Source: a bacterium (GTDB taxonomy: Bacteria > Patescibacteriota > Minisyncoccia > UBA6257 > 2-01-FULL-56-20). From it: a DNA stretch of 64,000 nucleotides. The stretch covers positions 20,220 through 84,219 of the forward strand of contig JAJXZE010000002.1 of NCBI GenBank assembly GCA_021780195.1, in the 5' to 3' direction. Below the pieces are notes generated by a model. It had not been told where the DNA came from. It did no database searches and saw only the letters and a list, made by a program, of their open reading frames with translations. Positions 1 through 64,000 of the stretch are shown here, piece by piece. The position numbers and the translations under genes were made by a program. The number at the start of each line of letters is the position of its first letter. Within the stretch, counting starts at the first letter, position 1.

Positions 1-170
1 ACGTCGGGCTCGGCGACCTGCCCCTTGCGCCAAGCCCCCTCGCGAATCCCTGAACGAAGGTCGTTTTCCCCGCCCCGAGGTCGCCCGTGAGCGCAACGAC
101 CGTGGCGCCGCGCGAGCGCCTCACCGATCTTTATCGTCTCGGCCGAAGAAAAGCTCCGATAGGTCTTCAT
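1..170 (-). CDS. tsaE: tRNA t6A ATPase TsaE, 5' part (gene runs off the window start)
   Basis: The minus strand encodes [25 protein letters not shown]...SPSPT, a P-loop plus SPT motif typical of TsaE/YjeE. ATG at 170 gives [22 protein letters not shown], a TsaE-like N-terminus, but in a different frame from the P-loop. An alternative GTG at 124 overlaps the upstream stop (GTGA). Confidence 0.6.
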
Positions 171-751
171 GGGTTTTAATAACATAGAATATAAGTCCGA
201 GAATCAGAACGGCGGTTCCCATCATTATCGCGGAAAAACCCGAAGTGTCCAACTGCGCGTTGAGCGGGGTGCCGCGGGGGTGCGATTGCACACTAATAGT
301 TGCCGCGGCGGCGGCGTTCCGCGCGCCGGGCGTCGGATCTGCGAATGCAAAGTTCAGAAGCGCGCCCGCGCCGGCCGCTTCATCTCCCGCCGCTCCAAGC
401 ACGGCATGATTCACGCGCGAAAAACTTTTCCCCTCGGGAGCGCTCCCGAAAAATTCTCCGCGGTCGACGAGAATGTTCCGCGCGTCATAGAGCGCGAGCG
501 CGCCGTCCGTGTTGCGTAGCGAGAGTTTCGTGACGTTTTTTTTTGAGGATCAGATAGCCGCGCGCGGGCACGTACCGGCCGTCGAGCGCAAACTTCTTCC
601 CGCCCTCAGTTTCGAGCCGCCAGCCGTCGAGGCGTGCGTCCGCCGCCCCGCCGTTAAAGAGTTCCACGAACTCTCCCTCCGCGTCTGCGCCCACCGGGTT
701 CGGAAGCCACTCGTTGAGAAAAACCACGCTTGAATGATAAACCATTCGCAT
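121..751 (-). pseudogene. Lamin-tail-domain (LTD) protein with C-terminal TM anchor, interrupted by a frameshift in a homopolymer
   Basis: 751->485 encodes MRMVYHSSVVFLNEWLPNPVGADAEGEFVELFNGG...GWRLE, which is LTD-like. The frame breaks in a T9 run (536-544; A9 on the coding strand). The domain continues in another frame (NVTKLSLRNTDGALALYDARNILVD...) to the TM helix AIMMGTAVLILGLIFYVI and a stop at 121. Eight or eleven A would give one ~209-aa ORF. Confidence 0.5.
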
Positions 752-754
752 TAA

Positions 755-788
755 AATTTTTTAAAGAAAGCCGACCTTTCGGTCGGCT
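755..788 (-). terminator. Rho-independent terminator candidate
   Basis: Minus-strand hairpin AGCCGACC-GAAA-GGTCGGCT (769-788) followed by a U-rich tract (755-768), directly downstream of the 815..1195 ORF. Confidence 0.6.
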
Positions 789-814
789 AATCTCATTACG
801 GCGAAACGGGGCGT

Positions 815-1195
815 TTATAAATATCTTTCCACCTCCGCCATGAAGTTCGATTCCTCCGTGGAAAACAGATCTTCGTCCGTGAGCTGTAGTGCCTGCTCGG
901 CAACTTCCACCGAACATTGCTTGGGCGACTCGCAAGACCAACAAACAAAATAATACAGTCTGCGAACAAATTTTTCCCGGTCCACTTCGGCGTCAGCAAT
1001 GATGCTCACGCCGCGCAAGAGATCGATGCGAGCATCCATCGCTGTCCGCTCATCGACCTCGCTTTGAAGATTGATGAGGCTTTGAAGTTGTGCTACCTCA
1101 CGTACGACAGCGGCCGCCCTGTTTTGAGCCTGTAGTCGCCGCTCATCCGCGCTCTTTAAAAACCATACGCTTTCTTCTGGTTCTGGCTCGGTCAT
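815..1195 (-). CDS. Hypothetical protein (127 aa)
   Basis: Taken from ORF-track ORF 815..1255. The start is moved to ATG 1195, which is preceded by GGGAGGA. No recognisable domain. Confidence 0.5.
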   Translation of the reverse strand: MTEPEPEESVWFLKSADERRLQAQNRAAAVVREVAQLQSLINLQSEVDERTAMDARIDLLRGVSIIADAEVDREKFVRRLYYFVCWSCESPKQCSVEVAEQALQLTDEDLFSTEESNFMAEVERYL

Positions 1196-1267
1196 TTTTT
1201 TCCTCCCGCCAAATTTGGCTGGCAATATTATTTCATATACCAGCGAACTCGTCAAGTCGTCTTCGCC

Positions 1268-2260
1268 CTACAGCAGTTCGTCCCCCTTCTTCACCTTCAG
1301 GTGCCGGTAGGCCGCCGGAAGCACGATGCGGCCCGCGGAGGAGCGCTGAAGGAACCCTAAGCTCATAAGAAACGGCTCGTAGATGTCCTCGATCACGCCG
1401 CGTTCCTCGGCAAGCGCGGCCGCGAGCGTATTGATGCCCACGGGGCCGCCATTGAACTTCTCGATGATCGTGAGAAGGAGCTTCCGGTCCTGCGGTTCGA
1501 GCCCCGCCTCGTCGATCTCGAGCATCTCGAGCGTCCGCCGCGCGGCGCTTTCATCGATCACCTTTTCTCCGTGCACCTCCGCGAAATCGCGAGCTCGGCG
1601 CAAAAGCCGGTTCGCCACGCGCGGCGTCCCGCGCGAAGCACGCGCCAGAAGGTCCATCGCCTCGGGCGTCGTTTTCACATTCAATATCTTCGCCGAACGG
1701 TTCAGGATTTTCGTGATGTCCTCGGTGGTGTAGTAGCCGAGCCGCAGGGTGGCGCCGAAGCGCGACCTCAAAGGCGTCGAAAGCAGGTTTTCGCGCGTCG
1801 TCGCCGCGATGAGCGTGAAGGGAGGAAGGTCGAGCGAGAGCGTTCGCGCGGACGGCCCCTTTCCCACCACGAGGTGCAGCTTCCGCGCTTCCATCGCGGG
1901 GTAGAGCACCTCTTCGATCATCGGGTTGATCCGGTGCGCTTCGTCGATAAAAAGTATTTCACCGGGCGAAAGGTTGGTGAGGATCGCGGCGAGGTCGCCC
2001 GTCTTCTCGAGCGCCGGTCCCGAAGTCGTCCTCACGAGCCCTCCGGTCTCGCGTGCCACAAGATACGCGAGGGTCGTTTTCCCGAGTCCCGCGGGCCCGG
2101 AGAAGAGGAGGTGGTCGGACGATTCGCCGCGATTCTTGGCGGCTTCGAGGATCACCTTCAGATTCCCTTTTATTTTTTCCTGGCCGATGTACTCATCCCA
2201 GCTCGTCGGGCGGAGCGTAAGGTCGATGTTCTGATCGTCTTTGGGGATGTTTTTGGGCAC
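1268..2260 (-). CDS. ruvB: Holliday junction branch migration helicase RuvB
   Basis: 330 aa with Walker A GPAGLGKTT and Walker B LFIDEAHR; full-length RuvB architecture. GTG start. Confidence 0.95.
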   Translation of the reverse strand: MPKNIPKDDQNIDLTLRPTSWDEYIGQEKIKGNLKVILEAAKNRGESSDHLLFSGPAGLGKTTLAYLVARETGGLVRTTSGPALEKTGDLAAILTNLSPGEILFIDEAHRINPMIEEVLYPAMEARKLHLVVGKGPSARTLSLDLPPFTLIAATTRENLLSTPLRSRFGATLRLGYYTTEDITKILNRSAKILNVKTTPEAMDLLARASRGTPRVANRLLRRARDFAEVHGEKVIDESAARRTLEMLEIDEAGLEPQDRKLLLTIIEKFNGGPVGINTLAAALAEERGVIEDIYEPFLMSLGFLQRSSAGRIVLPAAYRHLKVKKGDELL

Positions 2261-2278
2261 TTGACAATATAATTTGGG

Positions 2279-2439
2279 TATGCTAGCATATACCCTGGAC
2301 TTGGAAAAAAGATAGTTGATTCAAATCTGGGGGCGGGAATTTTATCTAAAAACTTCAGGACGAACCGGTTCCGGCTGGTTTTATCCTTTGATTAATTCTA
2401 ACCTCTTTTATCCTTGGATAAAAGAGATACATTATCCTT
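2279..2439. promoter_or_regulatory. AT-rich control region upstream of ruvB with a palindrome and three TTATCCTT repeats
   Basis: Contains the 12-bp perfect palindrome TATGCTAGCATA (2279-2290). TTATCCTT occurs at 2381, 2408 and 2432. A perfect 11-bp hairpin CTCTTTTATCC-TT-GGATAAAAGAG lies at 2403-2426. Confidence 0.3.
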
Positions 2440-2507
2440 TCGCGAGGTAATGCCCCCAGGTTTGAGGCAAGTATCTGGTAAAGAGCTCGGCCCGCGCGCC
2501 GGGTTTT

Positions 2508-4208
2508 TTATTTCGCCTGTTCCGCTGGTTCCGGCCAGACGATCTCTCCCGTGGCGCCTTCCACCTCTTCCCAGGTGGTGAGGCCCGTGAGGACCTTGAG
2601 GATCCCGTCTTCCTGCATGGTGACCATCTTCTGCCGCGCGGCCACCTTGCGGAGTGCCACCTCGGACGCCTCCTTCAGAATGGTGGTCTCGAGATCCGGC
2701 CCTCCCTCCAAAAATTCGAAGATGCCTCTGCGTCCTTTATAGCCGATGCCGCTGCACTTTGTACAGCCCACCGCTGTGTACAACGCGTACGAAGCGTATT
2801 TTGTTTTGTCGACCCGCGCGGGAAGCGCGGCAAGGAATTTTTCGATCCTCTCCTTCGTCGCCTCGTCAGGTTCGATTTTTTTCTTGCAGTCGGGGCAGAG
2901 CACGCGCACGAGACGCTGGGCGATCACGAGCGAAAGTGCGGGGCCGATGCTCGTCGTCTTCACGCCGAGGTCGATGAGACGCGGCACCGCGCCCACCGCG
3001 TCGTTCGTGTGGAGCGTGGAAAGCACGAGGTGTCCCGTGAGGGACGCCTGGAGCGCGATGTCCGCCGTGTCGAGATCGCGCACCTCGCCCACGAGGATCA
3101 CGTCCGGGTCCTGCCGCACGATGGCGCGGAGCCCGTTCGCGAAGGTGTAATTCGCCTCGTTGTCCACTTGTGTCTGCTCGATCCCCTCGATGCGGTACTC
3201 GATTGGATCCTCAAGCGTGATGATCTTGAGTCCCGGATCGTTGATGGTCCGGAGGAAGGCGTAGAGGGTCGTCGTCTTGCCGGATCCGGTGGGGCCGGTG
3301 TTCAGGATAAGACCGTTCGGCCGTCCGAGCTGCTTTTTCACGATCGCGAGGTTATCCTCGCGGAGGCCGAGGTCCCCGAGGCTCACGAGCGTGGCCCGCG
3401 GGTCGAGGATCCTCATCACGACCGTTTCGCCGAATTCCGCCGGGATGACCGAGACGCGCATCTCGATCTCGACGTCCGTGAGTCCGACCGTAAAGCGGCC
3501 GTCCTGTGCCTCGTCGCGCACGTTCAGCTTCATCTTCGAAAGGAGCTTGATGCGTGAAACGAATGAGCGGTACAGGACGAGCGGCACATCCGTCACGATA
3601 TCGTGCAAGACGCCGTCGACGCGGAAGCGGAATTTTGCCGTGCGCTCCCCCGCTTCGGCGTGGATGTCCGACGCCCGCACGGCAAACGCGCCCGCAAGGA
3701 TGATCTCGATCACGGTCGTGGGCGACGCCGTCGCGGGATCGAGCGACGCGAACTCTTTTTTAATGCTGTCGAAGCTCGTGAGCCGCCCGCGGAGCTCGGT
3801 CATCCTCGCCTCGGACACTTTCACCTTGCCCGTGATGTCCTCCGCGGCCCGTTTCACGAACTTGTAATATTTCCACGCCGCCTCGAGCCCCGATGCGGAG
3901 GCCACGAAAAGCTTCGGGTCGTATCCTTCCGCCGCGAGCTCCTTCACGAGTTCCTTTGTGGCGCCAAAATCAGGGTTCTCGGCGATAACCGCGATCTTCT
4001 TTCCCTGCAGTTCCACGCCGGCCGCCTTCGCGGCGCGGGCCTTCTCTTCCGGAATCACGCGCACGGCATCCAGAGACACCGGCATCTTTGAAAGGTCGGC
4101 GTACGAAAGCCCTGCCTGCGCCGCAAGGCGCACCGCCGCGCGTTCCTCTCCCTCGCGATGGAGCTTGGCAAGCTTTTCTTTCAGGTCGTTCGGTCCGAGA
4201 TCAGCCAT
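2508..4208 (-). CDS. pilB: Type II/IV secretion (type IV pilus) assembly ATPase, GspE/PilB family
   Basis: Walker A GPTGSGKTTT, a GspE-type N-terminal domain, and the C-terminal tetracysteine CPDC...CTKC. The start is trimmed from 4304 to ATG 4208 (MADLGPNDLKE...). Confidence 0.9.
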   Translation of the reverse strand: MADLGPNDLKEKLAKLHREGEERAAVRLAAQAGLSYADLSKMPVSLDAVRVIPEEKARAAKAAGVELQGKKIAVIAENPDFGATKELVKELAAEGYDPKLFVASASGLEAAWKYYKFVKRAAEDITGKVKVSEARMTELRGRLTSFDSIKKEFASLDPATASPTTVIEIILAGAFAVRASDIHAEAGERTAKFRFRVDGVLHDIVTDVPLVLYRSFVSRIKLLSKMKLNVRDEAQDGRFTVGLTDVEIEMRVSVIPAEFGETVVMRILDPRATLVSLGDLGLREDNLAIVKKQLGRPNGLILNTGPTGSGKTTTLYAFLRTINDPGLKIITLEDPIEYRIEGIEQTQVDNEANYTFANGLRAIVRQDPDVILVGEVRDLDTADIALQASLTGHLVLSTLHTNDAVGAVPRLIDLGVKTTSIGPALSLVIAQRLVRVLCPDCKKKIEPDEATKERIEKFLAALPARVDKTKYASYALYTAVGCTKCSGIGYKGRRGIFEFLEGGPDLETTILKEASEVALRKVAARQKMVTMQEDGILKVLTGLTTWEEVEGATGEIVWPEPAEQAK

Positions 4209-4406
4209 TGGTATGATTTTAGCGCCGATGGCCCCGCGGAGGAAGTGCCTCTCCGTCGAAGGGCTCGCCCTAGCGCCGTCCCAATGCCTCCTCCCGCACC
4301 CCATCGCGCCGTACCCTTTTACCTTGACTAACAGGCATCGTAAGTGGCATAATATGGGTGTTCTTTAAAAATTCACGTGCCGCCTCCGGGCGGCGAGGAG
4401 AGAATC

Positions 4407-5024
4407 ATGAAAAAGTTTTTTGTTTTTGTTTTTGTCGTCGCTTTTTGTCTCCTCCTGCCGGAGGAGTTGAAGGCGCAGGGGGTCGCCTTCCAGTGGGGAG
4501 GCCCCAAAACGACGCTCTTGATCAACAACAGCGTCAACCGCCCCGCCCTGGTGACCGTCGGGCAGCAGGTATGGCCGCTGTATCCGGGACAAACTCTCTC
4601 TCTAAAATACGGATATTGGGAGAGGCAAAACCAGGCGCTCATCGTCGACGTCTGCGAGCAACTCACTTTCTCGCGGTCGGCGATTGCGCCGCCAGCATGG
4701 GCAACCGACCCCAACGTCGTCGGGGCCGCCGCAATTCCGGCGGGCTATAACAACCCCGATAAAAAAATCCTTGATGAGGCGGTAGGGCGGCTCAGGGCCG
4801 CCATCAAAAACCGCCTCGGCGGGCGAAATATGCGTCGCGAACTCGACGCGTGGGCGAAGGAGGTCAAAAAGCATGGCCTCGTTCGCTTCTCCCCCGTTTG
4901 CGAGGGCCGCTCCACCGTTGCACAGGTAACGGACGTCCAGCAGTGGGGCTGGAACCGCTCCATCGTCGTCCAGATCGCAAAGGACGCATGGAGCAAGAGC
5001 TATGCCCTCCGCACTCTTCAGTAG
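4407..5024 (+). CDS. Secreted hypothetical protein
   Basis: GAGGAG SD upstream of ATG 4407. N-terminal signal-like MKKFFVFVFVVAFCLLLPEELKAQG. No recognised domain. Confidence 0.6.
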   Translation: MKKFFVFVFVVAFCLLLPEELKAQGVAFQWGGPKTTLLINNSVNRPALVTVGQQVWPLYPGQTLSLKYGYWERQNQALIVDVCEQLTFSRSAIAPPAWATDPNVVGAAAIPAGYNNPDKKILDEAVGRLRAAIKNRLGGRNMRRELDAWAKEVKKHGLVRFSPVCEGRSTVAQVTDVQQWGWNRSIVVQIAKDAWSKSYALRTLQ

Positions 5025-5126
5025 CCTTCCCCGTGCCGCAGACCTTGCGCGCACGGGATTTTTTTATTTCAAATCTCCCTCCATCACCCCCCCGCGCCCG
5101 CTACGCAGAAAAATTCAAGGAACAGG

Positions 5127-5204
5127 GGCGCAGGAAGGCGCTTCTTCTTTCACGGACATTAAAGGGAGCCCATGGCCGAGAAAGAAGAAGGGCCTTCCTG
5201 CGCC
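5127..5204. repeat. Long hairpin element, family member A
   Basis: 25-bp stem with one mismatch (5127-5151 / 5180-5204), an inner 7-bp helix and apical loop TAAAGGGAGCCC. The 22-nt core CGGACATTAAAGGGAGCCCATG recurs as its reverse complement at 43046-43067. Confidence 0.7.
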
Positions 5205-5253
5205 TTGGGCTTTGTTTGCTCCGCGGGCGCGGGAGTATAATGCCAGTGTCATC

Positions 5254-5820
5254 ATGTCCGGGCACTCACATTGGGCGGGAATCAAGCACAAAAAGGAAAT
5301 CACCGACCAGAAGCGCGGGAAGATATTCTCGAAGCTTCTCGCGGCAATCTCGGCGGCGGCAAAAACCGAGCCGAACCCCGACTTCAACCCGCGCCTCCGC
5401 ACGGCGGTCCAGAAAGCGAGAGAGGCGAGCGTGCCGCAGGAAAATATCGAGCGCGCGATAAAGCGCGCCGCGGAAACGGGCGCGGCGCTCGAAGAGCTCG
5501 TCTTTGAGGCATATGGCCCGGGCGGCATCGCGCTCCTCATGACGGCGATCAGCGACAACCGGAACCGCACGGTCCAGGAGGTGAAACTCGCCCTCAAAGA
5601 ACGCGGCGGCAAGTGGGCCGAGGAAGGCAGCGTCCGCTGGGCCTTCGAATTCGCGCCCTCGGAGGACGGGAGCGGCATCGCGTGGCGCGCAAAATTCCCG
5701 CAGGACGTCGCACCGGACGATGCCGCAAAACTTGCGGCACTCATTGAGGCGCTTGAGGAGGTAAATGATGTGCAGGCGGTCATCACGAACGCGGCGGAGG
5801 CCGCGGAAGAAACCCAATGA
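5254..5820 (+). CDS. yebC: YebC/PmpR family DNA-binding regulator (short form)
   Basis: MSGHSHWAGIKHKK...KRGKIFSKL...NPRLR..V.KAR is the canonical YebC N-terminus. Start at ATG 5254, downstream of a TATAAT-like box. Confidence 0.85.
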   Translation: MSGHSHWAGIKHKKEITDQKRGKIFSKLLAAISAAAKTEPNPDFNPRLRTAVQKAREASVPQENIERAIKRAAETGAALEELVFEAYGPGGIALLMTAISDNRNRTVQEVKLALKERGGKWAEEGSVRWAFEFAPSEDGSGIAWRAKFPQDVAPDDAAKLAALIEALEEVNDVQAVITNAAEAAEETQ

Positions 5821-6284
5821 TTTCCCTCGGCATCGATCCGGGTACGCGGAGGATCGGCTACGGCGTCGTGAAGCGCGAGGGCAACGTGCTCTCCATGGTC
5901 GCCGCGGGACTCCTTGACATAAAGAGCGGCGACGATGCTTCCGCGCTCATGGAGGCCAAGCACGGCATGGATTCCCTGATAAAAAAATTCAAGCCGGAGA
6001 CCGCGGGAGTGGAGCGTCTTTATTTCGCTAAAAACCAGAAGACGGCGATCGCCGTGGCCCAGGCGCGCGGCGTGATCCTCCTTGCGGCGCGCGAGGCGCG
6101 TCTCCTTATCAGAGAATATACGCCGAACGAAGTGAAGCTCGGGGTTGCGGGATATGGCTTCGCGGACAAGAAGGCAGTCCTCAAAATGGTTCGGCTTACC
6201 CTCGGCGCGCCAACTCTGAAAGTGATTGACGACGCTTCGGACGCCCTGGCGCTTGCCATCATGGCGGCCGGCGACCGTAGTTAA
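5817..6284 (+). CDS. ruvC: Crossover junction endodeoxyribonuclease RuvC
   Basis: MISLGIDPGTRRIGYGVV... is the RuvC catalytic N-terminus. 155 aa, with a 4-nt overlap with yebC. Confidence 0.9.
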   Translation: MISLGIDPGTRRIGYGVVKREGNVLSMVAAGLLDIKSGDDASALMEAKHGMDSLIKKFKPETAGVERLYFAKNQKTAIAVAQARGVILLAAREARLLIREYTPNEVKLGVAGYGFADKKAVLKMVRLTLGAPTLKVIDDASDALALAIMAAGDRS

Positions 6285-6389
6285 GAGAATTTTAATGCCC
6301 GGTATGGCATACTCTTGGGGATTGACACGGAAACGCGCATCCGTATACTGATTTGGAAACAAACGAAAGGTCGTGAAATAAGAGCGATT

Positions 6390-6569
6390 ATGGTAACCGA
6401 TTTACAAATTTTAAACCTTGCATTCGCCCCGATCAGCGACGACGAGAGCGACCAGGACGTCGACCTCGGCGATACCGATATCGAGGACGAAGACGAAGAG
6501 GATGACGACGCGGACGAAGCGGGCACCGGCGCGGAAGAAGAGGAAGAAACCGGCACGGGAGAGCTCTAG
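6390..6569 (+). CDS. Small highly acidic protein (59 aa), hypothetical
   Basis: ORF-track ORF 6315..6569 trimmed to ATG 6390. The D/E-rich tail is low complexity, so coding status is uncertain. Confidence 0.3.
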   Translation: MVTDLQILNLAFAPISDDESDQDVDLGDTDIEDEDEEDDDADEAGTGAEEEEETGTGEL

Positions 6570-6626
6570 TATCCGCGCTTCCCTTTCTCGCTTTTAAAAC
6601 AGAACGGCTCCTCCCGGCAACGCACG

Positions 6627-8822
6627 TTGCGGAAAGGGCCGTTTTTGTTTGATAATAAGAAGGTGAAAAAACGGACGATGCGACGGTGGCAGATCGCGGG
6701 GATTGCGGCGGCGGGAGCGCTCGCCCTCTTTTTCATCTCGGTGCTCTACCTCGCAAGCACCCTGCCCTCCATCCAGGAGATTGCGAACCAGACCATCAGC
6801 CAATCCACGAAGATCTACGACCGCACGGGAACGATCCTCCTGTACGAAATTTCGAGCGGCGAGCGCAGGACCGTACTCCCCTTCAACGAGATCCCGCAAT
6901 CGATGAAGGATGCCACCGTTTCGATCGAGGATCAGAATTTTTATAACGAGCCCGCGTTCGACGTAAGAGGAATCCTCCGCGCGTTCTACGTCGACCTCAC
7001 GACCGCCTCCATCTCCCAGGGCGGCTCCACAATCACCCAACAGCTCGCGCGCACGGCGTTCCTCACCCTCAACCAGACCGTCACGCGGAAGATCAAGGAG
7101 CTCATCCTCGCCATCAAGCTCAACGAGTACTACACAAAGGACGAGATCCTCGCCCTCTACTTGAATCAGGTGCCGTACGGCCCGACCATCTCCGGGGTCG
7201 AAGCGGCGAGCGAAGCGTATTTCGGTATCCCGGCCTCCCAGATGAATCTCGCCCAGAGCGCGATGCTCGCGGCAATCCCCCAGGCGCCGAGCTATTACAA
7301 CCCGTGGGGGACGCACGTTGAGGAGCTCCTCGCGCGCCAGAAACTCGTGCTCCAGAAAATGTACGAGCTTGGTAAGATATCGAAGGGCGACCTGAACCAG
7401 GCGCTCGCTTATAAGATCGTCATCCAGCCGCGGCGGGCGAACGGCATGCTCGCGCCGCACTTCGTCCTCGCGGTCGAGGATTATCTCGTGCAGAAATATG
7501 GCGAAGCGATGGTGGATCGCGGCGGTCTGAAGGTCGTGACCACGCTCGATTGGAACCTCGAGCAAGACGCCGAGGAATCCGTGAAGCAGGGCGCGGAGCA
7601 GAACCAGGCGCTCTATCAGGGATACAACGCCGCGCTCGTCGCGGAAGACCCTGCGACGGGCCAGATCCTCGCCATGGTGGGGTCGCGCGATTATTTTGCG
7701 ACCTCCTCCCTCCCCTTCGGCTGCACTCCGGGCGCGAACTGCAAATTCGAGCCGAACTTCAACGTGGCCACCCAGGGGCTCCGCCAGCCCGGCTCATCGC
7801 TGAAGCCGTTCGTATATCTCACCGCATTTGAGGACGGCTATACCCCCGACACCATCCTCTTCGACGTGCCGACGGAATTCAGTACTGATTCCGCGTGCCC
7901 CAGCATCCCCGATATGGCGAGCGCGAATAAGCTCTGCTTCCACCCCGCCGACTTCGAAGGGACGTTCGCGGGGCCGATAACCATCCGCGACGCACTGGCG
8001 CAGTCGGTGAACGTACCCGCCGTAAAGGCGCTCTATCTCGTGGGAGTGAAGAACGCCGTCCAGAACGCGTATAATTTCGGCCTCACCACGCTCACGAGCC
8101 CCGACACGTACGGTCTCTCCCTCGTCCTCGGCGGCGGCGCAGTGCACCTTATTGATCTCACCGGGGCCTATTCCGTCCTCGCCGCGGACGGCGTGAAGCA
8201 TGACCAGGCAATGGTGCTCTCCGTGCAGGATGCGAACGGCAACACGCTTGAATCATGGACCGACCGCGCGACCACCGTGGCGCCCGCCCAGCCGGTGCGC
8301 CTCGTGAACGACATCCTCTCGGATGCGCAGGCGCGCGAACCGCTTTTTGCGAACAGCATGAATCTCACCGTATTCCCCGGGCACGACGTCGCCATGAAGA
8401 CAGGCACCTCGAATGACTATCGCGACGCATGGGCGATGGGGTATACCCCCTCACTCGCGGTCGGCGTCTGGGCGGGAAATAACGACAACACGCCGATGCA
8501 GAAGAACGGCTCGAGCATCCTCGCCGCGGTCCCTATATGGCACGCCTTCCTCGTGAAAGCCCTTGCCGACCAGCCGCTCGAGACCTTCGTGAAGCCCGAA
8601 CCAGTGATCCCCGCAAAGCCCGTATTCGCCGGCCAGTACGTCATCAATAACCAGGTTCATTCCATCCTGTATTATGTCGATAAAAACGATCCGACGGGAC
8701 CCGTCCCCGCGGATCCGGCCGCCGACCCGCAGTTTCATAACTGGGAACTCGGCGTGCAGGCATGGGTCGCCGTCCACCTGCCTCAATATTCTGGAGCGAG
8801 CACGGCGCCGGCGGCGCAATAG
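6627..8822 (+). CDS. Bifunctional penicillin-binding protein 1A (glycosyltransferase + transpeptidase)
   Basis: GT51 motifs EDQNFY and GGSTITQQLAR. Transpeptidase motifs SLKP (SxxK) and KTGTS. N-terminal TM segment. The start could instead be ATG 6678. Confidence 0.9.
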   Translation: MRKGPFLFDNKKVKKRTMRRWQIAGIAAAGALALFFISVLYLASTLPSIQEIANQTISQSTKIYDRTGTILLYEISSGERRTVLPFNEIPQSMKDATVSIEDQNFYNEPAFDVRGILRAFYVDLTTASISQGGSTITQQLARTAFLTLNQTVTRKIKELILAIKLNEYYTKDEILALYLNQVPYGPTISGVEAASEAYFGIPASQMNLAQSAMLAAIPQAPSYYNPWGTHVEELLARQKLVLQKMYELGKISKGDLNQALAYKIVIQPRRANGMLAPHFVLAVEDYLVQKYGEAMVDRGGLKVVTTLDWNLEQDAEESVKQGAEQNQALYQGYNAALVAEDPATGQILAMVGSRDYFATSSLPFGCTPGANCKFEPNFNVATQGLRQPGSSLKPFVYLTAFEDGYTPDTILFDVPTEFSTDSACPSIPDMASANKLCFHPADFEGTFAGPITIRDALAQSVNVPAVKALYLVGVKNAVQNAYNFGLTTLTSPDTYGLSLVLGGGAVHLIDLTGAYSVLAADGVKHDQAMVLSVQDANGNTLESWTDRATTVAPAQPVRLVNDILSDAQAREPLFANSMNLTVFPGHDVAMKTGTSNDYRDAWAMGYTPSLAVGVWAGNNDNTPMQKNGSSILAAVPIWHAFLVKALADQPLETFVKPEPVIPAKPVFAGQYVINNQVHSILYYVDKNDPTGPVPADPAADPQFHNWELGVQAWVAVHLPQYSGASTAPAAQ

Positions 8823-8849
8823 CGCGCGCCGCATCCCGCCGCGCCGGCG

Positions 8850-9962
8850 CTAAGACTTCAGGATCGGCTTTAGGATGTAGAAATACGAAGCGTCATTCAC
8901 GGGCCGGATTAACGCCGGGTTCACCTCCTCCTGGAACCCGATGAACACCTCCTCAGCTTTCATGGCCCGCACGGGATCCGCGAGGTAGCGCCAGTTGAAA
9001 AACGCCTCACTCGCTTCGCCCTTCACCTTCGCGGGCAGGAGATAACTATTCTCGCCGAGCGCCTGGTCGGCGGAGATGATCTCGATCGCCTTTTTTGCGG
9101 GATGTGCGACGATCTTCACCTCGCTCGTCTTCTGACCAAAAACACCGGCGAGTTTTATCGCATTCGCGAATTCCTCCCGATTCACGGAGATCTCCGCTGA
9201 AAACCGCTTCGGCACAATCTGCGAATAGTCGGGGAAGCTACCCTCCGTAAGGCGCGAAATAAGTTCCGCGCGCTCCGTCTGGAAAAGCACCTGGTTCTCA
9301 TCCCTGAAAATTTTCACCTCCTCGTCGTCCCGCGCTATCCGGAACACCTCCTGGCTCGTCTTTAGGGGAATCAGCATCCGGAACGGTTCTTGGAATTTTG
9401 CGGTGAAAAGATTTTGTGGGATGTTTTTTTCCGCAAGCCGGAAACCGTCCGTAGCGACGAGTTTTACCGCATCAAGAAGGAAGTCGAAAAGTACCGCATT
9501 GAGTTCGGGGCGGAGATCCGAGAATTGGGAAGCGACGACCACCTGCTGGATAGCGTCCTTAAGGATAATCCCCTTCATCCCAAGATAATCTTCCCCATTC
9601 TTGATCTTTGGCGTGATGGGAAAATCCTCAGGGGGGAGCCCCTGTATGGTCGCGCTGTAATTGTCGGTTTTTATCTCAAGTGAGTTCCCCTTCTTCCCGA
9701 AATTAAGGCGGTCACTCTGGAGATTGGTGATGAGATTAGAGAGGAGCGCGATGGGCACCGTGACCCTGCCCCCCTCGATCACCTTCCCGGAAACATGATA
9801 GGTGATTGCAATCTCAAGATTGGTCGCGGTAAGAGTGATTTCATCTTCCACCGCCTCAATGAGCACATTCCGAAGGATGGGGAGATTAAGATTTTCACCC
9901 GCCGCGCGCTCAATGGCGGAAATAGCCTCCTTGATATTCGATCTGATGGCGATAAACTTCAT
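8850..9962 (-). CDS. dnaN: DNA polymerase III beta sliding clamp
   Basis: 370 aa with three-domain clamp length, immediately downstream of dnaA. N-terminus MKFIAIRSNIKEAISAIERA is typical. Confidence 0.9.
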   Translation of the reverse strand: MKFIAIRSNIKEAISAIERAAGENLNLPILRNVLIEAVEDEITLTATNLEIAITYHVSGKVIEGGRVTVPIALLSNLITNLQSDRLNFGKKGNSLEIKTDNYSATIQGLPPEDFPITPKIKNGEDYLGMKGIILKDAIQQVVVASQFSDLRPELNAVLFDFLLDAVKLVATDGFRLAEKNIPQNLFTAKFQEPFRMLIPLKTSQEVFRIARDDEEVKIFRDENQVLFQTERAELISRLTEGSFPDYSQIVPKRFSAEISVNREEFANAIKLAGVFGQKTSEVKIVAHPAKKAIEIISADQALGENSYLLPAKVKGEASEAFFNWRYLADPVRAMKAEEVFIGFQEEVNPALIRPVNDASYFYILKPILKS

Positions 9963-10105
9963 TGTGGATAATTATACTGGTAATAGTATTAAATTCCTAT
10001 TAAAAGAAAATACTTATTATTGGATTTATTACCTTTTAATTTTCTGGGGATAACACCTTTCCTGTGGGATTTCTTTATAATTTTTTAAGGACAACCTGTG
10101 GATCA
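9963..10105. promoter_or_regulatory. Candidate oriC: DnaA-box cluster plus AT-rich unwinding region
   Basis: Perfect DnaA box TGTGGATAA (complement of TTATCCACA) at 9964-9972. Variants with one or two mismatches lie at 10045-10053 (TGGGGATAA), 10063-10071 (TGTGGGATT) and 10097-10105 (TGTGGATCA). The sequence between them is very AT-rich. Located in the dnaA-dnaN intergenic region. Confidence 0.65.
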
Positions 10106-11455
10106 GCTCTTATAAAGAATATCCTTTATGGTTAATATCTTCTGGTTGAGCGCGGGATTCTTGTTCACCTCCTGGTTGATTTTCTCGTAGGAGTGGATGG
10201 CGGTAGTGTGGTCCCTCCCCATCTTTTCCCCAATGTACGGGTAGGAAAGTTCGGAAATTTCACGGAGGAGATACATCGCGATCTGCCGCGGCTCCACAAT
10301 TTCCTTCCGGCGGTTATGGCTTACCAGGTCTTCGATGGAAACATTGAAGAATTCAGCGACTGCCTTCAATATTTGGGCGTCCCCGACCCTCTTGGACAGG
10401 TTCTTCGTCGATTTGTCGATGATCTCCTCCGCAAGCGCCATGGTGATCTCGGTGTGTCCGGTTTCCTGGAGGAAGAGGAGCTTTTTCAGAACCCCCTCGA
10501 GCTCGCGGATGTTCTTCCTGAGGCGCCTCGCGAGAAGGTCCACCACGTTGTCATCGATGTTGCGTCCAGCCTCGGAAAGCCTGCTCCGTATGATGGCGAC
10601 GCGCATTTCGTACTCCGGGTATCCGATGTCGGCCACAAACCCTCCTTCAAAACGCGAACGGAGGCGTTCCTCAAGGGTGGGGAGAGACTGCGGCGGCCGG
10701 TCGGAGGAAATAATGATCTGCTTGTTTGCCTCGTAAAGGGCGTTGAAGGTATGAAAGAATTCCTCCTCCGTTTTTTCCTTCCCGCCGATGAATTGGATGT
10801 CGTCGATGATGAGTACGTCGGCGTCGCGATATTTTTTCTTCACGCTCTCGATCCGGTCGTTGCGGAGCCCCCACACCACCTCCCTTGTGAACTGTTCCGA
10901 GGGGACGTATTTCGGCTTTATCTTTTTCTGATAGCGCGAGACGATCTCATTTCCCACCGCCTGGATGAGGTGCGTCTTGCCGAGGCCCACGCCGCCATAA
11001 ATGAAGAATGGATTATATTTCCCGATCACTTCCGTGATCGCCTTCGCGGCCGCGAAGGCGAGTTCGTTCGAGGGGCCGACCACAAAGGTGGAAAAGGTGT
11101 AGCGGGGGTTGAGGTTGGTCTCCGGATCCGCCCTCCCGAGATCGAGTTCGCCGGCCCCGAGCTCGCCGAGCTCCTTCGATGACGCCGCGGCCTTCTGCGG
11201 CGCAGGCATCTGGGAGTTGATGACGAACTCAACCTTCTTCACGGAGTTTTCTTTGTTGCGGAGGATGCCGAGAATGTTCTTGTGATACTTATCCTCAATC
11301 CAGGACTTCGCAAAATTGCTCGGCAGGGACACGTAGAGGGTGCCTTCGCGCCAGTCGATGGGCCGGCTCTCCTTCAGCCACATCGAAAAGTTGGCTTTCG
11401 TAAGTTGGATCTCCATCTCCCCGAGGGTTGATTGCCAAAGTTTTTCGAGATCCAT
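10103..11455 (-). CDS. dnaA: Chromosomal replication initiator DnaA
   Basis: 450 aa with Walker [11 protein letters not shown], an AAA+ core and the C-terminal DNA-binding helix region ([12 protein letters not shown]). Confidence 0.97.
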
Positions 11456-11622
11456 GTGCGGTGATGTTTATTATTAACTCTTACGCTCCCGCCGTCAAAG
11501 AGTCAAATGAAAGCGTTTGGGGACGGCATGGGTATAATCTGGGGATTCGGCGTCGCGGTAGCCCGCATCGCGCGAGCACGGGGCGCTGGCATATTTTTTT
11601 GCGGCATGATACTATCTTCTCA

Positions 11623-11757
11623 ATGTCGCAGACCTATAATCCCAAGAAGAAAAAGAGGCGGCGGACGCACGGGTTCCTCGCGCGCCAGGCAACTCCGGGA
11701 GGGAAGCGCGTGCTCGCGCGGCGCCGGGCGAAGGGACGCCGCCGACTCGCGGTCTGA
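11623..11757 (+). CDS. rpmH: 50S ribosomal protein L34
   Basis: [44 protein letters not shown]. Confidence 0.95.
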
Positions 11758-11773
11758 CCCACGCGAAAGCCGC

Positions 11774-12106
11774 ATGACGACCGCGACGCGGGCGCGACTG
11801 CCGAGAGAGGCGTTCAGGGCGGGATGGGAAAAAACGATCGCCACCCCGTATTTTTTACTGAAGCGCCGGCGGAACGGCGGAACGCGGCGCCGGATCGGGG
11901 TCGTGATCGGTGTTGCGGCCGCGAAGACCGCGGCGCGGCGCAACTTCTGGAAGCGCCAGGCAAGGGAAGCACTTTCGGCCGCCATCCCGGCGAACAGGGC
12001 CGCGCCCGACGATCTTCTGCTCATTTTTTCGCCGAAAGTGTCCCGCATTACTAAAAAAGAATTCCGGAAAACAGTGGAGGGGGCGCTCTCCCGCATTGGC
12101 GCATAG
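11774..12106 (+). CDS. rnpA: Ribonuclease P protein component
   Basis: A 110-aa basic protein directly after rpmH, with an RNase P protein-like core (..IGVVIGVAAAKTAARRNFWKRQARE..). Confidence 0.8.
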   Translation: MTTATRARLPREAFRAGWEKTIATPYFLLKRRRNGGTRRRIGVVIGVAAAKTAARRNFWKRQAREALSAAIPANRAAPDDLLLIFSPKVSRITKKEFRKTVEGALSRIGA

Positions 12107-12136
12107 CTCCACGGCAAATTTCACTGCAACAAAATC

Positions 12137-12853
12137 ATGAACATCTTCCAGGCGATCTTCTACCAGCCGATCCTCAATGCACTCATCTATTGCTACGAGA
12201 CGATCGCATTCCATAATTTCGGCATCGCCGTCGTCCTCATTACCGTGTTCATCAGGCTCGTGCTCTATCCCCTTTTCCATAAGAGCGCGAAACAGCAGAT
12301 GCTTCTCCAGCGTATCCAGCCGAAGATAAAAAAGATTCAGGAAACCCACAAGAAGGACAAGGAGAAACAGGCGCAGGCGCTTATGGAGCTTTATAAAGAG
12401 CACGGGGTGAACCCCTTCTCAAGCATGCTCCTTATCATCGTCCAGCTGCCCATCATGCTCGGGCTGTATTGGGTCGTGCGCGCGGGGCTTATCCCAGGGG
12501 AACTCACGGGGCTGTATTCCTTCGTGCCGCCGCCCGGGGCGATCAACCCACTGTTCCTCGGGATGGTGAACCTCGCCGGGCCGAGTATCGTTATCATTCT
12601 CCTTGCCGCGCTCGCGCAATATTTTCAGGCGCGGCTCGCCATTTATCGCGATCCCTCGAATACGTCGCCACTCTCCCCCGCGGAAAAGATGGCGCGACAG
12701 ATGGTGTTCATCGGCCCGCTCGTCACCATTTTTATTTTTTATGGGCTTCCTTCCGCCGTCGGCCTCTACTGGCTCACCTCGTCGCTCTTCTCGGTATTCC
12801 AGCAGATCATCATCAACCGCCGTTTCCGCCAGGGGGAGACCGCGGCGGTATAG
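12137..12853 (+). CDS. yidC: Membrane protein insertase YidC (short form)
   Basis: 238 aa, multi-TM, in the conserved rnpA-yidC-jag order. YidC/Oxa1-like core (LYPLFHKSAKQQMLLQRIQPKIKKIQ). Confidence 0.85.
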   Translation: MNIFQAIFYQPILNALIYCYETIAFHNFGIAVVLITVFIRLVLYPLFHKSAKQQMLLQRIQPKIKKIQETHKKDKEKQAQALMELYKEHGVNPFSSMLLIIVQLPIMLGLYWVVRAGLIPGELTGLYSFVPPPGAINPLFLGMVNLAGPSIVIILLAALAQYFQARLAIYRDPSNTSPLSPAEKMARQMVFIGPLVTIFIFYGLPSAVGLYWLTSSLFSVFQQIIINRRFRQGETAAV

Positions 12854-12984
12854 AAGAAGTGTCGCGTTGATCCTTCTCTGCGCCTAGCGCGCGACGACCT
12901 TACGGACCGCGGGTCCGTACGAGGGTCGCGCGCATGGACCATGGCGCTTGATTTTACTCTGAAAATATGGAATAGTACGGAATA

Positions 12985-13491
12985 ATGAGCACCTGGGAAG
13001 AATTCGTAAAAAAATTGACGGAGTACATGGGCTTCCGCGACTACCGCGTGGAAGTGAAGCCGGAAGAAAAACACGGCGCCCTCTTTATTTACGACGGCGG
13101 AGATTTTCTGAAGGAGAACCTTCCCTCGGTCGTCGAGAGCATCAATCATCTTATCCAGATGATCGCCAAGAAGAACGGCGCGGAGATGCTTTTCTTCGAC
13201 GTGAACAATTACCGGCAGGAGCGGGAGAATCTCATCGGCGAACTCGCCCGCGCGGCGGCGAAAAAAGTGATGGCGACGAAGGGCGCGGTATCCCTGCCCG
13301 CGATGAATTCATACGAGCGCCGGCTTGTGCATATGGCGCTTGCGGTGCATCCTGAGGTGGCAACCGAGAGCGTGGGAGAAGGGAAGGAACGCTACGTGGT
13401 GATCAAGCTGATCGGCGCCAGTGCAAGCGCCGCCGCCGCGGAAGAAGAAGCAGAAGCGCGGGGCGTTACTGCCCCGAGCTTGCAGGAGTAA
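12985..13491 (+). CDS. jag: RNA-binding protein Jag/KhpB (KH + R3H)
   Basis: R3H motif SYERRLVHMAL; positioned after yidC. Confidence 0.8.
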   Translation: MSTWEEFVKKLTEYMGFRDYRVEVKPEEKHGALFIYDGGDFLKENLPSVVESINHLIQMIAKKNGAEMLFFDVNNYRQERENLIGELARAAAKKVMATKGAVSLPAMNSYERRLVHMALAVHPEVATESVGEGKERYVVIKLIGASASAAAAEEEAEARGVTAPSLQE

Positions 13492-14821
13492 GCTGATAAA
13501 GTTCCTGATTGTATCGATTCACAAAATAGAGCGAACCATTGAAGACCTTCGGGTCCGAGACGTCGAGATTTTGATTTGTGTCGGTCATAAGAGCCGTCGC
13601 CGCGCCGGAGGCGGCATTGATGAGGTAAATATCGTCGGAGGTATAGAGCGCCATCTGGTCATAGGCGTCCGGAAGAGCGGCGGAGGAGAATGCCGCGGTA
13701 TCGCGCGGGATGCCGCAGTAAAGCGCGGGGTAGGTCGGCATGAGCGGCGGGGTCTTCTGCGCCGTTTTTTTATCTGTCGCGGCGGTCGTACCGGCGGTAG
13801 ATGACGTAGCGGTGGACGATGCGGACAAGTTCACGGGCGTCTCGCGCGCGATAGTAAAGGCGCACTTCGACGGCAGAGTCAGGAAATTCAATGCCTGCAT
13901 CGTAGCCCCCGCCGTGTCGTCGAGTGCGAGAGCGTACGCACCGGACGCGCTGCGGGAAAAGATGAGGCCGAGAGGAATGGTGGAACTGGTGGATCCGACC
14001 CAGATGCTCATAAGGCCGGGAGAGTCGAGTGCAATAGGACTAAGCGTCCCCTTCACGAGGTCGTAGACGAGCATCGGACCTCCCGCGTACGCCGTCGGCC
14101 TTCCGGAGAGGACGATTTGGGTGCCCGAGAGCCATTGAGGGACGAGATCCTGCGCGCGGAGCGTGAGGAGCGCCGTCGGAGCGCGGCCCGGGAGTGCCGC
14201 ATTCAGCGTGTAGAGCGTGGTCGAAGAGGCGCCCGCCATAAAGGCGATGCGTGAATTCGAGAGCGACCATGAGGGAGCGATCATGCCCGCGGGAAGCGGC
14301 GTCCATGTTTTATTGGCGACCGTGAAGATGCTCGATTGCGGATTGGTGCGCGCGCCGAAGTTTGCAAGAATCATTTTCCCGTCGTAGGAGAAGCGGGCGC
14401 TTATAATATCCTTGATCTCTATTGAGCTCAGGGAGGAGGTTTGGTTTCCCGCCGCGCCCGCCGTACCCGCCGCCACGGCGAGGATTGTGCCGTTCGGGCT
14501 GATGGCGGTGATGGTCCCCGACGCGTTTATGAAGTAGTCAAGGACAGGGGATGACGCGACCACGCTGAGGGTATTCACCGATCCCTGATTTGCGGCGCCG
14601 GGCATCAGGGCGCCGCCTCCCGATGAGCTTGCGGACGCCCCGGCGCCTCCCGTCGTGCCGGTTTGCGTGCCGCCTCCTCCAACGAAAGGAAGCGACCCCG
14701 TTACCGCTGCCGGAAGGTTTGTAAGCGAGCCGACATTCCCCTTAAAACCGAAGATGAAAACAAGGAAGCCGACACCTGCGAGGATTACGATGCCGAGAAT
14801 AATATAGATGAGGCGTTTCAT
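13466..14821 (-). CDS. Membrane-anchored/secreted hypothetical protein (451 aa)
   Basis: N-terminal TM segment (RLIYIILGIVILAGVGFLVFIF), a G/T/S-rich linker and a repeat-like beta-rich body. Last gene of the T4SS-like operon. Confidence 0.6.
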   Translation of the reverse strand: MKRLIYIILGIVILAGVGFLVFIFGFKGNVGSLTNLPAAVTGSLPFVGGGGTQTGTTGGAGASASSSGGGALMPGAANQGSVNTLSVVASSPVLDYFINASGTITAISPNGTILAVAAGTAGAAGNQTSSLSSIEIKDIISARFSYDGKMILANFGARTNPQSSIFTVANKTWTPLPAGMIAPSWSLSNSRIAFMAGASSTTLYTLNAALPGRAPTALLTLRAQDLVPQWLSGTQIVLSGRPTAYAGGPMLVYDLVKGTLSPIALDSPGLMSIWVGSTSSTIPLGLIFSRSASGAYALALDDTAGATMQALNFLTLPSKCAFTIARETPVNLSASSTATSSTAGTTAATDKKTAQKTPPLMPTYPALYCGIPRDTAAFSSAALPDAYDQMALYTSDDIYLINAASGAATALMTDTNQNLDVSDPKVFNGSLYFVNRYNQELYQLTPASSGQ

Positions 14822-14830
14822 GGGTTTTTA

Positions 14831-15418
14831 TTAGAAGCATGCTTCCCATCCCGGGGTCGTGCCGGCATAGCCGCAGTAATGCGGCGGCGGACATACCGCG
14901 CCCGAGCCGGCGCAGGTTACCGTGGGCGAGTGGTCAGAAACAGGAGCCATAAAAGTGGTGGTTGGATGGCTAGAGGCGGGGGTAAGCGCCTGGGTGTTTG
15001 TGCCGGCATCGACGCTCACCGGCTGGAGATTCGGCAGGTTCAGGTTCAAGAGCGCCGGGTTGATAAGCTGAAGGATGAAGTAGGCGCCGCCGAGGAGAAG
15101 CAGACCAAGGAGGGCGGACTGGATCCACTCCTTCCCCTCGCTCTGGCCGGAAGGGTTGCCGGCGGCCGTCATATACTTCACACCTCCATAGACCACGACC
15201 CCGAAGGCAAGGAGACCGCTGATCATGAGGGAAAACTGGTAGAAGCCCGCGATGAAGGCGCCCGGGGAGCTTGTGGCGTTTGCGGGCATGCCGGGGAGAG
15301 AGGAGCTGATGTCAACGGGAGAGAGAGTTGCCGCGAATACGCGGAAAGGAACGGCGGCGAGCGGAGCCGCGAGCGCTAAGACGGAAAACGACGCGAAAAA
15401 TTTATAAATGCGGCGCAT
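14831..15418 (-). CDS. Possible VirB2/TrbC-like pilin subunit
   Basis: Signal peptide followed by two hydrophobic helices separated by a short polar loop (FIAGFYQFSLMISGLLAFGVVVYGG ... SALLGLLLLGGAYFILQLI). This is the topology of TrbC/VirB2 pilins. Confidence 0.45.
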   Translation of the reverse strand: MRRIYKFFASFSVLALAAPLAAVPFRVFAATLSPVDISSSLPGMPANATSSPGAFIAGFYQFSLMISGLLAFGVVVYGGVKYMTAAGNPSGQSEGKEWIQSALLGLLLLGGAYFILQLINPALLNLNLPNLQPVSVDAGTNTQALTPASSHPTTTFMAPVSDHSPTVTCAGSGAVCPPPHYCGYAGTTPGWEACF

Positions 15419-16097
15419 AGGTAAGGTTCAGGGAGCCGGCCCCGGAGGTCGAGTCGCCTGGATTCGTGATAGTGAGCCCTACCGAAAGAACGGTGCCGGC
15501 GGCGGTCGACGCCGGAAGATTGATATTCGCGGTCTGCGGGTTTTCCGCGCTCGCCCCCGCCTGTCCGTTTACGGACCAGGCATAAGAAAGAGAAGAGGCG
15601 GAAGCGGTATTGAAGAAATAAGGAAGCGCGGAAACCGAAACGGGATTCGCCGCGGCCTGCCCGTTCGGGTAGGGGGCGTTAATGACCGCGACGGGGCTCA
15701 CGAACGGGATGGTTATGTCGTGGGAAAGATACGCACCCTGGTAGCTCGGGAGGGTCACGTTGAGGGTAAGCGATGAGGGAGGGCTGTTGAATGGAGGGAA
15801 TGATACGGTCTGCACCCCGAGACCACCCCCGATCAGGACGTCATTCAGATACCAGTATATGGTCTGGTAGCGGAGATCCACGGGCTTTCCTCCCAAAAGG
15901 AGTTCAAGCGAAGCCGTGATCGTGGAGCCGTACGTGGGGAGCGCCTTGTCGGGATACGCGGCGGGGACATAACTCCCGGAGGTTTTCCACGTGACAAGAA
16001 ACTGCGGTGCGGTCGTCTGCGCGCGAACCGTTCCCGCGGTTGCGGCGGCACCGACGGCGAGAATAAGGATGGCAACGGTAATAGCGAAGCCCTTCAT
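15402..16097 (-). CDS. Secreted hypothetical protein
   Basis: Start trimmed to ATG 16097 (MKGFAITVAILILAVGAAATAGTVRAQ, a signal peptide). No recognised domain. Confidence 0.55.
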   Translation of the reverse strand: MKGFAITVAILILAVGAAATAGTVRAQTTAPQFLVTWKTSGSYVPAAYPDKALPTYGSTITASLELLLGGKPVDLRYQTIYWYLNDVLIGGGLGVQTVSFPPFNSPPSSLTLNVTLPSYQGAYLSHDITIPFVSPVAVINAPYPNGQAAANPVSVSALPYFFNTASASSLSYAWSVNGQAGASAENPQTANINLPASTAAGTVLSVGLTITNPGDSTSGAGSLNLTYAPHL

Positions 16098-16116
16098 CCC
16101 CTTAAGGATACCATTT

Positions 16117-16866
16117 TTACGCCGCCCGCGCCTCGTCATCTTCCTCTTCCGTATCCGTGCTCGGGCTGGGGAATGCGCGCATATTGTCATGCTCCCCCTC
16201 TAAGTCGGGCGCGCCCAATGGTTCTTTGGTGAGGGCTTCCGCTTCTTCCTCGGGGGTTTCCGGTGAGCCGAGCGCTTTTTCCTCCTCCCGTTCTCTCTCT
16301 GCGTCCTCCGTGGCCCTCCCGCCACCGGAGTCCTTCCCCGCGCCGGCGTCGGATTCCGTCCCTGCCCCGCCGCCCGCGCCTTCCGCAGATGCTCCCCGCT
16401 CGCCGGCGCCGGCTCCCGTTTTCACTCCCGCCGCACCGCCCGCTTCTTTTCCGGCGCTTTGCGCGAGATTCTTTTCTGCCCCTGCCGCTCCCTCAAGTGC
16501 CTCGCCCTCTCCTCCGGTGGTCACCGTTTCGGCGACCTTCTCAAGCTTCGGATTGTTGGTGAGGACCATAATCGTGATGACTGCCGCGGCAAGTCCGACA
16601 GGGACCCCAATGAGGTCAAGAACACCGCCGACCGTGGTCCAGAGGCTTACCATTCCAAGGGCGCCAAGCTTCATCACGAACCAGGCGATGAAGATCCCCG
16701 CGATGATGAGGGTGTAGAACTCGGAGCCGAAGAAGATCACCTGTCCGAGCCCGGGGATGGCAAACGAGAGGTCGCTTACGGTCTTCACTGCGGCCTCGGA
16801 AGCAAGAAGCAGGCCCGCCATCACCATGTCGACCGCCGTGAATTTCTTTGCGCCAGCTTCGTCCAT
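16117..16866 (-). CDS. Polytopic membrane protein with acidic/Gly-rich C-terminal tail
   Basis: Three to four TM helices at the N-terminus and a low-complexity G/A/E tail. Lies in the T4SS-like operon. Confidence 0.55.
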   Translation of the reverse strand: MDEAGAKKFTAVDMVMAGLLLASEAAVKTVSDLSFAIPGLGQVIFFGSEFYTLIIAGIFIAWFVMKLGALGMVSLWTTVGGVLDLIGVPVGLAAAVITIMVLTNNPKLEKVAETVTTGGEGEALEGAAGAEKNLAQSAGKEAGGAAGVKTGAGAGERGASAEGAGGGAGTESDAGAGKDSGGGRATEDAEREREEEKALGSPETPEEEAEALTKEPLGAPDLEGEHDNMRAFPSPSTDTEEEDDEARAA

Positions 16867-16872
16867 GCGCGC

Positions 16873-18609
16873 CTAGAGGTCCGCCTTCTCCTGCAGGAGC
16901 TGTTCAGGGTTCGTCGTGATGATCTGGTCCTCGAAGTACGACGGCACGATCTGCATCGCGACGTGCCGCTTTCCCGCGAAGAAGATGCCGGTGCCCACCT
17001 CGGCGCCGAGGAGGAAGTTCTTCTCGGCATCCGTGAGGTCGAAAGCCTTCGCCACGATGTCGATCGTCGCGGGCGCCTGCTTAAGGAGGAGCTGGAGCGA
17101 CGAGTTCGTGATGATCGGACGGCCGTACGGCGAGCGGAGGAAGTCCTCCACGTCCTGGGTGATTGTGGACACGCCGAGGAAGTATTTGCGCGCGCGCTTC
17201 ACGAGGCCGAAAAGGAAGGTGGCGGAGTCGTCGTTCTTCATCATGATCCACGCCTCGTCGATGAAGAGCAGGCGCTTGGCGAGCTTCGCGCGGATAAGAT
17301 TCCAGATGTAGTTCAGGATCACAAACATGCCGATCGGGCGGAGTTCCTCCTCGAGGTCTCGGATGGAGAAGACGATGAGGCGGTTCGACATGTCGATGTT
17401 CGTCGGCTGGTTGAGGAACCCCGAGAAGCTTCCCTGGGTGTATTTATAGAGCTTTTCCGCAAGGTCGTGTCCGCCCTCTAGGCTTCGAAGTACCGTCTCG
17501 AGGTCGCCCAAGACCGGGGGCTCCTTGCCCGCGAAATCCGCCATGCCCGGGACGATCTCGCGGGAGGCGTAGGTTTCCGTGATCGCGCGGTCGAGGAGCG
17601 CGTCCTCCTCGGGCGTGATCTTGCCGAGCATGAGCTTGAGAAGGCTCGCCAGGTTCACAATGTGGGAGCGGAGCACGTCCGACGGCGCCTCCCCCTCCGG
17701 GATGAGCGGGATGTCGAACGGATTGATGTGTTCGTGCGAAGAAAGCGAGATATTAAACATACTGCCGCCGAAAGTGCTCGCGAGGCGTTCGTATTCGTTC
17801 TCGGGGTCGATCACGATGACGGCCTCGACCCCTTCCATGAGCGAGCGGATGATCTCGAGCTTCGTGGCGTACGACTTGCCGGAGCCGGACTTCGCAAAGA
17901 CCACCTGGTTCGCGTTCTCAAGGGAGAAGCGGTCGAAGATCACAAGATTATTGTTGCTCAGATTCACGCCGTACATGATGCCCTCGTTCGACGAAAGATC
18001 CTCCGAGACGAACGGGAAGAAGGAAGAGATCGGGCCCGTATCCATCGGTGTGTAGATCTGGAGCCGGTCGTCGTTCAGGGGGAGGGCCGACATGAGCCCC
18101 TCGAGCTGTTCGAAGAGCGCGGGCTTCATATAGATGAGCTTCGCCTCCATCATGGTCACGATCTTACTCTCGAGCTTCGCGAGCTCTTCCGCGCGGTCGG
18201 CGTAGATCGTGACGTAGACGCCGGTGTCAAAAAGCTTTTCCTCCGACTGCTGGAGCGCGTCGCGGAGGTTTTCGACGTCGCGGATGGCGGTCTCGAGCAC
18301 CGGGTTTCTCACGAGGCCTTTCTCCTGTTCGTCGTTCATCTGCGACTCGAGCTGGCCGGCCTTCTTGCGGAGATTCTTGAGCGCGGTGCCCGTGTCCACG
18401 GGATTCACGAAGATGGAAACGTCGAAAAGATTCGGGAGGTTAATGAGCGACTCGAACCATCCCGTCGAAAGATAGCGGGGATAGGAGAAGACGAAGAAGG
18501 TCTTGGCGATCTTATCCCCAATCTTCAGGGAATTCGCCGTAACCTCGGCGCCCGAAGGCGCGATGATCTTCTTGATGTCCTTGAAATTGTCGGCGGTTTC
18601 TTCCGGCAT
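16873..18609 (-). CDS. VirB4/TrbE-type conjugation ATPase, C-terminal ATPase part
   Basis: Walker A FAKSGSGKSY and Walker B LLFIDEAW; 578 aa. The N-terminal VirB4 domain is encoded by the preceding ORF. Confidence 0.85.
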   Translation of the reverse strand: MPEETADNFKDIKKIIAPSGAEVTANSLKIGDKIAKTFFVFSYPRYLSTGWFESLINLPNLFDVSIFVNPVDTGTALKNLRKKAGQLESQMNDEQEKGLVRNPVLETAIRDVENLRDALQQSEEKLFDTGVYVTIYADRAEELAKLESKIVTMMEAKLIYMKPALFEQLEGLMSALPLNDDRLQIYTPMDTGPISSFFPFVSEDLSSNEGIMYGVNLSNNNLVIFDRFSLENANQVVFAKSGSGKSYATKLEIIRSLMEGVEAVIVIDPENEYERLASTFGGSMFNISLSSHEHINPFDIPLIPEGEAPSDVLRSHIVNLASLLKLMLGKITPEEDALLDRAITETYASREIVPGMADFAGKEPPVLGDLETVLRSLEGGHDLAEKLYKYTQGSFSGFLNQPTNIDMSNRLIVFSIRDLEEELRPIGMFVILNYIWNLIRAKLAKRLLFIDEAWIMMKNDDSATFLFGLVKRARKYFLGVSTITQDVEDFLRSPYGRPIITNSSLQLLLKQAPATIDIVAKAFDLTDAEKNFLLGAEVGTGIFFAGKRHVAMQIVPSYFEDQIITTNPEQLLQEKADL

Positions 18610-18611
18610 GG

Positions 18612-19328
18612 TTATTGGTCGGCCTGCTCCCGGGACACTTTCTGCTCTTGGGGTACGGGGATGCCCTCCCGCTCGACGGTTTGCGGGTTGTAGAAATTAT
18701 AGAAAAGTTCGACGAGGGCATCATCCTCAAGGACGGTGGCCTCGAGACCCGTGACGACGAGCCCATTCAAAACCTGGGCGGTGCGCTGGTTGAGCTGGGA
18801 GAGGTTTTCCTGGAATATACGCTCCGTTTCCTCGTCCCCTTTTGCCTTCTGCGCTTCCGCGGACCCTTTTTTCTTCCCGCCGAAGAAGGAGAATATCCCT
18901 CCCGCGGTTTTCTGCACCGAAAGGGTGGCGGGATAGAACGGCACGACCACGAGGAACGTCTTCTCCATGATCGCATTCTTCTCCACGAAGCCTCTGATGA
19001 AGGCGATATATTCGTCGATCTGGCTCTGGAGGAGCGCGGACTGCTCCCCGTTCTTCCGGGAAGTGAGCGTCGCGATATATTTGTCGATGTTCACCTTGCG
19101 CGAATGAATGACGATCTGAAGCGGGAAATCGATGCCGTTCAGGAACGATTGATACCCCTGAGTGATGATCTCCTGCTCCGTTTCCGACTTGAGGGCGAAG
19201 TTCACCCCGCCCACCATGACGATCTGCCGGAAACTGCCGTCCTTCAGGATGACGGTGCGGTCGCGGATCGACTCGATATTCACAAGGTCGAGCGAATTGC
19301 CGAGGTCATTTTTTGAGGGGAGCGCCAT
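18612..19328 (-). CDS. VirB4/TrbE-type ATPase, N-terminal domain ORF
   Basis: Start trimmed to ATG 19328 (MALPSKNDLGNSLDLVNIESIRDRTVILKDGSFRQIVMVGGVNFALKSE...), a CagE/TrbE/VirB4 N-domain-like sequence. Its stop TAA lies 2 nt before the ATG of the ATPase ORF, in a different frame. Confidence 0.7.
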   Translation of the reverse strand: MALPSKNDLGNSLDLVNIESIRDRTVILKDGSFRQIVMVGGVNFALKSETEQEIITQGYQSFLNGIDFPLQIVIHSRKVNIDKYIATLTSRKNGEQSALLQSQIDEYIAFIRGFVEKNAIMEKTFLVVVPFYPATLSVQKTAGGIFSFFGGKKKGSAEAQKAKGDEETERIFQENLSQLNQRTAQVLNGLVVTGLEATVLEDDALVELFYNFYNPQTVEREGIPVPQEQKVSREQADQ

Positions 19329-19354
19329 AGGATTATTTTCCCATAATTTTACGC

Positions 19355-19852
19355 CTACCGGTAGTCCACGCGGCGCGCGGCATTGCGGTCGCCGCTCCGT
19401 TCGCGGAATATCTGGTAGCGCTGGGACATTTTTTGCTCGACGAATTGCTTGTCGGACTCCTTTTGGCCCGTCTGCACCGCGGTCCACGCCTTGTGGAGCG
19501 CCATGCCCTGGGCGATGGCTTCGAGCCGGCCGCCGCCCGCCCGTTCGGGAGTTTTTTGCTGGGGCAGTGCGTGGTGCTCTGCTTTCCAGACGTAGGCCTG
19601 TGGCTGCCAGTAGAAATGGAAGGCCGCGGAGAGCACCTTGGCGAACGGCCGGCCGTTGACCTTCACGAATGCGAGCGCGGCGGCTCCGCCGAGGATAAGG
19701 ACCGTAAGAATGAACCAGAGCCACGTTTGGAGCATGAAGTAAAGAAGGGCGCTTGCCCCCGCGCCGACCCCCACGTAAACGAACTGCCGGAGCGTGAGGG
19801 GCCCGACGAGCTTGTCTTCGGTCTCGATGAACTGCGGGACCTGGAATTGCAT
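19355..19852 (-). CDS. PrgI-family (VirB3-like) membrane protein
   Basis: MQFQVPQFIETEDKLVGPLTLRQFVYVG... followed by two TM helices. This is the characteristic PrgI-family N-terminus. Confidence 0.7.
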   Translation of the reverse strand: MQFQVPQFIETEDKLVGPLTLRQFVYVGVGAGASALLYFMLQTWLWFILTVLILGGAAALAFVKVNGRPFAKVLSAAFHFYWQPQAYVWKAEHHALPQQKTPERAGGGRLEAIAQGMALHKAWTAVQTGQKESDKQFVEQKMSQRYQIFRERSGDRNAARRVDYR

Positions 19853-19924
19853 GTCCTTATTATAGAGCGGAATATCATAAAGCCGAAGCCCCTCGCGGGA
19901 CGAGGGGCGGACATGATCGTGTGT

Positions 19925-21013
19925 TTACGGCTTTCGCGGCGGCGGAGGAGGCGGAGGCGCGGGTATCAATGGACGCGGCGACGGGGGAAGCGGCGGCCGT
20001 GACGGAAGCGATCCCGGCGGTGGAACCGATGATGCCCGCGCTATCGGCATCTGCGGCGCATGCGGTATCGGAGGCACTGGGAGTTTCGGTGTAATCGGCG
20101 CGGCCGTTGGCGCTGGCGACAACGGTGGCTTCGGCGGGGGCGGCGTCGGTGGCGAAGGTGGCGTAGCGTCGGTGATCTCGGTGACGCTCCTTCCCGCCGC
20201 CGGCTTGAACTCCGTGTAGTGAACGACGCGCGGAGTTTGTAAGGAAGCCCCCGTGGTGAAACCGCTCGTGCCGGACGGCTTCGGTGCCGGGGGCATCTTT
20301 GACGGAATGGTTCCTGATCCGCCGAACTCCAGCACCGCGGGCCTGGACGGCGCCGCCGGTTTTTGTCCGCCGAGCGTCACGCCGGCGATATTCGCCCCCG
20401 GACGTTCAAGGTGGAAGTCGGGAGTTTTTTGGAGAGGCGTCGCCCCCGCATCCTGATGGATTATCATCGGCGCGGGTCCCGCGGCCGGCGGTTGTCCTGG
20501 GACGCCGACAGCCCGCACGTTTTTTAAGCGATCAAATTCTCCGCTCGCTGGCGCCTCGGCCGGCATCTTCGACCAGCCGGGAGAGGAGAGCGGGGGTGCG
20601 GGAGGCATGGTAGGGGTAAGGGGGGGGAGAGGAATTCCGGTATCCTGGTTAGATGTCTGCGTCATGGATGGCGCGGCGGCTAGGAGGCTGGAAGGTTGGT
20701 AGATTTTTTCAAGGTCGTTCTTTAGCGGCGCGAAAACTCTTTGCAGGAGCGATTCTTGAATGACGTCGGCGACCTGGGCGGGGAGTCCGGTTTCTTCTCT
20801 GATTTCCCTCGCAAGGTCATCGGGATGGAGAAATCCCAGAAGAACATATCCGGCAAGTTTCGATATCGGAGCGATTTTTTCCTCCGGCACATGCTGTCCC
20901 TCGCAGGTGTTCCAGAAGAATTCTGAGTTTGTGTCGGAATAGAGAGCTTCCCTTAATATGAGGGGGAGAGAGTCCCACCTTTGAAGCGCCTGATCCTGAG
21001 ATATGTTCATCAT
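19925..21013 (-). CDS. Proline-rich hypothetical protein
   Basis: 362 aa with a structured N-terminal ~100 aa and then a P/A/S-rich low-complexity region ending PPPPPPPRKP. Confidence 0.5.
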   Translation of the reverse strand: MMNISQDQALQRWDSLPLILREALYSDTNSEFFWNTCEGQHVPEEKIAPISKLAGYVLLGFLHPDDLAREIREETGLPAQVADVIQESLLQRVFAPLKNDLEKIYQPSSLLAAAPSMTQTSNQDTGIPLPPLTPTMPPAPPLSSPGWSKMPAEAPASGEFDRLKNVRAVGVPGQPPAAGPAPMIIHQDAGATPLQKTPDFHLERPGANIAGVTLGGQKPAAPSRPAVLEFGGSGTIPSKMPPAPKPSGTSGFTTGASLQTPRVVHYTEFKPAAGRSVTEITDATPPSPPTPPPPKPPLSPAPTAAPITPKLPVPPIPHAPQMPIARASSVPPPGSLPSRPPLPPSPRPLIPAPPPPPPPRKP

Positions 21014-23241
21014 GTCTTTTTCTTGGCGCCGCCATCATCGCCCCCGCCCTTCTTTTCTTCCCCACCCCCTTTTTCTTCACCCCCGAAGCCGAAGGCGTTA
21101 TTCGCGTACGCATTCTTAAAAGACTTTCGCGCAAATCCCGCCATTCTTGCGCGATCCTCATCCCCGCTCGCCTTCGCAACCCTAAAGTTTTCATCGAGTA
21201 TGGCGAGATACCGCCCATGGACAGCCTTAAGCGTCTGCGATTTCATCTTTGGGATAAGTGGGGCCATCAGCTGAGGCGCCTTTTCAGCAAAGGATTTCAT
21301 GAGCACTTCAGTCGCCGCAGAAAAGCGTCCTGCGGCATCGCGCTTAAATATACCCTCAACATTAAATTTGGACATGTCGCTCTTTTTGAGCGAGTCGACG
21401 AACTTGTTGGTTGCATCCTGAAGCTTCATCATCGCCTTATATCCTGCTTGCGCTGCCTGCGGGAGACGGGAAAGTTCTGCATCCACAGCCCTCTGCTTTT
21501 CCTCCCCCTCCGGCATCTTTGAGAATTTATCCTTCAGTTCCGCGATGGATTTCTCAAGCTTTTCCTTTGCCTCTGGCGTTTTCTCGTCCGCTGGCAATTT
21601 ATTAAATTCTTTTTCAGCGTCTCTAATCTCCTCGTTGCTCCCGAACGCCTTGTCTGCCTCCTTGGAGTTCTTTCCCTGTCCATAGCGCCTTACCTCGTCT
21701 TGGTGGGCGTCGAGCCACTCAGGTGCCGACACTCCCTGAATCGTCGTATCTTTATCGAGCTCATTTTGTTTAATAAGCTTTGCGATGCGGGCAAAGGTAT
21801 CTTCCATGTTCATATTCCCCTTAAGTTCATTCTTGGTGATCGTGGGATCTTCGGACACCTTCTTTTCAGCATCCTTTACGAGGTTCTCATTGGTTGAAAC
21901 GCGGGCGATGCCGCGACCAGCAAGAGAGGCCACCCTGCTATCACTTCTCTGAAGCCTTCCGGTAATATTAAGCTTGCTGTCGGCTTTTTGGTAGGCGAGG
22001 CGCACACCCTTCGCCGTCTGCTTCGTGGCATACCCACCTGCCGCCTTCCCTATCTTGCTTGCAGTCGACTGAACCATCCCGATCGCAGCGCCAGCGCCTT
22101 TGATGCCAAGCGAGTCCGCGGCTTTGAGACCACCGAGGAGTAGGCCGCCGAGGACAACCGAGTCCATCACGGTATATATGATGGTCGTAAAGACGCCCTG
22201 GTTGGTCGTGCCGATGCCCTCTGCACCGGCGAAATAGGTGCTATTAGTTACCCGGAGGGCGAGATAGATAAAGAACAGGGAAATCGCGGGGAAAAATGTC
22301 CATCGGAAAAAGGACTGCCACCATTCCGAAAAATGGTTTCCAAGTTTCGGGAACGCGTAGGTGAGCCACGCGAGAGGGAGAAGGACGAGGAGGATGGCGA
22401 GATAGGCATAGCGGACGAACAGAAGCGCTGCAATCGTAAAGAGTGAGAAAGCGGCTATGGCCAAAAAGATCATACCAAAGAGCGAGTAGAGAACGATAGC
22501 GATTATTTGGTTGGCAGCATCGGCAACGCCTCCGAATAGTGCTCCGAACATACATCCCAAGATCGGACCACCCGGGATGCCCGGGGTGCCGACCGCTAGC
22601 CCCGTTTTGCAACCCTCCGCCGAATTTTTGGAATTCCAGAGACTGAAATCGGGGCTGTCATATCTTTGAATATGAAAGCTGCCAGCGAGGCTTGACGCAA
22701 GACCATCGCCACCGTTAAACGACTGGATGAAATTATTCGACAGGCTATCCGAAAAAGCCACGATTGGGCGCGTGACCACTAGGCCAAAGTTCACGAGGAT
22801 CGCCATAGCGACGAGCTTCCAGAGGAGCTGCTTTACCCCGTAGGTTTGATTTCGCAGGATGGTAGCGAGCGCGATAATAATGATGCCAAGAACAAAGCCG
22901 AGATTCGCGATGGCAAGGGTGAGCGAAAATCCAATTTGCACCATCGGGGAATCGAAGACGTGGCTGTTGAGCGCAAGCATTTGCACAACGAGGAATGATG
23001 CGAGGGAAATTAATATCTTCAAAAACTGATTAATGACATAGGTAACCAACCAGATGCCGGCAAGAGCCGGACCAAGAAATACGGTGGTGAGTACTCCGGG
23101 GGTATCGGTGCGCGGCAAGGTGATCTTATTCGGGTCAGTAGTTTGCGCGCCTGCAACGTGGGCGATAGCAAGACCGCCTAAAAGAACGAGCGCCACAAGA
23201 ATGATGGCACCGAATCGCTTATGATTCGAGATGGCTTTCAT
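21010..23241 (-). CDS. Large polytopic membrane protein, possible VirB6/TrbL-like channel component
   Basis: 743 aa with a signal peptide, at least 8 TM helices and a K/E-rich cytoplasmic tail. Both topology and position next to VirB4/PrgI suggest the role. No motif-level proof. Confidence 0.4.
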   Translation of the reverse strand: MKAISNHKRFGAIILVALVLLGGLAIAHVAGAQTTDPNKITLPRTDTPGVLTTVFLGPALAGIWLVTYVINQFLKILISLASFLVVQMLALNSHVFDSPMVQIGFSLTLAIANLGFVLGIIIIALATILRNQTYGVKQLLWKLVAMAILVNFGLVVTRPIVAFSDSLSNNFIQSFNGGDGLASSLAGSFHIQRYDSPDFSLWNSKNSAEGCKTGLAVGTPGIPGGPILGCMFGALFGGVADAANQIIAIVLYSLFGMIFLAIAAFSLFTIAALLFVRYAYLAILLVLLPLAWLTYAFPKLGNHFSEWWQSFFRWTFFPAISLFFIYLALRVTNSTYFAGAEGIGTTNQGVFTTIIYTVMDSVVLGGLLLGGLKAADSLGIKGAGAAIGMVQSTASKIGKAAGGYATKQTAKGVRLAYQKADSKLNITGRLQRSDSRVASLAGRGIARVSTNENLVKDAEKKVSEDPTITKNELKGNMNMEDTFARIAKLIKQNELDKDTTIQGVSAPEWLDAHQDEVRRYGQGKNSKEADKAFGSNEEIRDAEKEFNKLPADEKTPEAKEKLEKSIAELKDKFSKMPEGEEKQRAVDAELSRLPQAAQAGYKAMMKLQDATNKFVDSLKKSDMSKFNVEGIFKRDAAGRFSAATEVLMKSFAEKAPQLMAPLIPKMKSQTLKAVHGRYLAILDENFRVAKASGDEDRARMAGFARKSFKNAYANNAFGFGGEEKGGGEEKKGGGDDGGAKKKT

Positions 23242-23244
23242 CGA

Positions 23245-25524
23245 TTACGGCGTGGTTCCCGGCGTCGAGGTCGGGTTTGCAATGATCGTCACGCTACAGG
23301 TGGAAGTGCTGTTGTCGGTTGAGGCCATGACCTCCGCGGTAAAGGTTCCGAGCTGGGTGTAGGTCGCGTCGAGCGTGCCGGTGTCGGATGAGATCTGGGT
23401 GGACGAGGCACCCTGAGCGGTCCATGAATAGATCGGCGACCCGTCGCTGTTTTCGTATGCGGGGCAGTCGTTGTTTGCGGCGCAGGCGACGTCGGTCGCT
23501 CCGCCAATGGCGGTAAATTCAACCACGGTCTCTGGGCCGTCGAGCGTGACGGTCTGCGAGGGCGGGTTGCAGGTGACTCCCGGCTGGGAGGACGCGGAGA
23601 TGTCCGTCGAGCCGCCCACGGAGACGCCGGTAAGTCCGGAGTCGGAGTAGCCGCCACCGTTCAAGCCGTTATTGATCGCCTGGTTCGAATAATTGATCGC
23701 GCTCTGTGCGAGAGAGTTGAGGAGCGAGTGGGTAAGCGCGAGCGCGATGCCGGTCCATGTTTTTGCGTTGGTGATAAGGTCGACAGTGCTCTTGAGTGCC
23801 GCACTAAGCGACTGCGCAGTCGCGGCGCCCGGAGAGGTGACTTTCGGTTCGCTCCCGTCCGCGCAACGGCCGCCATTCGGGAGGGTGAGGGGGGTGTCTC
23901 CGGCGTTGCACTGCCCGTTCTTCCCCGCGGGGTAGCTGATGTTGGTTCCCTGTATGGTGCAGATCGTCTTCGTCCCATTGGGATTGCTCCCGTCGGCGCA
24001 TTGCGCGCTCCCCGTGAATCCCGATCCTGCAGTGAATTGAGCGATGGATGCGGCCTGCTGTTGTTCGCCCGCGGCATTGGCAAGCTCGGCATTGAAATAG
24101 AGGCCTCCGTAATAGTTTCCGCTCGGAAGCATGCTTGCGCTGAACGCGGACCATCCGCCGTTCGAAAAGTTGTCGTAAAAATTCTGGAGGGTGTTGCCCG
24201 TGCCGAGCGCCTGTTGGAAAGTGTTGGCGCAGGAATTGCCTCCGCTCGGCGCGTAGAATATCCCGAGCGTGGTGCGCATCTGGGGCGCGAAGCCCGGATA
24301 GACGCACTGCATCTGCTGGTCGATGGCGGCGAGCGCGGACTGCGTATAGGCATTCGCGAGGGTCGTCCCCCACTGCGTGATGAAGCGCGGCGCGCCGCTC
24401 CCCTGGATCCAGGCGAGTACCTTCTGCTGAACGATGGTGATCAGAGCGTTTTTCAATATCTGGAGCGCGATGTCCTGGGCATAGGCGAGAATCTGCCTCG
24501 CAAGCGATTCGTGGACCGAGATGGAACTTGCTAGTGTGAATTTTGAGATCAGCTTTACCGCGGTCTCCGCGGGGATGTCCTCCACGGCAATCTGAGCGTG
24601 CGCGGTTCGGACGGAGAAGATGCTTTCAAGAAATGCGAACGGAGAGGCGGCCGTATTGGCTTCGGAAGAAGGGCCGGCGGGCGGGATGGTTTGTCCCGTC
24701 AATTCCTTCCACTGATTCCCGAGCTCGAGGGCGACGGTATCGTAGCGGGCTCCTTCTGCCTGGAGCACCACCGATGCCCGCGCGGGATCCTGCGATGCAT
24801 TTGCGGCAACTGCGAGCACATTTTTTTCATACACAAGGACTTTTACAAAGTCGCGCTGAAATGCGGCGAAAGGTGCGGGGGTGGGAAGAGCCGCCGCGTC
24901 GGCGAGGGCGCTCTGAACAAGTCCGGAGATGGAGGTCAAGCTCGCCGAGTCGCCCTGGGCAAGCGTGCCCTCAAGGCCAGAGGCCTGATAATATTTATTG
25001 ACGAGATTTTTAATGCCGCTCGCATAGCTCTGGACGTCAGCGGCCGAATAGCGATCCTGGATATTCAGTTTCACCTGCGCCGCCTCGATGTCCCAGTTCG
25101 GGATATCGGTGCTCATAAGGGCGGGACTCTTCGAGAGATTGCCCGCAAGGGCTTGCATGTCCGGCGCGGAGATTATGGGATTCCCGTTCGCATCCGTCTG
25201 TACGCCGGCGGGATTTGCCGCCACGAGATTGTCGAGGAGCGAACTTGCGAGAGAGGCGGTAAGGTTTGACTGGTCGCTTGAGGTTGCGGTCGCCACGGCT
25301 CCGGCCGCCGCCGCCGCGCCTTGTCCTGCGGGAAGGTTCAGGAACGCGGTACCGGCCGCGGCCGCGCCGGAAGCGCCCGCCGCGGTAATCGAGGGGGCGG
25401 AGCCGTCCGGCGACGCCGGCGTGCCCGGCGACGCCGTTTCAATGCCGGCGATAATGAGCGCGGAAGAGCTTGCCGCGGCTGCCAGGATCAGAAACCCGGT
25501 GATCAGCCTTTTGACATCGATCAT
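23245..25524 (-). CDS. Large secreted hypothetical protein (759 aa)
   Basis: N-terminal signal/TM segment (LITGFLILAAAASSSALIIAG) and an A/G/S/T-rich body. First gene of the operon. Confidence 0.55.
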   Translation of the reverse strand: MIDVKRLITGFLILAAAASSSALIIAGIETASPGTPASPDGSAPSITAAGASGAAAAGTAFLNLPAGQGAAAAAGAVATATSSDQSNLTASLASSLLDNLVAANPAGVQTDANGNPIISAPDMQALAGNLSKSPALMSTDIPNWDIEAAQVKLNIQDRYSAADVQSYASGIKNLVNKYYQASGLEGTLAQGDSASLTSISGLVQSALADAAALPTPAPFAAFQRDFVKVLVYEKNVLAVAANASQDPARASVVLQAEGARYDTVALELGNQWKELTGQTIPPAGPSSEANTAASPFAFLESIFSVRTAHAQIAVEDIPAETAVKLISKFTLASSISVHESLARQILAYAQDIALQILKNALITIVQQKVLAWIQGSGAPRFITQWGTTLANAYTQSALAAIDQQMQCVYPGFAPQMRTTLGIFYAPSGGNSCANTFQQALGTGNTLQNFYDNFSNGGWSAFSASMLPSGNYYGGLYFNAELANAAGEQQQAASIAQFTAGSGFTGSAQCADGSNPNGTKTICTIQGTNISYPAGKNGQCNAGDTPLTLPNGGRCADGSEPKVTSPGAATAQSLSAALKSTVDLITNAKTWTGIALALTHSLLNSLAQSAINYSNQAINNGLNGGGYSDSGLTGVSVGGSTDISASSQPGVTCNPPSQTVTLDGPETVVEFTAIGGATDVACAANNDCPAYENSDGSPIYSWTAQGASSTQISSDTGTLDATYTQLGTFTAEVMASTDNSTSTCSVTIIANPTSTPGTTP

Positions 25525-25614
25525 TGTTTCTATTATAGCTCAATGCCGCGCGCCATGCGAGCGGTTGTTATCCACAAAGTGCCAGTTTTTATGCGGGCTT
25601 CCTGCGGTCGCCGG

Positions 25615-26490
25615 TCACTCTCCGTGCGGCGCTCCGAAGAATTCGCGTCCGATGCCCGCGACGTCGTCAACTGAAAGGTTCTGGGGCCTGAGCGACGGAT
25701 CGAGGCCGAGCTTGGAAAGTCCTGCGGAGATTTCTCCGCGCGTGACGGGTGCGGCGGTCGCGCTGGCCGCGCCGCCGGTTCGTTCGCCGCCCGCGGCAGC
25801 AATGTTATTGAGCAGGGTCTTTCTCGGCTGGGCGAAAAGCGCCCTGAGTGCGGCATAGTACGAAAGCGAAAATGCGCGCGCCTTGTCCCCACCCTCAGCG
25901 GTAGGCGCTCCTTTCCGCGCGAGCCGCATGACAGCGGAATCGACTTTTGGCGCGGGGCTGAAATCCTCCTTGTTGACGGAGAAGAGCGTGGTTGCATCGG
26001 CCCAGTACTGCACGCTCGCGGCGAGCCGGTTCATCCGCGGCGGATGCGCGGCCGTCCGCTCCGCGACCTCCTTTTGCACCATAAGGACGGCGAGTGCGGG
26101 CCGCGGGTCGAGCTCACCGATCTCACGCAGTAGATGGCCGGTGAGGTAGTAAGGGATATTGCCGGTTATTTTATTAAATGCGGGACGAGGAGCGGCACCG
26201 CGCATATGGGTTTTCAGAAAAGAGAGGATATCGTCCGCGACGATCTCGACGCGATCCGCGAAGCCGGCCTCCTTAACGCGCGTCGCAAGGGCCGCGGCAA
26301 GGGCTTCGTCCCTTTCGACGGCGATCACGCGGCCGCCGTGAGCGGCGCATTTTCCCGCGAGCGGCAGGGTGAGCTCGCCGTGGCCCGGCCCGATTTCGAG
26401 AATTGTGTCGCCGGCGGAAAGCTCGAGCGCGGCGACGATCTTCCCGATCACCGTTTCGTTTTTCATAAAGTGCTGTCCAAGACGGCGCAT
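25615..26490 (-). CDS. rsmA: 16S rRNA (adenine1518/1519-N6)-dimethyltransferase
   Basis: MRRLGQHFMKNE... and the SAM motif ILEIGPGHGELT. Confidence 0.9.
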   Translation of the reverse strand: MRRLGQHFMKNETVIGKIVAALELSAGDTILEIGPGHGELTLPLAGKCAAHGGRVIAVERDEALAAALATRVKEAGFADRVEIVADDILSFLKTHMRGAAPRPAFNKITGNIPYYLTGHLLREIGELDPRPALAVLMVQKEVAERTAAHPPRMNRLAASVQYWADATTLFSVNKEDFSPAPKVDSAVMRLARKGAPTAEGGDKARAFSLSYYAALRALFAQPRKTLLNNIAAAGGERTGGAASATAAPVTRGEISAGLSKLGLDPSLRPQNLSVDDVAGIGREFFGAPHGE

Positions 26491-26510
26491 GATGGTATTC
26501 AGTGTACCAT

Positions 26511-28538
26511 TTAGTCGAGCGAGATAGTGCGCTCCCCGAACCCTTCTTCATAAAAGCCGGCGCCACCGTCGTCATCATCGTCTCCGCCCCCGCCGGCCCT
26601 GTCTCCGCCTCCGTCCGAAGCGGCAGCGAATGTAATGAGCTCGGCGGGAATTTCGCTCACGAACCTCGACGGCATGCCGTAAAAACTTATGGAGAGACGC
26701 TTCCGCGCGCGTGTCATCGCGACGTACATCAGGCGCCGCTCCTCTTCGACCGAATCCTCGCGCTCGATGGAGCGCGCGTGCGGCAGGAGTCCTTCCGCGG
26801 CGCCCGCAAGGAATACATTGTCGAATTCGAGGCCCTTTGCGAGATGGATGGTCATGAGCGCCACTTCGTTCTTCGTACCGCCGCGCGGCGCGGAACCGCG
26901 CGGCGGTGCGGTGCGCTCCTCCTTCGCCCCTGCCGTCTCGTCGTCCGTGGCCTGCAGTAAACTAACTTTCTCAAGGAATTCCGCCAGGTTTTTGAATTCG
27001 GACGCGAAGCGGATCAGCTCGGCGATATTCTCCTCGCGCTCGCCGGCGTTCAGGAAGTTTCCCTCGAGATAGTCGAGATAGCCGAAGGAAGCCATGAAGA
27101 TTTTCATGACCTCGGCCGGAGCGCGCTCCACGAGCGCGGCCGCCTTTTCGCGGAAGACCGCGAATTTGCGCTTGGTCAGATTCTTCTCGAGCCGCTCCCG
27201 CGCGACCTCGTCCCGCGGATTCGACACCCAGCGAAGCGCGGCGACGGCATCCTTCACCTCGCGGCGTTCGTAGAATTTCAGCCCGCCAAAGATACGGTAA
27301 GGAATGCCGCGCCGGATGAGCGCCTGCTCGATCGCGCGCGACTGCGCGTTCGTGCGGTAGAGAACCGCGATCTCCGCGCCGTTTTTTCCTGTGCCGTCAT
27401 CTCCCGAAGCGCGGTCCCCCGCGTGCAGATCTTCGATCGCGTTCATGATCCATTCCGCCTCCTCGTTTTCGCCCCACGCCTCGTACAGGTGGATGCGCTC
27501 TCCGTCCGGATTGCCGGTCCATAATTTTTTCGGCGTGCGGAACCGGTTGTGTTCCGCGACCGCCGCCGCCGCGCGGATGATCATTCCCGTGGAGCGATAA
27601 TTTTCCTCGAGAAAATATATTTTCGCATGCGGCCATTCCTTCTCAAAGTCGAGAAAGGTGCGGATGTCCGCATAGCGCCAGCTGTAGATGGTCTGTTCAT
27701 CGTCCCCCACCACGGACAGGTTGCGGTGGCTCGCGGCGAGCAGCTTCACGAGTTCGTACTGCTTAGGATTGATGTCCTGATATTCGTCGACGAGGATGGC
27801 GTCGAACATTCCCTGGTACTTCGCGAGCGTTTCCGGTCGCGCGCGGAAGATCGCCACCGGTTTTTCGATGAGATCGTCAAAGTCGAACGCGTTATTCCGC
27901 GCAAGCGACGCTTCGTATTTCTCGAAGACCGCGCGCACAAGCGCCGCGCGCTCCGCGTCCACGCCGTCGGCTTCCCGTCCCCCACCGTGCCCGTCCCGCG
28001 CCCTGCCGCCCGCAAGATTCTTCATGTCGGCAATTTTCCCCGAAAAAAACGCCGGCGTATCTTTCTTGAAACGCTCCTTCGGGACCACCGCCTTCACCAC
28101 TTTTTTCAGAAGATCGAACGAGTCGTGGTCATCGAAGATGGTGAAGTCGGGCGTCCGGCCGAGCGCGCGGCACTCCTTCCTTAATATTCTTGCCCCAAGC
28201 GAATGGAAGGTAAGGAGGAGGGGTCCCGGGCCGGCGTTTTTCCCGCCCGCCGCGATCGCCGCCACCACGCGATTCCTCATTTCCTGTGCGGCTTTATTGG
28301 TGAAAGTGATGGCGCAGATCCGCTGGGGAGGGGTCCCCGTTGCGATGAGGTGGACGATCCGGCTCGTGAGCGTCCGCGTCTTGCCCGTTCCCGCCCCTGC
28401 CACTATAAGGAGGGGCTGGATTGGCGCTTTTGCGGCCGCTTCCTGGGCCGGATTCAGCGGGAAAGACGCGTTTTTACTGTCTTTTTCACTGGTTTTGGCT
28501 GGATTTTCCTTGTTTTCTTGTTGCCGGTGGGTGATCAT
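26511..28538 (-). CDS. pcrA: UvrD/PcrA-family ATP-dependent DNA helicase
   Basis: Motif I AGAGTGKT, motif II VDEYQD, and the conserved C-terminal region (VAMTRARKRL). Confidence 0.9.
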   Translation of the reverse strand: MITHRQQENKENPAKTSEKDSKNASFPLNPAQEAAAKAPIQPLLIVAGAGTGKTRTLTSRIVHLIATGTPPQRICAITFTNKAAQEMRNRVVAAIAAGGKNAGPGPLLLTFHSLGARILRKECRALGRTPDFTIFDDHDSFDLLKKVVKAVVPKERFKKDTPAFFSGKIADMKNLAGGRARDGHGGGREADGVDAERAALVRAVFEKYEASLARNNAFDFDDLIEKPVAIFRARPETLAKYQGMFDAILVDEYQDINPKQYELVKLLAASHRNLSVVGDDEQTIYSWRYADIRTFLDFEKEWPHAKIYFLEENYRSTGMIIRAAAAVAEHNRFRTPKKLWTGNPDGERIHLYEAWGENEEAEWIMNAIEDLHAGDRASGDDGTGKNGAEIAVLYRTNAQSRAIEQALIRRGIPYRIFGGLKFYERREVKDAVAALRWVSNPRDEVARERLEKNLTKRKFAVFREKAAALVERAPAEVMKIFMASFGYLDYLEGNFLNAGEREENIAELIRFASEFKNLAEFLEKVSLLQATDDETAGAKEERTAPPRGSAPRGGTKNEVALMTIHLAKGLEFDNVFLAGAAEGLLPHARSIEREDSVEEERRLMYVAMTRARKRLSISFYGMPSRFVSEIPAELITFAAASDGGGDRAGGGGDDDDDGGAGFYEEGFGERTISLD

Positions 28539-29626
28539 TGTGCTATACTGCCGTTATTAGTACGCTAGTAAAACAATTATATAGATATAGAAAGAATACG
28601 CCATTAATAGGGGCGATTTTTTTGGTAATAGCATTTCTCGTCTCCGGCGGCTGGTTCCTCAGGAAGACCGGCCTCATTGAGGAACGGGGCGTTCTTGGGG
28701 GTCCGGCGGTTTCCTTTATCCCCGATGCCCAAGGCGCGGAGATCCCTGCCGCGGCCATCGTGAATGCCGGCAATCAGGTGGCGGTGTCGGATCCGAATGG
28801 TAGCGTGGGGAGCTATGCTCCGGACCTCGCCCCCGGCGTACTAAACCCTTCTGCGGCGACCGTCGGGGACCCCGGCCAGCCGGTCGGCCCCGCATTTGAT
28901 CGTTCCGGCACGGTCTCCTATACCGTCCAGCGCGGAGATACCCCTGCGAAGATCGCCTCGTATTTCGGGATTTCGGTGGAGACGATCGCGAGCGCGAATC
29001 CGGGAGTGAAGTCCGCCGCGCTTAGGGCGGGCGAGGAACTCGCCATCCTCCCCACCTCGGGCGTCGTGTACACGACGCGCGGCGGCGATACGCTCCAATC
29101 GATCGCGGACGCATTCGGCATCGCGCAAAGCAGAATCGCCCAATTCAATCCGTCCGTAAATTTCGGCTCGCTCGACCCCGGCGTGTCGGTCATCATCCCT
29201 GGAGGGAAAAACATGAACGCGGTAACCGCGGGCGGCGCGGCGCTCCCCAATCTCAAAGGCCGCTTCATTGCGCCCGCCGCGGGATACGACTGGGGCATCC
29301 TCCATCACTACAACGCGGTCGACATCGCGAACTCGTGCGGCACGCCGGTCGTGGCCGCCGCGGAGGGGCTCGTGGTTCCCGACCCGCAGATTCCCAATAC
29401 GACCGACGGGTGGAACGACGGCTACGGGAACTTCGTACTGATCGAGCATCCCTTCGGCAACGACGTACGCACGCGGTATGCTCATCTTGAAAAGGTGCTC
29501 GTATCGATCGGCGATTACGTGAAGCAGGGCGAGGTCATCGGGCTTATGGGCGAGACGGGCGATGCGAGCGGGTGCCACGTTCACTTCGAGGTTTACGGCG
29601 CGCAGAATCCTTTCGCAAAGAAATAA
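28538..29626 (+). CDS. LysM-domain M23 peptidoglycan endopeptidase
   Basis: Two LysM repeats (YTVQRGDTPAKIASYFG, YTTRGGDTLQSIADAFG) and an M23 core (GYGNFVLIEH ... GETGDASGCHVHFEV). Confidence 0.85.
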   Translation: MCYTAVISTLVKQLYRYRKNTPLIGAIFLVIAFLVSGGWFLRKTGLIEERGVLGGPAVSFIPDAQGAEIPAAAIVNAGNQVAVSDPNGSVGSYAPDLAPGVLNPSAATVGDPGQPVGPAFDRSGTVSYTVQRGDTPAKIASYFGISVETIASANPGVKSAALRAGEELAILPTSGVVYTTRGGDTLQSIADAFGIAQSRIAQFNPSVNFGSLDPGVSVIIPGGKNMNAVTAGGAALPNLKGRFIAPAAGYDWGILHHYNAVDIANSCGTPVVAAAEGLVVPDPQIPNTTDGWNDGYGNFVLIEHPFGNDVRTRYAHLEKVLVSIGDYVKQGEVIGLMGETGDASGCHVHFEVYGAQNPFAKK

Positions 29627-29709
29627 AAGAGCGACATGGCCGGGAGAAGCGGTGCGCTACCCCCGCACGGGACCCGCACATGCCCGCTCCCCTGCCACCC
29701 CGTGCGCCG

Positions 29710-31368
29710 TTATAGATCCGGCAAACGATAGCTCAGTGCCTCCGCGAGATGTTCCGCGGAGACATTTTCTTTTTCATCAAGATCGGCGATGGTCCGCGCA
29801 ACCGTGAGTGCGCGGTAATACGCGCGCGGCGAGAGAGGCGCACCGTCGAGTGAGGCGAGAAAGCGGCGCGCCCCGGGATCGAGGGCGACGTTCGCTCGCG
29901 CCTCCTCCGAGTTCATTTCAGAGTTCACGGCGCGGAGCGCGCCGGACATCTTCGCGAAACGCGCTTCTTGAATGTGCCGTGCACGGGCGACCGCCTCTCT
30001 TGCCGCGCGTGTCGTAATCCCCCGGCGGTCGTGCGCTTTCCCGCCGCGTCCGCCGCCCACGGAGGCGCCCCCGTCGAGATCCCGCGTGAGTTCTCCCACC
30101 GCCACGCGGCCTACTTTTATCTGCAGATCGATGCGGTCGAGCAGAGGCCCTGACACCTTCTTTTGATATTGGAGCACCTCATAAGCCGCGCAGGAACAGG
30201 CCTTTTCCGTGTCGCCGTAATAACCGCAGGGGCATGGGTTCATGGCGGCAACGAGCGCGAAGCGCGCCGGAAAAACAAGGCGATGCCTCGCACGGCTGAT
30301 GCGGATGGCGCCGGATTCGAGGGGTTCCCTGAGCGCTTCGAGCGCCCGCCGCGGGAATTCAGGCAGCTCATCGAGGAAGAGCACGCCGCGATGCGCGAGG
30401 CTTGCTTCGCCAGGGCGCGGATCTTGTCCACCTCCTACGAGCGCGATCATGGAGGCGGTGTGGTGAGGCGCGCGGAAAGGGCGGTGAGCGACAAGCGCGC
30501 CGCTTCCCTGTCCCGCCGCGCTCCAGATTTTCGTCGCCTCGATCGCTTCCCGCGGGGAAAGTGGTGGAAGGATCCCGCCGAGCGCGCGAGCGAGCATGCT
30601 CTTTCCGATGCCCGGCACTCCGGTGAGAAGAATATTATGTCCGCCCGCCGCCGCGATCACGATTGCGCGCTTTGCGCTCGCCTGCCCGACGATTGCTTCA
30701 AGGTCCGGCGGTGCGGAATCCGCCGAGCAGATGGTTTCTGATGCACGCGGCGCGGTACCCGCATCTGCATCTGCATCTGGATCCGCATCCGCACCTGGAT
30801 CCGCGTCATGCGCTCTGACGGACATTGTCATCGTGAGCGGCGCTCCGAGCAGGCGCAATGCATCGCTAAGTTTTTCGAGCGGGAATATGCCGAGTCCTTC
30901 GATGGCCCCCGCTTCCGCCGCATTGCCGCGCGGAAGAAAAAGATATTCGAAGCCGAGGTCGCGCGCGGCCTCGGCGATGTTCAGCGCGCCGTTCACCGGA
31001 CGCAATCTTCCGTCGAGCGCGAGCTCGCCGATGAAAAGTTTTCCGCGCGCATCGAACGGACGCATCTGTCCGGTGGAGAGAAGATAGCCGATCGCGATTG
31101 CGAGGTCGTATTGCGCTCCCCTCTTCTTCACGTCTGCGGGAGCAAGGTTCACGGTGATCCTCCGGTTCTCCCGGTTCGGCGGCCGCGCGCCGGAATTTTT
31201 GAGCGCGGAGTTCACCCGCTCGCGCGCTTCGTTCAGCGCCTTGTCCGGAAGGCCGACGATCGTAAACGAATGGAGGCCGACATTGATGTCGACCTCCACT
31301 TCGATGAGCTTTGCGTCTATCCCCTCAAGCTCCGCGGAATATACCTTCGAAAGATTCTTTGTGGCCAC
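29710..31368 (-). CDS. comM: YifB/ComM family Mg-chelatase-like AAA+ ATPase
   Basis: Lon-protease-like N-domain, Walker A LLTGVPGIGKS, and a C-terminal ChlI-type domain. It carries a D/A/P low-complexity insert encoded at about 30740-30800. Confidence 0.85.
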   Translation of the reverse strand: MATKNLSKVYSAELEGIDAKLIEVEVDINVGLHSFTIVGLPDKALNEARERVNSALKNSGARPPNRENRRITVNLAPADVKKRGAQYDLAIAIGYLLSTGQMRPFDARGKLFIGELALDGRLRPVNGALNIAEAARDLGFEYLFLPRGNAAEAGAIEGLGIFPLEKLSDALRLLGAPLTMTMSVRAHDADPGADADPDADADAGTAPRASETICSADSAPPDLEAIVGQASAKRAIVIAAAGGHNILLTGVPGIGKSMLARALGGILPPLSPREAIEATKIWSAAGQGSGALVAHRPFRAPHHTASMIALVGGGQDPRPGEASLAHRGVLFLDELPEFPRRALEALREPLESGAIRISRARHRLVFPARFALVAAMNPCPCGYYGDTEKACSCAAYEVLQYQKKVSGPLLDRIDLQIKVGRVAVGELTRDLDGGASVGGGRGGKAHDRRGITTRAAREAVARARHIQEARFAKMSGALRAVNSEMNSEEARANVALDPGARRFLASLDGAPLSPRAYYRALTVARTIADLDEKENVSAEHLAEALSYRLPDL

Positions 31369-31420
31369 CTGAAAGTGATACCACAGAGAGGGTTAAAAGA
31401 ATGTGAAAAAACTTTTGCTT

Positions 31421-31753
31421 TTATTCCGCGAGTTTGCAATTCTTGCAGAGGCGGGATTCCGGATCCACGGCGAGCACGTCGTCCCCTATCCGCGCGCCGC
31501 ATTTTTCACAGATGCCGAAGTTCCCGGAGGCGATGTTGCTGAGAGCGGCATCAACCTCGTCAAGGCGGCTTTTGAGATCCTGAGCCGCCGCAAGGTGGTT
31601 GCTCATCTCCTCTGCTTCGTCGGTCTCTTCGTCAAAATGATCGACGTCATGCCCAAAGTCCACCGGTTTTTCGTCATTCGATATCTCCTTCATGAGGAGT
31701 ATCCGCTCGGCTTCCAGCTTTTTCTTGTATTCGGCAATTTTGTCTTTGTCCAT
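31421..31753 (-). CDS. DksA/TraR-family C4 zinc-finger protein
   Basis: Coiled-coil N-terminus plus CEKCGARI...CKNC. Confidence 0.75.
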   Translation of the reverse strand: MDKDKIAEYKKKLEAERILLMKEISNDEKPVDFGHDVDHFDEETDEAEEMSNHLAAAQDLKSRLDEVDAALSNIASGNFGICEKCGARIGDDVLAVDPESRLCKNCKLAE

Positions 31754-31817
31754 TGAGTTTTATTTTTATTTTGACGACGCTACCATGCTAACACATCCGG
31801 CAAAAGATAGAAATGCA

Positions 31818-31837
31818 AATCCGGCAATTGCCGGATT
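31818..31837. promoter_or_regulatory. 20-bp perfect palindrome upstream of the dksA-type gene
   Basis: AATCCGGCAATTGCCGGATT, followed by a direct TGCCGGAT TGCCGGAT repeat (31846-31861). Confidence 0.35.
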
Positions 31838-31907
31838 CTGAGATTTGCCGGATTGCCGGATTTAGAATTATTTAATGAAATAACCCGGTAAGGCCGATTT
31901 TCCTACT

Positions 31908-32083
31908 GCTAAACAAAATTGTTTAGCAAAATGTTTAGCGCTAAACACTATTTAAATGCGGCCGCTGATAAAATGATTTATTTCGATGTTTAGCGCTAAA
32001 CACATTTTAAATGTGTTTGCCGCTAAACACATTAAAAAAGACCATTTTAAATGATGATTTATTTCGATGTTTGCCGCTAAACA
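31908..32083. repeat. Array of five TGTTTxxxxxxAAACA palindromes (iterated yraN 5' end)
   Basis: The copies are GCTAAACAAAATTGTTTAGC at 31908-31927, TGTTTAGCGCTAAACA at 31932-31947 and 31987-32002, and TGTTTGCCGCTAAACA at 32014-32029 and 32068-32083. Each is followed by A/T-rich TTTAAATG. The last copy is the yraN start (ATGTTTGCCGCTAAACAC). Confidence 0.8.
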
Positions 32084-32522
32084 CAATTTAAATGTCGGGA
32101 TAGAAGGCGAAAAGGTGGCAGGCCAATATCTTATTAAAAAAGGATGGGTTGTTCTATTTAAAAATATTAAGAGAAAGGGGGATGAAATTGACATAATTGC
32201 CAGGGACCCAAAAGGAACCCTGGTTTTTTGTGAGGTAAAAACTATGGCAATAAGGGCCTGTGCGACGGTGGATACAACATGTACGGATGGTCCAGCCGGC
32301 GAATCGCTGATGCCCGAAGACAATATGACTGCTTTTAAGCGGAGGAAGATGGCCAGGGGGTGTGAATTCTTCGCCAGGTCAAATCCCGACATGGTTGACC
32401 AGGAGAAGGGTTGGCGTATGGATCTTATTGCGGTCGATCTTCAGAAACTTGGCCCCGCAGGGCCTTGGAGCGCCGCGGCGCGGTATGCCGTGGCGGGCAT
32501 CCGGCACTATGAAAATATTTGA
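32067..32522 (+). CDS. yraN: YraN-family (UPF0102) endonuclease-like protein
   Basis: GIEGEKVAGQYLIKKGWVVLFKNIKRKGDEIDIIARDPKGTLVFCEVKT is the YraN signature (GE..A..yL...G..il.rN.r...GEiDiia......lvFvEVK). Confidence 0.8.
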   Translation: MFAAKHNLNVGIEGEKVAGQYLIKKGWVVLFKNIKRKGDEIDIIARDPKGTLVFCEVKTMAIRACATVDTTCTDGPAGESLMPEDNMTAFKRRKMARGCEFFARSNPDMVDQEKGWRMDLIAVDLQKLGPAGPWSAAARYAVAGIRHYENI

Positions 32523-32656
32523 CATCGATGCTTCGCGAAGGATATAGTATTGGGTAGGTGGGGTCCGCTCGTGAGCGGACTTTTTTAAAGGAGCGCCACC
32601 TCATGAAGAGAAAAATATGAAGAGAAAAATTTAATAAAAATTTAATATCAATCAAC

Positions 32657-33991
32657 ATGCTGAACATAAAAGAAATGAGCAAGGCGCTGAAGCAGGTCGC
32701 CGAAGAAAAAGGGCTGGAGCCGAACAAGGTGCTCGAGGTGATCGAGACCTCGATCGCGGCCGCATACAAGCGCGAGTATGGAACGCGCGGCGAGGTGGTG
32801 AGGTGTAATCTTGATGCGGTAAGCGGTGAGCTGAAATTCTGGCAGATGAAGACGGTGGTCGACGAAACTACGGTGCGCTTCGTAACCGAGGAGGAGGCGG
32901 CCGCGGAGATGGAGAAGGAAAAAGAAAAGGAGGAGCGCGAGAGGAGAGGGGGGAGAGGGGGGAAGGGGGGCGAGATTTCCGCGAATGCGGGCGCGGGAAT
33001 GGGCGCGAGCGCGGGTGCGGGGACTAAAATGGAAGTCGTGGCGGAGGACGGCGAGGAGAAGCTTCCACGCTTTAATCCGGAGAGGCACATTACGCTCGAG
33101 GATGCGAAAAAGGAAAAGAAGGATGCAGTCCTCGGCGACGAGATTGCGTTCTCGCTCGAGATGCACGACGAGTTCGGACGCATTGCGGCACAGACCGCAA
33201 AACAAGTGATCCTTCAGAAGCTCCGCGAGTCGGAGCGCGATTCGATCCTCGCCGAGTGGCGCGACAAGGAAGGCCAGATCGTGAGCGGCGTTGTTCAGCG
33301 CTTTGAGCGGGGGAATGTGTTCATTGATCTTGGGAGGACGATCGGCGTGATGTTCGCAAACGAGTCCATCCCCGGGGAGCACTACCGCGCGGGCGAACGC
33401 CTGCGTTTCCTTGTGCTCGCCGTGCAGGAGGACACCCGCCTGCCGGGCATCATTCTTTCGCGCTCGCACCCGAAATTCGTGACGGAGCTCTTCCGCATGG
33501 AGGTGCCCGAGCTCGCGGAAGGCTCGATCGAGATCAAGGCGATTGCGCGCGAACCGGGCAACCGCACGAAGGTGGCGGTCGCGTCGGGCGCCGAGGGCGT
33601 CGACCCGGTGGGAGCGCTCGTCGGCCAGCGGGGGACGCGCGTCATGGCGGTGAATAACGAGCTTGGCAACGAGAAGATCGACATCGCGGAGTGGGCGGAG
33701 GATCCGGCGCAGTTCATCACGAACGCGCTTTCGCCCGCGAAGGCGGACAAGGTCGAGATTCTGCCGCGACGCGAAGCGCGTGCGTTCGTGCCCGAGGGCC
33801 AGCTTTCGCTTGCGATCGGCAAGGGCGGCCAGAACGTCCGGCTCGCCGCGAAGCTCACGGGATGGAAGATCGACGTGCGCTCGGGGTCGCATCCTGACGA
33901 GGCGCAGGAGGGAGGCACTGCGGGTATCATGGAATCGGACCAGATCCCGCCCCGGCCGGAGGATGACGAGAAAGAGGACATCGCCATGTAG
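32657..33991 (+). CDS. nusA: Transcription termination/antitermination factor NusA
   Basis: NusA N-domain, S1 and two KH regions (...[18 protein letters not shown]...[17 protein letters not shown]). A low-complexity E/K/G insert lies near residues 85-135. Confidence 0.9.
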
Positions 33992-34049
33992 GGAGGGCAG
34001 GAACGGGCAACGCAACATAAAAAGTCATCACTATAAAATATTCATCATC

Positions 34050-36050
34050 ATGTCGGCCATCACTTTTTCATTCGTAAGCAGTGCGATCGCGATCCTTTTT
34101 GCGTTCGGGCTCGTGTGGAGGATCTCGAAGCGGCGCGGAGGGGACGCCAAGATGCAGGAGATCGCGCGCGCGATCCAGGTGGGTGCAAAGGCGTATCTGA
34201 ACCGGCAGTATAAGACAGTGGCGGTCGTCGCGGTCGTGATCGCGGCCCTGATCGGTCTCTTCCTTGGGACGGCGCCGATGGTCGGGTTCATTGTCGGCGC
34301 GCTGGCGTCGGCCTTGGCGGGATATATCGGCATGTATGTCGCGGTGCGCGCGAACGTGAAGACCGCGGAAGCGGCGAAGTCGGGCCTTGCGCCTGCGCTT
34401 TCGCTCGCGTTCGAAGGGGGAGCGGTGACGGGAATGCTCGTCGTCGGCCTCGCCCTGCTCGCAGTCACGGGATTCTATGCGACGACGGGCGACGTGAAGG
34501 CGCTTATCGGACTCGGCTTCGGCGCGAGTTTGATCTCGGTCTTCGCGCGCCTCGGCGGCGGCATCTTTACGAAGGGGGCGGACGTGGGCGCGGATCTCGT
34601 GGGCAAGCTTGAGGCGGGCATCCCTGAGGACGATCCGCGGAATCCCGCGGTCATCGCGGACAACGTGGGCGACAACGTGGGCGACGATGCCGGCATGGCG
34701 GCGGACCTTTTCGAGACGTATGCGGTGACGGCGATCGCGGCGATGCTCCTTGCGAACCTCGCGTTCCCCGGTGTCGCGGCGGCGCTCCATCTCCCGCTTG
34801 TCGTGGGCGGCGTCTCGATCCTCGCCTCGATTGTGGGAGTGTTCTTCGTGCGCCTCGGGAAGAAGCAGTCCATCATGGGCGCGCTCTATAAAGGACTCGC
34901 GGCGGCGGGCGTGCTTTCACTCGCGGGTTTCTGGTTCGTCGCCTCTCACTACGCGGCGACGGGCGGCCTGGGCGCAGGCATCACGGCGGGCGGCCTCTTT
35001 GCGCCAATGGCGGTCGGCGTCGCGGTGACCGCGCTCCTCGTGCTCATCACGGAGTACTACACTTCGAAGAAGTTCCGGCCGGTGCGCTCGATCGCGCAGT
35101 CGTCGGAGACGGGCCACGGCACGAACATCATCACGGGGCTTTCGGTCGGCATGGAAGCGACGGCGCTTCCGGTCGTCGTGATCATCGCGGGCATCCTCTC
35201 GGCGTATGCGACGACGGGCCTCTACGGCGTGGCGCTCGCGACGATGAGCATGCTTTCAATGGCGGGCATCGTGATCGCGATCGACGCATTCGGTCCGATC
35301 ACGGATAATGCGGGCGGCATCGCCGAGATGGCGGGCCTTCCGGACGACGTGCGCAAGGTGACGGATGCGCTCGACGCGGTGGGGAACACGACAAAGGCGG
35401 TGACGAAGGGCTACGCGATCGGTTCGGCGGGGCTCGCCGCGGTCGTGCTCTTCTCAGCGTACGTACAGGATCTTTCGCAGAAGCTCGGCCACGCGGTGCG
35501 CTTCGACCTCGCGGATCCGAAGATCATCGTGGGGCTTTTGATCGGCGGCATGATCCCGTATCTCTTTGCCTCGATCTCGATGCGCGCGGTGGGGAAGGCG
35601 GCGTCGGCGGTCGTCATGGAGGTGCGCCGCCAGTTCAGGGAGATTCCCGGCATCATGGCGGGGACGGCAAAGCCGGACTATGCGAAGAGCGTGGACATCG
35701 TGACCAAGGCGGCGATCAGGGAGATGGTCTTACCGGCGCTTTTGCCGGTCGTGCTTCCGGTCGCGGTCGCGTTCATCCTTGGGCCGCTGGCCCTCGGCGG
35801 CCTCCTCGTGGGTTCGATCGTGACGGGTATTTTCGTCGCAATCTCGATGACCTCCGGCGGCGCGGCATGGGACAACGCGAAGAAGTATATAGAGGAGGGG
35901 AACCTCGGCGGCAAGGGCTCCGAGGCGCATAAGGCGGCGGTCACGGGCGACACGGTGGGCGATCCGTACAAGGACACGGCGGGCCCGGCGATCAATCCGG
36001 TCATCAAGATCATCAACATTATCGCGCTCCTCCTGGTGCCCTTCCTGTAA
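34050..36050 (+). CDS. hppA: Membrane-bound proton/sodium-translocating pyrophosphatase
   Basis: About 16 TM helices and the signature [22 protein letters not shown]. The start is trimmed from the 33663 read-through ORF to ATG 34050. Confidence 0.92.
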
Positions 36051-36158
36051 GGCGGGGACGGGCGGGCCGGACGGCGGGACGGGTTCCCCGGCGCGCCCCG
36101 CGCCGCGCTGGACGACGCGCAACGCGGAAAGTGTAGTAGAATATAAGAAAACAAAACC

Positions 36159-36755
36159 ATGGAATCAGAAGGCCAGTATCTCATCCCGACGGTCATCGAA
36201 AAGTCGCAGTTTGGCGAGCGGGCGTACGATATCTATTCGCGCCTGCTCAAGGAGCGCATCATTTTCCTCGGCGGCACGATCAATGACGGCGTGGCGAACA
36301 CGGTGATCGCCCAGCTCCTCTTCCTCGACCACGAGGATCAGAAGAAGGACATCAAACTCTATATCAATAGTCCCGGCGGTTCGGTCACCGCGGGCATGGC
36401 GATCTATGACACGATGCAGTACGTAAAGGCGGATGTCGTCACGATGTGCGTCGGCATGGCGGCGTCGATGGGAGCGTTCCTCCTTTCGTCGGGGAAGAAG
36501 GGGAAGCGATTTGCCCTTCCGAATTCGCAGATTCTTCTCCATCAGGTGATGGGCGGCGCGGAAGGGCAGGCAATCGAGATCGAGATCGCGGCGAAGCAGA
36601 TCGTGAAGACGAAACAGCGCCTGAACCAGTTGCTCTCGAAGCACACGGGCCAGCCGCTCGCGAAGATCGAGAAGGACACCGACCGCGACTTCTGGCTCTC
36701 CGCCGAGGAGGCGAAGGAGTACGGCGTGATTGACGACATCATCAAGAATTCGTAA
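36159..36755 (+). CDS. clpP: ATP-dependent Clp protease proteolytic subunit
   Basis: 198 aa with the active-site context [11 protein letters not shown] and the [19 protein letters not shown]-terminus. Confidence 0.95.
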
Positions 36756-37939
36756 TGAAGGCCGACCAAAAAACGGTCGAGGAAATTCTGTCCCGCGGCG
36801 TCGAGGAGGTGGTGGACCGTGCGCACCTCCGCGCGGCGCTTGCGTCGGGGCGGAAGCTCCGCGTGAAGTTCGGCGTGGACCCGACGTCGCCGGATCTCCA
36901 TCTTGGCCACGCGGTAGTCCTGAGGAAGCTCCGCGAGTTTCAGGACGCGGGGCACCGCGCGGTGCTTGTGGTGGGCGATTTCACGGGGATGATCGGCGAC
37001 CCTTCCGGAAGGAGCGAGACGCGGAAGCCGCTCACGGCGGCGGAGGTCCGCGCGAACATGAAGAGCTATCTCGCGCAGGCAGGGAAAATCCTCGACATGA
37101 AGAAGGCCGAGGTCGCCCATAACAGTTCGTGGTTCGCCAAGGAGGGGATCACGGAATTCGTGCGCCTCGCTTCGGCGGGAACTTTCCAGGAAGTGCTCCA
37201 CCGCGCCGACTTCAAGAAGCGCATCGATGCGGGGCAGGGGATCACGTTCCTCGAACTACTCTACCCGCTCTTCCAGGGCTACGATTCGGTGAAGGTGAAG
37301 GCCGACGTGGAGCTCGGAGGCACCGACCAGACCTTCAACCTTCTTGCGGGACGCCGCGTCCAGCGCCATTTCGGCATGCCGGAACAGGATATCATGACCA
37401 TGCCGATCCTCGAGGGCCTCGACGGAGTGAAGAAGATGAGCAAGAGCATCGGGAACTATATCGGCCTCGCGGACAAACCCGCGGACATGTTCGGCAAGGT
37501 GATGTCGGTACCGGATGCGCTCGTCAAGAAATATTTCATGCTCTGCACCGATCTCCCGAGCGGAGAAATCGAGTCGCTCTGCCGCAGCGAGAAGCCGAAA
37601 GCGCTCAAGGAGCGGCTCGGCTTCGAGATCGTAATGCTCTACCGCGGCGAGAAAGCCGCGCGTGCCGCGCAGGAGAACTTTGAAAAAGTTTTTTCGCGAG
37701 GAGAAGTTCCCGAGGACATTCAGGAGGTCCGCGTAAAGGACGCGAAGGTCGCCGCGCTCGATCTTGCGGTGGAGCTCGGAGCGGCGAAGAGTCGCGGGGA
37801 GGCGCGACGGCTCATCGAGCAGGGAGGATTCGATGTCGACGGGAACGCGGTGAAAGATCCGCGCGCCATATTGGCTTTCCGCGGGGGCGAAGTAGTGAAG
37901 GCCGGAAAGAAGCGGTTTTTCAAGATAAAAATAAAGTAA
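36755..37939 (+). CDS. tyrS: Tyrosine--tRNA ligase
   Basis: HIGH-type motif DLHLGH, KMSKS motif KKMSKS, and a C-terminal S4-like domain (SRGEARRLIEQGG). Confidence 0.9.
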   Translation: MKADQKTVEEILSRGVEEVVDRAHLRAALASGRKLRVKFGVDPTSPDLHLGHAVVLRKLREFQDAGHRAVLVVGDFTGMIGDPSGRSETRKPLTAAEVRANMKSYLAQAGKILDMKKAEVAHNSSWFAKEGITEFVRLASAGTFQEVLHRADFKKRIDAGQGITFLELLYPLFQGYDSVKVKADVELGGTDQTFNLLAGRRVQRHFGMPEQDIMTMPILEGLDGVKKMSKSIGNYIGLADKPADMFGKVMSVPDALVKKYFMLCTDLPSGEIESLCRSEKPKALKERLGFEIVMLYRGEKAARAAQENFEKVFSRGEVPEDIQEVRVKDAKVAALDLAVELGAAKSRGEARRLIEQGGFDVDGNAVKDPRAILAFRGGEVVKAGKKRFFKIKIK

Positions 37940-38021
37940 GGCGGGCGAGTGCCTCGGCCGCCCACAGGTTATCCCCAGGTTTTCCTTGCGCTACCGTGCG
38001 GGAAGATTATAGTTATATCAG

Positions 38022-38100
38022 ATCGCTGACAGCAGAATATTCTTCTTGTAGCCCTCCTAGGCGGGAGGGATTTTGCGGCCATTTGGCTGCTGTCAGCGAT
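38022..38100 (+). terminator. tyrS terminator candidate nested in a 14-bp inverted repeat
   Basis: ATCGCTGACAGCAG (38022-38035) pairs with CTGCTGTCAGCGAT (38087-38100). The inner hairpin CCCTCC...GGAGGG (38052-38069) is followed by TTTT (38071-38074). Confidence 0.45.
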
Positions 38101-38165
38101 TGCGCTCTTTTATCGGTTTGGGCTCTCCTTGGAGAGCCCTTTCTTTTTTATGGAATGTCCGCATA

Positions 38166-38897
38166 ATGATTTTCATGCCCCATTTTTTCGTGAAAAGCTT
38201 TGAGGAGGATCATGCGACGAAGACGCTCGTCGGGACGAAGAAGAAGACCTTTCAAACCCTCGATAATATCCTGATGAAGGGGATTCTGCGCCCGAATACG
38301 AAGAGCTTCGGCCAAAAGCGACGCCTTAGTACGACTGTTTTGAGCGGCCGCTATACGAAGACCTACCGGCCGCAAGGGCTGATTTTCAGGACGAAAGACC
38401 GGCCGGATTACGTGATCCCGTTTGATCTTGTTCTGCTTTCCGATGCGGGGAAAATCGTCGTACATTACTATCGCATCAAAGATAATCTGCACGTCTATTA
38501 CAACCACAAGCTCATCAATGGCTATCAGGGATTCATCTTTAAGAGTATCTCTCTGATGGAAAAGAAATTCGTCTCTCCGGAGGGAGCATGGAAAGCGGTC
38601 AATGCATTCCGCGTTGCACACGGCTATCCAGCGTTGCCTCCGTCGAAGCGCCGCCTCGCCGCCTATAACGAAGTCGTATTCCAGAAGCCGATAAAAGTCG
38701 TTCCCGTGGCGCTCTTCGGCTACCGCGCGGAAACGAGGCGGCTTGCCCGCAAATATGGACTCCGCTATTTCAGATCGGCGGGGGAGTTTTATAAACGGAT
38801 ACGCGGCGGCGCGTCCAAAGGACAGGAGGGGCGTTGTTTTTCTTTCGCTGGAGCGGGCAAGGGGAATCGAACCCCTGTCATCAGCTTGGAAAGCTGA
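38166..38897 (+). CDS. Hypothetical protein in an AT-richer segment
   Basis: ORF-track ORF 38073..38897, with the start uncertain (ATG 38166 used). No recognised domain. The last ~49 nt are antisense to tRNA-Gly, so the true C-terminus is doubtful. Confidence 0.4.
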   Translation: MIFMPHFFVKSFEEDHATKTLVGTKKKTFQTLDNILMKGILRPNTKSFGQKRRLSTTVLSGRYTKTYRPQGLIFRTKDRPDYVIPFDLVLLSDAGKIVVHYYRIKDNLHVYYNHKLINGYQGFIFKSISLMEKKFVSPEGAWKAVNAFRVAHGYPALPPSKRRLAAYNEVVFQKPIKVVPVALFGYRAETRRLARKYGLRYFRSAGEFYKRIRGGASKGQEGRCFSFAGAGKGNRTPVISLES

Positions 38898-38922
38898 GGT
38901 AATGCCATTATACGATGCCCGC
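38849..38922 (-). tRNA. tRNA-Gly (anticodon UCC)
   Basis: The reverse complement is GCGGGCATCGTATAATGGCATTACCTCAGCTTTCCAAGCTGATGACAGGGGTTCGATTCCCCTTGCCCGCTCCA. It folds as a cloverleaf with anticodon loop TTTCCAA, and CCA is encoded. Confidence 0.92.
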
Positions 38923-39033
38923 GGAAGCAGAGCGCGGGCGCTCCCGCACCCTTTCGCCGCCGTCCGACGTACTTAAGAGTATCATCCAATCTTGCGTTTT
39001 TCAACCGGTTTTGCTACAACTTATGATATTGAA

Positions 39034-39627
39034 ATGATCTCATTTTCCCGCCGCACCAAGATCGCAAGTTCATTCGTGGGAATCGTGATCGTGGGATATG
39101 CCGCCGTCCATTTCGTGCAGGGAGGAGGCGTGCCGCGCGACTTTACGGATGCGCGCGAGCAGGGAGCCATCATCGGTCAGACCATCGTTAATCTTTCGAA
39201 CAGTTCAACGGCAAGCCTCGAGCAGGTGAATACCATGGACAACCGGGGGGACTATGCGGACGCGCTCACCCTCACGACCCAGCTCGTGAGCCAGAGTCAG
39301 GACATCCGCGACCAGGCGGTGGCCCTCTCCGCGCAGGTGGAGCAGATGACCAGGGCGCTTTCGGGCATCAGCGACCTCTCGGCGCGCCAAGCGGCGCTCG
39401 AATCGATCTCGAACCGACTCGCGCTCATCAATCAGCTCGTGAACTACAGCGCCGACCTCTCGAAGCTTCTCGATACCCTGCGCGCCCGCTTCTCCGGGAA
39501 GGGAGGCAGTGCGGCGCAGGTCACCGCGCTTGTGAATCAGGTGAACACCGACGTGAACGCGATCAACAACTTCAACGCCCAAGCCGGGCAGGCCATGGAT
39601 CGCTTCGACGCGATCATGGGGAAGTAG
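39034..39627 (+). CDS. Membrane-anchored hypothetical protein
   Basis: Start trimmed to ATG 39034 (MISFSRRTKIASSFVGIVIVGYAAVHF, an N-terminal TM). The extracytoplasmic part is helical and Q/A/L-rich. Confidence 0.55.
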   Translation: MISFSRRTKIASSFVGIVIVGYAAVHFVQGGGVPRDFTDAREQGAIIGQTIVNLSNSSTASLEQVNTMDNRGDYADALTLTTQLVSQSQDIRDQAVALSAQVEQMTRALSGISDLSARQAALESISNRLALINQLVNYSADLSKLLDTLRARFSGKGGSAAQVTALVNQVNTDVNAINNFNAQAGQAMDRFDAIMGK

Positions 39628-39679
39628 CATTGTCGTTTACCTCCGGCGTTTTTTGCGGTATAAAGGCAGTACCCCGCGA

Positions 39680-39754
39680 GGGCATGTAGCTCAATGGCAG
39701 AGCAGACGTCTTATACACGTCCGGTTCCAGGTTCGAGTCCTGGCATGCCCACCA
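39680..39754 (+). tRNA. tRNA-Ile with anticodon UAU
   Basis: GGGCATG TA GCTC AATGGCA GAGC A GACGT CTTATAC ACGTC CGGTT CCAGG TTCGAGT CCTGG CATGCCC A CCA. The cloverleaf is perfect and loop positions 34-36 read TAT. Confidence 0.85.
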
Positions 39755-39755
39755 G

Positions 39756-40283
39756 ATGATCATTGTATTCACCGGCAACGGAAAGGGAAAGACGACCGCA
39801 TCGCTCGGGCAGATGGTGAGGGTGCTCGGGCGCGGTAAGGCGGCGCTCATGATCCAGTTCATCAAGGGGCCGTGGCTCTCCGGCGAAGACGAATTTGCGG
39901 CCAAGGTCAATATTCCGCCGGAGAAGTTCGCGGTGCGGAAGATGGGCCTCGGTTTCGTGGGGATCCTCGGCGACGCGCTCCCGATTGAGAAGCATAAGGA
40001 AGCGGCGCGCCATGCGCTCGACGAGTTCATCGAGGAGAAGCGGTCGGGGAGATGGCATCTCATGATCCTCGACGAGGTGAATGTGGCGGTGTCCCTGGGA
40101 CTTCTCACGCCCGCGGAGGTGATCGCCGCCGTGGACGATTTTCCCGAAGAAAAGATACTCATCATGAGCGGCCGCGGCGCACCGCAGGAGTTCATCGACC
40201 GCGCGGATCTCGCGACCGAGATGCGTGAAATAAAGCACCCGTTCGCGAAGGGTGAACGGGCGAAGTTCACGGTGGAGTTCTAG
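39756..40283 (+). CDS. Cob(I)alamin/cob(I)yrinic acid adenosyltransferase-like protein (CobA/CobO/BtuR family)
   Basis: MIIVFTGNGKGKTTASLGQ...ALMIQFIKGPWLSGE is the family signature. Starts 2 nt after the tRNA. Confidence 0.7.
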   Translation: MIIVFTGNGKGKTTASLGQMVRVLGRGKAALMIQFIKGPWLSGEDEFAAKVNIPPEKFAVRKMGLGFVGILGDALPIEKHKEAARHALDEFIEEKRSGRWHLMILDEVNVAVSLGLLTPAEVIAAVDDFPEEKILIMSGRGAPQEFIDRADLATEMREIKHPFAKGERAKFTVEF

Positions 40284-40356
40284 GGGCGGCTCCGGGGGGC
40301 GGTTCCTGTGGCCGGCCGCGGGTGGCCACAGGCCGGACCCTGAAACGTGCGCGGGC

Positions 40357-42186
40357 CTAGCCCGCGACGGGCTTGATCTTGTACGGCAAGAGAAGGCCGT
40401 AGAATTCATCTCCCTCGAGCGTTTCTTTTTCCATGAGCGTATCCGCCACCTTCTTGAGTGCGGGTTTGTGCGTCTTCAATATTCTTTCCGCGGTTTCGTA
40501 CGCGTGCGCGATGAACTTACGGACCTGTTCGTCGATCTCCGCCGCCATTTTTTCTGAATAATTTTTTTCAGTCGTGATCTCGCGGCCAAGGAACACCATG
40601 TCTTCCGTTTTCCCGAAGGTTGTGGGGCCGAGCTCGCTCATGCCGTATTTCATGACGAGGCGCCGCGCCAAACTCGACGCCTCTTTGAGGTCGTTCGAGG
40701 CGCCGGTCGAAACGTCGCCGAAGGTGAGCTTCTCCGAGGTGTAGCCGCCGAGCATCATGGCGAGGTCGGCGAGGAACTGGTTCCTGGTCTTCAGGTGCTG
40801 GTCTTCCGTGGGGAGTTTCATGGTGTAGCCCCCGGCGAACCCTCGGCTGATGATCGAAACCTTCTGGACGGGGTCGGCATCCTTCACGGCCGCCGCGACG
40901 AGCGCGTGACCGCCTTCGTGGTAGGCGGTGATCTCCTTTTCCTTTTGGGAAATGACGCGGCTCTTGCGCTCGGGGCCGAGGATCACCTTTTCGGCGGCCT
41001 CAAAGAGTTCCTCCTGACCGATGAGCTTCTTGCCGCGCCGCGCGGTGATGATCGCCCCCTCGTTCATGAGGTTCGCGAGGTCGGCGCCGGAGAAACCGGG
41101 CGTTCGCACGGCGACCTTCCGAAGATCGATGTTTTTTGCGAGGATCTTGCCTTCGGCGTGGATCTTGAGGATCGCCTCGCGGTCATTCAGATCCGGGAGG
41201 TCGAGGATCACGCGGCGGTCGAAGCGGCCCGGGCGGAGCAACGCGGGATCCAGAATGTCGGGACGGTTCGTGGCGGCGAGGACGATCACGCGCGTGTCGC
41301 GGTCGAAGCCGTCCATCTCGACGAGAATCTGGTTCAGCGTCTGCTCGCGTTCGTCGTTGCCGCCGCCGAGGCCCGCGCCCCGCTGGCGGCCGACCGCGTC
41401 GATCTCGTCGATGAAGAGGATCGCGGGCGCCGCGCGCTTCGCGGTCATAAAGGCGTCCCTGGTGCGCGAAGCGCCGACGCCGACGAACATCTCCACGAAT
41501 TCCGATGCGGAAATATAGAAGAAGGGTACCCCGCTCTCGCCGGCGACCGCGCGGGCGACGAGTGTCTTTCCGGTGCCCGGGGGGCCCATGAGCAGGATGC
41601 CGCGCGGGATGCGCGCGCCCAAGTCAAGGAACTTTTTAGGATTTTTTAAGAAATCGACGACCTCGATGAGTTCTTCCTTTGCCTCCTTGAGGCCGGCCAC
41701 GTCCTTGAACATCACCTTATCCTTGAAGGTCGAGAGCTTGAGGTTGGAGCGGCCGAAGCTGAAGGCCTGGTTTGCTCCGGTCTTCGCCTGGCGGAACATG
41801 AGCCAAAAGAAGATGCCGATCGCAATCAGCGGGAGGAGTGTGGGGATGAGAAGATTTGCCCAGAATTCCCAGCCGGACTGATCCTGCACGGCGAGGTTCA
41901 CGGTCTGCATGGCTTTGGGATCAACGCCGAGGCTTTTCAGGGTTTCCGCGATGCCGGTTTCGGCTTCTTTTTTGGAAACCGCGGTCGAACCGTCCGTGAG
42001 CGTGATGGCGAGATCGTTGCCGTTCACGGTGACCGATTTTACCTGGCCGGCATTGATCTTATCCACGAGCTGGTTCAGGCTGAGCGTCGTCGGGGCGGGC
42101 GGCGGGGCGACGAACGCGGAAAAAACGAGCGAGATGATAACGAGCGTCAGTATTCCCCAGAGTATATTTTTTACGAGGTTGGACAT
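40357..42186 (-). CDS. ftsH: ATP-dependent zinc metalloprotease FtsH
   Basis: Two N-terminal TM helices, Walker A GPPGTGKT, the SRH region, and the zinc site HEGGHA. Confidence 0.97.
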
Positions 42187-42217
42187 AGCGCAATTATAGA
42201 GGCACGGCCGAAGCGGG

Positions 42218-42841
42218 TCAAACGAGCGGGCGCTCTTCCGGTTCCACGAAGCGCTCGACGACTTTCCCGATCAGGAAGTCTACGGCGACGAATACGGCGA
42301 GGACGACGAGGAAGATGAGTTCGACATCCCTGAGGGTCGCGGCGGCGAGAAGCGGCGAGAGGCCGGAGACGAGCGTGAAGGCAAGGCCGAGGAAAAGGGG
42401 GATCCAGGCGAGGATGGAGAGCACCGAGGTGCGGAAGAATTTTTTGAAAGGCGTGCGCGTCCAGCCGATGAGGAACACCACCGGGAAGCTTGCGCCGTAC
42501 ATGAACTTCGAAAAAAAGAGCATCTTCCTGCCGTTGTGGAGGAGAATGCGTTCCATCCGTTCATGCCCAGGGATACGGCTCTTGATCCATCCGCCGAGGC
42601 GCGTGTTGCGGAGCTTGTGACCGAGCGAGTACCACAGCGTGTCGCCCGTGATATTTGCGAGGAACATGGCGAGCACGAGAAGCGGCACGCCCCACGCGCC
42701 GAAGTAGCCGTGGGCGACGATCCAGAAACCCGTAAAGGCCGCAATATTGCCGAGGAAAATCGTGCCGACGTAGATGATGAAAGTGGCCAAAACAAGGTTT
42801 TGGCCGGCGATGGCGCCCAGGGCGGCGATGAATGTACTCAC
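42218..42841 (-). CDS. DedA/VTT-family membrane protein
   Basis: 207 aa, multi-TM, with a DedA-like motif ITGDTLWYSLGHKL and a second re-entrant-like region (FFSKFMYGASFPVVFLIGW). Confidence 0.55.
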   Translation of the reverse strand: MSTFIAALGAIAGQNLVLATFIIYVGTIFLGNIAAFTGFWIVAHGYFGAWGVPLLVLAMFLANITGDTLWYSLGHKLRNTRLGGWIKSRIPGHERMERILLHNGRKMLFFSKFMYGASFPVVFLIGWTRTPFKKFFRTSVLSILAWIPLFLGLAFTLVSGLSPLLAAATLRDVELIFLVVLAVFVAVDFLIGKVVERFVEPEERPLV

Positions 42842-42946
42842 GTGATTCCATTATACCAAATGCGGCCGCGCCGCCCGCGCGCGCCTTGAAAAATGCCCGT
42901 TCCCGTGCCATAATGGGCACGTTCCGTCCGCTCAAGGCCGGTTCAT

Positions 42947-43018
42947 GGTGCCTCTAGCTTAATGGTAAAGCTCCGCTCTGTGGCAGCGGCAATACGGGTC
43001 CGATTCCCGTGAGGCACC
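42947..43018 (+). tRNA. tRNA-His (anticodon GUG) with encoded G-1
   Basis: G-1 + GTGCCTC acceptor arm; anticodon stem CCGCT/AGCGG with loop CTGTGGC; T arm ACGGG-TCCGATT-CCCGT; C73 opposite G-1. CCA is not fully encoded. Confidence 0.85.
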
Positions 43019-43022
43019 CAGC

Positions 43023-43094
43023 GCAAACAAAGACATACTCCCTTACGGACATGGGCTCCCTTTAATGTCCGCAAGGGAGTATGTCTTTGTTTGC
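43023..43094. repeat. Long hairpin element, family member B
   Basis: Perfect 22-bp stem GCAAACAAAGACATACTCCCTT / AAGGGAGTATGTCTTTGTTTGC, inner 7-bp CGGACAT/ATGTCCG and apical loop GGGCTCCCTTTA. That loop is the reverse complement of the apex of the 5127-5204 hairpin. Confidence 0.75.
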
Positions 43095-43116
43095 CGCGCT
43101 GGGCTGTTTTGTGAGA

Positions 43117-43136
43117 GAAGCGGACGAGGGGAGGGG
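43117..43136. repeat. 20-bp direct repeat, left copy (flanks the Fic cassette)
   Basis: GAAGCGGACGAGGGGAGGGG, identical to 44313-44332. Confidence 0.8.
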
Positions 43137-43246
43137 TCGGGAGGGGCGGGCCGCCCCTCCCGTGTGGGAGGGCTACGCTGCTCCGGGCGGCGCGGCAGTG
43201 CGGGACCGAGGGTCCCGCAGGCGCAGGGCGGCTGAGCGCCCGAGCA

Positions 43247-43271
43247 GTCCGACTCCCCGTGAGGCACCCAG
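43247..43271 (+). repeat. Duplicate of the 3' ~24 nt of tRNA-His (att-like)
   Basis: GTCCGACTCCCCGTGAGGCACCCAG compared with the tRNA 3' end GTCCGATTCCCGTGAGGCACCCAG (42998-43021). There is one substitution and one extra C. Confidence 0.75.
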
Positions 43272-43277
43272 GGAGGG

Positions 43278-44207
43278 TTATTTTCCCTTCCGCTCCACGA
43301 TTCGGTATCCTTCCAAGATCGCATCGCACATAAAATTCTCGAGTAGCGTAAGGTCGTCTTTCGTTTGCGCTTTGTTGAGATAAGCGATATACCGCCGCCG
43401 ATCCTCTTGCAGGATGACGAGCGGCGGAAGATCTTCCTTGAGCGCCATCGCATGCCCAAGCAGACGGCCAATGCGGCCGTTGCCGTCGGCGAACGGATGG
43501 ATCATTTCGAACCGAGCATGGATGGCGGCAATGTGCCGGACGACATCCTTCGTTTTTTCGCGCATATCCTCAACGAGCGTCTTCATCAGATCGGGAACCT
43601 TCGCATAATTTGCCGTGGGGACATCCGAGCCCGCTATTCGCACACCATGGTTGCGATACCCTCCGGCGTAGGGGTGGACCGCATTCAGAAGGATGCCGTG
43701 TAGCTTCACGATCAACGATTCGTTGATCGGCTCCCCTTCTCCGATATAACCGAAAAGATATTCCAAGGTAGCCTGATGGTTCTTCACCTCGAGCTGTTCG
43801 ATGATGCTCTTGTTCGGCAACGCCGCGTTCTGGAACATGATCGCCGCCGTTTCTCCTTCGGACAGCGTGCTCCCTTCGATGCGGTTCGAGTGGTACGTAA
43901 GCGACAGATAGAATTGATCGCGGATATCGGGATTATCTACAATGCGTCGCAGTACGTGCGGGCGCTGTTTTTGTTTTACGCGGATGATCCCCTTTTTCGC
44001 CGCGAGTTCGCTTTCCGGCACCTGCTTCTCGCCCGAATACTCTTTATATAATTCGTCGATTTTTTGAAGTGCCCCGAGGCGCGGCGACGCCCTTTCGTTT
44101 ATCCACCGGTTGAGCGCCGCAAAGGTAACTCCAAGGCGGTTGGCCAGCTGGGTCTGCGTCAATCCCGACAGCTTCAAGATAAGTTGTAATTTCTGTCTTG
44201 AGGTCAT
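43278..44207 (-). CDS. fic: HTH-Fic family protein (AMPylase-type toxin/regulator)
   Basis: Fic motif HPFADGNGRIGRL and an N-terminal XRE-type HTH (LSGLTQTQLANRLGVTFAALNRWI). Confidence 0.9.
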   Translation of the reverse strand: MTSRQKLQLILKLSGLTQTQLANRLGVTFAALNRWINERASPRLGALQKIDELYKEYSGEKQVPESELAAKKGIIRVKQKQRPHVLRRIVDNPDIRDQFYLSLTYHSNRIEGSTLSEGETAAIMFQNAALPNKSIIEQLEVKNHQATLEYLFGYIGEGEPINESLIVKLHGILLNAVHPYAGGYRNHGVRIAGSDVPTANYAKVPDLMKTLVEDMREKTKDVVRHIAAIHARFEMIHPFADGNGRIGRLLGHAMALKEDLPPLVILQEDRRRYIAYLNKAQTKDDLTLLENFMCDAILEGYRIVERKGK

Positions 44208-44221
44208 AGCCCCATGGTAAT

Positions 44222-44242
44222 AAACTATATATAGTTTGTCAA
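44222..44242 (-). promoter_or_regulatory. fic promoter/operator
   Basis: The 16-bp perfect palindrome AAACTATATATAGTTT (44222-44237) abuts a minus-strand TTGACA (44237-44242) about 30 nt upstream of the fic ATG. Confidence 0.5.
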
Positions 44243-44312
44243 AATGCGGCCTTTATATATAGTTATATACCTCGTTTTATGAGGTATATCCTGACTTTCT
44301 TATTGTCTCGGG

Positions 44313-44332
44313 GAAGCGGACGAGGGGAGGGG
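44313..44332. repeat. 20-bp direct repeat, right copy
   Basis: GAAGCGGACGAGGGGAGGGG, identical to 43117-43136. Confidence 0.8.
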
Positions 44333-44371
44333 CGCAGAGCTTTTGAGCGCTCTTTGCACGACCGCTACTAG

Positions 44372-44944
44372 CTAGTACGTTGTCGGAGAGAAAACGGTGC
44401 TGGTCGAGGTGATGCAGGATTCGAAGAGCTGGGTCGACGATGCGCTGTCGGGGGCGGATAATATTCCCCTGAGCGTTGCCTGCTTCAGGGACTCCATGGT
44501 CGAAGTGCCGTCGGGCTTCACCCCGTATTTATCGCTTTCAGCGCTAATGAATGCGAGCGTGCTCGAAACCTCTTCACTTTTTACATTTGCCTGGAGCGTG
44601 GAGTCGAGTGGATTTCCCGATAGTTCATTGAGCGCATCGAGGACGGTTTGATTCCCCTGCGTTTCCTGCTGTTTTACGAATGTCTGGCGAGCGTCATTTG
44701 CGGAGGTTACTTCTACGGTTTCAACTCCATCCTGCGTACGGACGGCGGCGGCAATCTTTTGAATTACGGCGATATCGGTTCCGGACGAAAAGCTGACCGT
44801 GATGGGGCTCGCGAGGCCCGCGATCTTGTTATAGCACTGATGCCGAAGATCTGCGGGGCGATATTGATGAGCGATCAAAAAAACGCCAACGCCGGCAACG
44901 CAGATTACTGCGGCAATCGCCGCAAATATCAGAACCACTTTCAT
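44372..44944 (-). CDS. Membrane-anchored protein with FtsX-extracellular-domain-like fold (tentative)
   Basis: Start trimmed to ATG 44944 (MKVVLIFAAIAAVICVAGVGVFLIA). The body (..GVETVEVTSANDARQTFVKQQ...GNPLDSTLQANV) loosely resembles FtsX ECD sequences. Confidence 0.4.
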   Translation of the reverse strand: MKVVLIFAAIAAVICVAGVGVFLIAHQYRPADLRHQCYNKIAGLASPITVSFSSGTDIAVIQKIAAAVRTQDGVETVEVTSANDARQTFVKQQETQGNQTVLDALNELSGNPLDSTLQANVKSEEVSSTLAFISAESDKYGVKPDGTSTMESLKQATLRGILSAPDSASSTQLFESCITSTSTVFSPTTY

Positions 44945-45003
44945 GCTTCCAGTATAACAGAAGTGCGGCACGGAAAGCTAAAAATCCTGGTATACTTAAT
45001 CAA

Positions 45004-46446
45004 ATGTCGCTCATGGGGTTTGTCAGGATCATCTTCGCCGCGCTGTTCCTGATTTTCGCTGTTGTGCTCGGCGGATGGTGGTGGCGGATGGCGGTGGTTG
45101 ACACGCTGACCGTCGCACTCGTGACCACCGCACTCATGGCGGCCGCGCTTGATTTTCTGTTATGCGTCCTGTACCGCTTCGAGGTGAAGCGGCTTGAGGC
45201 GTGGGGCTATATTCTGGGCGTCCTGCTCATTGGCGCAGGAACGCTCATGATCGCCTTGATATGGTCGATGAACCTTGTCTCCTACGTCTATGCGGGCACG
45301 GTTGCGTATGCCGTACTGCTTTTCCTGCTTGCCATGGCACTCGTCATTCTTCCCGTCGCGTCAACGATAGATTATGTAATCTTTCTCACGCGGCGAAGGA
45401 AATCAGCCACGGCCATGAGGGCGAGCTGGGCAAGATTCGTGCTTTCCTTTGCCGCGCTCGTTGCCGTGGGCGTCTATGCCTATGCTATGGCGCAAAAACC
45501 GCAAGCGTTCATCGGAGTCATTGCCGGATCGGGCGGGGGCACCGGCCAGATTTGCACCATCCAGAATCTCGGCCCGGCGCCCGCGACGGACGTTGTATTG
45601 CTTCGCCTCGAGCTTGCCGCGCCATATGACGCCTCGTTCCAGATTGCGTCCCAATGGCTCGCAAGCCGCGGATTCTCCGTCGATCATCAAGTGTCGCGGG
45701 ACACGTCTTTTAGCGGAACCGTCGGGCAGGTAGAGCAGGCATTTGGTATTCAAGGGAGCGTCAATAAATATTGCATGAGTTGGGGAATGTGCGATGCCGG
45801 TACGAACCCCGATGCCCCCGTCAATGTTCCCATTCCTGTGGCGCTTGCCTCGGCCGTGGCAAAGATCTCCGGGCCGAGCTGCCCGCCGCCCATGATGCCC
45901 GCGAAGCCCGTCATTTACCTCTACCCGACGCATCAGGAATCCGTTTCCGTGACGCTTGATTACGCGGGGACAATCACCGACGTGTACCCCTCGTTCGATC
46001 AGGGGACGACGTGGAGCGTCGTCGCGTACCCAGGCGGCCGGATCATCGACGACCGCGACGGCCAGCCGTATTCATATCTCTTCTGGGAGGGGCAGGATCA
46101 TGCCCGGTACGACCTCTCGACGGGCTTCGTGGTGAAGGGGAGCGACACGGCGGCATTCCTGCAGAAGAAGCTGGCGGCCATGGGCCTTACCCCGAAGGAA
46201 TACAACGAATTCATCGTGTACTGGCTACCGAAGCTTGCGCACGATCCTTACAATCTGATCCATTTCGCGGGGAGCGAGTATACGGACACGGCGAAGCTCG
46301 TCGTCGATCCTGCGCCCGACAGCATCCTGCGCGTCTTCATGGTCTATAAGCCCCTCGCGGCGCCGGTCGCCGTCGAACCGCAGACCTTTCCTCCCTTCGT
46401 GCGGAAAGGGTTCACCGTCGTCGAGTGGGGCGGCACGGAGCGGTAG
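45004..46446 (+). CDS. Polytopic membrane protein with large C-terminal soluble domain, hypothetical
   Basis: About 6 N-terminal TM helices and a ~300-aa C-terminal domain of unknown family. Confidence 0.6.
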   Translation: MSLMGFVRIIFAALFLIFAVVLGGWWWRMAVVDTLTVALVTTALMAAALDFLLCVLYRFEVKRLEAWGYILGVLLIGAGTLMIALIWSMNLVSYVYAGTVAYAVLLFLLAMALVILPVASTIDYVIFLTRRRKSATAMRASWARFVLSFAALVAVGVYAYAMAQKPQAFIGVIAGSGGGTGQICTIQNLGPAPATDVVLLRLELAAPYDASFQIASQWLASRGFSVDHQVSRDTSFSGTVGQVEQAFGIQGSVNKYCMSWGMCDAGTNPDAPVNVPIPVALASAVAKISGPSCPPPMMPAKPVIYLYPTHQESVSVTLDYAGTITDVYPSFDQGTTWSVVAYPGGRIIDDRDGQPYSYLFWEGQDHARYDLSTGFVVKGSDTAAFLQKKLAAMGLTPKEYNEFIVYWLPKLAHDPYNLIHFAGSEYTDTAKLVVDPAPDSILRVFMVYKPLAAPVAVEPQTFPPFVRKGFTVVEWGGTER

Positions 46447-46526
46447 TACTCGCGTACGAGAGGGGGATGGGTTTGGGGTGCGGGATTTCCGGGGGAGCTG
46501 ATTTCCGCTGAGGTAGCGGGGAGAAA

Positions 46527-49349
46527 TTATGCTCCCGTTGACGCGACCCCGCCCTTATTTTTTTCTCCCGGCTTTTCGAAAACACAGATTGTACGGCCCG
46601 CATCATCAAAATAATGGGTAAGAATATACCCATTTCGCAGGGGCGACCAATCCGGAGAGTCGCCGGAGGGGTATTCTCTTGTCATGATGCCCTCTTCGGG
46701 GTTTTGATTTTTTTTGATGGCAGAAACAATTTCCCGACCACTGATTTTTTTGGAAGCGAGTCCCTTGTCGGCGTCGGGAGACAGCTCGATCTTTAAGCTC
46801 GGTACCCCCTTGTAATCATATGCTTCCGTGGCGACAAAGCCGCTCTCGATGTATCTCTTGGTGACGGGCGCCATCGGATTGCAATCGGCGAAAATAGGAA
46901 CCCCGAGGGCACGCTCCTCCCGGAGGGCTTGGTCAAGCATCGTTTCCCCCACTTTGCCTCGTCCATACGCCGGACTCGTGTTGAAAGACCCGAAATAGAT
47001 AGAATCAAGCCTGCCGTTTTTGAATGTGTGGTCGAAGCGGCAGAACGCCGCAACGGCCCCTTTGTGCTTGAAGAGATAGAATCTGGTGTCGGGATTATCG
47101 AGAGATGCATCAAATGACTGGATGAGGGCGTCGATGAATTTTTCGGGATATTCCGTCCGATTGCCATAATTCTTTTGATATATACGGCGCATCTCTTCGA
47201 GAAGCGGAGGATCTTTCTTGAGGTCGGCTCCCGAGGAGACGTTGAATTCGGCGAGTCCGAGGTCGCGAAGGTCGGCGGGAAGCTTGCCGGATCCCTGTTT
47301 TAATGCCTTTATGGTGCTGGTGAAAAGCACGACTTCCGCTTTTATGTCGTCCAGGCGCTCGAAAAGATCACGAGTGTCAGTGCCGAGCTCGGTGGCGTCG
47401 ACAAAGTGCTCTATCAGCTCGTTGCCGCGCCTCAGGAGGTTGCGGGCCACCTGGTTCACGAGTTCTTCGTCCGTCTTTTGTCCCGATGAAAAATTGTCCC
47501 GTAAATATTCCCGAACCTTCTCAATCACCGCCGCTATCTCTGCATATTTTTCAAAAAGCTTCCGGGCGTCATCGCGATCAAGGATATTCGCCAGGCGGAT
47601 GATCGCGTCGCCGTAGTCAGTCCCGCCTTCGGAGCATGCAAGGAAGGAGGTGGCAAAGTTCTTTATATAGATCCGTTCGGGATGGAGGTCGGGCTCCGGT
47701 CCCCCCCGGTGCCACTCAAGGTGGATGGAGGCGTCGTCCGCGATCTTGTCGAGCCCGGCCTTGAGGCGCTGGATTTCATCCACGTTCCGTCCGTCGATAT
47801 AATGGAGGAATTGCACCTGCGCAGAGAGGGGAAAATCGGCCATATCTATCAACAGATCGTCCTCCAGTACTTTGCGCATACTGAGTCGCATCAGGTACTG
47901 GTAGTGATATTCCGCTTCTTCCGACACCGTGCCCGCGGGGAAGAGGCGTCGCAGATATTCCTCCTTGCTGAGTATGGGCGGTGGCACGCTCTTGCCCGCC
48001 TCGAACGTTACGTATTCGGCATTCCTGCGAAGGATCTCTCCCGCCACGAAGGGATGTATGCCATCGACGTCAATACGCTCGAGGTCGAAAAAAAACTTTC
48101 GGCCGGCATCATGCAACTTGCGGTCGAAGGACCACAAGTCCTCCAGTTGCCGCAATGAACCATACCTCGGCGAACCTATTGCAAGCGCGTCATAAATCGC
48201 CTCATCCGCAGGATCATTCCGCGCTATATAGTGCCCCTCGTCAATTCCGGGTTCCTCGTCGCCGTGCGAGATGTCGAAGATGCTTTCAAGGCGCCCGGCG
48301 CGATATTGGCCGAGATAGCCGGGGGCGATAGGAAGGACCGCGTTTGCGATGGGGTTGCCCTCGGTAATGCCGTAGCGCATTCTCAGATTATACGACTCGA
48401 ACATGCGCCTGTAGGTATATATGGTCTTATTCGAGGCACCCCCCGCGATACCGGAGACGACGCCTTCTTCCATGTCGTATCGGTCGTATGAATGGACGGC
48501 TTTGTAGACGTCATCAAGATGCGCCCCGAGAAGATAATTTTCGACCCTTTCCGTGGCATCCTTCGCGAGCTCTTCCACAAATTTCAGCGCAAACCGATTG
48601 TAAGAATTGCCATATTCGTCCAGCGGCTCCTCGTCCGGGGCGATATTCTGCAGGGCCGTAATATCAGCGCTGAAAAAATCTATGATTTTGTGCGCGAGTA
48701 AGTTGCCTTGCGGGTCGTTCGCGCGAATGAGGGCGTCAAGTTGGTTTTCCACCCGCAGGGGCAGGGCGTCTTCGGCCGCCTCCATCTTTTTTGCAAAGTC
48801 CTCCCGCGGGAACAGGGAGTTTCCCAGTCCGTCAATTTCCCCCAGTAATGCGATGATCGGGAACGAGGCAGGCATTCCCTTCGAAGAGATACCCCGCGCA
48901 ACAGCGTCTTCGACGATGTCGATGCGTCGTTGCCGTTCTTCGGGAGTCCCGCCCCGAAGTACAAAATCCACAATTTGAGATCCTTTCTCCGGCCGGGGAG
49001 AAGTATTTCCGGCTTCACAAAGGGCATCGATGGCCGATCCTAGATTCTGCTCCGAAATGGTTTCCGCCGTCGCCCCGCGCGCAATGAGCACATCGGCAAT
49101 CTCATCTGCGTCGCCGACCGGAAGCGGATCGTTGGAGAGAAAGCCGTCCGGCAAGGGGCGCGCGGGTGGAAACTCTTTATTGATCGAAGCATATTCCTGT
49201 CTCTGACGGAAAAGAGGAAGGCCTGGGACAGCCCGGAGCGAATTCACCAATTCCTTCCTGCGGCGCGCTTGCTCATGCGATGACCGTTTTTTGTTCGCGC
49301 CGTATTCCGCGTCAGCGCTCAATTCCACTGTTGATCCTTCTTTGCGCAT
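46527..49349 (-). CDS. 940-aa protein: unknown ~750-aa N-terminal region fused to a C-terminal GNAT-like acetyltransferase
   Basis: The C-terminus has the GNAT acetyl-CoA motif context (SIYFGSFNTSPAYGRGKVGETMLDQAL...YIESGF). The rest shows no recognisable motif. G+C is visibly lower than in the flanking core genes. Confidence 0.6.
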   Translation of the reverse strand: MRKEGSTVELSADAEYGANKKRSSHEQARRRKELVNSLRAVPGLPLFRQRQEYASINKEFPPARPLPDGFLSNDPLPVGDADEIADVLIARGATAETISEQNLGSAIDALCEAGNTSPRPEKGSQIVDFVLRGGTPEERQRRIDIVEDAVARGISSKGMPASFPIIALLGEIDGLGNSLFPREDFAKKMEAAEDALPLRVENQLDALIRANDPQGNLLAHKIIDFFSADITALQNIAPDEEPLDEYGNSYNRFALKFVEELAKDATERVENYLLGAHLDDVYKAVHSYDRYDMEEGVVSGIAGGASNKTIYTYRRMFESYNLRMRYGITEGNPIANAVLPIAPGYLGQYRAGRLESIFDISHGDEEPGIDEGHYIARNDPADEAIYDALAIGSPRYGSLRQLEDLWSFDRKLHDAGRKFFFDLERIDVDGIHPFVAGEILRRNAEYVTFEAGKSVPPPILSKEEYLRRLFPAGTVSEEAEYHYQYLMRLSMRKVLEDDLLIDMADFPLSAQVQFLHYIDGRNVDEIQRLKAGLDKIADDASIHLEWHRGGPEPDLHPERIYIKNFATSFLACSEGGTDYGDAIIRLANILDRDDARKLFEKYAEIAAVIEKVREYLRDNFSSGQKTDEELVNQVARNLLRRGNELIEHFVDATELGTDTRDLFERLDDIKAEVVLFTSTIKALKQGSGKLPADLRDLGLAEFNVSSGADLKKDPPLLEEMRRIYQKNYGNRTEYPEKFIDALIQSFDASLDNPDTRFYLFKHKGAVAAFCRFDHTFKNGRLDSIYFGSFNTSPAYGRGKVGETMLDQALREERALGVPIFADCNPMAPVTKRYIESGFVATEAYDYKGVPSLKIELSPDADKGLASKKISGREIVSAIKKNQNPEEGIMTREYPSGDSPDWSPLRNGYILTHYFDDAGRTICVFEKPGEKNKGGVASTGA

Positions 49350-49353
49350 AGTA

Positions 49354-50136
49354 TTACGCGGATCGTGGGGTTGGCTCCTTTATCTGCTCCGCGAGTCCCC
49401 AGAGATACTCGAAGAGATATTTATGCATGGCGTAAATGTGCGGGTCAGCAAGAATGACGCCGATCATTCTTTCCGGCCGCAGAGTGACGTAAGCGATTTT
49501 TCCGTCATAAATATTCATGATGCTTTCGAATGGAGGGGCGTCCACTCGTATGAGGCGGCTCTCGGTCACGGCGAGGTGGTAATCCTTCAGGTACTCCCGC
49601 GTCGCCGGGGTATCAAGAAGGATGCCGCGCCGTTTGACTCCCAGTTTTTCCCTCTTGGCCACATAAGCGTTATTGAGGGGGCCGATATTTTTCATCACCG
49701 CCTCGATATCCGCATATGAACAGATCTCAGTCCGCGATATAAGCGTATCGTCCAGGACCTTTTTAATGCCCTCAAGGCCTTCGTAGAATAGAACACCGGG
49801 TTTTCCGGATGAAAGGTTGAAATCGGAAACCAGCGAGTTCAGAACTCCCTCGAGTGCGACGTGGGCATCGGCGGCCGCACGCGATTTCTGGTCAGCCAGA
49901 TCTCTTAGTTTCAATGGGTGGGCCGGTTCAAATTGAGCCACCGATCCCGCCTTGTCCCGTCGGACGGCCAGGCCCCCTGCTTCAAGTTCCCCGAGGATCT
50001 TGTAGGTAAGGCCGCGCTTTAGTCCTGCGTAGCTACTGATTTTTCCCGCTGGAAGCAAGCCATGCTTTACTAGGATCTCGTAGAGCTTGGCCTGGTCTGG
50101 AGAAAGTCCCGCCCTAGAAAGGGTCTGTTCGTACAT
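49354..50136 (-). CDS. TrmB-family transcriptional regulator
   Basis: N-terminal winged HTH MYEQTLSRAGLSPDQAKLYEILVKHGLLPAGKISSYAGLKRGLTYKILGELEAGGL plus a C-terminal TrmB-like sensor-length domain. Divergent from the operon promoter. Confidence 0.7.
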   Translation of the reverse strand: MYEQTLSRAGLSPDQAKLYEILVKHGLLPAGKISSYAGLKRGLTYKILGELEAGGLAVRRDKAGSVAQFEPAHPLKLRDLADQKSRAAADAHVALEGVLNSLVSDFNLSSGKPGVLFYEGLEGIKKVLDDTLISRTEICSYADIEAVMKNIGPLNNAYVAKREKLGVKRRGILLDTPATREYLKDYHLAVTESRLIRVDAPPFESIMNIYDGKIAYVTLRPERMIGVILADPHIYAMHKYLFEYLWGLAEQIKEPTPRSA

Positions 50137-50220
50137 GGCTTCATTGCAATAATAACATAAAATTAACGCTTTGGAAAGTGTCACGGGGCGTAAAAAGGGC
50201 TTAATCTTTTTTATTTATCG

Positions 50221-50234
50221 TCATAAAATTATGA
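50221..50234. promoter_or_regulatory. Inverted repeat TCATAA-AA-TTATGA in the divergent control region
   Basis: Lies between the TrmB-type gene and the 50317 promoter. It is a possible operator. Confidence 0.3.
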
Positions 50235-50316
50235 CAATTAATGCTATAAAACTCGGCCATTTGTATCATGAAAATACTTATTTCTGCAGAAATTTAGAAA
50301 GATGCGCCACAAGAAC

Positions 50317-50345
50317 TTGACAGTTTTCATTGCATATGGTAATAT
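50317..50345 (+). promoter_or_regulatory. Near-consensus sigma70-type promoter of the novel operon
   Basis: TTGACA (50317-50322), a 17-nt spacer, then TAATAT (50340-50345). Confidence 0.7.
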
Positions 50346-50351
50346 ATCACC

Positions 50352-51084
50352 AGCACGATGACAGAGGGGGTGGTTCCGGAGGGTGCGCGGCTGGCAGGGA
50401 GGGGAATGGATTGAAGGGATCTATTCCTCTCCCCGAGAGCAAGAGGAGAGGCCTAAGGAGATCCGGGGAAGAGATCTTCATCAGCTCTTTGTAAAACGAC
50501 GGTCGCTCGCGGATATCAGTCTCGAGGAGAGAGTTATCTCGCAGGGCGATTCAGTCAAGCATTCGTCGCGGCGCGTGTCATCGCTTCAAAAGAGCGAGAG
50601 CGGTAGCGGGGCCAGGGAGTCGACGACTCTGCCTCCAATGCCGCGCTGATCAAATCGATCCACAGCGCCACCACGTTTCTTTTTGTGAGATACGTTGCCG
50701 GCGAAACGGTCCAACCCGCCGTTTCTCGGCAAAAATCTCCCCGAAAGAGGAGAGTGATATGGTTCCCTTAGTAAGGAGATCGACTGGAGAGCAAGCTCGG
50801 GTCCGGTTGGTCTCCAGAAACCTCCTTACTAACTCGATCGCAATCTGCGAAAACCGAGGAGAGAGCAGATTGTTAGAGGAGAGAGTAAGGAAGTACCTTG
50901 AAAATTGAATAGCCAAAGTAGTGCTTATAGCGATTATACGTTCGCGGATTATTACACGGGAGCGTCCGAGCTATGGCATTTTGACTTTGAAGTTCCTCCC
51001 GAGTTTGGTTGTCAACTGAGGTTCTGATTTTTGGTGCTTCAGTTGGCAATCAAACTCAAATACGAAACGAAAGGAGGGAGTCAA
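50352..51084 (+). ncRNA. ~730-nt structured leader / candidate ncRNA
   Basis: No convincing ORF. Nested helices lie at 50417-50464, 50695-50732 and 50768-50832 (11 + 7 bp). GAGGAGAG occurs five times (50443, 50524, 50747, 50856, 50876). Confidence 0.45.
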
Positions 51085-51555
51085 ATGAACTATTTGTTGG
51101 GGTCGGGTGAGGCGGTCATTGATCGTTTCAACTCGCACGTTCACGACGGAGTGGCGCGGCTCCTACCCGCGGCGCTGCTTCGAGTTCAGTCACAGGGTAG
51201 GAAGTTCCTCATCGAGGAAGTTGACTTTGGTCAACCAGTCGGTGAGACGATCTGCGTTCCAACCGGGCCAGGGGACGAGATCGTATACGCAATTCGGCCC
51301 AAGAGATTCGGGCACTCGCGGTTCGTCAAAAATCGCAAGCCCGAGCCATGTGGTGCGGTGACGATCATTCTCAAAAGGGATGAATTTGATCCGTACTATG
51401 TCCTAATTACGGCCTTCGTAGGCCATAAACCTGAGCCCGAGCCATGGGATCGCAATTCCAATGGTTTGAGTCGGGACTTCTGGAGTTCTCACGCCCTCAT
51501 CTGGGGGTGCGAGGAAGTCATGCACAACACAGTAACCACGGAATGTCCGTGGTAA
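51085..51555 (+). CDS. Operon gene A: hypothetical protein (156 aa)
   Basis: AGGAGGG SD 7 nt upstream of ATG 51085. Sequence MNYLLGSGEAVIDRF...RFGHSRFV...YYVLITAFVGHKPEPEPWD...FWSSHALIW. No family recognised. Confidence 0.7.
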   Translation: MNYLLGSGEAVIDRFNSHVHDGVARLLPAALLRVQSQGRKFLIEEVDFGQPVGETICVPTGPGDEIVYAIRPKRFGHSRFVKNRKPEPCGAVTIILKRDEFDPYYVLITAFVGHKPEPEPWDRNSNGLSRDFWSSHALIWGCEEVMHNTVTTECPW

Positions 51556-51583
51556 CAACAGCAACAGAGAAAGGAGAAACGAA

Positions 51584-51874
51584 ATGAAAATCAAGAGGTT
51601 GTTTTTGGCGCTGTGCGCCAAGAGGTTGGTTGTCGACATCATCACCGCTGACAACAGAGCGTTTCAGTTGAGCGGTGACCGACGGTTCGAGGGGATGTAT
51701 GAGCGGCTATTCCATGCCGACTCTCACCCCACTCGCAGAAACGTTGGAGAAGGTGAGATGCAGTGGGCTTTCGACCAGGCCAGAGAAATCCGGCTTTGGA
51801 TGGGCCCCACGGAGTATCGCACGATCACAACAACTGAGCTCGAATCCGAGCTCACGCCATTCCCGGTTCGATAG
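51584..51874 (+). CDS. Operon gene B: hypothetical protein (96 aa)
   Basis: AAGGAG SD upstream of the ATG. No family recognised. Confidence 0.6.
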   Translation: MKIKRLFLALCAKRLVVDIITADNRAFQLSGDRRFEGMYERLFHADSHPTRRNVGEGEMQWAFDQAREIRLWMGPTEYRTITTTELESELTPFPVR

Positions 51875-51888
51875 AAAAGGAGGAGACG

Positions 51889-52338
51889 ATGAGTCACATC
51901 AGAAAGGAGACCGTGCGTGGATTCGATACCGTCCACCCGGTTGTTCTGCAAGAAGGTATCAAGGTGGCCTGTCAACTTCTCTCGCTTCAGGGCCTGAAGG
52001 TGACTGATCATGTCTTTGATTGGAGTGGCCATAAGGTCACCGAGTACAACGGCATGAATGTTATCTGCGGCTTGGACGCACAGGGGTCGGCCTCGTCCCA
52101 CAAGTTTGCGGGACTGGGGCTCGCAGTCGACCAGAAGGGCAAGCTCGCGATTGTCGGAGATTTTTATTACTCCGAGCAAGAGCAGCGAGCCCAGGAACTC
52201 AAGAAGATGATCGAAACAGTTCTTGGCGGAGCCTGCTACTTTGCGGCACGGGCGATGATCGCCACGGCCAAGGGGCAGCGGACTCAGATCAAGATCAACC
52301 AAGAAACCCGCCAGCTTCAGCTGGTGGTGCAGATGTGA
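51889..52338 (+). CDS. Operon gene C: DUF1257 (Ycf35)-like protein
   Basis: AAGGAGG SD. The MSH... N-terminus, ~149-aa length and ...RQLQLVVQM C-terminus resemble Ycf35/DUF1257 proteins. Recognised from memory, not searched. Confidence 0.6.
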   Translation: MSHIRKETVRGFDTVHPVVLQEGIKVACQLLSLQGLKVTDHVFDWSGHKVTEYNGMNVICGLDAQGSASSHKFAGLGLAVDQKGKLAIVGDFYYSEQEQRAQELKKMIETVLGGACYFAARAMIATAKGQRTQIKINQETRQLQLVVQM

Positions 52339-52357
52339 GATGAGAAAGGAGGACGTC

Positions 52358-52573
52358 ATGGCAAGAGAAGTCATAACGATCGGCGGAGACGGAGGCGTCG
52401 GCTCTGAAATGTTCGGGTTCAAAGGCAAGAGCTGCCTCAAAGCGGCGGCTGAGATTGCCGAAGAGCTCAAGCGGCTCGGAGTGGTTGCCGACATCGGCGG
52501 AATCAGCATGAAAGAGGATGCCGAGGTCGTGACCGAGACGCAGCAAGCGGCAATGAAGGTCGAAAGGGGATGA
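52358..52573 (+). CDS. Operon gene D: DUF2997-like small protein (71 aa)
   Basis: AAGGAGG SD. Sequence MAREVITIGGDGGVGSEMFGFKGKSCLKAAAEIAEELKRLG matches the remembered DUF2997 pattern (I..DG.V...V.G.KG.sC.....l...lG). Confidence 0.6.
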   Translation: MAREVITIGGDGGVGSEMFGFKGKSCLKAAAEIAEELKRLGVVADIGGISMKEDAEVVTETQQAAMKVERG

Positions 52574-53205
52574 AAGTTATGGTTATGCCCCGCGTAAACC
52601 TTCACGACTTCGTCCCCCGGTCTCGTGCAAACGGGCCGGGGGAGCGAGCGGTGGTTTGGGTGCAGGGTTGCCCTCGGCGTTGTCCGGGGTGTTTCAATCC
52701 CGAAACCTTACCATTCGTTACCAAGAATTGGGTAACCGTTGATGATCTTGAGAGCCGAATCTTGGCTCAAAACAACATTGACGGCGTCACCTTTTCTGGT
52801 GGCGAACCGTTCGCACATGCACAGGCACTTGCCGAGTTGGCGAAAAAGCTGCGCAAGTATGGATTGACGGTGGTGTGTTACACCGGCTACACGCTCAAGC
52901 AACTTAAGGCCGGAAATCGCGAGGACTGGAATGCTCTTCTTTCAGAAGTAGACCTTCTGATTGACGGGCCATTCATCCAAGAGCAGCGGTGCCATGAACC
53001 ATATCGCGGCTCGGCAAACCAAATTCTTCACCTTCTTACCGATCGCATCCGATTGGAGGAAGTTCATGGGCAAAGCCAGACAGCAGAGTTCACACTCGGC
53101 GCTGGCGGAGACATCCAGCAAACTGGATTCCCTGAACTCCCCGACATGGATGCGGTCATGGGAGAAATCTCAGGGATCCTCAAACAGACAGGAGGATCGA
53201 AATGA
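52570..53205 (+). CDS. Operon gene E: NrdG/PflA-type radical-SAM activating enzyme (orphan)
   Basis: The CX3CX2C cluster is present in VWVQGCPRRCPGCFNPE, with the SAM-binding GVTFSGGEPF. About 210 aa, as in NrdG. ATGA overlaps with both neighbours. Confidence 0.8.
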   Translation: MKVMVMPRVNLHDFVPRSRANGPGERAVVWVQGCPRRCPGCFNPETLPFVTKNWVTVDDLESRILAQNNIDGVTFSGGEPFAHAQALAELAKKLRKYGLTVVCYTGYTLKQLKAGNREDWNALLSEVDLLIDGPFIQEQRCHEPYRGSANQILHLLTDRIRLEEVHGQSQTAEFTLGAGGDIQQTGFPELPDMDAVMGEISGILKQTGGSK

Positions 53206-55010
53206 AAGATACGAAGAATTGTGCCGTAACGGCACACAGTTGGTTTGAGTCTTTTGCTCGTGCCTACGCGGCCGAGCTCGGGTACGTGTTTCTTATCTCC
53301 GGCAACATCGCAGATTTATTCCCCTTGGGGAGCGAGTTCGTGACCTTGCGCCAGTTCTGGGCAAGGCAGTTGGATGGCAGAGACATTGTGGTGTTCTGGG
53401 ATAAGTCGGCGGGGTTCGCCTTTGCTGACGAAATCCTCGGCACCAAACCGGCCGAAGGGCAACTCCCGATGAGGGAGAAGTTCAAGGCCGCAGTCGGACT
53501 GAATCAGCAGCAAGGTAATGGCGGCAGCAATGCCTCTAACTTGCTGGCTGGCTTGGCTGGATTGGGCGGCGGCAACAACGGCGCGCTTCCCACTGATCCT
53601 GAGCAAGCTTTCCAGCTTCTGGAAAAATTGCTCTCACAGGGCAAGCCAGAAGATCGGAAGGCGGCGGTAGTCGTGGAGTACATCGAAAGTGTTATCCCCG
53701 AAAACGACTACGGGTCAGTTCCGGCAGTAACGCTCCAACGGTGGGCGTCTCTGGACAGCCCGCTCAAGGGTACCGGCAACCCGGTTATCCTGATCGAGCG
53801 GAATCCAGAACGGGCCTCTAGTGTAGTGAAGCATGACGATTCGTCGGTAGTGCGGATCCACATTCCTCGTCCGAACAAAGAGGAGTTCGGAACATTCATC
53901 CGTCACAGCCTGAAGGTCAACGGCGTTAAGCTCGCCGAAGGCCTGACGGTGGACGTGGCGGCCAACCTGTCAGCCGGGCTACGTTGCAAGGACTTTGACG
54001 ACTTTGTCATGAAGTCGCTCGAGTCCGGCGACCCAATCAACGACACCTTTATTTGGCAGAAAAAGGTGGAGTTGATTGAGAAGCAGTCCGGCGGGGTCCT
54101 GCAGGTGGTAAGACCCAAGCATGGGTTCGAATCCATCGGCGGGCTGGAGCACGTCAAGAGCGCCCTACGGGTGCAGATTGACAAGCTTCGCAGTGGTTCC
54201 AGAACCACTGATAAGGGTTGGATTCTGATGGGGCCTCCGGGAACGGGGAAAACCATCATCGCCGAGGCGCTGGCGAAAGAGTCGGGTGTCAATTTCGTGA
54301 TGCTCGGCAACGTCCTCTCCAAGTATGTGGGTGACTCGGAGAGAAACATGAATCTCGCTATGGAAATTGCCCGAGCCATGGCGCCCACAATCATCTTCGT
54401 TGACGAAGCCGCTGAGGCAATCGGAAACGGAGAGGGCTACAACGGGGATAGCGGCGTCAGCAATCGTGTAAGGGGGAAACTCCAGAACGTGATGGGTGAC
54501 GACTCTGCCCGGGGCCAGCTGTTCTTTATGCTGGCAACGAACTATCCCAATCGTCTGGCACCGGCGATTCTGCGTGAGGGAAGGATGGACAAGCGGGTGC
54601 CACTCTTGGTTCCTGACAGCACCGGGAGAAATGAGATTCTCAAAGCGCTTTGCCTAAAGTATGGCATTGCGTCCGAGGGAATCGACTTTTCACCTGCCCT
54701 TGCCAGTACGGAAGGGTGGACAGGTGCTGAGCTCGAGGCGCTTTTACTCCGAGCGAAGCAATTTGCAGAGGAGGAGGAAGTGCCGGTCGAGACCCGTCAT
54801 TTCGATGAAGCGGTAAAGGATTACATCCCGAGCCGCGACCAGCAGGCGTTCGACCTGATGACCGCGTTGGCCATCAGGTACACGAACTCCAGACGGCTTC
54901 TGCCCGAGGCCTATCGGTCTGCGAATGGAGAAATTCAGAAGCGGATCGATGAGCTCGAGCCTCAGGTGGCCGAGCGCGAAGCAAGGCGCCGGGGCGGGCT
55001 GAAGCTCTAG
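53202..55010 (+). CDS. Operon gene F: Ycf46/CDC48-type AAA+ ATPase (602 aa) ending RRGGLKL
   Basis: Walker A GPPGTGKT, Walker B IIFVDEA, DSGVSNRV (Ycf46-like), and a large non-ATPase N-domain. The C-terminal tail is ...IQKRIDELEPQVAEREARRRGGLKL. Confidence 0.85.
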   Translation: MKDTKNCAVTAHSWFESFARAYAAELGYVFLISGNIADLFPLGSEFVTLRQFWARQLDGRDIVVFWDKSAGFAFADEILGTKPAEGQLPMREKFKAAVGLNQQQGNGGSNASNLLAGLAGLGGGNNGALPTDPEQAFQLLEKLLSQGKPEDRKAAVVVEYIESVIPENDYGSVPAVTLQRWASLDSPLKGTGNPVILIERNPERASSVVKHDDSSVVRIHIPRPNKEEFGTFIRHSLKVNGVKLAEGLTVDVAANLSAGLRCKDFDDFVMKSLESGDPINDTFIWQKKVELIEKQSGGVLQVVRPKHGFESIGGLEHVKSALRVQIDKLRSGSRTTDKGWILMGPPGTGKTIIAEALAKESGVNFVMLGNVLSKYVGDSERNMNLAMEIARAMAPTIIFVDEAAEAIGNGEGYNGDSGVSNRVRGKLQNVMGDDSARGQLFFMLATNYPNRLAPAILREGRMDKRVPLLVPDSTGRNEILKALCLKYGIASEGIDFSPALASTEGWTGAELEALLLRAKQFAEEEEVPVETRHFDEAVKDYIPSRDQQAFDLMTALAIRYTNSRRLLPEAYRSANGEIQKRIDELEPQVAEREARRRGGLKL

Positions 55011-55060
55011 TCCGAAACACCAACACAGAAACGAAAAGAATGGAGGTGATTCCAATGTAG

Positions 55061-55758
55061 TTCTTATGGCGAGAGCCACGGAGAACCCGAATCTTTCCGC
55101 GGGATGGAGTGTGCGGGGAAGATCGGAGGCGGTCTTCGGTAGGGCTGCTTCTTAAAACATGACCCGGCGATGCATCAGGCCGAAGTCTGATGTAGGTTCC
55201 AGCGGCAGATGTTTGTCGGCTATCAGGGATATCCGGCAGACAGTTGGAACAAAGGGGTTTGTACATTTGCGGGTTCATTGGTGTGCGAGCTTCTCTCCCT
55301 GAAATGGAGAAACGAACCAAAAGCGAAGTTAACCTTCAACCGGCGGTTGGCAATCATCCGTCGAGCGTTAACCCCAAGTGGAATTAGCGGTGCTTAATAA
55401 AGGCCACAGGCCTAATGAGCCGCTAAATCCAGCAAGGTCGCAGAGTTCCCTTCGGGGGATAAATAAATTGCATAAGCCGAGAAATCGGAATGCGGATCGC
55501 GCTTGACTTAAAGCGCGAGAAGCGAGTGGCCAGTCAATCGGCCGTCCGATTTGTCCAGTTGCGAGCAACATTGCAGTTGGACTAGGCGAAGATTGAACGC
55601 GCTCATCCGCGAAACTTCAAATTCGGCCTAGGGTTCGATGAGGGGTTCTATAAAATTCTTGACTTTGGCCAAGTCTTGGCGGCACTTGCTTTGCCGTAAC
55701 CTCGGGCTAATCGCAAGTTAGCTCGAGGAAAGCAAGAAGGGTTTAGGGTTTACAGTCC
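55061..55758 (+). ncRNA. Candidate large structured RNA inside the operon
   Basis: About 800 nt without a credible ORF. Stable helices include 55385-55425 (nested), a C(UUCG)G hairpin at 55445-55460, a GAAA-tetraloop hairpin at 55477-55488, an 8-bp helix at 55497-55518 and a three-tier helix at 55685-55736. Confidence 0.5.
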
Positions 55759-55824
55759 GGGCGAGTTGACGCACTCAACTCGCCCCTTCTTCCGAACTCA
55801 TCATCATGGTGATGATGAGTTCGG
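55759..55824 (+). promoter_or_regulatory. Two tandem perfect hairpins preceding gene G
   Basis: GGGCGAGTTGA-CGCAC-TCAACTCGCCC (55759-55785, followed by CTTCTTCC) and CCGAACTCATCATCA-TGG-TGATGATGAGTTCGG (55792-55824). They may act as an attenuator, terminator or processing site. Confidence 0.45.
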
Positions 55825-55868
55825 AGAGAGGGTTCATTGACAACCAAATACGAAAGGAGGAAAGCAGA

Positions 55869-56621
55869 ATGGACAAGGTCCAAATCTACCCGCAAGGGCT
55901 CGGAGAGTACGAGCGGACACTTGGTCTGCGCTGGTCGGTATCATATTACTTGATGCCAGAAGCGCATACGTGCCAAGTGGTCTGCGACGGTCGCGAGCGA
56001 AAGTGTGAGATTTGGATCAACGGTACCACGTACCGAAATCCAGAACTCATGTTCGCTGATGTGATTCATGAGCTCTGCCATTGTAGTTTGGCAGAACGAA
56101 TCGATCCGGCTTTCTCGACGGTTTTCTTTTCCAACAAATGGAATGAAATCAGTCGAGAAGATGAGGCTCGGTTCGGTCAGCTTGCTCGCATGCTCTACTA
56201 CGCGTGGAGTCATGTAGACATTTGGGTGAACGATCTTCGTTTCGCCCACTGGCCAGAGCTCACAAACGAGGATCACAATACTTTTGCACAAGGGATGGTA
56301 GCAATCGTCCAAGCGCAGGAGTGGCGTGTTCTGCAGTCACCCGAAACAGTTCTTGGTCTGGCTCAATACCAGGCTGAGAGGAATCGGCATCATGTCAATA
56401 CGCCTGATCTGTTTGCAGCTTTAGAGGCAAACGGAGTGGGCGTGGATGACCAAATCCGAAAATTGGCTATCTACTTTGAGTCTTTGCCTCGATTGAAGTT
56501 CAATCAGAGAAAGGACTTGAAGGCACTCGAGCGGTCAGTTCAGGACGCAGCGAAGATGCTGAACTTTCCTATCACCCCCCGGCTTGTCTGGGAGGAACGA
56601 TGGGTATGGAGTCTCGACTGA
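55869..56621 (+). CDS. Operon gene G: HExxH-motif protein, putative zinc metallopeptidase
   Basis: Start moved to ATG 55869, after AGGAGG; the ORF-track start 55806 lies inside the hairpin. A single HELCH motif in ELMFADVIHELCHCSLAE. No other family signature recognised. Confidence 0.55.
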   Translation: MDKVQIYPQGLGEYERTLGLRWSVSYYLMPEAHTCQVVCDGRERKCEIWINGTTYRNPELMFADVIHELCHCSLAERIDPAFSTVFFSNKWNEISREDEARFGQLARMLYYAWSHVDIWVNDLRFAHWPELTNEDHNTFAQGMVAIVQAQEWRVLQSPETVLGLAQYQAERNRHHVNTPDLFAALEANGVGVDDQIRKLAIYFESLPRLKFNQRKDLKALERSVQDAAKMLNFPITPRLVWEERWVWSLD

Positions 56622-56658
56622 GACCCAAAGCAAAAAGCAAAAGGAAAGGAGAAATAAA

Positions 56659-57000
56659 ATGAGAAACGGCAATTTCCTGTATCAGCTGAGTTTGCAGGAG
56701 GCTTTCATTGTTCACCGCGGCGTAAGCCAAGGCGGCAAGAAGCTGAATGCAGATCAGCGGAGGATTTTCTGGCAGAGAAATAGCCAGAAGGTCAGCGGTG
56801 TCGAGATTGGTGCCGGCAAGGTGCTGGTCTCACTGGTTGGGCTCAGAGTTCTTCGCGAGAAGAATCTCGTGATCGTTTCCAACCCCGGGAAACCGAGGAT
56901 ATGGACGATCAAGCGGATCATGGAATCCGCTGAGAGGAATCAAGTTATTCCAGAACTGACGCAGGGATCGTCTCAGCGTCGAGGTGGACTGAAGCTGTAG
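56659..57000 (+). CDS. Operon gene H: 113-aa protein ending RRGGLKL
   Basis: Start at ATG 56659, after AAGGAG. The tail ...TIKRIMESAERNQVIPELTQGSSQRRGGLKL shares KRI...RRGGLKL with the AAA+ ATPase. Confidence 0.65.
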   Translation: MRNGNFLYQLSLQEAFIVHRGVSQGGKKLNADQRRIFWQRNSQKVSGVEIGAGKVLVSLVGLRVLREKNLVIVSNPGKPRIWTIKRIMESAERNQVIPELTQGSSQRRGGLKL

Positions 57001-57055
57001 CAATTCCAAACCTGTTTGCCTCAGGCAAACGCAACTGAAATGAAAGGAGATCGAA

Positions 57056-58366
57056 ATGAAAGGGATCTATTACAGCAGACATTGCGGTTATGATAACCGC
57101 GATCAGAACAAGGACGACTGGCGTCAGCCGGTCGAAGGTGAATCCATCATTCTCAATCGATCTGCGTTCTCCAAGTTCTTCCCCGAGGTCGTAATCCAAG
57201 GGGAAATCAAGTGGAGATGCAAGGATCACAGCGATGAGCGGTGCGAGGGCTGCAACGGTTGCGACCAGAGTGTGAAAATCACTTTTGGCCGCGAAGGGGG
57301 GCAGTTCACCGTCAGTCGCACGGACGAGGGCAAGACCCACAACATCGACCAGTTCGGCTGGGGATGGAGTGGGAACGGGGCCAACGAGCACTGGTTCGAT
57401 GATGAGGCGATCTGCCTCAAGTTGGTCAGTGACTATCGATCAAACACAGGCCTTACGGCCGACTCCACAAGGATCGTCTCTTACAAGCGACACGTGGAGG
57501 TTGATTCTTTCCGCGGCGATTGCAAAGATGAAACACGAACATTGCCCAAGGGAGGTAAGATTTGGGCGGAGTTCGTCAATCATCCGGCGCAGTACCGCGC
57601 AAACTGGACGGGCTTCGGGATCGGGACATTGGATTCTGACGCTACGCCAATCATTGGCGACGCATTGGACAACCTGATCGAGACAATGCTTTCCGGCAAC
57701 ATCGGCAAGGAGACGGTGTGCAGACACAACAGTAACGTACGAGCGCACATCGTGACCGCCGATCCCAACAAGGTCTCCCTCTACCTCTGCAAATCCTGTC
57801 GGATGCGCGGAGTGCGGTGGGAAGAGTTCATGACCAGGAATCGCGCGGATACGTGTCCTTATTTCCGCCGCGCTTGCAAGAGCGTAGTGGAGAAATCGGA
57901 CTCGTTCCCCGAGTGGTTCAGCTGGAACGGCGACAATCTGCTTTCTTCTACCCTTCGGCTGAAAGACGGCGAGTACAATGCGTACGAAGTCGTCTATGTT
58001 CGAAGGAAGGAAGGATTCATTCGCCGGTCGGTGCTTCTTCTAAACGATCGCACTCGTGAAGTGTGGATGTTCCGCTACAACGGATTCATCCCGCGCACGA
58101 TGGCGGAGTTCAAAACCAAGTACGCCGAAGGTCGTCAGATTAGCGGCTACATGGGCACCGGTCCGACAGACCGCAGCTACAACAGCGAAAATCCCAATGA
58201 CAGATTCCTGTCAGAGGCGAAGATCGCGGAGGCGATTGCACAGGGTTTGAGCAACCCAGTGTGGAGAAACGGAACCTCCTTGCTCATCTCCATCGATTTG
58301 GGTCGCAACGATCTTCACGATTTCGCGATCCAGAAAGGGGAGATCAACGGCTACCAGATTGCGTAA
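57056..58366 (+). CDS. Operon gene I: 436-aa Cys-rich protein, unknown family
   Basis: AAGGAG SD. Cys clusters C55-x7-C-x2-C-x2-C (CKDHSDERCEGCNGC) and C-x2-C...C-x6-C (LCKSCRMRG...CPYFRRAC). The stop TAA is followed by a 65-codon in-frame open extension. Confidence 0.7.
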   Translation: MKGIYYSRHCGYDNRDQNKDDWRQPVEGESIILNRSAFSKFFPEVVIQGEIKWRCKDHSDERCEGCNGCDQSVKITFGREGGQFTVSRTDEGKTHNIDQFGWGWSGNGANEHWFDDEAICLKLVSDYRSNTGLTADSTRIVSYKRHVEVDSFRGDCKDETRTLPKGGKIWAEFVNHPAQYRANWTGFGIGTLDSDATPIIGDALDNLIETMLSGNIGKETVCRHNSNVRAHIVTADPNKVSLYLCKSCRMRGVRWEEFMTRNRADTCPYFRRACKSVVEKSDSFPEWFSWNGDNLLSSTLRLKDGEYNAYEVVYVRRKEGFIRRSVLLLNDRTREVWMFRYNGFIPRTMAEFKTKYAEGRQISGYMGTGPTDRSYNSENPNDRFLSEAKIAEAIAQGLSNPVWRNGTSLLISIDLGRNDLHDFAIQKGEINGYQIA

Positions 58367-58683
58367 CTTGACCACGAAGGCAAGGAGTGCGAGCTGGAGG
58401 CCAAGCCAACCCCCGCTCCGTTCTACACGGACGCGGGTGCCAGTTACCATCTGATTTACGGTGATTGGGCGCAGCATACGGTTCTCCGCCATCACGGCGA
58501 GGAGCTGTATCGCTCGGATCGGAGCAATTACAAGTGGTTCATGCTCCGAGTCGCAAAGCAGTAGAACCACGCCACCTCGTCCACCCGAGGTACGAATTCA
58601 AAGTGAGTCAGGGGAGTGGATAATGGCTCAAAGGGTTAAAAGGTTTACAATCAAGGGAGCAAGTAATGCACTTGCTTGCTCCC

Positions 58684-58736
58684 TCTCTTTCTCGGATGTG
58701 TATCCGAGCTGATGAGTCCGAAAGGACGAAAAGAGA
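58684..58736 (+). ncRNA. Type III hammerhead ribozyme
   Basis: Reading 5' to 3': TCTCTT (stem III 5' strand), U17, predicted cleavage between 58690 and 58691, then stem I CTCGGAT-GTGT-ATCCGAG. These are followed by the core CUGAUGA, stem II GUCC-GAAA-GGAC, the core GAA, and AAGAGA (stem III 3' strand). All conserved core nucleotides are present. Confidence 0.8.
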
Positions 58737-58996
58737 CAGAACATTAAAAAAGTGATATAATATAAATGGCCATCAAGAGGCCGATGCGTCAGCTTAACGG
58801 AATCGGATCGGGGCAGCAGTGTGAGATCGTCCCCGCTCTGTGTAAATAGAGAAGGGACAAAAATCTCTCTCCTCTAAAACACCGTTCCTCGGTCTGTATA
58901 ATTTCAGGTAAGCTGGCGCGCGGCCTCGTGATGGACATCAGCCCGTCACGAGGAGAGGATGAAAGGCGCAACTTTTCATCCTTTAATATACAAAGT

Positions 58997-59022
58997 CCGC
59001 CTTCTTAAGGCGGCCCTTTTTT
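58997..59022 (+). terminator. Rho-independent terminator
   Basis: CCGCCTT-CTT-AAGGCGG followed by CCCTTTTTT. Confidence 0.7.
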
Positions 59023-59189
59023 GTTTAGTTGAATGGATTTTCAAAATTAAATTTATGAGACAATAGCCGATTCTTGAAACAAAATGACGCATAACAATCT
59101 TGCCTTGCAAAGAATGAAATTCACAGAAAACACTCTCATTGCCCGCGCATTCTTGGTGGAGGCGATTATCACAGGGATCCTCTCGCCAT

Positions 59190-59512
59190 TTACCTCACGC
59201 TCCTGTACCCGCCCGGGACGCCCTCCGTTGAGAGGACGATCTGCCACAGCTGGTTTTTGCGCGCGCGGAAGGAACCGGCGCAGGCGAGAAGGTAGTACTT
59301 TCACATGCGGTAGAAGGTGTCGCCGTACTTTGGGGCGATCTCGGGCCAGCGGCGGTCGAAATTCCGGAACCATGCCATGAGCGTCCGGTCATAGTCGGCG
59401 CCGAAATTGTGCCAGTCCTCCATGACGAAGAGGCGCTCCGCCGCGCGCGTCCGATCTGCGCCACGGAAGGGATCATTCCGGGGCAAAATATGAAAATTAA
59501 AAGGCGCTTCCT
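59190..59512 (-). pseudogene. cfa: Cyclopropane-fatty-acyl-phospholipid synthase (Cfa-family) 3' remnant
   Basis: Three pieces are readable: IFCPGMIPSVAQIGRA (one frame), then RLFVMEDWHNFGADYDRTLMAWFRNF..WPEIAPKYGDTFYRM (second frame), then an in-frame TGA followed by KYYLLACAGSFRARKNQLWQIVL...*. Together they match the Cfa C-terminal ~105 aa. The N-terminal ~270 aa are absent. Confidence 0.75.
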
Positions 59513-59550
59513 CCTCCGCAGGATAGCGCCTATTTCTTTCCGCCGCCCCA

Positions 59551-59898
59551 TCATGGGGCGGGGGTGCGGGGAATCACCTTCTCGTCCTGGATGACGAAAC
59601 ATCCAGACGGGAGTGCCCCTTGGACAAATAACATCTTGTTCGCGCCTACGTCGCGGACAAGATGCTTGTCTCCGTCAAGCGTTGCCGCGACGCAATAGAT
59701 GGTCTGCTCCTGTAGGTTATCCACCCCTGCTGGTCTTCCCAGCTGAATGGAGGTTGCAATTGCAAGTGCTGTCGCAATTGCGGCTATCCCCGCACCGAGG
59801 GGGAACCCTGCAATGGATTCCTCATCTTTCAGCTTCACCACTCCAAAGCCGAGGGCCACGGCCCCGCCGACGGCGAGCAAAATAACTACTCCTATCAT
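59551..59898 (-). CDS. Small membrane protein, hypothetical
   Basis: Two hydrophobic segments (MIGVVILLAVGGAVALGFGVV; GAGIAAIATALAIATSI). No family recognised. Confidence 0.4.
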   Translation of the reverse strand: MIGVVILLAVGGAVALGFGVVKLKDEESIAGFPLGAGIAAIATALAIATSIQLGRPAGVDNLQEQTIYCVAATLDGDKHLVRDVGANKMLFVQGALPSGCFVIQDEKVIPRTPAP

Positions 59899-60018
59899 AG
59901 TAGTCTCCTTTCCGTGGGATTAACCGCCCCACGAGCGGAACTGCTGTATATGATAACATTTCATAAAAGTTTGTCAAGTTGCTATCCTCGCCTTTATAAT
60001 AGGGTGGATATCATTTTC

Positions 60019-60504
60019 ATGTTCCTCTCCCTCATCGCGGCGGCGGACGAACAGGGCGTGATCGGCGACCATGGGAAGATCCCGTGGCACCTTCCCGCCG
60101 ACTTCGCACACTTCAAAGTGGTCACTACGGGCCACCCGGTTATCATGGGGAGGAAGACGTTTGAATCGATCGGCAAACCGCTCCCGGGCAGGACGAACAT
60201 CGTCGTGACCCGCGACCGCGGCTACGCGGCGGAAGGGTGCCTCATGGCGGATTCACTCGAGCGTGCGCTTGAACTTGCGGAGCAGGCGCAGGAGTCCTTC
60301 GTGATCGGCGGCGGCGAACTTTACCGCATCGCCATGCCGCACGCGACGCGCGTCTATCTCACGCGCGTGCACGGCGAATTCGCGGGCGATACGTATTTCC
60401 CGGCGATGGATGAAAAAGAATGGGAACTCGTTTCTTCCGAACCGCACGGGAAGGATGAAAAAAATCCGCACGCGTATACCTTCCTGACGTACGAGCGGAA
60501 ATAG
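60019..60504 (+). CDS. folA: Dihydrofolate reductase
   Basis: Start trimmed to ATG 60019. Sequence MFLSLIAAADEQGVIGDHGKIPWHLPADFAHFKVVTTGHPVIMGRKTFESIGKPLPGRTNIVV. Confidence 0.92.
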   Translation: MFLSLIAAADEQGVIGDHGKIPWHLPADFAHFKVVTTGHPVIMGRKTFESIGKPLPGRTNIVVTRDRGYAAEGCLMADSLERALELAEQAQESFVIGGGELYRIAMPHATRVYLTRVHGEFAGDTYFPAMDEKEWELVSSEPHGKDEKNPHAYTFLTYERK

Positions 60505-60603
60505 CGCGGCGGGCCCCGCGCACGGGAAGGACGGCAGAACGCTCCCTTTCGCGGCGCTTATGAGGGATGGTCGCGTTGCGAAAGGGAGTATTCTGCCGTC
60601 CCG

Positions 60604-61614
60604 TTATGCCTGCGGCGTGCCGCCGCGATCCTCCCCTTTCACAAACTTCTTCCAGGAGTCCGTCACGATGCCGCCCGCGGCCGTGAGTTCCGCTTTGATC
60701 GCGGGGTGGGGATCGTAGCCCGCGAGTACTGCGTGCTCGGGCCTGAAGTGGTCGATGTCCGTGACGGCGGGGTCGAGGGCGAGCGTGGGGAACGGGCGGG
60801 GTTCGCGCGCGAGCTGTTCCTTCACCGCCGCGGCATGATTTTCGTAAATGTGGACGTCGCCGAATGTGTGCACGAATTCGCCCGGCTCGTTGCCGGTCGC
60901 GCGCGCGAGGATGATCGTGAGGAGCGCGTAGCTCGCGATGTTGAACGGCACGCCGAGGAAGATGTCCGCGGAGCGCTGGTAGAGCTGGAGCGAAAGGCGG
61001 CCCTCCTTCACGTTCGCCTGATACATGTTGTGGCAAATGGGGAAGCGGCAGGCCTCCTCGGGCTTCGCCATCTCATAGAGATATTCCGGGTTCCAGGAGG
61101 TGACGATCGCATTGTGCGCGTCGGGATCCTTCCTGAGGTCGTTCACGAGCCAGCGGACCTGGTCTACGGTGCGCCCGTCCCTCGCGGGCCATCGGCGCCA
61201 GAGTTCGCCGTAGATGCGGGGGAGTTCGCCGTGCTCTTTTGCAAAGACGTCGTCCGCGGCGATCTTTGCGACGAACTCGTCCTTCCCGAGAGGCGACAGT
61301 TCGCCCTTCTCGGCGCGCTCGCGGTAGATGCGGTAGGGGTAATCGTCCCAGATGTGGACTTTCCGGTCCACGAGATATTTTATGTTCGACTGGCCGGACA
61401 GAAACCAGGCAAGTTCCTCTACGACGCCCTTCCAGAAAACTTTTTTCGTCGTGAGGAGGGGGAATCCTTCCGCGAGGTCGAAGCGGATCTGGCGACCGAA
61501 GACGCTTTGCGTGACCGCGCCTGTGCCCTTGTCCTCCTGGCGCTTCCCGTGATCCAGGATGTCCTGCATCAGGTCGAGATACTGGTATTCGGGGTGGCGC
61601 GGGGCGTTCGGCAT
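60604..61614 (-). CDS. thyA: Thymidylate synthase (ThyA)
   Basis: FPICHNMYQ...LQLYQRSADIFLGVPFNIASYALLT catalytic region. Confidence 0.92.
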   Translation of the reverse strand: MPNAPRHPEYQYLDLMQDILDHGKRQEDKGTGAVTQSVFGRQIRFDLAEGFPLLTTKKVFWKGVVEELAWFLSGQSNIKYLVDRKVHIWDDYPYRIYRERAEKGELSPLGKDEFVAKIAADDVFAKEHGELPRIYGELWRRWPARDGRTVDQVRWLVNDLRKDPDAHNAIVTSWNPEYLYEMAKPEEACRFPICHNMYQANVKEGRLSLQLYQRSADIFLGVPFNIASYALLTIILARATGNEPGEFVHTFGDVHIYENHAAAVKEQLAREPRPFPTLALDPAVTDIDHFRPEHAVLAGYDPHPAIKAELTAAGGIVTDSWKKFVKGEDRGGTPQA

Positions 61615-61693
61615 GGACGTGGTGGTCGGCGGGGTTCGGTGCGGAGGTGGCGCAGGGACGCGGCGGCGGCGTCGCCGCGGCAGGCCTTTCCGC

Positions 61694-62371
61694 CTACTCT
61701 ATCACGAAGATTTTTTCGGTGCCATAGTACTCGCGCCAGTGGGCGTTGTAGTGCGCGAACATGCGCGCGAGGCGGGCCTGGTCGAGTTCTTGGAGGCCTA
61801 CGTCCTCGATGAGCGTGCGGAGGCGCGCCTTGGTTTCGTCGGCTTTTGAAGGATCTTGTTCCACCATTTCAAATTCGGCGAGGTAGCCGTAGCCGGCGTT
61901 CTTGTCGATCGTCACGTTCGCGCCGTTGAACTTGTATTCCGTCCGCTCGCGCGACCATTTTGCCTGGTATTCGAATCCCGCGCCGAGCAGGGCCTCGTCG
62001 AGCTTCTCGATCGGGAGCGCGACTTCGCGTTCGAACTCGCGTCGCGCGGTGCCGTTCGCGCTCGTCGTATCGTCGATCGACGCTTTGAGGACGAGAAGCA
62101 CTTTGCCGTCGGCGTCGCGCGTGCGGAGCGAGACATCCTTTGCCTTCTCCGCGAGGGCGATGAACTCCGCGCGATCGCCTTCGTCCGCGAGTACCTGGGC
62201 CGCCCTGCGAAAGTCGCCTTTGCTCTCGAAGTAGTGATTCCGCTGGCGGTGCGTGCCGAGTGCGGCGAGCGAGGGGTCGAGTTCGCGCATGCGCGCTTCC
62301 AGCGCGCGCGCCCGTTCGGGCGCACCAAGAAGACATTTGATCTCTATCTCGTACGCCTCGTTATTTTTCAT
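61694..62371 (-). CDS. CYTH-domain protein (triphosphatase/class IV cyclase-like)
   Basis: N-terminal YEIEIKCLL (the ExExK motif) and a ~225-aa beta-barrel-length protein. Confidence 0.6.
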   Translation of the reverse strand: MKNNEAYEIEIKCLLGAPERARALEARMRELDPSLAALGTHRQRNHYFESKGDFRRAAQVLADEGDRAEFIALAEKAKDVSLRTRDADGKVLLVLKASIDDTTSANGTARREFEREVALPIEKLDEALLGAGFEYQAKWSRERTEYKFNGANVTIDKNAGYGYLAEFEMVEQDPSKADETKARLRTLIEDVGLQELDQARLARMFAHYNAHWREYYGTEKIFVIE

Positions 62372-62936
62372 GATCCTCGGAGAGCTTGGAGGAGAGCGGC
62401 GTCTGCTGGCCCGCGTATTTGTTGTTTACTTTCTTGTAATACGGAACTTCCACCTTGCTCGATACTTCTTCGAAGGTGAAGGCGCACGCGCGCATGCCCG
62501 GGTAAAGGAGCACGGGGACGATGCCGAGGTTGCCGAGTTCCATCACGGGCTTGCCGCGCCAGCCGGGATCGAAGACGGATGCCGTGCCGTGTACAATGAT
62601 GCCGAGGCGGCCGAGCGAACTCCGTCCCTCGATGCGGCCCACGAGGTCGTCCGCGATTTCGAGCCACTCGAGCGTCGTCGCGAGCGCGAGGTCGCCGGGC
62701 TGGAGCACGAAGGGTTCGCCGTCCTTCACCGTCACGGTATCCATCAGCTCGTCCGTGGTCGGCATGTGGCGCACGTCAATCGAGGCGATCTTCGAGCGGC
62801 GGAACGTGCGGAATTCGTTGCCGAGCCGGAGGTCGATGGAGCACGAACCGAGCTGGGTCTCGAAGTCCGGCGCGGGCGTGATCTTGACGCGGCCGTCCGC
62901 AATCGCTTTCTTGATATCGCGGTCGGAAAGAATCAT
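62361..62936 (-). CDS. dcd: dCTP deaminase
   Basis: Start trimmed to ATG 62936. Sequence MILSDRDIKKAIADGRVKITP...GRSSLGRLGIIVH. Confidence 0.9.
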   Translation of the reverse strand: MILSDRDIKKAIADGRVKITPAPDFETQLGSCSIDLRLGNEFRTFRRSKIASIDVRHMPTTDELMDTVTVKDGEPFVLQPGDLALATTLEWLEIADDLVGRIEGRSSLGRLGIIVHGTASVFDPGWRGKPVMELGNLGIVPVLLYPGMRACAFTFEEVSSKVEVPYYKKVNNKYAGQQTPLSSKLSEDHEK

Positions 62937-63013
62937 GGTACGGACATTGTACCGCCCCGCGGGCGCACGCCGCAAGGCCTTTTTAACCGCGGCTTAATGG
63001 CCTCCGTGCTAGG

Positions 63014-63418
63014 GTGGGCCTCATGGAGTCGATCCTCGACATCCTCGCCTGGTGGCGGCAGGAAATGATCATGCGCCTGAATGGCGCCAGGGTCCTTTTT
63101 AAGGAGGGCGAACTCTGGTGGTGTAGGGTGGGAGTAAACATAGGGGTTGAGATCTATGGCAAGGGGAGCGGGTTTGTCCGCCCGGTTCTGATATTCAAGA
63201 AATTCAGCGAAGAGTCGTTTCTCGCAATCCCATTGACCACCCAGAAGAAGCGCGGGAGCTGGTACGTCCCCATTCTATTTTCCGGGGAGGAGAGAATAGC
63301 GATTCTTTCGCAGGCTAGAACACTGGACGCCCGGCGCTTGGTAAGGAAGATCGGGGTCCTGGGGGGCGGCAGCTTGAGAAGGGTTCATGGGGCATTCACC
63401 TCGTTTTATACCTCGTAA
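63014..63418 (+). CDS. PemK/MazF-like toxin-fold protein (start uncertain)
   Basis: FKEGELWWCRVGVNIGVEIYGKGSGFVRPVLIFKKF...LAIPLTTQKK...LSQARTLDARRL fits the MazF/PemK pattern. No adjacent antitoxin ORF is seen. Confidence 0.55.
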   Translation: MGLMESILDILAWWRQEMIMRLNGARVLFKEGELWWCRVGVNIGVEIYGKGSGFVRPVLIFKKFSEESFLAIPLTTQKKRGSWYVPILFSGEERIAILSQARTLDARRLVRKIGVLGGGSLRRVHGAFTSFYTS

Positions 63419-63424
63419 AATCTT

Positions 63425-63563
63425 CACCCCGCCATGGGGCGGGGTGCGGTGGGTAATCCCAAAAATCCATTTTAGGATACCGCCCCTGGCACAAAAGTCA
63501 AAGTATTTTTAATGATTTTTTAATGTTCGAGTGAGTGGACACCCCGCCCGTAAGGGCGGGGTG
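63425..63563. repeat. GC-rich CACCCCGCC/GGCGGGGTG hairpins (REP-like)
   Basis: Hairpins at 63425-63446 (loop ATGG) and 63540-63563 (loop GTAA). A related copy lies at 59543-59561. Confidence 0.6.
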
Positions 63564-63739
63564 CTTCGTTCTGCGCGAGCTACCGCGCGGCCGGCACCAC
63601 GCGCCGCTTCCATTTTGCGGCCGGAGGGTTTAGCATATATGCATTATGGTTTAGCGTCTTTCATCTGCGGGTGAGGTTCTCCTGCGGCATTCACGGCTCG
63701 GGAGAAAATGGTAAATATATTTCAAATCAACCTACTCCA

Positions 63740-64000
63740 ATGAAAGACCCTGCGATCGAAAAGCTCTTAAAGAAGGAAGCCGAGCGGCAAAAGTATTCGC
63801 TCGATCTCATTCCCTCGGAAAACATTGTCTCGAAAGAGGTGCTCCGCGTCCTCGGTTCGGAGTTCACCAACAAATACGCGGAGGGATACCCCCGCGCGCG
63901 CTACTACGGCGGCAACGAATATGCGGACGAGCTCGAGGAGCTCTGCCGGGCGCGGGCACTCGCCGCATTCCGCCTCTCGCCCGCGAAGTGGCACGTGAAC
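63740..64000 (+). CDS. glyA: Serine hydroxymethyltransferase, 5' part (runs off the window end)
   Basis: MKDPAIEKLLKKEAERQKYSLDLIPSENIVSKEVLRVLGSEFTNKYAEGYPRARYYGG. Confidence 0.92.
   Translation, partial: MKDPAIEKLLKKEAERQKYSLDLIPSENIVSKEVLRVLGSEFTNKYAEGYPRARYYGGNEYADELEELCRARALAAFRLSPAKWHVN

Follow-up and report, generated by a model that had tools for sequence, protein, structure and literature searches.

A large structured RNA embedded in an operon of Patescibacteria-like bacteria, with a possible role as an RNP scaffold or cofactor

The operon and its non-coding gap

The DNA analysed here is a stretch of 64,000 nucleotides, hereafter the window, which is chromosomal, with a DnaA/FtsH neighbourhood and no prophage context. 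An operon found in it comprises, in this order, genes for small proteins, a gene with a weak DUF2997 match, one for an NrdG-like radical-SAM protein and one for an AAA+ ATPase (gene F), then the RNA described below, and finally variable distal genes, such as those for the metallopeptidase G, a 113-aa protein and the Cys-rich protein H. Gene F (53202..55010, + strand) encodes a classical AAA+ ATPase of 602 aa that has a CDC48/PAN/FtsH-like ATPase domain (Pfam AAA match, 3.5e-27; NCBIfam CDC48/PAN-like match, with scores below the cutoffs) and an N-domain of its own. Its C-terminus, RRRGGLKL, forms a conserved tail, and an RRGGLKL tail is common to several of the operon proteins. Relatives of F form ca. 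50 clusters at an identity of at least 50%, mostly labelled Patescibacteria/Parcubacteria, and the majority of the relatives with a named source carry the label Patescibacteria/CPR. Gene G (55869..56621, + strand) encodes a putative zincin metallopeptidase of 250 aa with an invariant HExxH motif; it is the downstream neighbour of the RNA in the window, not in every operon. Matches of the operon proteins were limited to AAA, Fer4_12/radical SAM and the weak DUF2997 match, the remainder having none, and PADLOC rendered only a generic match to IetA-like AAA and a weak one to viperin-like radical SAM. In the literature on DUF2997, DUF1257, Ycf46, radical SAM and CPR ncRNAs nothing relevant was found.

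A consensus scan of positions 50000-59000, the calls of which are consensus matches only, detected one sigma70-like promoter match upstream of the operon (50317..50345, + strand; TTGACA-17-TAATAT, TG-extended) and a terminator-like hairpin at 58654-58684 with a C/U-rich tail 3' of the hairpin, and found no + strand promoter or terminator inside 55011-55868. Because of this arrangement the RNA appears to be co-transcribed with the operon, and we infer that it is made within the polycistronic transcript, without a promoter or terminator of its own. The possibility of a separate transcript was rejected, since the RNA has no consistent promoter or terminator at its flanks, be it in the window or in three related loci (L063, L007 and L065). 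A viral origin was also discarded: the DNA pattern and gene F are absent from IMG/VR, save for one 30%-identical AAA+ protein, and the window is chromosomal. A blastn search against phage and plasmid records rendered no match.

An earlier note on this DNA had described a non-coding insert of ca. 800 nt in the middle of the operon, which agrees with a stop codon of F at 55010 and an ATG of G at 55869, with the SD of G (GGAGG) at 55856-55860. The same note stated that no ORF with an SD lies in this interval; no credible ORF was indeed found, but a strong SD-like GGAGGTG is present at 55042-55048, followed after a 6-nt spacer by ATG-TAG at 55055-55060. An SD-like sequence with an ATG at the 5' end, and the short ORFs that gene callers occasionally report in homologous gaps (of 68, 78 and 54 aa in L065, L063 and L007, respectively), are what could be expected if a gene between F and G had decayed or left a pseudogene remnant, the alternative put forward in the earlier note. 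Those short ORFs, however, are not conserved and lie on differing strands, and no intact ORF follows F in the gaps of the 8 operons examined. Moreover, the conserved part of each of 5 homologs carries 5 to 20 stops in each of the six frames, and most indels that distinguish the homologs have lengths not divisible by 3 (15-21 non-triplet indels with respect to the window in three of four homologs). A coding gene would show a conserved frame, triplet indels and third-position-biased substitutions; here the substitutions in helices are compensatory, and the identity of the RNA is far above that of the four-fold sites of F, the opposite of decay. The stops, indel lengths, conservation and compensatory changes effectively refute the decayed gene, whose probability is negligible, and the region is, as judged from the compared sequences, non-coding.

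Conservation and structure of the RNA

An ORF-free gap of 0.8-2 kb was found directly 3' of F in all 8 operons (858 nt in the window, 954 in L004, 2115 in L002, ca. 1000 in L013, 976 in L065, 1364 in L007, 2016 in L063 and 821 in L061), and in none of them was F directly followed by G. Recognisable homologs of the RNA are present in seven of the eight gaps, independently of the next gene, and F is located immediately 5' of the RNA wherever the contig reaches that far. The element found 3' of the RNA is G in the window and L004, a 112-aa gene in L002b and L008, a 113/117-aa gene in L013, L065 and L007, and a second copy of the RNA in L002a and L063 D1, tandem copies being present in L002 (A and B) and L063 (D1 and D2), where the first copy has no ORF directly downstream. 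That the RNA is tied to gene G was rejected, since L013 and L065 bear the RNA without G, and L005 and L009-L011 bear G without the RNA. The remaining gap, that of the L061 operon (F 66% identical), was matched by none of the three covariance models described below; the L061/L062 gap is structured (z = -7.5). A scan of metagenomes with the DNA pattern rendered two matches only, one duplicating L008 and the other corresponding to L013. The comparative set is a small one of five full type-A sequences (two of them 96.5% identical) and five diverged copies.

Members of the family span ca. 0.5-1.1 kb. The copy in the window has ca. 0.8 kb, of which the first ca. 150 nt are poorly conserved among close homologs and a body of 0.67 kb (55163-55835) is well conserved. 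The identity of the RNA between the window and L004, L002 and L065 amounts to 0.87, 0.75 and 0.78, respectively, versus 0.64, 0.45 and 0.51 at the four-fold sites of F, a difference that shows strong purifying selection on the RNA. Conservation in unpaired columns comes close to that in paired columns, which suggests tertiary or protein contacts.

The minimum free energy of the region is -340 kcal/mol, against -282±5.7 in shuffled sequences (z = -10.3 on the + strand and -4.8 on the - strand). Two coding controls of 858 nt from the same operon rendered z values of -6.9 and -4.6, so that thermodynamics alone was considered weak evidence and the z-score was rejected as decisive structural proof. 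The case for a structured RNA is carried by conservation and covariation in the aligned homologs. The RNAalifold consensus contains 189-216 pairs, and ca. 26 helices are supported by covariation. In the four-sequence alignment A4, 97.6% of the cells pair and 30 pairs show changes on both sides, compared with 13.3±2.5 in shuffled alignments (0 of 500 as high) and 1-4 in slid controls. The higher number of G·U cells (119) than of A·C cells (20) places the RNA on the + strand.

Subtypes A to D were compared by iterative alignment to covariance models (CMs), a joint MAFFT alignment being unusable. Three models were built, R1 (modules M1-M2), R2 (the M3 core) and R3 (M4); alignments derived in this way lean toward the modelled structure, and their E-values are rough. 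With the three models, modules in collinear order were recovered from subtypes B, C and D, tandem copies included, and the matches were collinear in the window/L001, L004, L002 (two copies), L013, L065, L007 and L063 (two copies), with R2 matches at a spacing of 172-177 nt from those of R1 (247 in L007). Each model has one match in the 64-kb window. What would be expected of a new family, collinear M1-M2, M3 core and M4 directly 3' of F and on the same strand, is thus what was found.

The features described in the following are all on the + strand. The 5' start of the RNA unit is marked by the SD-like sequence and the ATG-TAG mentioned above (55042..55060). AGGAGG(TG) is conserved at the opening of every RNA unit in L004, L002, L013, L065, L007, L063 and L061, and no conserved start codon or ORF follows it in those seven loci. 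A 5' variable domain (55061..55162), recognised from alignments and sequence comparison, contains an M0-like GAAUCUUUCC...GGGGAAGAUC helix, whose homology to the other types was judged by eye only; this domain is shorter than in L004, L013 and L065, in which a longer conserved 5' extension begins directly after the F stop. Modules M1-M2 (55163..55258), defined by R1 and covariation, consist of a 7-bp hairpin with the loop GGCCGAAGU (M1, 55172-55193) and a long two-tier hairpin (M2, 55196-55250). R1 finds types B and D at E-values of 3e-7 to 1e-5 and type C weakly, with no match in 17 unrelated loci. In alignment A8 (types A, B and D), 99.1% of the M1-M2 cells pair and 23 of the 25 pairs show changes on both sides, a value reached in none of 500 shuffles. 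Two hairpins that follow (55260-55287 and 55289-55313, together 55260..55313), called by RNAalifold from five type-A sequences, have 2 compensatory pairs each and several mismatches in L013 and L065, and are the weakest part of the model.

The ultraconserved core M3 (107 nt, 55340..55446; 93% mean column identity in 5 sequences) is made up of a hairpin at 55341-55363 and a multi-tier stem at 55365-55446 with the cap AGGCC-ACA-GGCCU, so that the nested helix of 55385-55425 noticed earlier lies inside the most conserved part of the RNA. R2 detected it with E-values of 4e-5 in L007, 7e-4 and 1.5e-3 in L063 D2 and D1, and 0.02 in L002b. The next element, a short stem capped by cUUCGg (55447..55459), is peripheral and variable: the UUCG hairpin that the earlier note had taken as a hallmark is present in the window and L004, but L002 has a deletion here and L013 and L065 have a longer stem of ca. 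45 nt in its place; it is dispensable. The GNRA-type hairpin of the same note, CCGA-GAAA-UCGG, can be formed in the window but has no comparative support, its 5' arm being CCAA in L013 and L065. The consensus fold instead pairs AAUCGGA (55483-55489) with UCCGAUU (55545-55551). In the central domain (55483..55649, RNAalifold consensus) this closing helix encloses hairpins at 55491-55524 and 55527-55544; being invariant, it is uninformative for covariation. The helix GCGCUU/AAGCGC (55499-55516), noted earlier, was retained with 2 compensatory pairs. In the 3' part of this domain there are a 12-bp hairpin (55553-55582, 5 compensatory pairs), a helix at 55584-55629 (with 55598-55611) and a hairpin at 55630-55649.

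A short hairpin, CGACUU/AAGUCG (55658..55678), with compensatory changes in 4 of 6 pairs among type-A sequences, precedes M4 (55677..55738). The latter is composed of tier 1 (55686-55691/55730-55735) and tiers 2-3 (55700-55728, with an invariant CGCAA loop), and corresponds to the three-tier helix described earlier at 55685-55736. Compensatory changes were found in 12 of its 20 pairs across 10 sequences of types A, B, C and D (0 of 500 shuffles as high), and R3 E-values were 3e-8 in L002b, 1e-7 in L008, 3e-5 in L007 and 8e-3 in L063 D1. Helix H23 (55679-55684/55692-55697) and tier 1 constitute a candidate H-type pseudoknot, in the model of which 95.3% of the cells are paired and both helices are supported. 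The terminal hairpins (55759..55834) are conserved in L003, L004, L002, L013 and L065, and partly in L006; the two perfect hairpins reported in the earlier note, of 11 bp (55759-55785) and 15 bp (55792-55824), are kept through G·U pairs and compensatory changes, on the + strand only, and the second is extended by 55787-55791/55825-55830 (CUUCU/AGAGAG). They have no U-tract and were not called as a terminator. A C/U-rich, anti-SD-like tract complementary to GGAGG (55783-55793) is kept at the 3' end of every unit. The junction to the next gene (55835..55871) includes CATTGACAA (55835-55843), the SD AAAGGAGG (55853-55860) and the ATG (55869-55871). The CATTGACAA motif recurs 3' of type A and type B RNAs, which end 25-60 nt before the SD and ATG of the next gene; it resembles a -35 box, and was rejected as such, as it has no -10 partner at promoter distance. 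Conserved loop sequences of the RNA are GGCCGAAG, CGCAA and GGCUUGGAAUCC. Gene H in L002 and L008 is also followed by a related 3' module.

As seen in these alignments, the RNA folds on the + strand into ca. 26 helices arranged in the collinear modules M0, M1-M2, M3, central domain, M4 and terminal hairpins, and the modules persist across subtypes A to D and tandem duplicates through extensive compensatory change. We therefore consider it highly probable that a real conserved structured RNA is located at ca. 55042-55843 (+). The large functional structured ncRNA proposed in the earlier note is supported by synteny, selection and covariation, the latter including 30 compensatory pairs in A4 in addition to the proportions given above for M1-M2 and M4.

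Possible roles of the RNA

With regard to function, it appears somewhat probable that the RNA at ca. 55042-55843 (+) belongs to a family of large structured ncRNAs that serve as scaffold or cofactor of an RNP formed with proteins of the operon. It would act in its own right, as a stable and possibly processed RNA, and would assemble with operon-encoded proteins in a manner similar to that of OLE and its Oap proteins, while the ribosome may be engaged, or the RNA closed, through the conserved SD-like 5' end and the anti-SD-like 3' tract. Such an OLE-like RNA, working as an RNP or scaffold from within its operon, is favoured in our analysis over a giant cis-regulatory leader, because the size of 0.5-1.1 kb far exceeds that of the known cis-regulatory RNA classes, the first tandem copy has no ORF directly downstream, and the position of the RNA is tied to F and not to one downstream gene. 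Action in trans or as part of an RNP, as against cis regulation, is nonetheless proposed only tentatively. The absence of a flanking promoter and terminator fits a purely cis-acting intercistronic element equally well, RNAs of types A and B end near an SD and ATG with a C/U tract, as an expression platform would, and the structured gap of L061 that R1-R3 do not match, as well as the presence of G without the RNA in other loci, also count against it.

A giant intercistronic leader that senses a ligand, a protein or a condition and controls the translation of, or the read-through into, the distal genes is possible, although rather unlikely. The C/U tract could pair alternately with GGAGAGAGG (55823-55832) or with the SD of the next gene (55853-55860), and the H23/tier-1 alternative in M4 could also be a switch, since both adjacent helices are supported and might represent alternative conformers. 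Such a leader would uncouple the expression of F from that of the distal genes, and is consistent with the location on the same strand without promoter or terminator of its own, with the conserved CATTGACAA junction just 5' of the SD and ATG in types A and B, and with the anti-SD-like tract kept in every unit. On the other hand, a length of 0.5-1.1 kb with ca. 26 helices and a near-invariant core of 107 nt contrasts with known cis-regulators of about 300 nt or less, the downstream gene varies (G, the 112-aa gene, the 113-aa gene or another copy of the RNA), the first copy of tandem arrays precedes no ORF, no intrinsic terminator is found at the position of an expression platform, and G homologs function elsewhere without the RNA.

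Ribozymes account for many of the large bacterial RNAs that are highly conserved and have an assigned function, and a ribozyme of a new type, or an element similar to an intron, which cuts the polycistronic transcript so as to separate F from the distal mRNA or to excise itself, would agree with an ultraconserved core rich in unpaired nucleotides, with the pseudoknot candidate and with a host transcript in which processing would help. It is nevertheless an improbable explanation: Rfam ribozymes and group I/II introns gave no match even at E <= 10, there is no intron-encoded protein or reverse transcriptase, the element lies between ORFs and interrupts none, and it shows no sign of mobility, with only this operon position and one match per model in the 64-kb window. 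Very improbable is that the region is a generic mRNA-stability, terminator or REP-like spacer, in which stable hairpins protect or punctuate the mRNA without higher-order function. The terminal hairpins do resemble the terminator-like hairpin of the operon, the related 3' module is found also after gene H (L002, L008), and the coding parts of the operon are unusually foldable too. However, spacer hairpins would not need a 93%-identical core of 107 nt, the conserved loops (GGCCGAAG, CGCAA and GGCUUGGAAUCC), collinear modules at a fixed spacing across subtypes or a pseudoknot, and the window has no second copy of the elements.

Should the RNP reading be extended further, the RNA could be the core of a new RNP machine, or a ribosome-engaging RNA, in Patescibacteria-like bacteria, and represent a new functional class of large bacterial RNA, a proposal that we regard as doubtful. 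The partners of an RNA of 0.7-1.1 kb in such a machine would be the AAA+ unfoldase of CDC48/PAN-like type, the NrdG-like radical-SAM activase and the zincin peptidase, the latter perhaps acting on the proteins with the shared RRGGLKL tail, and the part of the RNA could be that of a scaffold or of a cofactor, allosteric or catalytic. Another option is that the RNA engages the ribosome via the SD-like 5' end and the anti-SD-like 3' tract. Few classes of bacterial RNA are known that are both large (>500 nt) and intricately folded, and several of those studied have turned out to act as ribozymes or RNA guides or to form unusual RNA/RNP assemblies. The RNA described here adds to them a member with strong comparative support, a near-invariant core of 107 nt and a candidate pseudoknot, in hosts labelled CPR/Patescibacteria, which are sparsely covered by experiments, and in a conserved uncharacterised operon for an AAA+ unfoldase, a glycyl-radical-activase-like radical-SAM protein, a metallopeptidase and RRGGLKL-tail proteins. 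If it were an RNP component or engaged the ribosome, a functional class beyond that of regulatory leaders would be implied. In operons of this kind, a long non-coding gap should not be taken for a pseudogene in annotation, and the R1-R3 models provide a means of finding further members.

Comparison with known RNA families

The RNA matches nothing in Rfam 15 or in the literature searched. All 4227 Rfam models were used, both at gathering scores and with permissive E-values, on the window, on the region and on ca. 10 related loci. The gathering scans rendered only tRNAs in the window and related loci, and the E-value scans only miRNA-type noise on a perfect hairpin and a chance-level c-di-GMP-II match (E 8.3), the only one to a cis-regulatory family at E <= 10, with no known family, including OLE, GOLLD, ROOL, HEARO and group I/II introns. 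This result fits a new family rather than counting against an RNA. The "rRNA-like" hallmarks invoked in the earlier note hold as a stylistic resemblance, but no rRNA similarity was detected. Neither Intron_gpI, Intron_gpII and group-II domain models nor small self-cleaving ribozymes (hammerhead, twister, pistol, hatchet, HDV-like) gave a match in these scans; the element lies between the complete ORFs F and G, and no reverse transcriptase or homing-endonuclease ORF is present. The class of intrinsic terminators and REP-like spacers was rejected, given the lack of a U-tract and the single match of each of R1-R3 in the 64-kb window. Similarly to type III toxin-antitoxin (ToxI-like) systems, the RNA lies 5' of protein genes in one transcript, with tandem copies in some loci; it differs from them in having complex folds of 500-1100 nt instead of direct repeats of ca. 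36 nt, and no short tandem repeats or ToxN-like endoribonuclease gene were identified.

With riboswitches, T-boxes and r-protein leaders the RNA shares its location on the same strand, directly 5' of an SD and ATG, as well as a C/U tract that could sequester the SD and a possible two-state choice of helices in M4 (H23 or tier 1), and tandem arrangements exist for some riboswitches. The RNA is, however, two to five times larger than these classes (riboswitches and T-boxes have ca. 300 nt or less); there is no constant gene downstream that could be the regulated one (G, the 112-aa gene, the 113/117-aa gene or a copy of the RNA), and of the features of an expression platform, the complementarity of the conserved C/U tract to GGAGG and the possible alternative helices are present, whereas a + strand terminator-like site is not. 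GOLLD, ROOL, raiA and HEARO are, like this RNA, large ornate bacterial RNAs found purely by comparative genomics with strong covariation, and their function too was at first not known, but none of their CMs matches it. GOLLD and ROOL often occur with phages or tRNAs and assemble into multimers of RNA only, and IscB nucleases use HEARO as their guide RNA. In contrast to these, the RNA described here has no nuclease gene and no prophage context, and strictly follows an AAA+ gene.

The closest parallel to our preferred reading, an RNP scaffold or cofactor, is the OLE (ornate, large, extremophilic) RNA of Bacillota, an operon-embedded RNA of ca. 600 nt with the partners OapA, OapB and OapC. The OLE model (RF01071) had no match at gathering score in the window and 9 related loci, nor at E <= 10 in 54900-56000, and no operon protein resembles an Oap protein by name or family, the neighbours here being an AAA+ ATPase, a radical-SAM protein and a zincin peptidase. 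The two RNAs also differ in their hosts (labelled CPR/Patescibacteria here, Bacillota for OLE), in the tandem paralogous copies and the subtypes of very different length found here, and in that abundance, processing and protein binding are known for OLE. In spite of these differences, both belong to a similar size class (ca. 670-800 nt here and ca. 600 nt for OLE), both combine many helices with highly conserved unpaired nucleotides, with a function that is not deducible from the sequence, and both lie on the same strand inside a protein-coding operon, beside genes for possible partners.

The gap behind the AAA+ ATPase gene and its conservation

Gene F (AAA+ ATPase, 602 aa) ends at position 55010, and gene G, a putative zincin metallopeptidase of 250 aa, starts with the ATG at 55869, preceded by the Shine-Dalgarno (SD) sequence AAAGGAGG at 55853-55860. 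Homologs, the gene call on an identical contig and the SD sequence all indicate this start; a mechanical ORF list places it at the ATG at 55806, within the second 3' hairpin of the gap (271 aa, 55806-56621). The 858 nt between F and G contain only short ORFs, none of them conserved in homologs, so that the earlier note was right in finding no protein-like ORF here, and the helices that it described are all present where it placed them.

Eight operons were recovered with F plus downstream sequence, and in all eight a long ORF-free gap lies directly 3' of F (858 nt in the window, 954 nt in L004, 2115 nt in L002, ca. 1000 nt in L013, 976 nt in L065, 1364 nt in L007, ca. 2000 nt in L063/L064 and 821 nt in L061/L062), instead of an intact ORF or F directly abutting G. 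What follows the gap is variable: gene G in the window and L004, a 113-aa gene in L013 and L065, where G is absent altogether, a 117-aa gene in L007, and, after the first copy of the RNA, a second one in L002 and L063. Gene G is also found without the RNA: in L005 it neighbours ribosomal-protein genes, and in L009-L011 it follows other genes. These arrangements tie the element to F and to its operon rather than to G.

The conserved body of the RNA (55163-55835) is 87% identical in L004, 75% in L002, 78% in L013 and 78% in L065, well above the identity at four-fold degenerate sites of F (64% in L004, 45% in L002 and 51% in L065), which indicates that the gap evolves far more slowly than neutral sites. 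Mean column identity reaches 93% in the 107-nt core (55340-55446), and unpaired nucleotides are about as conserved as paired ones. A decayed gene, which the earlier note had offered as the alternative, is excluded by this slow evolution, by the 5-20 stop codons present in each of the six frames of every homolog and by the non-triplet indels relative to the window (15-21 in three of the four homologs), one of which falls even within the most conserved block (GGAATTAGCGG vs GGAA-TAGCGG).

Secondary structure, modules and subtypes

For the RNA type of the window (type A), RNAalifold predicted 216 pairs from three sequences, 190 from four and 189 from five, with compensatory double changes in 25, 30 and 34 of them, respectively. 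The comparative sample is small, effectively four independent type-A copies and five diverged ones; in the four-sequence alignment, standard pairs occupy 97.6% of cells and 30 pairs are changed on both sides, vs 13.3±2.5 in column shuffles (at least 30 in 0 of 500) and 1-4 when the 3' partners were slid by 1-3 columns. The G·U cells (119 vs 20 A·C cells) place the structure on the + strand RNA. In L003, no pair of the 15-bp second 3' hairpin is lost: one change is compensatory and four yield G·U, which would be C·A mismatches on the opposite strand.

The individual helices fared differently. The nested helix at 55385-55425 forms part of the invariant core, and its apical stem changes in a compensatory way in types C and D, from GGCC/GGCC to GGUCC/GGACC or GGAUU/AAUCC. 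The cUUCGg stem is present but is a dispensable peripheral element, and the three-tier helix is correct save for the outermost pair at each end. The proposed GAAA hairpin lacks comparative support, its 5' arm being CCAA in L013 and L065; the consensus instead pairs AAUCGGA (55483-55489) with UCCGAUU (55545-55551). A further helix, H23, which varies in a compensatory way in type B, joins GCGGCA (55679-55684) to UGCCGU (55692-55697), and its 7-nt loop is the 5' strand of the outer tier (tier 1) of the three-tier helix. A combined model leaves 95.3% of cells paired, and H23 and tier 1 would form an H-type pseudoknot or else be alternative conformers.

The + strand has a minimum free energy of -340 kcal/mol, vs -282±5.7 for dinucleotide shuffles (z = -10.3; - strand, z = -4.8). 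Coding sequence of the operon, sampled in two 858-nt segments (53600-54457 and 57300-58157), also scored z = -6.9 and -4.6. The folding energy is therefore weaker evidence than it appears, and the verdict was rested on the comparative evidence; either the whole operon mRNA is unusually structured, or z-scores of long sequences are inflated when computed from 20 shuffles.

The gaps of L007, L063 and L008 and the latter half of that in L002 contain common motifs in constant order: M0, a hairpin with a GCGAAG loop, together with a GAUCUC...GAGAUC helix; M1, a hairpin whose loop reads G(C/G)CGAAG; M2, a long hairpin with GGCUUGGAAUCC or GGCUAU..GGGAUAUCC as its cap; M3, the core GCUUAAUAAAGGNC...GNCCUAAUGAGCC; M4, containing UAAUCGCAAGUUAG; and the terminal hairpins. 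Covariance models trained on type A alone recover these modules in other subtypes; the sample is small, the E-values are rough, and alignments fitted to the models are biased towards the modelled structure. R1 (M1-M2) matches the second copy of L002 (6e-9), L008 (3e-7), the second (D2, 3e-7) and first (D1, 1e-5) copies of L063 and, weakly, L007 (0.03), with no match among 17 unrelated loci or in the rest of the window. R2 (M3 core) matches L007 (4e-5), D2 (7e-4), D1 (1.5e-3) and the second L002 copy (0.02), 172-177 nt downstream of the R1 match start, as in type A, or 247 nt in L007. R3 (M4) matches the second L002 copy, L008, L007 and D1, and 12 of the 20 pairs of M4 covary. In the nine-sequence alignment derived from R1, standard pairs make up 99.1% of cells, and both partners vary in 23 of 25 pairs (13.6±2.0 in shuffles, 0 of 500 as high; 3-6 in slid controls). 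Such concordance in order, spacing and compensatory substitution would be hard to explain in another way. The family thus comprises four or more subtypes, of ca. 0.7-0.95 kb (A), 0.4-0.5 kb (B), 1.1 kb (C) and 0.8-1.0 kb (D), with tandem paralogs in L002 (A+B) and L063 (D1+D2).

In L063, a Patescibacteria MAG, D1 (2990-3790) and D2 (3840-4860) are full-length and fill the 2-kb gap, each starting with AAAAAGGAGG and ending in a GGGAGCUCUG...UCUCCC hairpin. In some operons a shorter, paralogous type B RNA and, after it, an extra 112-aa gene (MTDWLIRNQREDELKTRFYLEF...), with no family match, lie between the type-A RNA and G (L002 2560-3075 and 3136-3474; L008 190-590 and 646-984). The L061 operon (Parcubacteria, GCA_007376705.1) is more distant, with F 66% identical, its C-terminal RRGGLKL absent and different distal genes; its ORF-free gap (11720-12540) has z = -7.5 and an SD-like start, and matches none of R1-R3.

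Boundaries, transcription and operon context

A conserved SD-like AGGAGG(UG) lies just 5' of every RNA unit, with no conserved start codon or ORF after it; in the window, a perfect SD, GGAGGTG (55042-55048), is followed by a 6-nt spacer and an ATG-TAG start-stop mini-ORF (55055-55060) at the 5' edge of the RNA. Every unit closes with a hairpin that has a C/U-rich 3' arm and tail, able to pair with GGAGG (window 55783-55793), and types A and B carry a conserved CATTGACAA between this hairpin and the SD of the next gene. The sole σ70-like promoter match is at 50317-50345 and the sole good terminator-like site on the + strand at 58654-58684; the F-G gap contains neither, and no such site is conserved around the RNAs of L063, L007 and L065, from which we infer co-transcription with the operon. 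A module resembling the 3' end of the RNA (AGGGUUUA, a hairpin and a CCCUU(C/U)UUCCGA tail) recurs after gene H at the 3' end of the operon (L002 6718-6797, L008 2280-2437, window 58654-58684), the window hairpin being followed by a C/U-rich tail, not a U-tract. The 736-nt operon leader (50346-51081), between the promoter match and the first gene, folds with z = -6.75, is ca. 70% identical to L065 in its 3' part and matches none of R1-R3; it may be a second structured RNA element.

The window is chromosomal, encoding DnaA, FtsH, PBP1, UvrD and a PilB-like ATPase. The G family is rare (12 clusters among 5.8 billion proteins) and that of F, a CDC48/PAN/FtsH-type AAA+, is larger (about 50 clusters at 50% identity or more); F relatives with a named source are mostly Patescibacteria, Parcubacteria, Paceibacterota or Magasanikbacteria MAGs, labels that derive from MAG bins. 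Of the upstream operon genes, one matches DUF2997 weakly, one encodes an NrdG/PflA-like radical-SAM 'activase' that falls below family cutoffs, and the rest are without family; the family assignments reveal no RNA-binding protein. F and the otherwise unrelated 113-aa protein share the C-terminal RRGGLKL (54987-55010 and 56977-57000), kept across both families (A5 and A14) with RRGG nearly invariant. These tails, adjoined by the zincin-type HExxH metallopeptidase G, may serve for docking or processing in both proteins, perhaps through GG exposure as in ubiquitin or as a motif of the HbYX docking type.

Gene H (436 aa; homologs, 494-613 aa) may be truncated in this genome, and the sequence just 3' of its stop (58367-58557) shares 90% identity with the 3' end of the coding region of the 514-aa L004 homolog. 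The window encodes three tRNAs 12-16 kb before the operon (38852-38922, -; 39680-39751, +; 42948-43018, +), and L063 two just downstream of its own; no link between tRNAs and the RNA was established.

Possible function and relation to known RNAs

Synteny, conservation and covariation bear out the candidate large structured ncRNA and establish, at the level of sequence comparison, a conserved, + strand, non-coding, multi-domain RNA structure integral to the operon. As to its role, we tentatively favour a stable RNA that would act together with the operon proteins, by analogy with OLE RNA, because of its size and complexity, its near-invariant core, the comparable conservation of unpaired and paired nucleotides, the first tandem copy preceding no ORF, and its linkage to F but to no single downstream gene. 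The chief rival, possible but less probable, is a very large cis-acting intercistronic regulator whose C/U tract would sequester the SD of the next gene, with switching possibly through the choice between H23 and tier 1. A self-processing ribozyme is improbable, and a mere stability spacer slightly more so.

Scans with Rfam 15, of the kind that the earlier note had proposed and covering OLE, GOLLD, ROOL, HEARO, raiA, group I/II introns and small ribozymes, rendered no family at gathering score for the RNA in the window or nine loci, nor any meaningful match at E≤10 in the region or E≤1 in L064. A blastn search of 50,697 phage and 72,556 plasmid records found no similarity, IMG/VR lacks the family, whether sought by pattern or by gene F, and full-text literature searches came upon no account of either the RNA or the operon. 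The RNA belongs to no described family and constitutes a new one among the large ornate ncRNAs already recognised in bacteria.

What the first reader, a model, noticed from the sequence alone, without database searches (positions are those of the whole stretch)
58655..58736. Canonical type III hammerhead ribozyme downstream of the operon, preceded by a 9-bp clamp hairpin
Read directly from the sequence:
- Stem III: TCTCTT (58684-58689) pairs with AAGAGA (58731-58736).
- U17 lies at 58690, with predicted cleavage between 58690 and 58691.
- Closed stem I: CTCGGAT-GTGT-ATCCGAG (58691-58708).
- Core: CUGAUGA (58709-58715).
- Closed stem II: GUCC-GAAA-GGAC (58716-58727).
- Core: GAA (58728-58730).

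The enzyme part CUGAUGAGUCCGAAAGGACGAAA is almost the textbook minimal hammerhead. A GGGAGCAAG/CTTGCTCCC hairpin (58655-58683) abuts it. Self-cleavage would set a hairpin-protected 3' end for the operon mRNA. It would also release a ~330-nt downstream RNA running to the terminator at 58997-59022. Bacterial hammerheads are typically linked to phage or mobile DNA, which fits the island context.
Basis: partly seen in the sequence, partly recalled or inferred. Interest (0 to 1): 0.7.

Follow-up and report, generated by a model that had tools for sequence, protein, structure and literature searches.

The report
Genuine hammerhead ribozyme heading a conserved small RNA
The sequence is a real self-cleaving hammerhead ribozyme, a well-known kind of catalytic RNA, in an ultra-small (Patescibacteria) bacterium, and it most likely cuts the transcript just in front of a conserved structured small RNA that no database describes.

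Summary
Positions 58684-58736 (+) hold a complete type III hammerhead: stem III, U17, closed stems I and II, and the CUGAUGA and GAA core. A 12-13 bp hairpin (58654-58684) abuts it.

Rfam's Hammerhead_3 model scores it only 24.1 bits against a gathering score of 48.5. That model also misses this whole subfamily, so the low score does not refute the call.

- **Family model.** A covariance model built from 31 other genomes scores the site 78.3 bits (E 3.6e-25).
- **Covariation.** Across 36 copies, 95.9% of pair cells are paired and 12 of 17 pairs show compensatory changes.
- **Orthologous loci.** Related loci keep the ribozyme with swapped stem II and stem III pairs.
- **Cleavage site.** U17 occurs in 10 of 40 copies and obeys the NUH rule.
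- **Host.** A Patescibacteria genome assembled from a metagenome.
- **Hairpin.** The abutting hairpin is a family feature.

The ~165-nt segment after the ribozyme is a conserved rod-shaped RNA, absent from Rfam. It recurs in 10 other contigs, each time behind a hammerhead or a possible remnant of one.

Best reading: cleavage at 58690/58691 separates a hairpin-capped upstream RNA from a 5'-OH small RNA that ends at the terminator. The hammerhead is a new member of a known kind. The ribozyme-small RNA unit may be new. Cleavage itself was not tested.

The parts
58562..58564 (+). True stop codon (TAG) of the ~510-aa last gene of the cassette. The annotated ORF ends early at an in-frame TAA (58364-58366).
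   Evidence: Homologs are 490-530 aa. P0001 has Q where the window has TAA. The in-frame continuation matches the homolog's C-terminus.
58597..58630 (+). Promoter-like site (TTCAAA-16-GATAAT) inside the invariant block GGAGTGGATAATGGCTCA (58613-58630). It is a possible start of an independent transcript that would begin with the hairpin and ribozyme.
   Evidence: Consensus scan. The block is invariant in window, L020 and L021. The small ORF that starts here (ATG at 58624) is not conserved: L021 has a stop after 6 codons.
58654..58684 (+). Clamp hairpin of 12-13 bp with a 5-nt loop, ending exactly where stem III begins.
   Evidence: Conserved in L020 and L021. Across the family, hairpins of unrelated sequence sit at the same position.
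58684..58736 (+). Type III hammerhead ribozyme. Stem III 58684-89/58731-36; U17 at 58690; stem I 58691-58708; CUGAUGA 58709-15; stem II 58716-27; GAA 58728-30. Predicted cleavage is between 58690 and 58691.
   Evidence: Model R1 gives 78.3 bits, E 3.6e-25. Covariation. Orthologs with compensatory changes.
58753..58761 (+). Extended -10-like TGATATAAT between ribozyme and downstream RNA, with GAGACA 17 nt upstream at 58733-38. It is a possible internal promoter, or part of the 5' tail of the RNA.
   Evidence: A TATAAT/GATAAT-like element sits at the same place in L024, L064 and L068, but there is no room for one in L067, L069 and L071.
58770..58934 (+). Conserved rod-shaped structured RNA. The closing helix is CCAUCAAGAGGCC 58770-82 with GGCCUCGUGAUGG 58922-34. 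An invariant unpaired tract AAUCUCUCUCCUCUAAAACACCG starts at 58862.
   Evidence: Pattern scan, sequences, consensus fold with 57 pairs of which 13 are compensatory, nhmmer E 1e-52 to 1e-58 and L024 at 2.7e-34. No Rfam match.
58957..58981 (+). Extra hairpin GGAUGAAAG...CUUUUCAUCC in the 3' tail. It is preceded by GAGGAGAGG (58950-58), which is complementary to the invariant CUCUCCUC tract.
   Evidence: A matching AGAGGAGAGAG tail is in L064-66 and L070 but not in L067-L072.
58997..59022 (+). Intrinsic terminator (CCGCCTTCTTAAGGCGG plus a T run) that would end the downstream RNA about 332 nt after the cleavage site.
   Evidence: Equivalent terminators follow the RNA in L024, L064-66 and L069-71.

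Best explanation
**What it is.** Positions 58684-58736 encode an active type III hammerhead ribozyme on the + strand.

**How it most likely works.**
1. As RNA polymerase passes, the 12-13 bp hairpin and then the three-way junction fold.
2. Loop 1 (the GAUGUGUAUC region) and the GAAA loop 2 dock, as in the satellite-RNA type of hammerhead.
3. The 2'-OH of U58690 attacks its 3' phosphate.
4. The upstream product ends in hairpin + UCUCUUU with a 2',3'-cyclic phosphate, so its 3' end is buffered against exonucleases. This product is either the tail of the cassette mRNA or a short leader from the promoter-like site at 58597-58624.
5. The downstream product starts with a 5'-OH at C58691. It carries the folded ribozyme body, then the conserved ~165-nt rod-shaped RNA (58770-58934), and stops at the terminator (58997-59022).

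The ribozyme therefore acts as a transcript separator that sets the 5' boundary of a conserved small RNA.

**Shown.** Sequence, fold, conservation and covariation of both ribozyme and RNA, and their repeated adjacency.

**Inferred.** Cleavage activity, which promoter feeds it, and the stabilising roles of the hairpin and the 5'-OH.
For: **Core and fold.**
- The core is complete and the fold is as predicted.
- The modular fold persists in the full 386-nt unit, z-score -9.9.

**Family support.**
- Model R1, built without this locus, scores 78.3 bits, E 3.6e-25, and this is the only hit in the window.
- In 36 copies, 95.9% of pair cells are paired against 70.4% in shuffles (0 of 500 shuffles reach the observed value). 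12 of 17 pairs have double changes. Slid controls reach at most 46%.
- G-U pairs are used, which fits the + strand only.
- Orthologous loci keep the ribozyme with stem II GUCC/GGAC changed to GCUG/CAGC and stem III UCUCUU/AAGAGA changed to UCUGUU/AACAGA.
- U17 is in 10 of 40 copies and is allowed by the NUH rule (PMC3884650).

**Constraint.** Hairpin plus ribozyme is 96% identical and the downstream RNA 94% identical between window and L021. The flanking genes are 74-76% identical.

**Hairpin.** It is enriched at this position across the family (p about 9e-9).

**Downstream RNA.**
- It is conserved with 13 compensatory pairs.
- It is preceded by an intact hammerhead in three lineages: window/L021, L024, and L067/69/71. 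In L067/69/71 only about 2 nt separate the two, which leaves no room for a promoter.

**Precedent.** Bacterial hammerheads that flank genes and cut long transcripts in vitro and in E. coli are described in PMC3088659.
Against: - No cleavage or transcript data exist for this locus.
- Rfam RF00008 scores it below its gathering score.
- U17 is not the favoured cleavage-site base (my own knowledge of minimal-ribozyme kinetics), and the closest orthologs have C17.
- Two lineages of the downstream RNA have an inactive or unrecognisable element in place of the ribozyme (L068/72, and L064-66/70). Cleavage is therefore not indispensable for that RNA.
- The TGATATAAT between ribozyme and RNA could make the RNA independently of the ribozyme.
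- In the full-length fold, CAUCAG (58942-47) can pair with the CUGAUG core.
- The family copies were retrieved with a pattern that fixes loop 1 and part of the core. Only the columns outside that pattern count as independent evidence.
Confidence: 0.72

Rival explanations
1. The ribozyme is active but belongs to an independent small-RNA gene, not to the operon. Transcription starts at the promoter-like site 58597-58624. The hairpin and stem III 5' strand form a ~60-nt leader that the ribozyme removes, and the upstream genes end elsewhere.
For: - The promoter-like site lies inside an invariant block.
- The unit hairpin-ribozyme-RNA-terminator recurs behind unrelated genes in L024, L067, L069 and L071.
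- More distant copies of the gene cassette lack the ribozyme.
- A G(A/G)GUUU(C/A) motif precedes the hairpin in several lineages.
Against: - The promoter match is weak, 9 of 12.
- No convincing terminator separates the gene end (58564) from the hairpin.
- The hairpin itself lacks a U tract.
- Family members usually sit 10-100 nt after a co-directional ORF.
Confidence: 0.3
2. The element is a decaying or inactive hammerhead relic. The C17-to-U17 change and the truncated upstream gene are signs that this copy of the island is degenerating. The downstream RNA is made from its own TGATATAAT promoter.
For: - The closest orthologs have C17.
- The upstream gene carries a premature TAA.
- Inactive relics exist in front of the same RNA in L068/72.
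- An extended -10 lies between ribozyme and RNA.
Against: - All 13 core positions, all three stems and both loops are intact.
- U17 is found in a quarter of family members, in otherwise perfect copies, and satisfies NUH (PMC3884650).
- The element is 96% identical to L021 while neighbouring genes are 74-76% identical.
Confidence: 0.1
3. The ribozyme is a processing signal of a phage or other mobile element that happens to lie here. Its function concerns that element's own RNA and not the neighbouring small RNA.
For: - The same loop-1 type of hammerhead occurs in 27 viral contigs, and the same enzyme strand in 17.
- The locus lies in a lower-GC island next to a tRNA gene, with defence-like genes.
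- The literature links bacterial hammerheads to prophages (PMC3088659, PMC6155905).
Against: - No phage structural, integrase or transposase genes were found around it.
- The 36 genomic copies lie next to ordinary, unrelated genes in Patescibacteria.
- The downstream RNA is absent from viral contigs.
Confidence: 0.1
4. The match is a chance resemblance or an engineered or contaminant sequence, such as a synthetic ribozyme insulator.
For: The enzyme strand is close to the textbook minimal hammerhead, and Rfam scores it below its gathering score.
Against: - E is 3.6e-25 with an independent model.
- Natural orthologs carry compensatory changes.
- Dozens of metagenome-assembled genomes carry relatives.
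- The flanks are native Patescibacteria sequence.
Confidence: 0.01

Closest known systems
Type III hammerheads of plant virus satellite RNAs and virusoids (the sTRSV type, Rfam RF00008)
   Same: The catalytic core, the topology (stem III open) and a 4-bp stem II with a 4-nt purine-rich loop (GAAA here; sTRSV's is from memory) are the same. Stem I carries the GAUGUGUAUC loop region. The records L007 (366 nt) and L082 (377 nt) in the viral collection carry the identical GGAUGUGUAUCC...CUGAUGAGUCCGAAAGGACGAAA. That they are satellite RNAs is my inference from their size.
   Different: This copy is DNA-encoded in a bacterial chromosome. It is a single copy in one polarity, with no sign of rolling-circle replication. 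It has U17 instead of C17, and a hairpin abuts stem III. It scores only 24.1 bits with RF00008.
Bacterial and prophage hammerheads of types I, II and III (Perreault et al. 2011, PMC3088659; reviewed in PMC6155905)
   Same: These are intergenic self-cleaving motifs in bacterial DNA. They sit between co-directional genes and are proposed to cut long transcripts into shorter units.
   Different: - The host lineage is Patescibacteria. The paper library holds no paper that combines hammerhead with Patescibacteria or candidate phyla radiation.
- The link here is not to an integrase or prophage but to a specific conserved structured RNA.
- The upstream hairpin is conserved across the family.
Synthetic ribozyme insulators such as RiboJ (an sTRSV hammerhead plus a hairpin; from memory, not checked here)
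   Same: A type III hammerhead is used to cut away upstream RNA, so that the downstream RNA has a defined, structured 5' end whatever lies upstream. A helper hairpin is part of the design.
   Different: This element is natural. The hairpin is upstream of the ribozyme, on the discarded or upstream fragment, rather than downstream. The payload is a non-coding RNA and not an mRNA.
HDV-like 'theta' ribozymes next to phage tRNAs (from memory, not checked here)
   Same: A small self-cleaving ribozyme is dedicated to maturing one end of a specific non-coding RNA.
   Different: The ribozyme class differs, it defines the other end (3' of tRNAs), and the host elements differ. The hairpins before hammerheads here are not tRNAs.

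Membership tests
Hammerhead ribozyme | Conserved catalytic core: C3 U4 G5 A6 N7 G8 A9, G12 A13 A14, the A15.1-U16.1 pair and the G10.1-C11.1 pair | tested here: met
   CUGAUGA 58709-15; GAA 58728-30; A58731-U58689; G58716-C58727.
Hammerhead ribozyme | Cleavage site obeys NUH (position 17 is not G) | tested here: met
   The triplet is U58688-U58689-U58690. U17 is in 10 of 40 family copies. The rule is quoted from PMC3884650.
Hammerhead ribozyme | Three helices around the core, supported by covariation | tested here: met
   The minimum-energy fold is the three-way junction. 95.9% of cells are paired and 12 of 17 pairs have compensatory changes, while slid controls reach at most 46%.
Hammerhead ribozyme, type III topology | Stems I and II closed by loops, stem III open | tested here: met
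   Loop GUGU on stem I, loop GAAA on stem II, and the 5' and 3' ends leave through stem III.
Hammerhead ribozyme (natural, fast-cleaving) | Loop 1-loop 2 tertiary contact | not testable with these tools
   Both loops are of the type seen in the satellite-size records L007 and L082. Loop 2 is RAAA and A39-A41 are invariant in 36 copies. Loop 1 was fixed by the search pattern, so its conservation is not evidence.
Rfam RF00008 Hammerhead_3 | Score at or above the curated gathering score (48.5 bits) | tested here: not met
   The score is 24.1 bits, E 0.012 over 701 nt. None of the 18 other genomic copies of this subfamily reaches the gathering score either, and L067 and L069 score 31.3 bits. This reflects the model's make-up rather than the sequence.
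Hammerhead ribozyme | Site-specific self-cleavage that gives 2',3'-cyclic phosphate and 5'-OH ends | not testable with these tools
   Needs in vitro transcription or end mapping.
Intrinsic terminator (considered for the upstream hairpin) | A G+C-rich hairpin followed directly by a run of U | tested here: inconclusive
   The scan lists 58654-58684 as terminator-like, with tail CTCTTTCTCG. The tail is a mixed C/U tract that forms stem III, unlike the clear T runs at 59014-59022 and behind the RNA in L024 and L064-L071.

The most novel reading that the evidence does not exclude
The hairpin-hammerhead-rod RNA-terminator arrangement is a dedicated gene architecture of Patescibacteria. The hammerhead has been recruited to mature the 5' end of one specific, previously undescribed ~165-nt structured RNA. 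That RNA carries an invariant unpaired CUCUCUCCUCU tract, which could bind Shine-Dalgarno-like sequences. The ribozyme would also uncouple the RNA from upstream transcription. This would be a concrete, testable biological role for a bacterial hammerhead, something the field still lists as an open question (PMC6155905).
Probability: 0.35. Interest if true: 0.7.

Novelty: new member of a known kind. Interest (0 to 1): 0.45.

Why it matters
Hammerheads are the commonest self-cleaving ribozymes, yet what they do in bacteria is still unsettled (PMC3088659, PMC6155905). This case adds three things.

- **A blind spot in annotation.** A whole subfamily, common in Patescibacteria genomes and in some phage contigs, is invisible to the standard Rfam gathering score.
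- **A recurring partner structure.** A hairpin abuts stem III across the family, which points to a designed 3' end for the upstream fragment.
- **A repeated pairing with one conserved structured RNA.** This turns the question of what a bacterial hammerhead is for into an experiment: map the ends of that RNA.

It also flags an undescribed RNA family in a poorly understood bacterial phylum.

Tried and rejected
- **Rfam at gathering score, whole window.** No hammerhead was reported. This is uninformative for this subfamily.
- **Phage database, blastn of 56000-60000.** Nothing relevant, so this is not a known phage.
- **Other hammerheads in the window.** The loose pattern gives 4 hits, but only 58709 sits in a real fold. 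R1 finds no second copy.
- **Ribozyme as a fixed part of the upstream cassette** (radical SAM, AAA+ and the ~510-aa gene). Rejected. It is present in L020-L022 but absent from L019 and L059-L063.
- **Ribozymes sitting after tRNAs** (T-loop-like hairpins in L005, L010, L016 and L029). Rejected. ARAGORN finds no tRNA there.
- **Ribozyme plus boxA-like motif marking rRNA leaders.** Rejected. The loci hold no rRNA, and the downstream genes are unrelated.
- **Small ORF 58624-58712 (MAQRVKRF...) with a GGAG ribosome-binding site.** Rejected. Its frame and length are not conserved in L020 and L021.
- **Downstream RNA as a known family** (6S, SRP, tmRNA, riboswitch). No Rfam match even at E up to 10. 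Its downstream genes differ between loci, so it is not a leader for one gene. It is absent from viral contigs.
- **Element before the RNA in L064-66 and L070 as another ribozyme class.** No Rfam or R1 support. I read it as a possible hammerhead remnant by eye only.
- **Shared flanking gene family across the 36 loci.** Only one weakly recurrent ~260-aa family appears, and it is not adjacent to the ribozyme.

Full report
**Observation**

The sequence matches the finding at every coordinate.
- Hairpin: GGGAGCAAG 58655-63 with CTTGCTCCC 58675-83.
- Stem III: TCTCTT 58684-89 with AAGAGA 58731-36.
- U17: 58690.
- Stem I: 58691-58708, with loop GUGU.
- Core: CUGAUGA 58709-15 and GAA 58728-30.
- Stem II: GUCC-GAAA-GGAC, 58716-27.

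RNAfold gives the three-way junction as both minimum-energy and centroid structure. With flanks it adds a 12-13 bp upstream hairpin. The z-scores are -2.7 and -4.05. Only one register is consistent with a hammerhead, and it puts cleavage after U58690 (triplet UUU).

**Is it more than a look-alike?**

Rfam at its gathering scores reports only three tRNAs in the window. In E-value mode RF00008 gives a local match of 24.1 bits against a gathering score of 48.5.
- I scanned one genome per species for GGATGTGTATCCNNNCTGATGAG and found 36 loci, nearly all in Patescibacteria metagenome-assembled genomes.
- Rfam at gathering score called none of the 18 loci I scanned. It did call a different hammerhead in L040.
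- Two further copies score 31.3 bits.

The Rfam model is simply blind to this subfamily.

The positive evidence comes from three tests.
- **Covariation.** On a 36-sequence, 55-column alignment (A2), 95.9% of pair cells are standard pairs against 70.4% in shuffles (0 of 500 reach the observed value). 12 of 17 pairs show changes on both sides. Sliding the partners drops pairing to 30-46%.
- **Independence of the columns.** The columns that covary are the outer stem I, stem II and stem III. All lie outside the fixed letters of the search pattern. G-U pairs occur, which fits the + strand only.
- **Independent model.** A covariance model built from 31 copies, excluding the window and its close relatives (A3, R1), scores the window site 78.3 bits, E 3.6e-25. 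Nothing else in the 64 kb exceeds 11.8 bits.

**Orthologous loci**

The upstream ORF (57056-58366) has about 40 homologs of 490-530 aa, mostly from Patescibacteria. Contigs carrying them show a conserved cassette:
- small proteins, including a DUF2997 protein;
- a Fer4_12 radical SAM protein;
- a 600-aa AAA+ ATPase;
- a gap of about 700 nt;
- a 113-aa protein and the ~510-aa protein.

L020, L021 and L022 have the hairpin and hammerhead at the same place (77-79 bits).
- L020 changes stem II from GUCC/GGAC to GCUG/CAGC.
- L020 also changes stem III from UCUCUU/AAGAGA to UCUGUU/AACAGA.
- L020 and L021 have C17 where the window has U17.

L019 and L059-L063 have the cassette but no hammerhead. The ribozyme is therefore attached to what lies downstream and is not a part of the cassette.

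**Host and setting**

FtsH in the window is 86% identical to proteins named Minisyncoccia or Paceibacterota. The source is a 90-kb contig. The ribozyme lies at the end of a lower-GC stretch that starts near a tRNA gene. That stretch holds a Fic/SoFic-like gene and the cassette. ThyA and DHFR follow. No phage genes or known phage DNA were found.

**Family anatomy**

- **Position 17.** In 40 parsed copies it is C in 26, U in 10, A in 3 and G in 1. The G copy, L034, has a 5' half that does not pair. U17 is therefore a normal variant and obeys the NUH rule (PMC3884650).
- **Upstream hairpin.** A stable hairpin (at most -8 kcal/mol) ends within 2 nt of stem III in 19 of 38 loci, against 11.8% of control positions (p about 9e-9). 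The hairpin sequences are unrelated between lineages, so it is the structure and its position that are kept.
- **Downstream motif.** A boxA-like TCTTT(A/G/T) lies 3-8 nt after stem III in 12 of the 14 motif-bearing loci; in all, 14 of 38 loci carry it within 40 nt, against 5.5% of control positions. The window lacks it.
- **Neighbouring genes.** They are unrelated: holB-like, NUDIX, SHMT, helicase, zeta-toxin-like, Csx3.
- **Viral contigs.** The same loop-1 type is in 27 viral contigs and the same enzyme strand is in 17. Among them are records of 322-457 nt, which I take from their size to be plant satellite RNAs.

**The downstream segment**

Window and L021 are 96% identical over hairpin plus ribozyme and 94% identical over the next ~200 nt. 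The adjacent genes are only 74-76% identical.

A scan of metagenome contigs with the invariant block AATCTCTCTCCTCT..AACACCG.TC.TCGGTCTG found nine more loci in other gene contexts. A profile search then found the same RNA right after the hammerhead of L024, a Kaiserbacteria genome.

The consensus fold is a long irregular rod of 57 pairs, 13 of them with compensatory changes. For example, the closing helix is CCAUCAAGAGGCC/GGCCUCGUGAUGG in the window (58770-82/58922-34) and CGCCAAGAGGCGG/CCGCCUCUUGGCG in L067. An invariant pyrimidine tract (CUCUCUCCUCU) is predicted to be unpaired. No Rfam family matches, and the RNA is not in viral contigs.

What precedes this RNA differs by lineage.
- **Window/L021 and L024:** an intact hammerhead.
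- **L067/69/71:** an intact hammerhead (70.8 bits) ending only about 2 nt before the RNA.
- **L068/72:** a clear remnant. Its 3' half resembles the long-stem-II hammerhead of L035, but CUGAUGA is lost.
- **L064-66/70:** a hairpin plus an element that keeps a stem III, C17 and GAAA by eye but has no statistical support.

The whole window unit, 58640-59025, folds modularly with a z-score of -9.9.

**Mechanism**

The best-supported reading is co-transcriptional self-cleavage between U58690 and C58691.
- The upstream fragment would end in hairpin + UCUCUUU with a cyclic phosphate.
- The downstream fragment would begin with a 5'-OH, carry the ribozyme body and the rod RNA, and end at the terminator 58997-59022, about 332 nt in all.

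The hairpin, contiguous with the 5' strand of a short (6-bp) stem III, can stack on it and help it form. After cleavage it would protect the new 3' end.

These steps are inferred. What is shown is the sequence, fold, covariation, conservation and repeated adjacency.

Two promoter-like sites leave open which transcript is cut, and whether some of the RNA is made without the ribozyme. They are 58597-58624 and TGATATAAT at 58753-61. The relics in two lineages show that the RNA can exist without an active ribozyme.

**Comparison and novelty**

The element meets every sequence and structure criterion of a type III hammerhead. It fails only the Rfam gathering score.

Bacterial type III hammerheads in intergenic regions, with a proposed role in cutting long transcripts, are established (PMC3088659, PMC6155905). 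The ribozyme is therefore a new member of a known kind.

No paper in the library combines hammerhead with Patescibacteria or candidate phyla radiation. The family-wide hairpin and the pairing with an undescribed structured RNA appear not to have been reported. Absence from a partial library is weak evidence.

**Caveats**

- Family copies were gathered with patterns that fix loop 1 and the core.
- The rod RNA alignment has 11 sequences from about five lineages.
- Collection scans were capped, so frequencies are not genome-wide.
- No experiment or transcript data was available.

Noticed in passing
window 58770-58934, with tail to 59022; also L021, L024 and L064-L072: A conserved rod-shaped structured RNA of about 165 nt lies directly after the ribozyme. 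It has an invariant unpaired tract AAUCUCUCUCCUCUAAA(A)CACCG, has no Rfam match, and usually ends at an intrinsic terminator. It sits in unrelated gene contexts.
   Followed up: partly
window 55163-55848: The 'gap' inside the cassette is conserved at DNA level: 88% with L019, 87% with L020, 78% with L021, and patches in L059 and L060. Substitutions show no three-base periodicity (33/24/26, against 45/16/182 in the AAA+ gene). No frame stays open, and the fold z-score is -9.1. It is a candidate large non-coding RNA of the cassette.
   Followed up: partly
window 58364-58366: An in-frame TAA sits where homolog P0001 has Gln (a CAA codon is my inference). It truncates the ~510-aa Cys-rich protein to 436 aa. 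The remaining 65 codons are still intact in frame up to the TAG at 58562-64. The cause could be a nonsense mutation, a pseudogene or read-through.
   Followed up: partly
window 55745-55832 compared with 58640-58700: A second module of similar layout lies earlier in the cassette: GGGTTTACA, a G+C-rich hairpin, a pyrimidine tract CTTCTTC, a second hairpin, then GAGAGAGG. It has no hammerhead core. GTTTACA-N(3-6)-GGG occurs only at these two places in the window. It may be a paralogous or decayed copy.
   Followed up: partly
L027, L028, L031, L032, L034, L036-L040, L049, L051, L052, L054 (after the ribozyme; 3-8 nt in 12 of them, 20 nt in L037): A boxA-like motif (G/A)(T/C)TCTTT(A/G)AAA follows the hammerhead in 14 of 38 loci, against 5.5% of control positions, with no rRNA nearby. 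It may link ribozyme cleavage with NusB/NusE-type antitermination or protection from Rho. This is speculative.
   Followed up: partly
L035, L049, L052; L068/L072: Some family members carry a 25-35-nt insertion in stem II with a shared sequence (..GCCGAT..CGGCGG.CAGGCGAAAGGAC). L068 and L072 keep this 3' half but have lost CUGAUGA, so they are dead hammerheads in front of the rod RNA.
   Followed up: no
L053 1317-1371 and 3089-3143: Two identical copies lie 1772 bp apart inside a direct repeat. In them the A15.1-U16.1 pair is inverted to U-A (GAAUUUGCAGA). This is an unusual core variant that may be inactive.
   Followed up: no
window 58942-58947: CAUCAG downstream of the rod RNA is complementary to the CUGAUG core. 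It replaces stem III in the minimum-energy fold of the full 386-nt unit. It is present in L021 but not in other lineages, so it is probably incidental. It could trap uncleaved full-length RNA.
   Followed up: no
window 43278-55010: The lower-GC stretch after the tRNA gene at 42948-43018 holds an HTH-Fic protein (PADLOC PDC-S04/SoFic-like), unknown proteins of 940 and 480 aa, and the DUF2997, radical SAM and AAA+ (IetA-like) cassette. That cassette is conserved in many Patescibacteria contigs. It may be an uncharacterised defence or mobile module.
   Followed up: partly
L005, L010, L016, L029 (just before their hammerheads): The hairpins abutting the ribozyme have T-loop-like sequences (GGGGGTTCAAACCCCC, GAGGGTTCAAATCCCTC), but ARAGORN finds no tRNA there.
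   Followed up: yes
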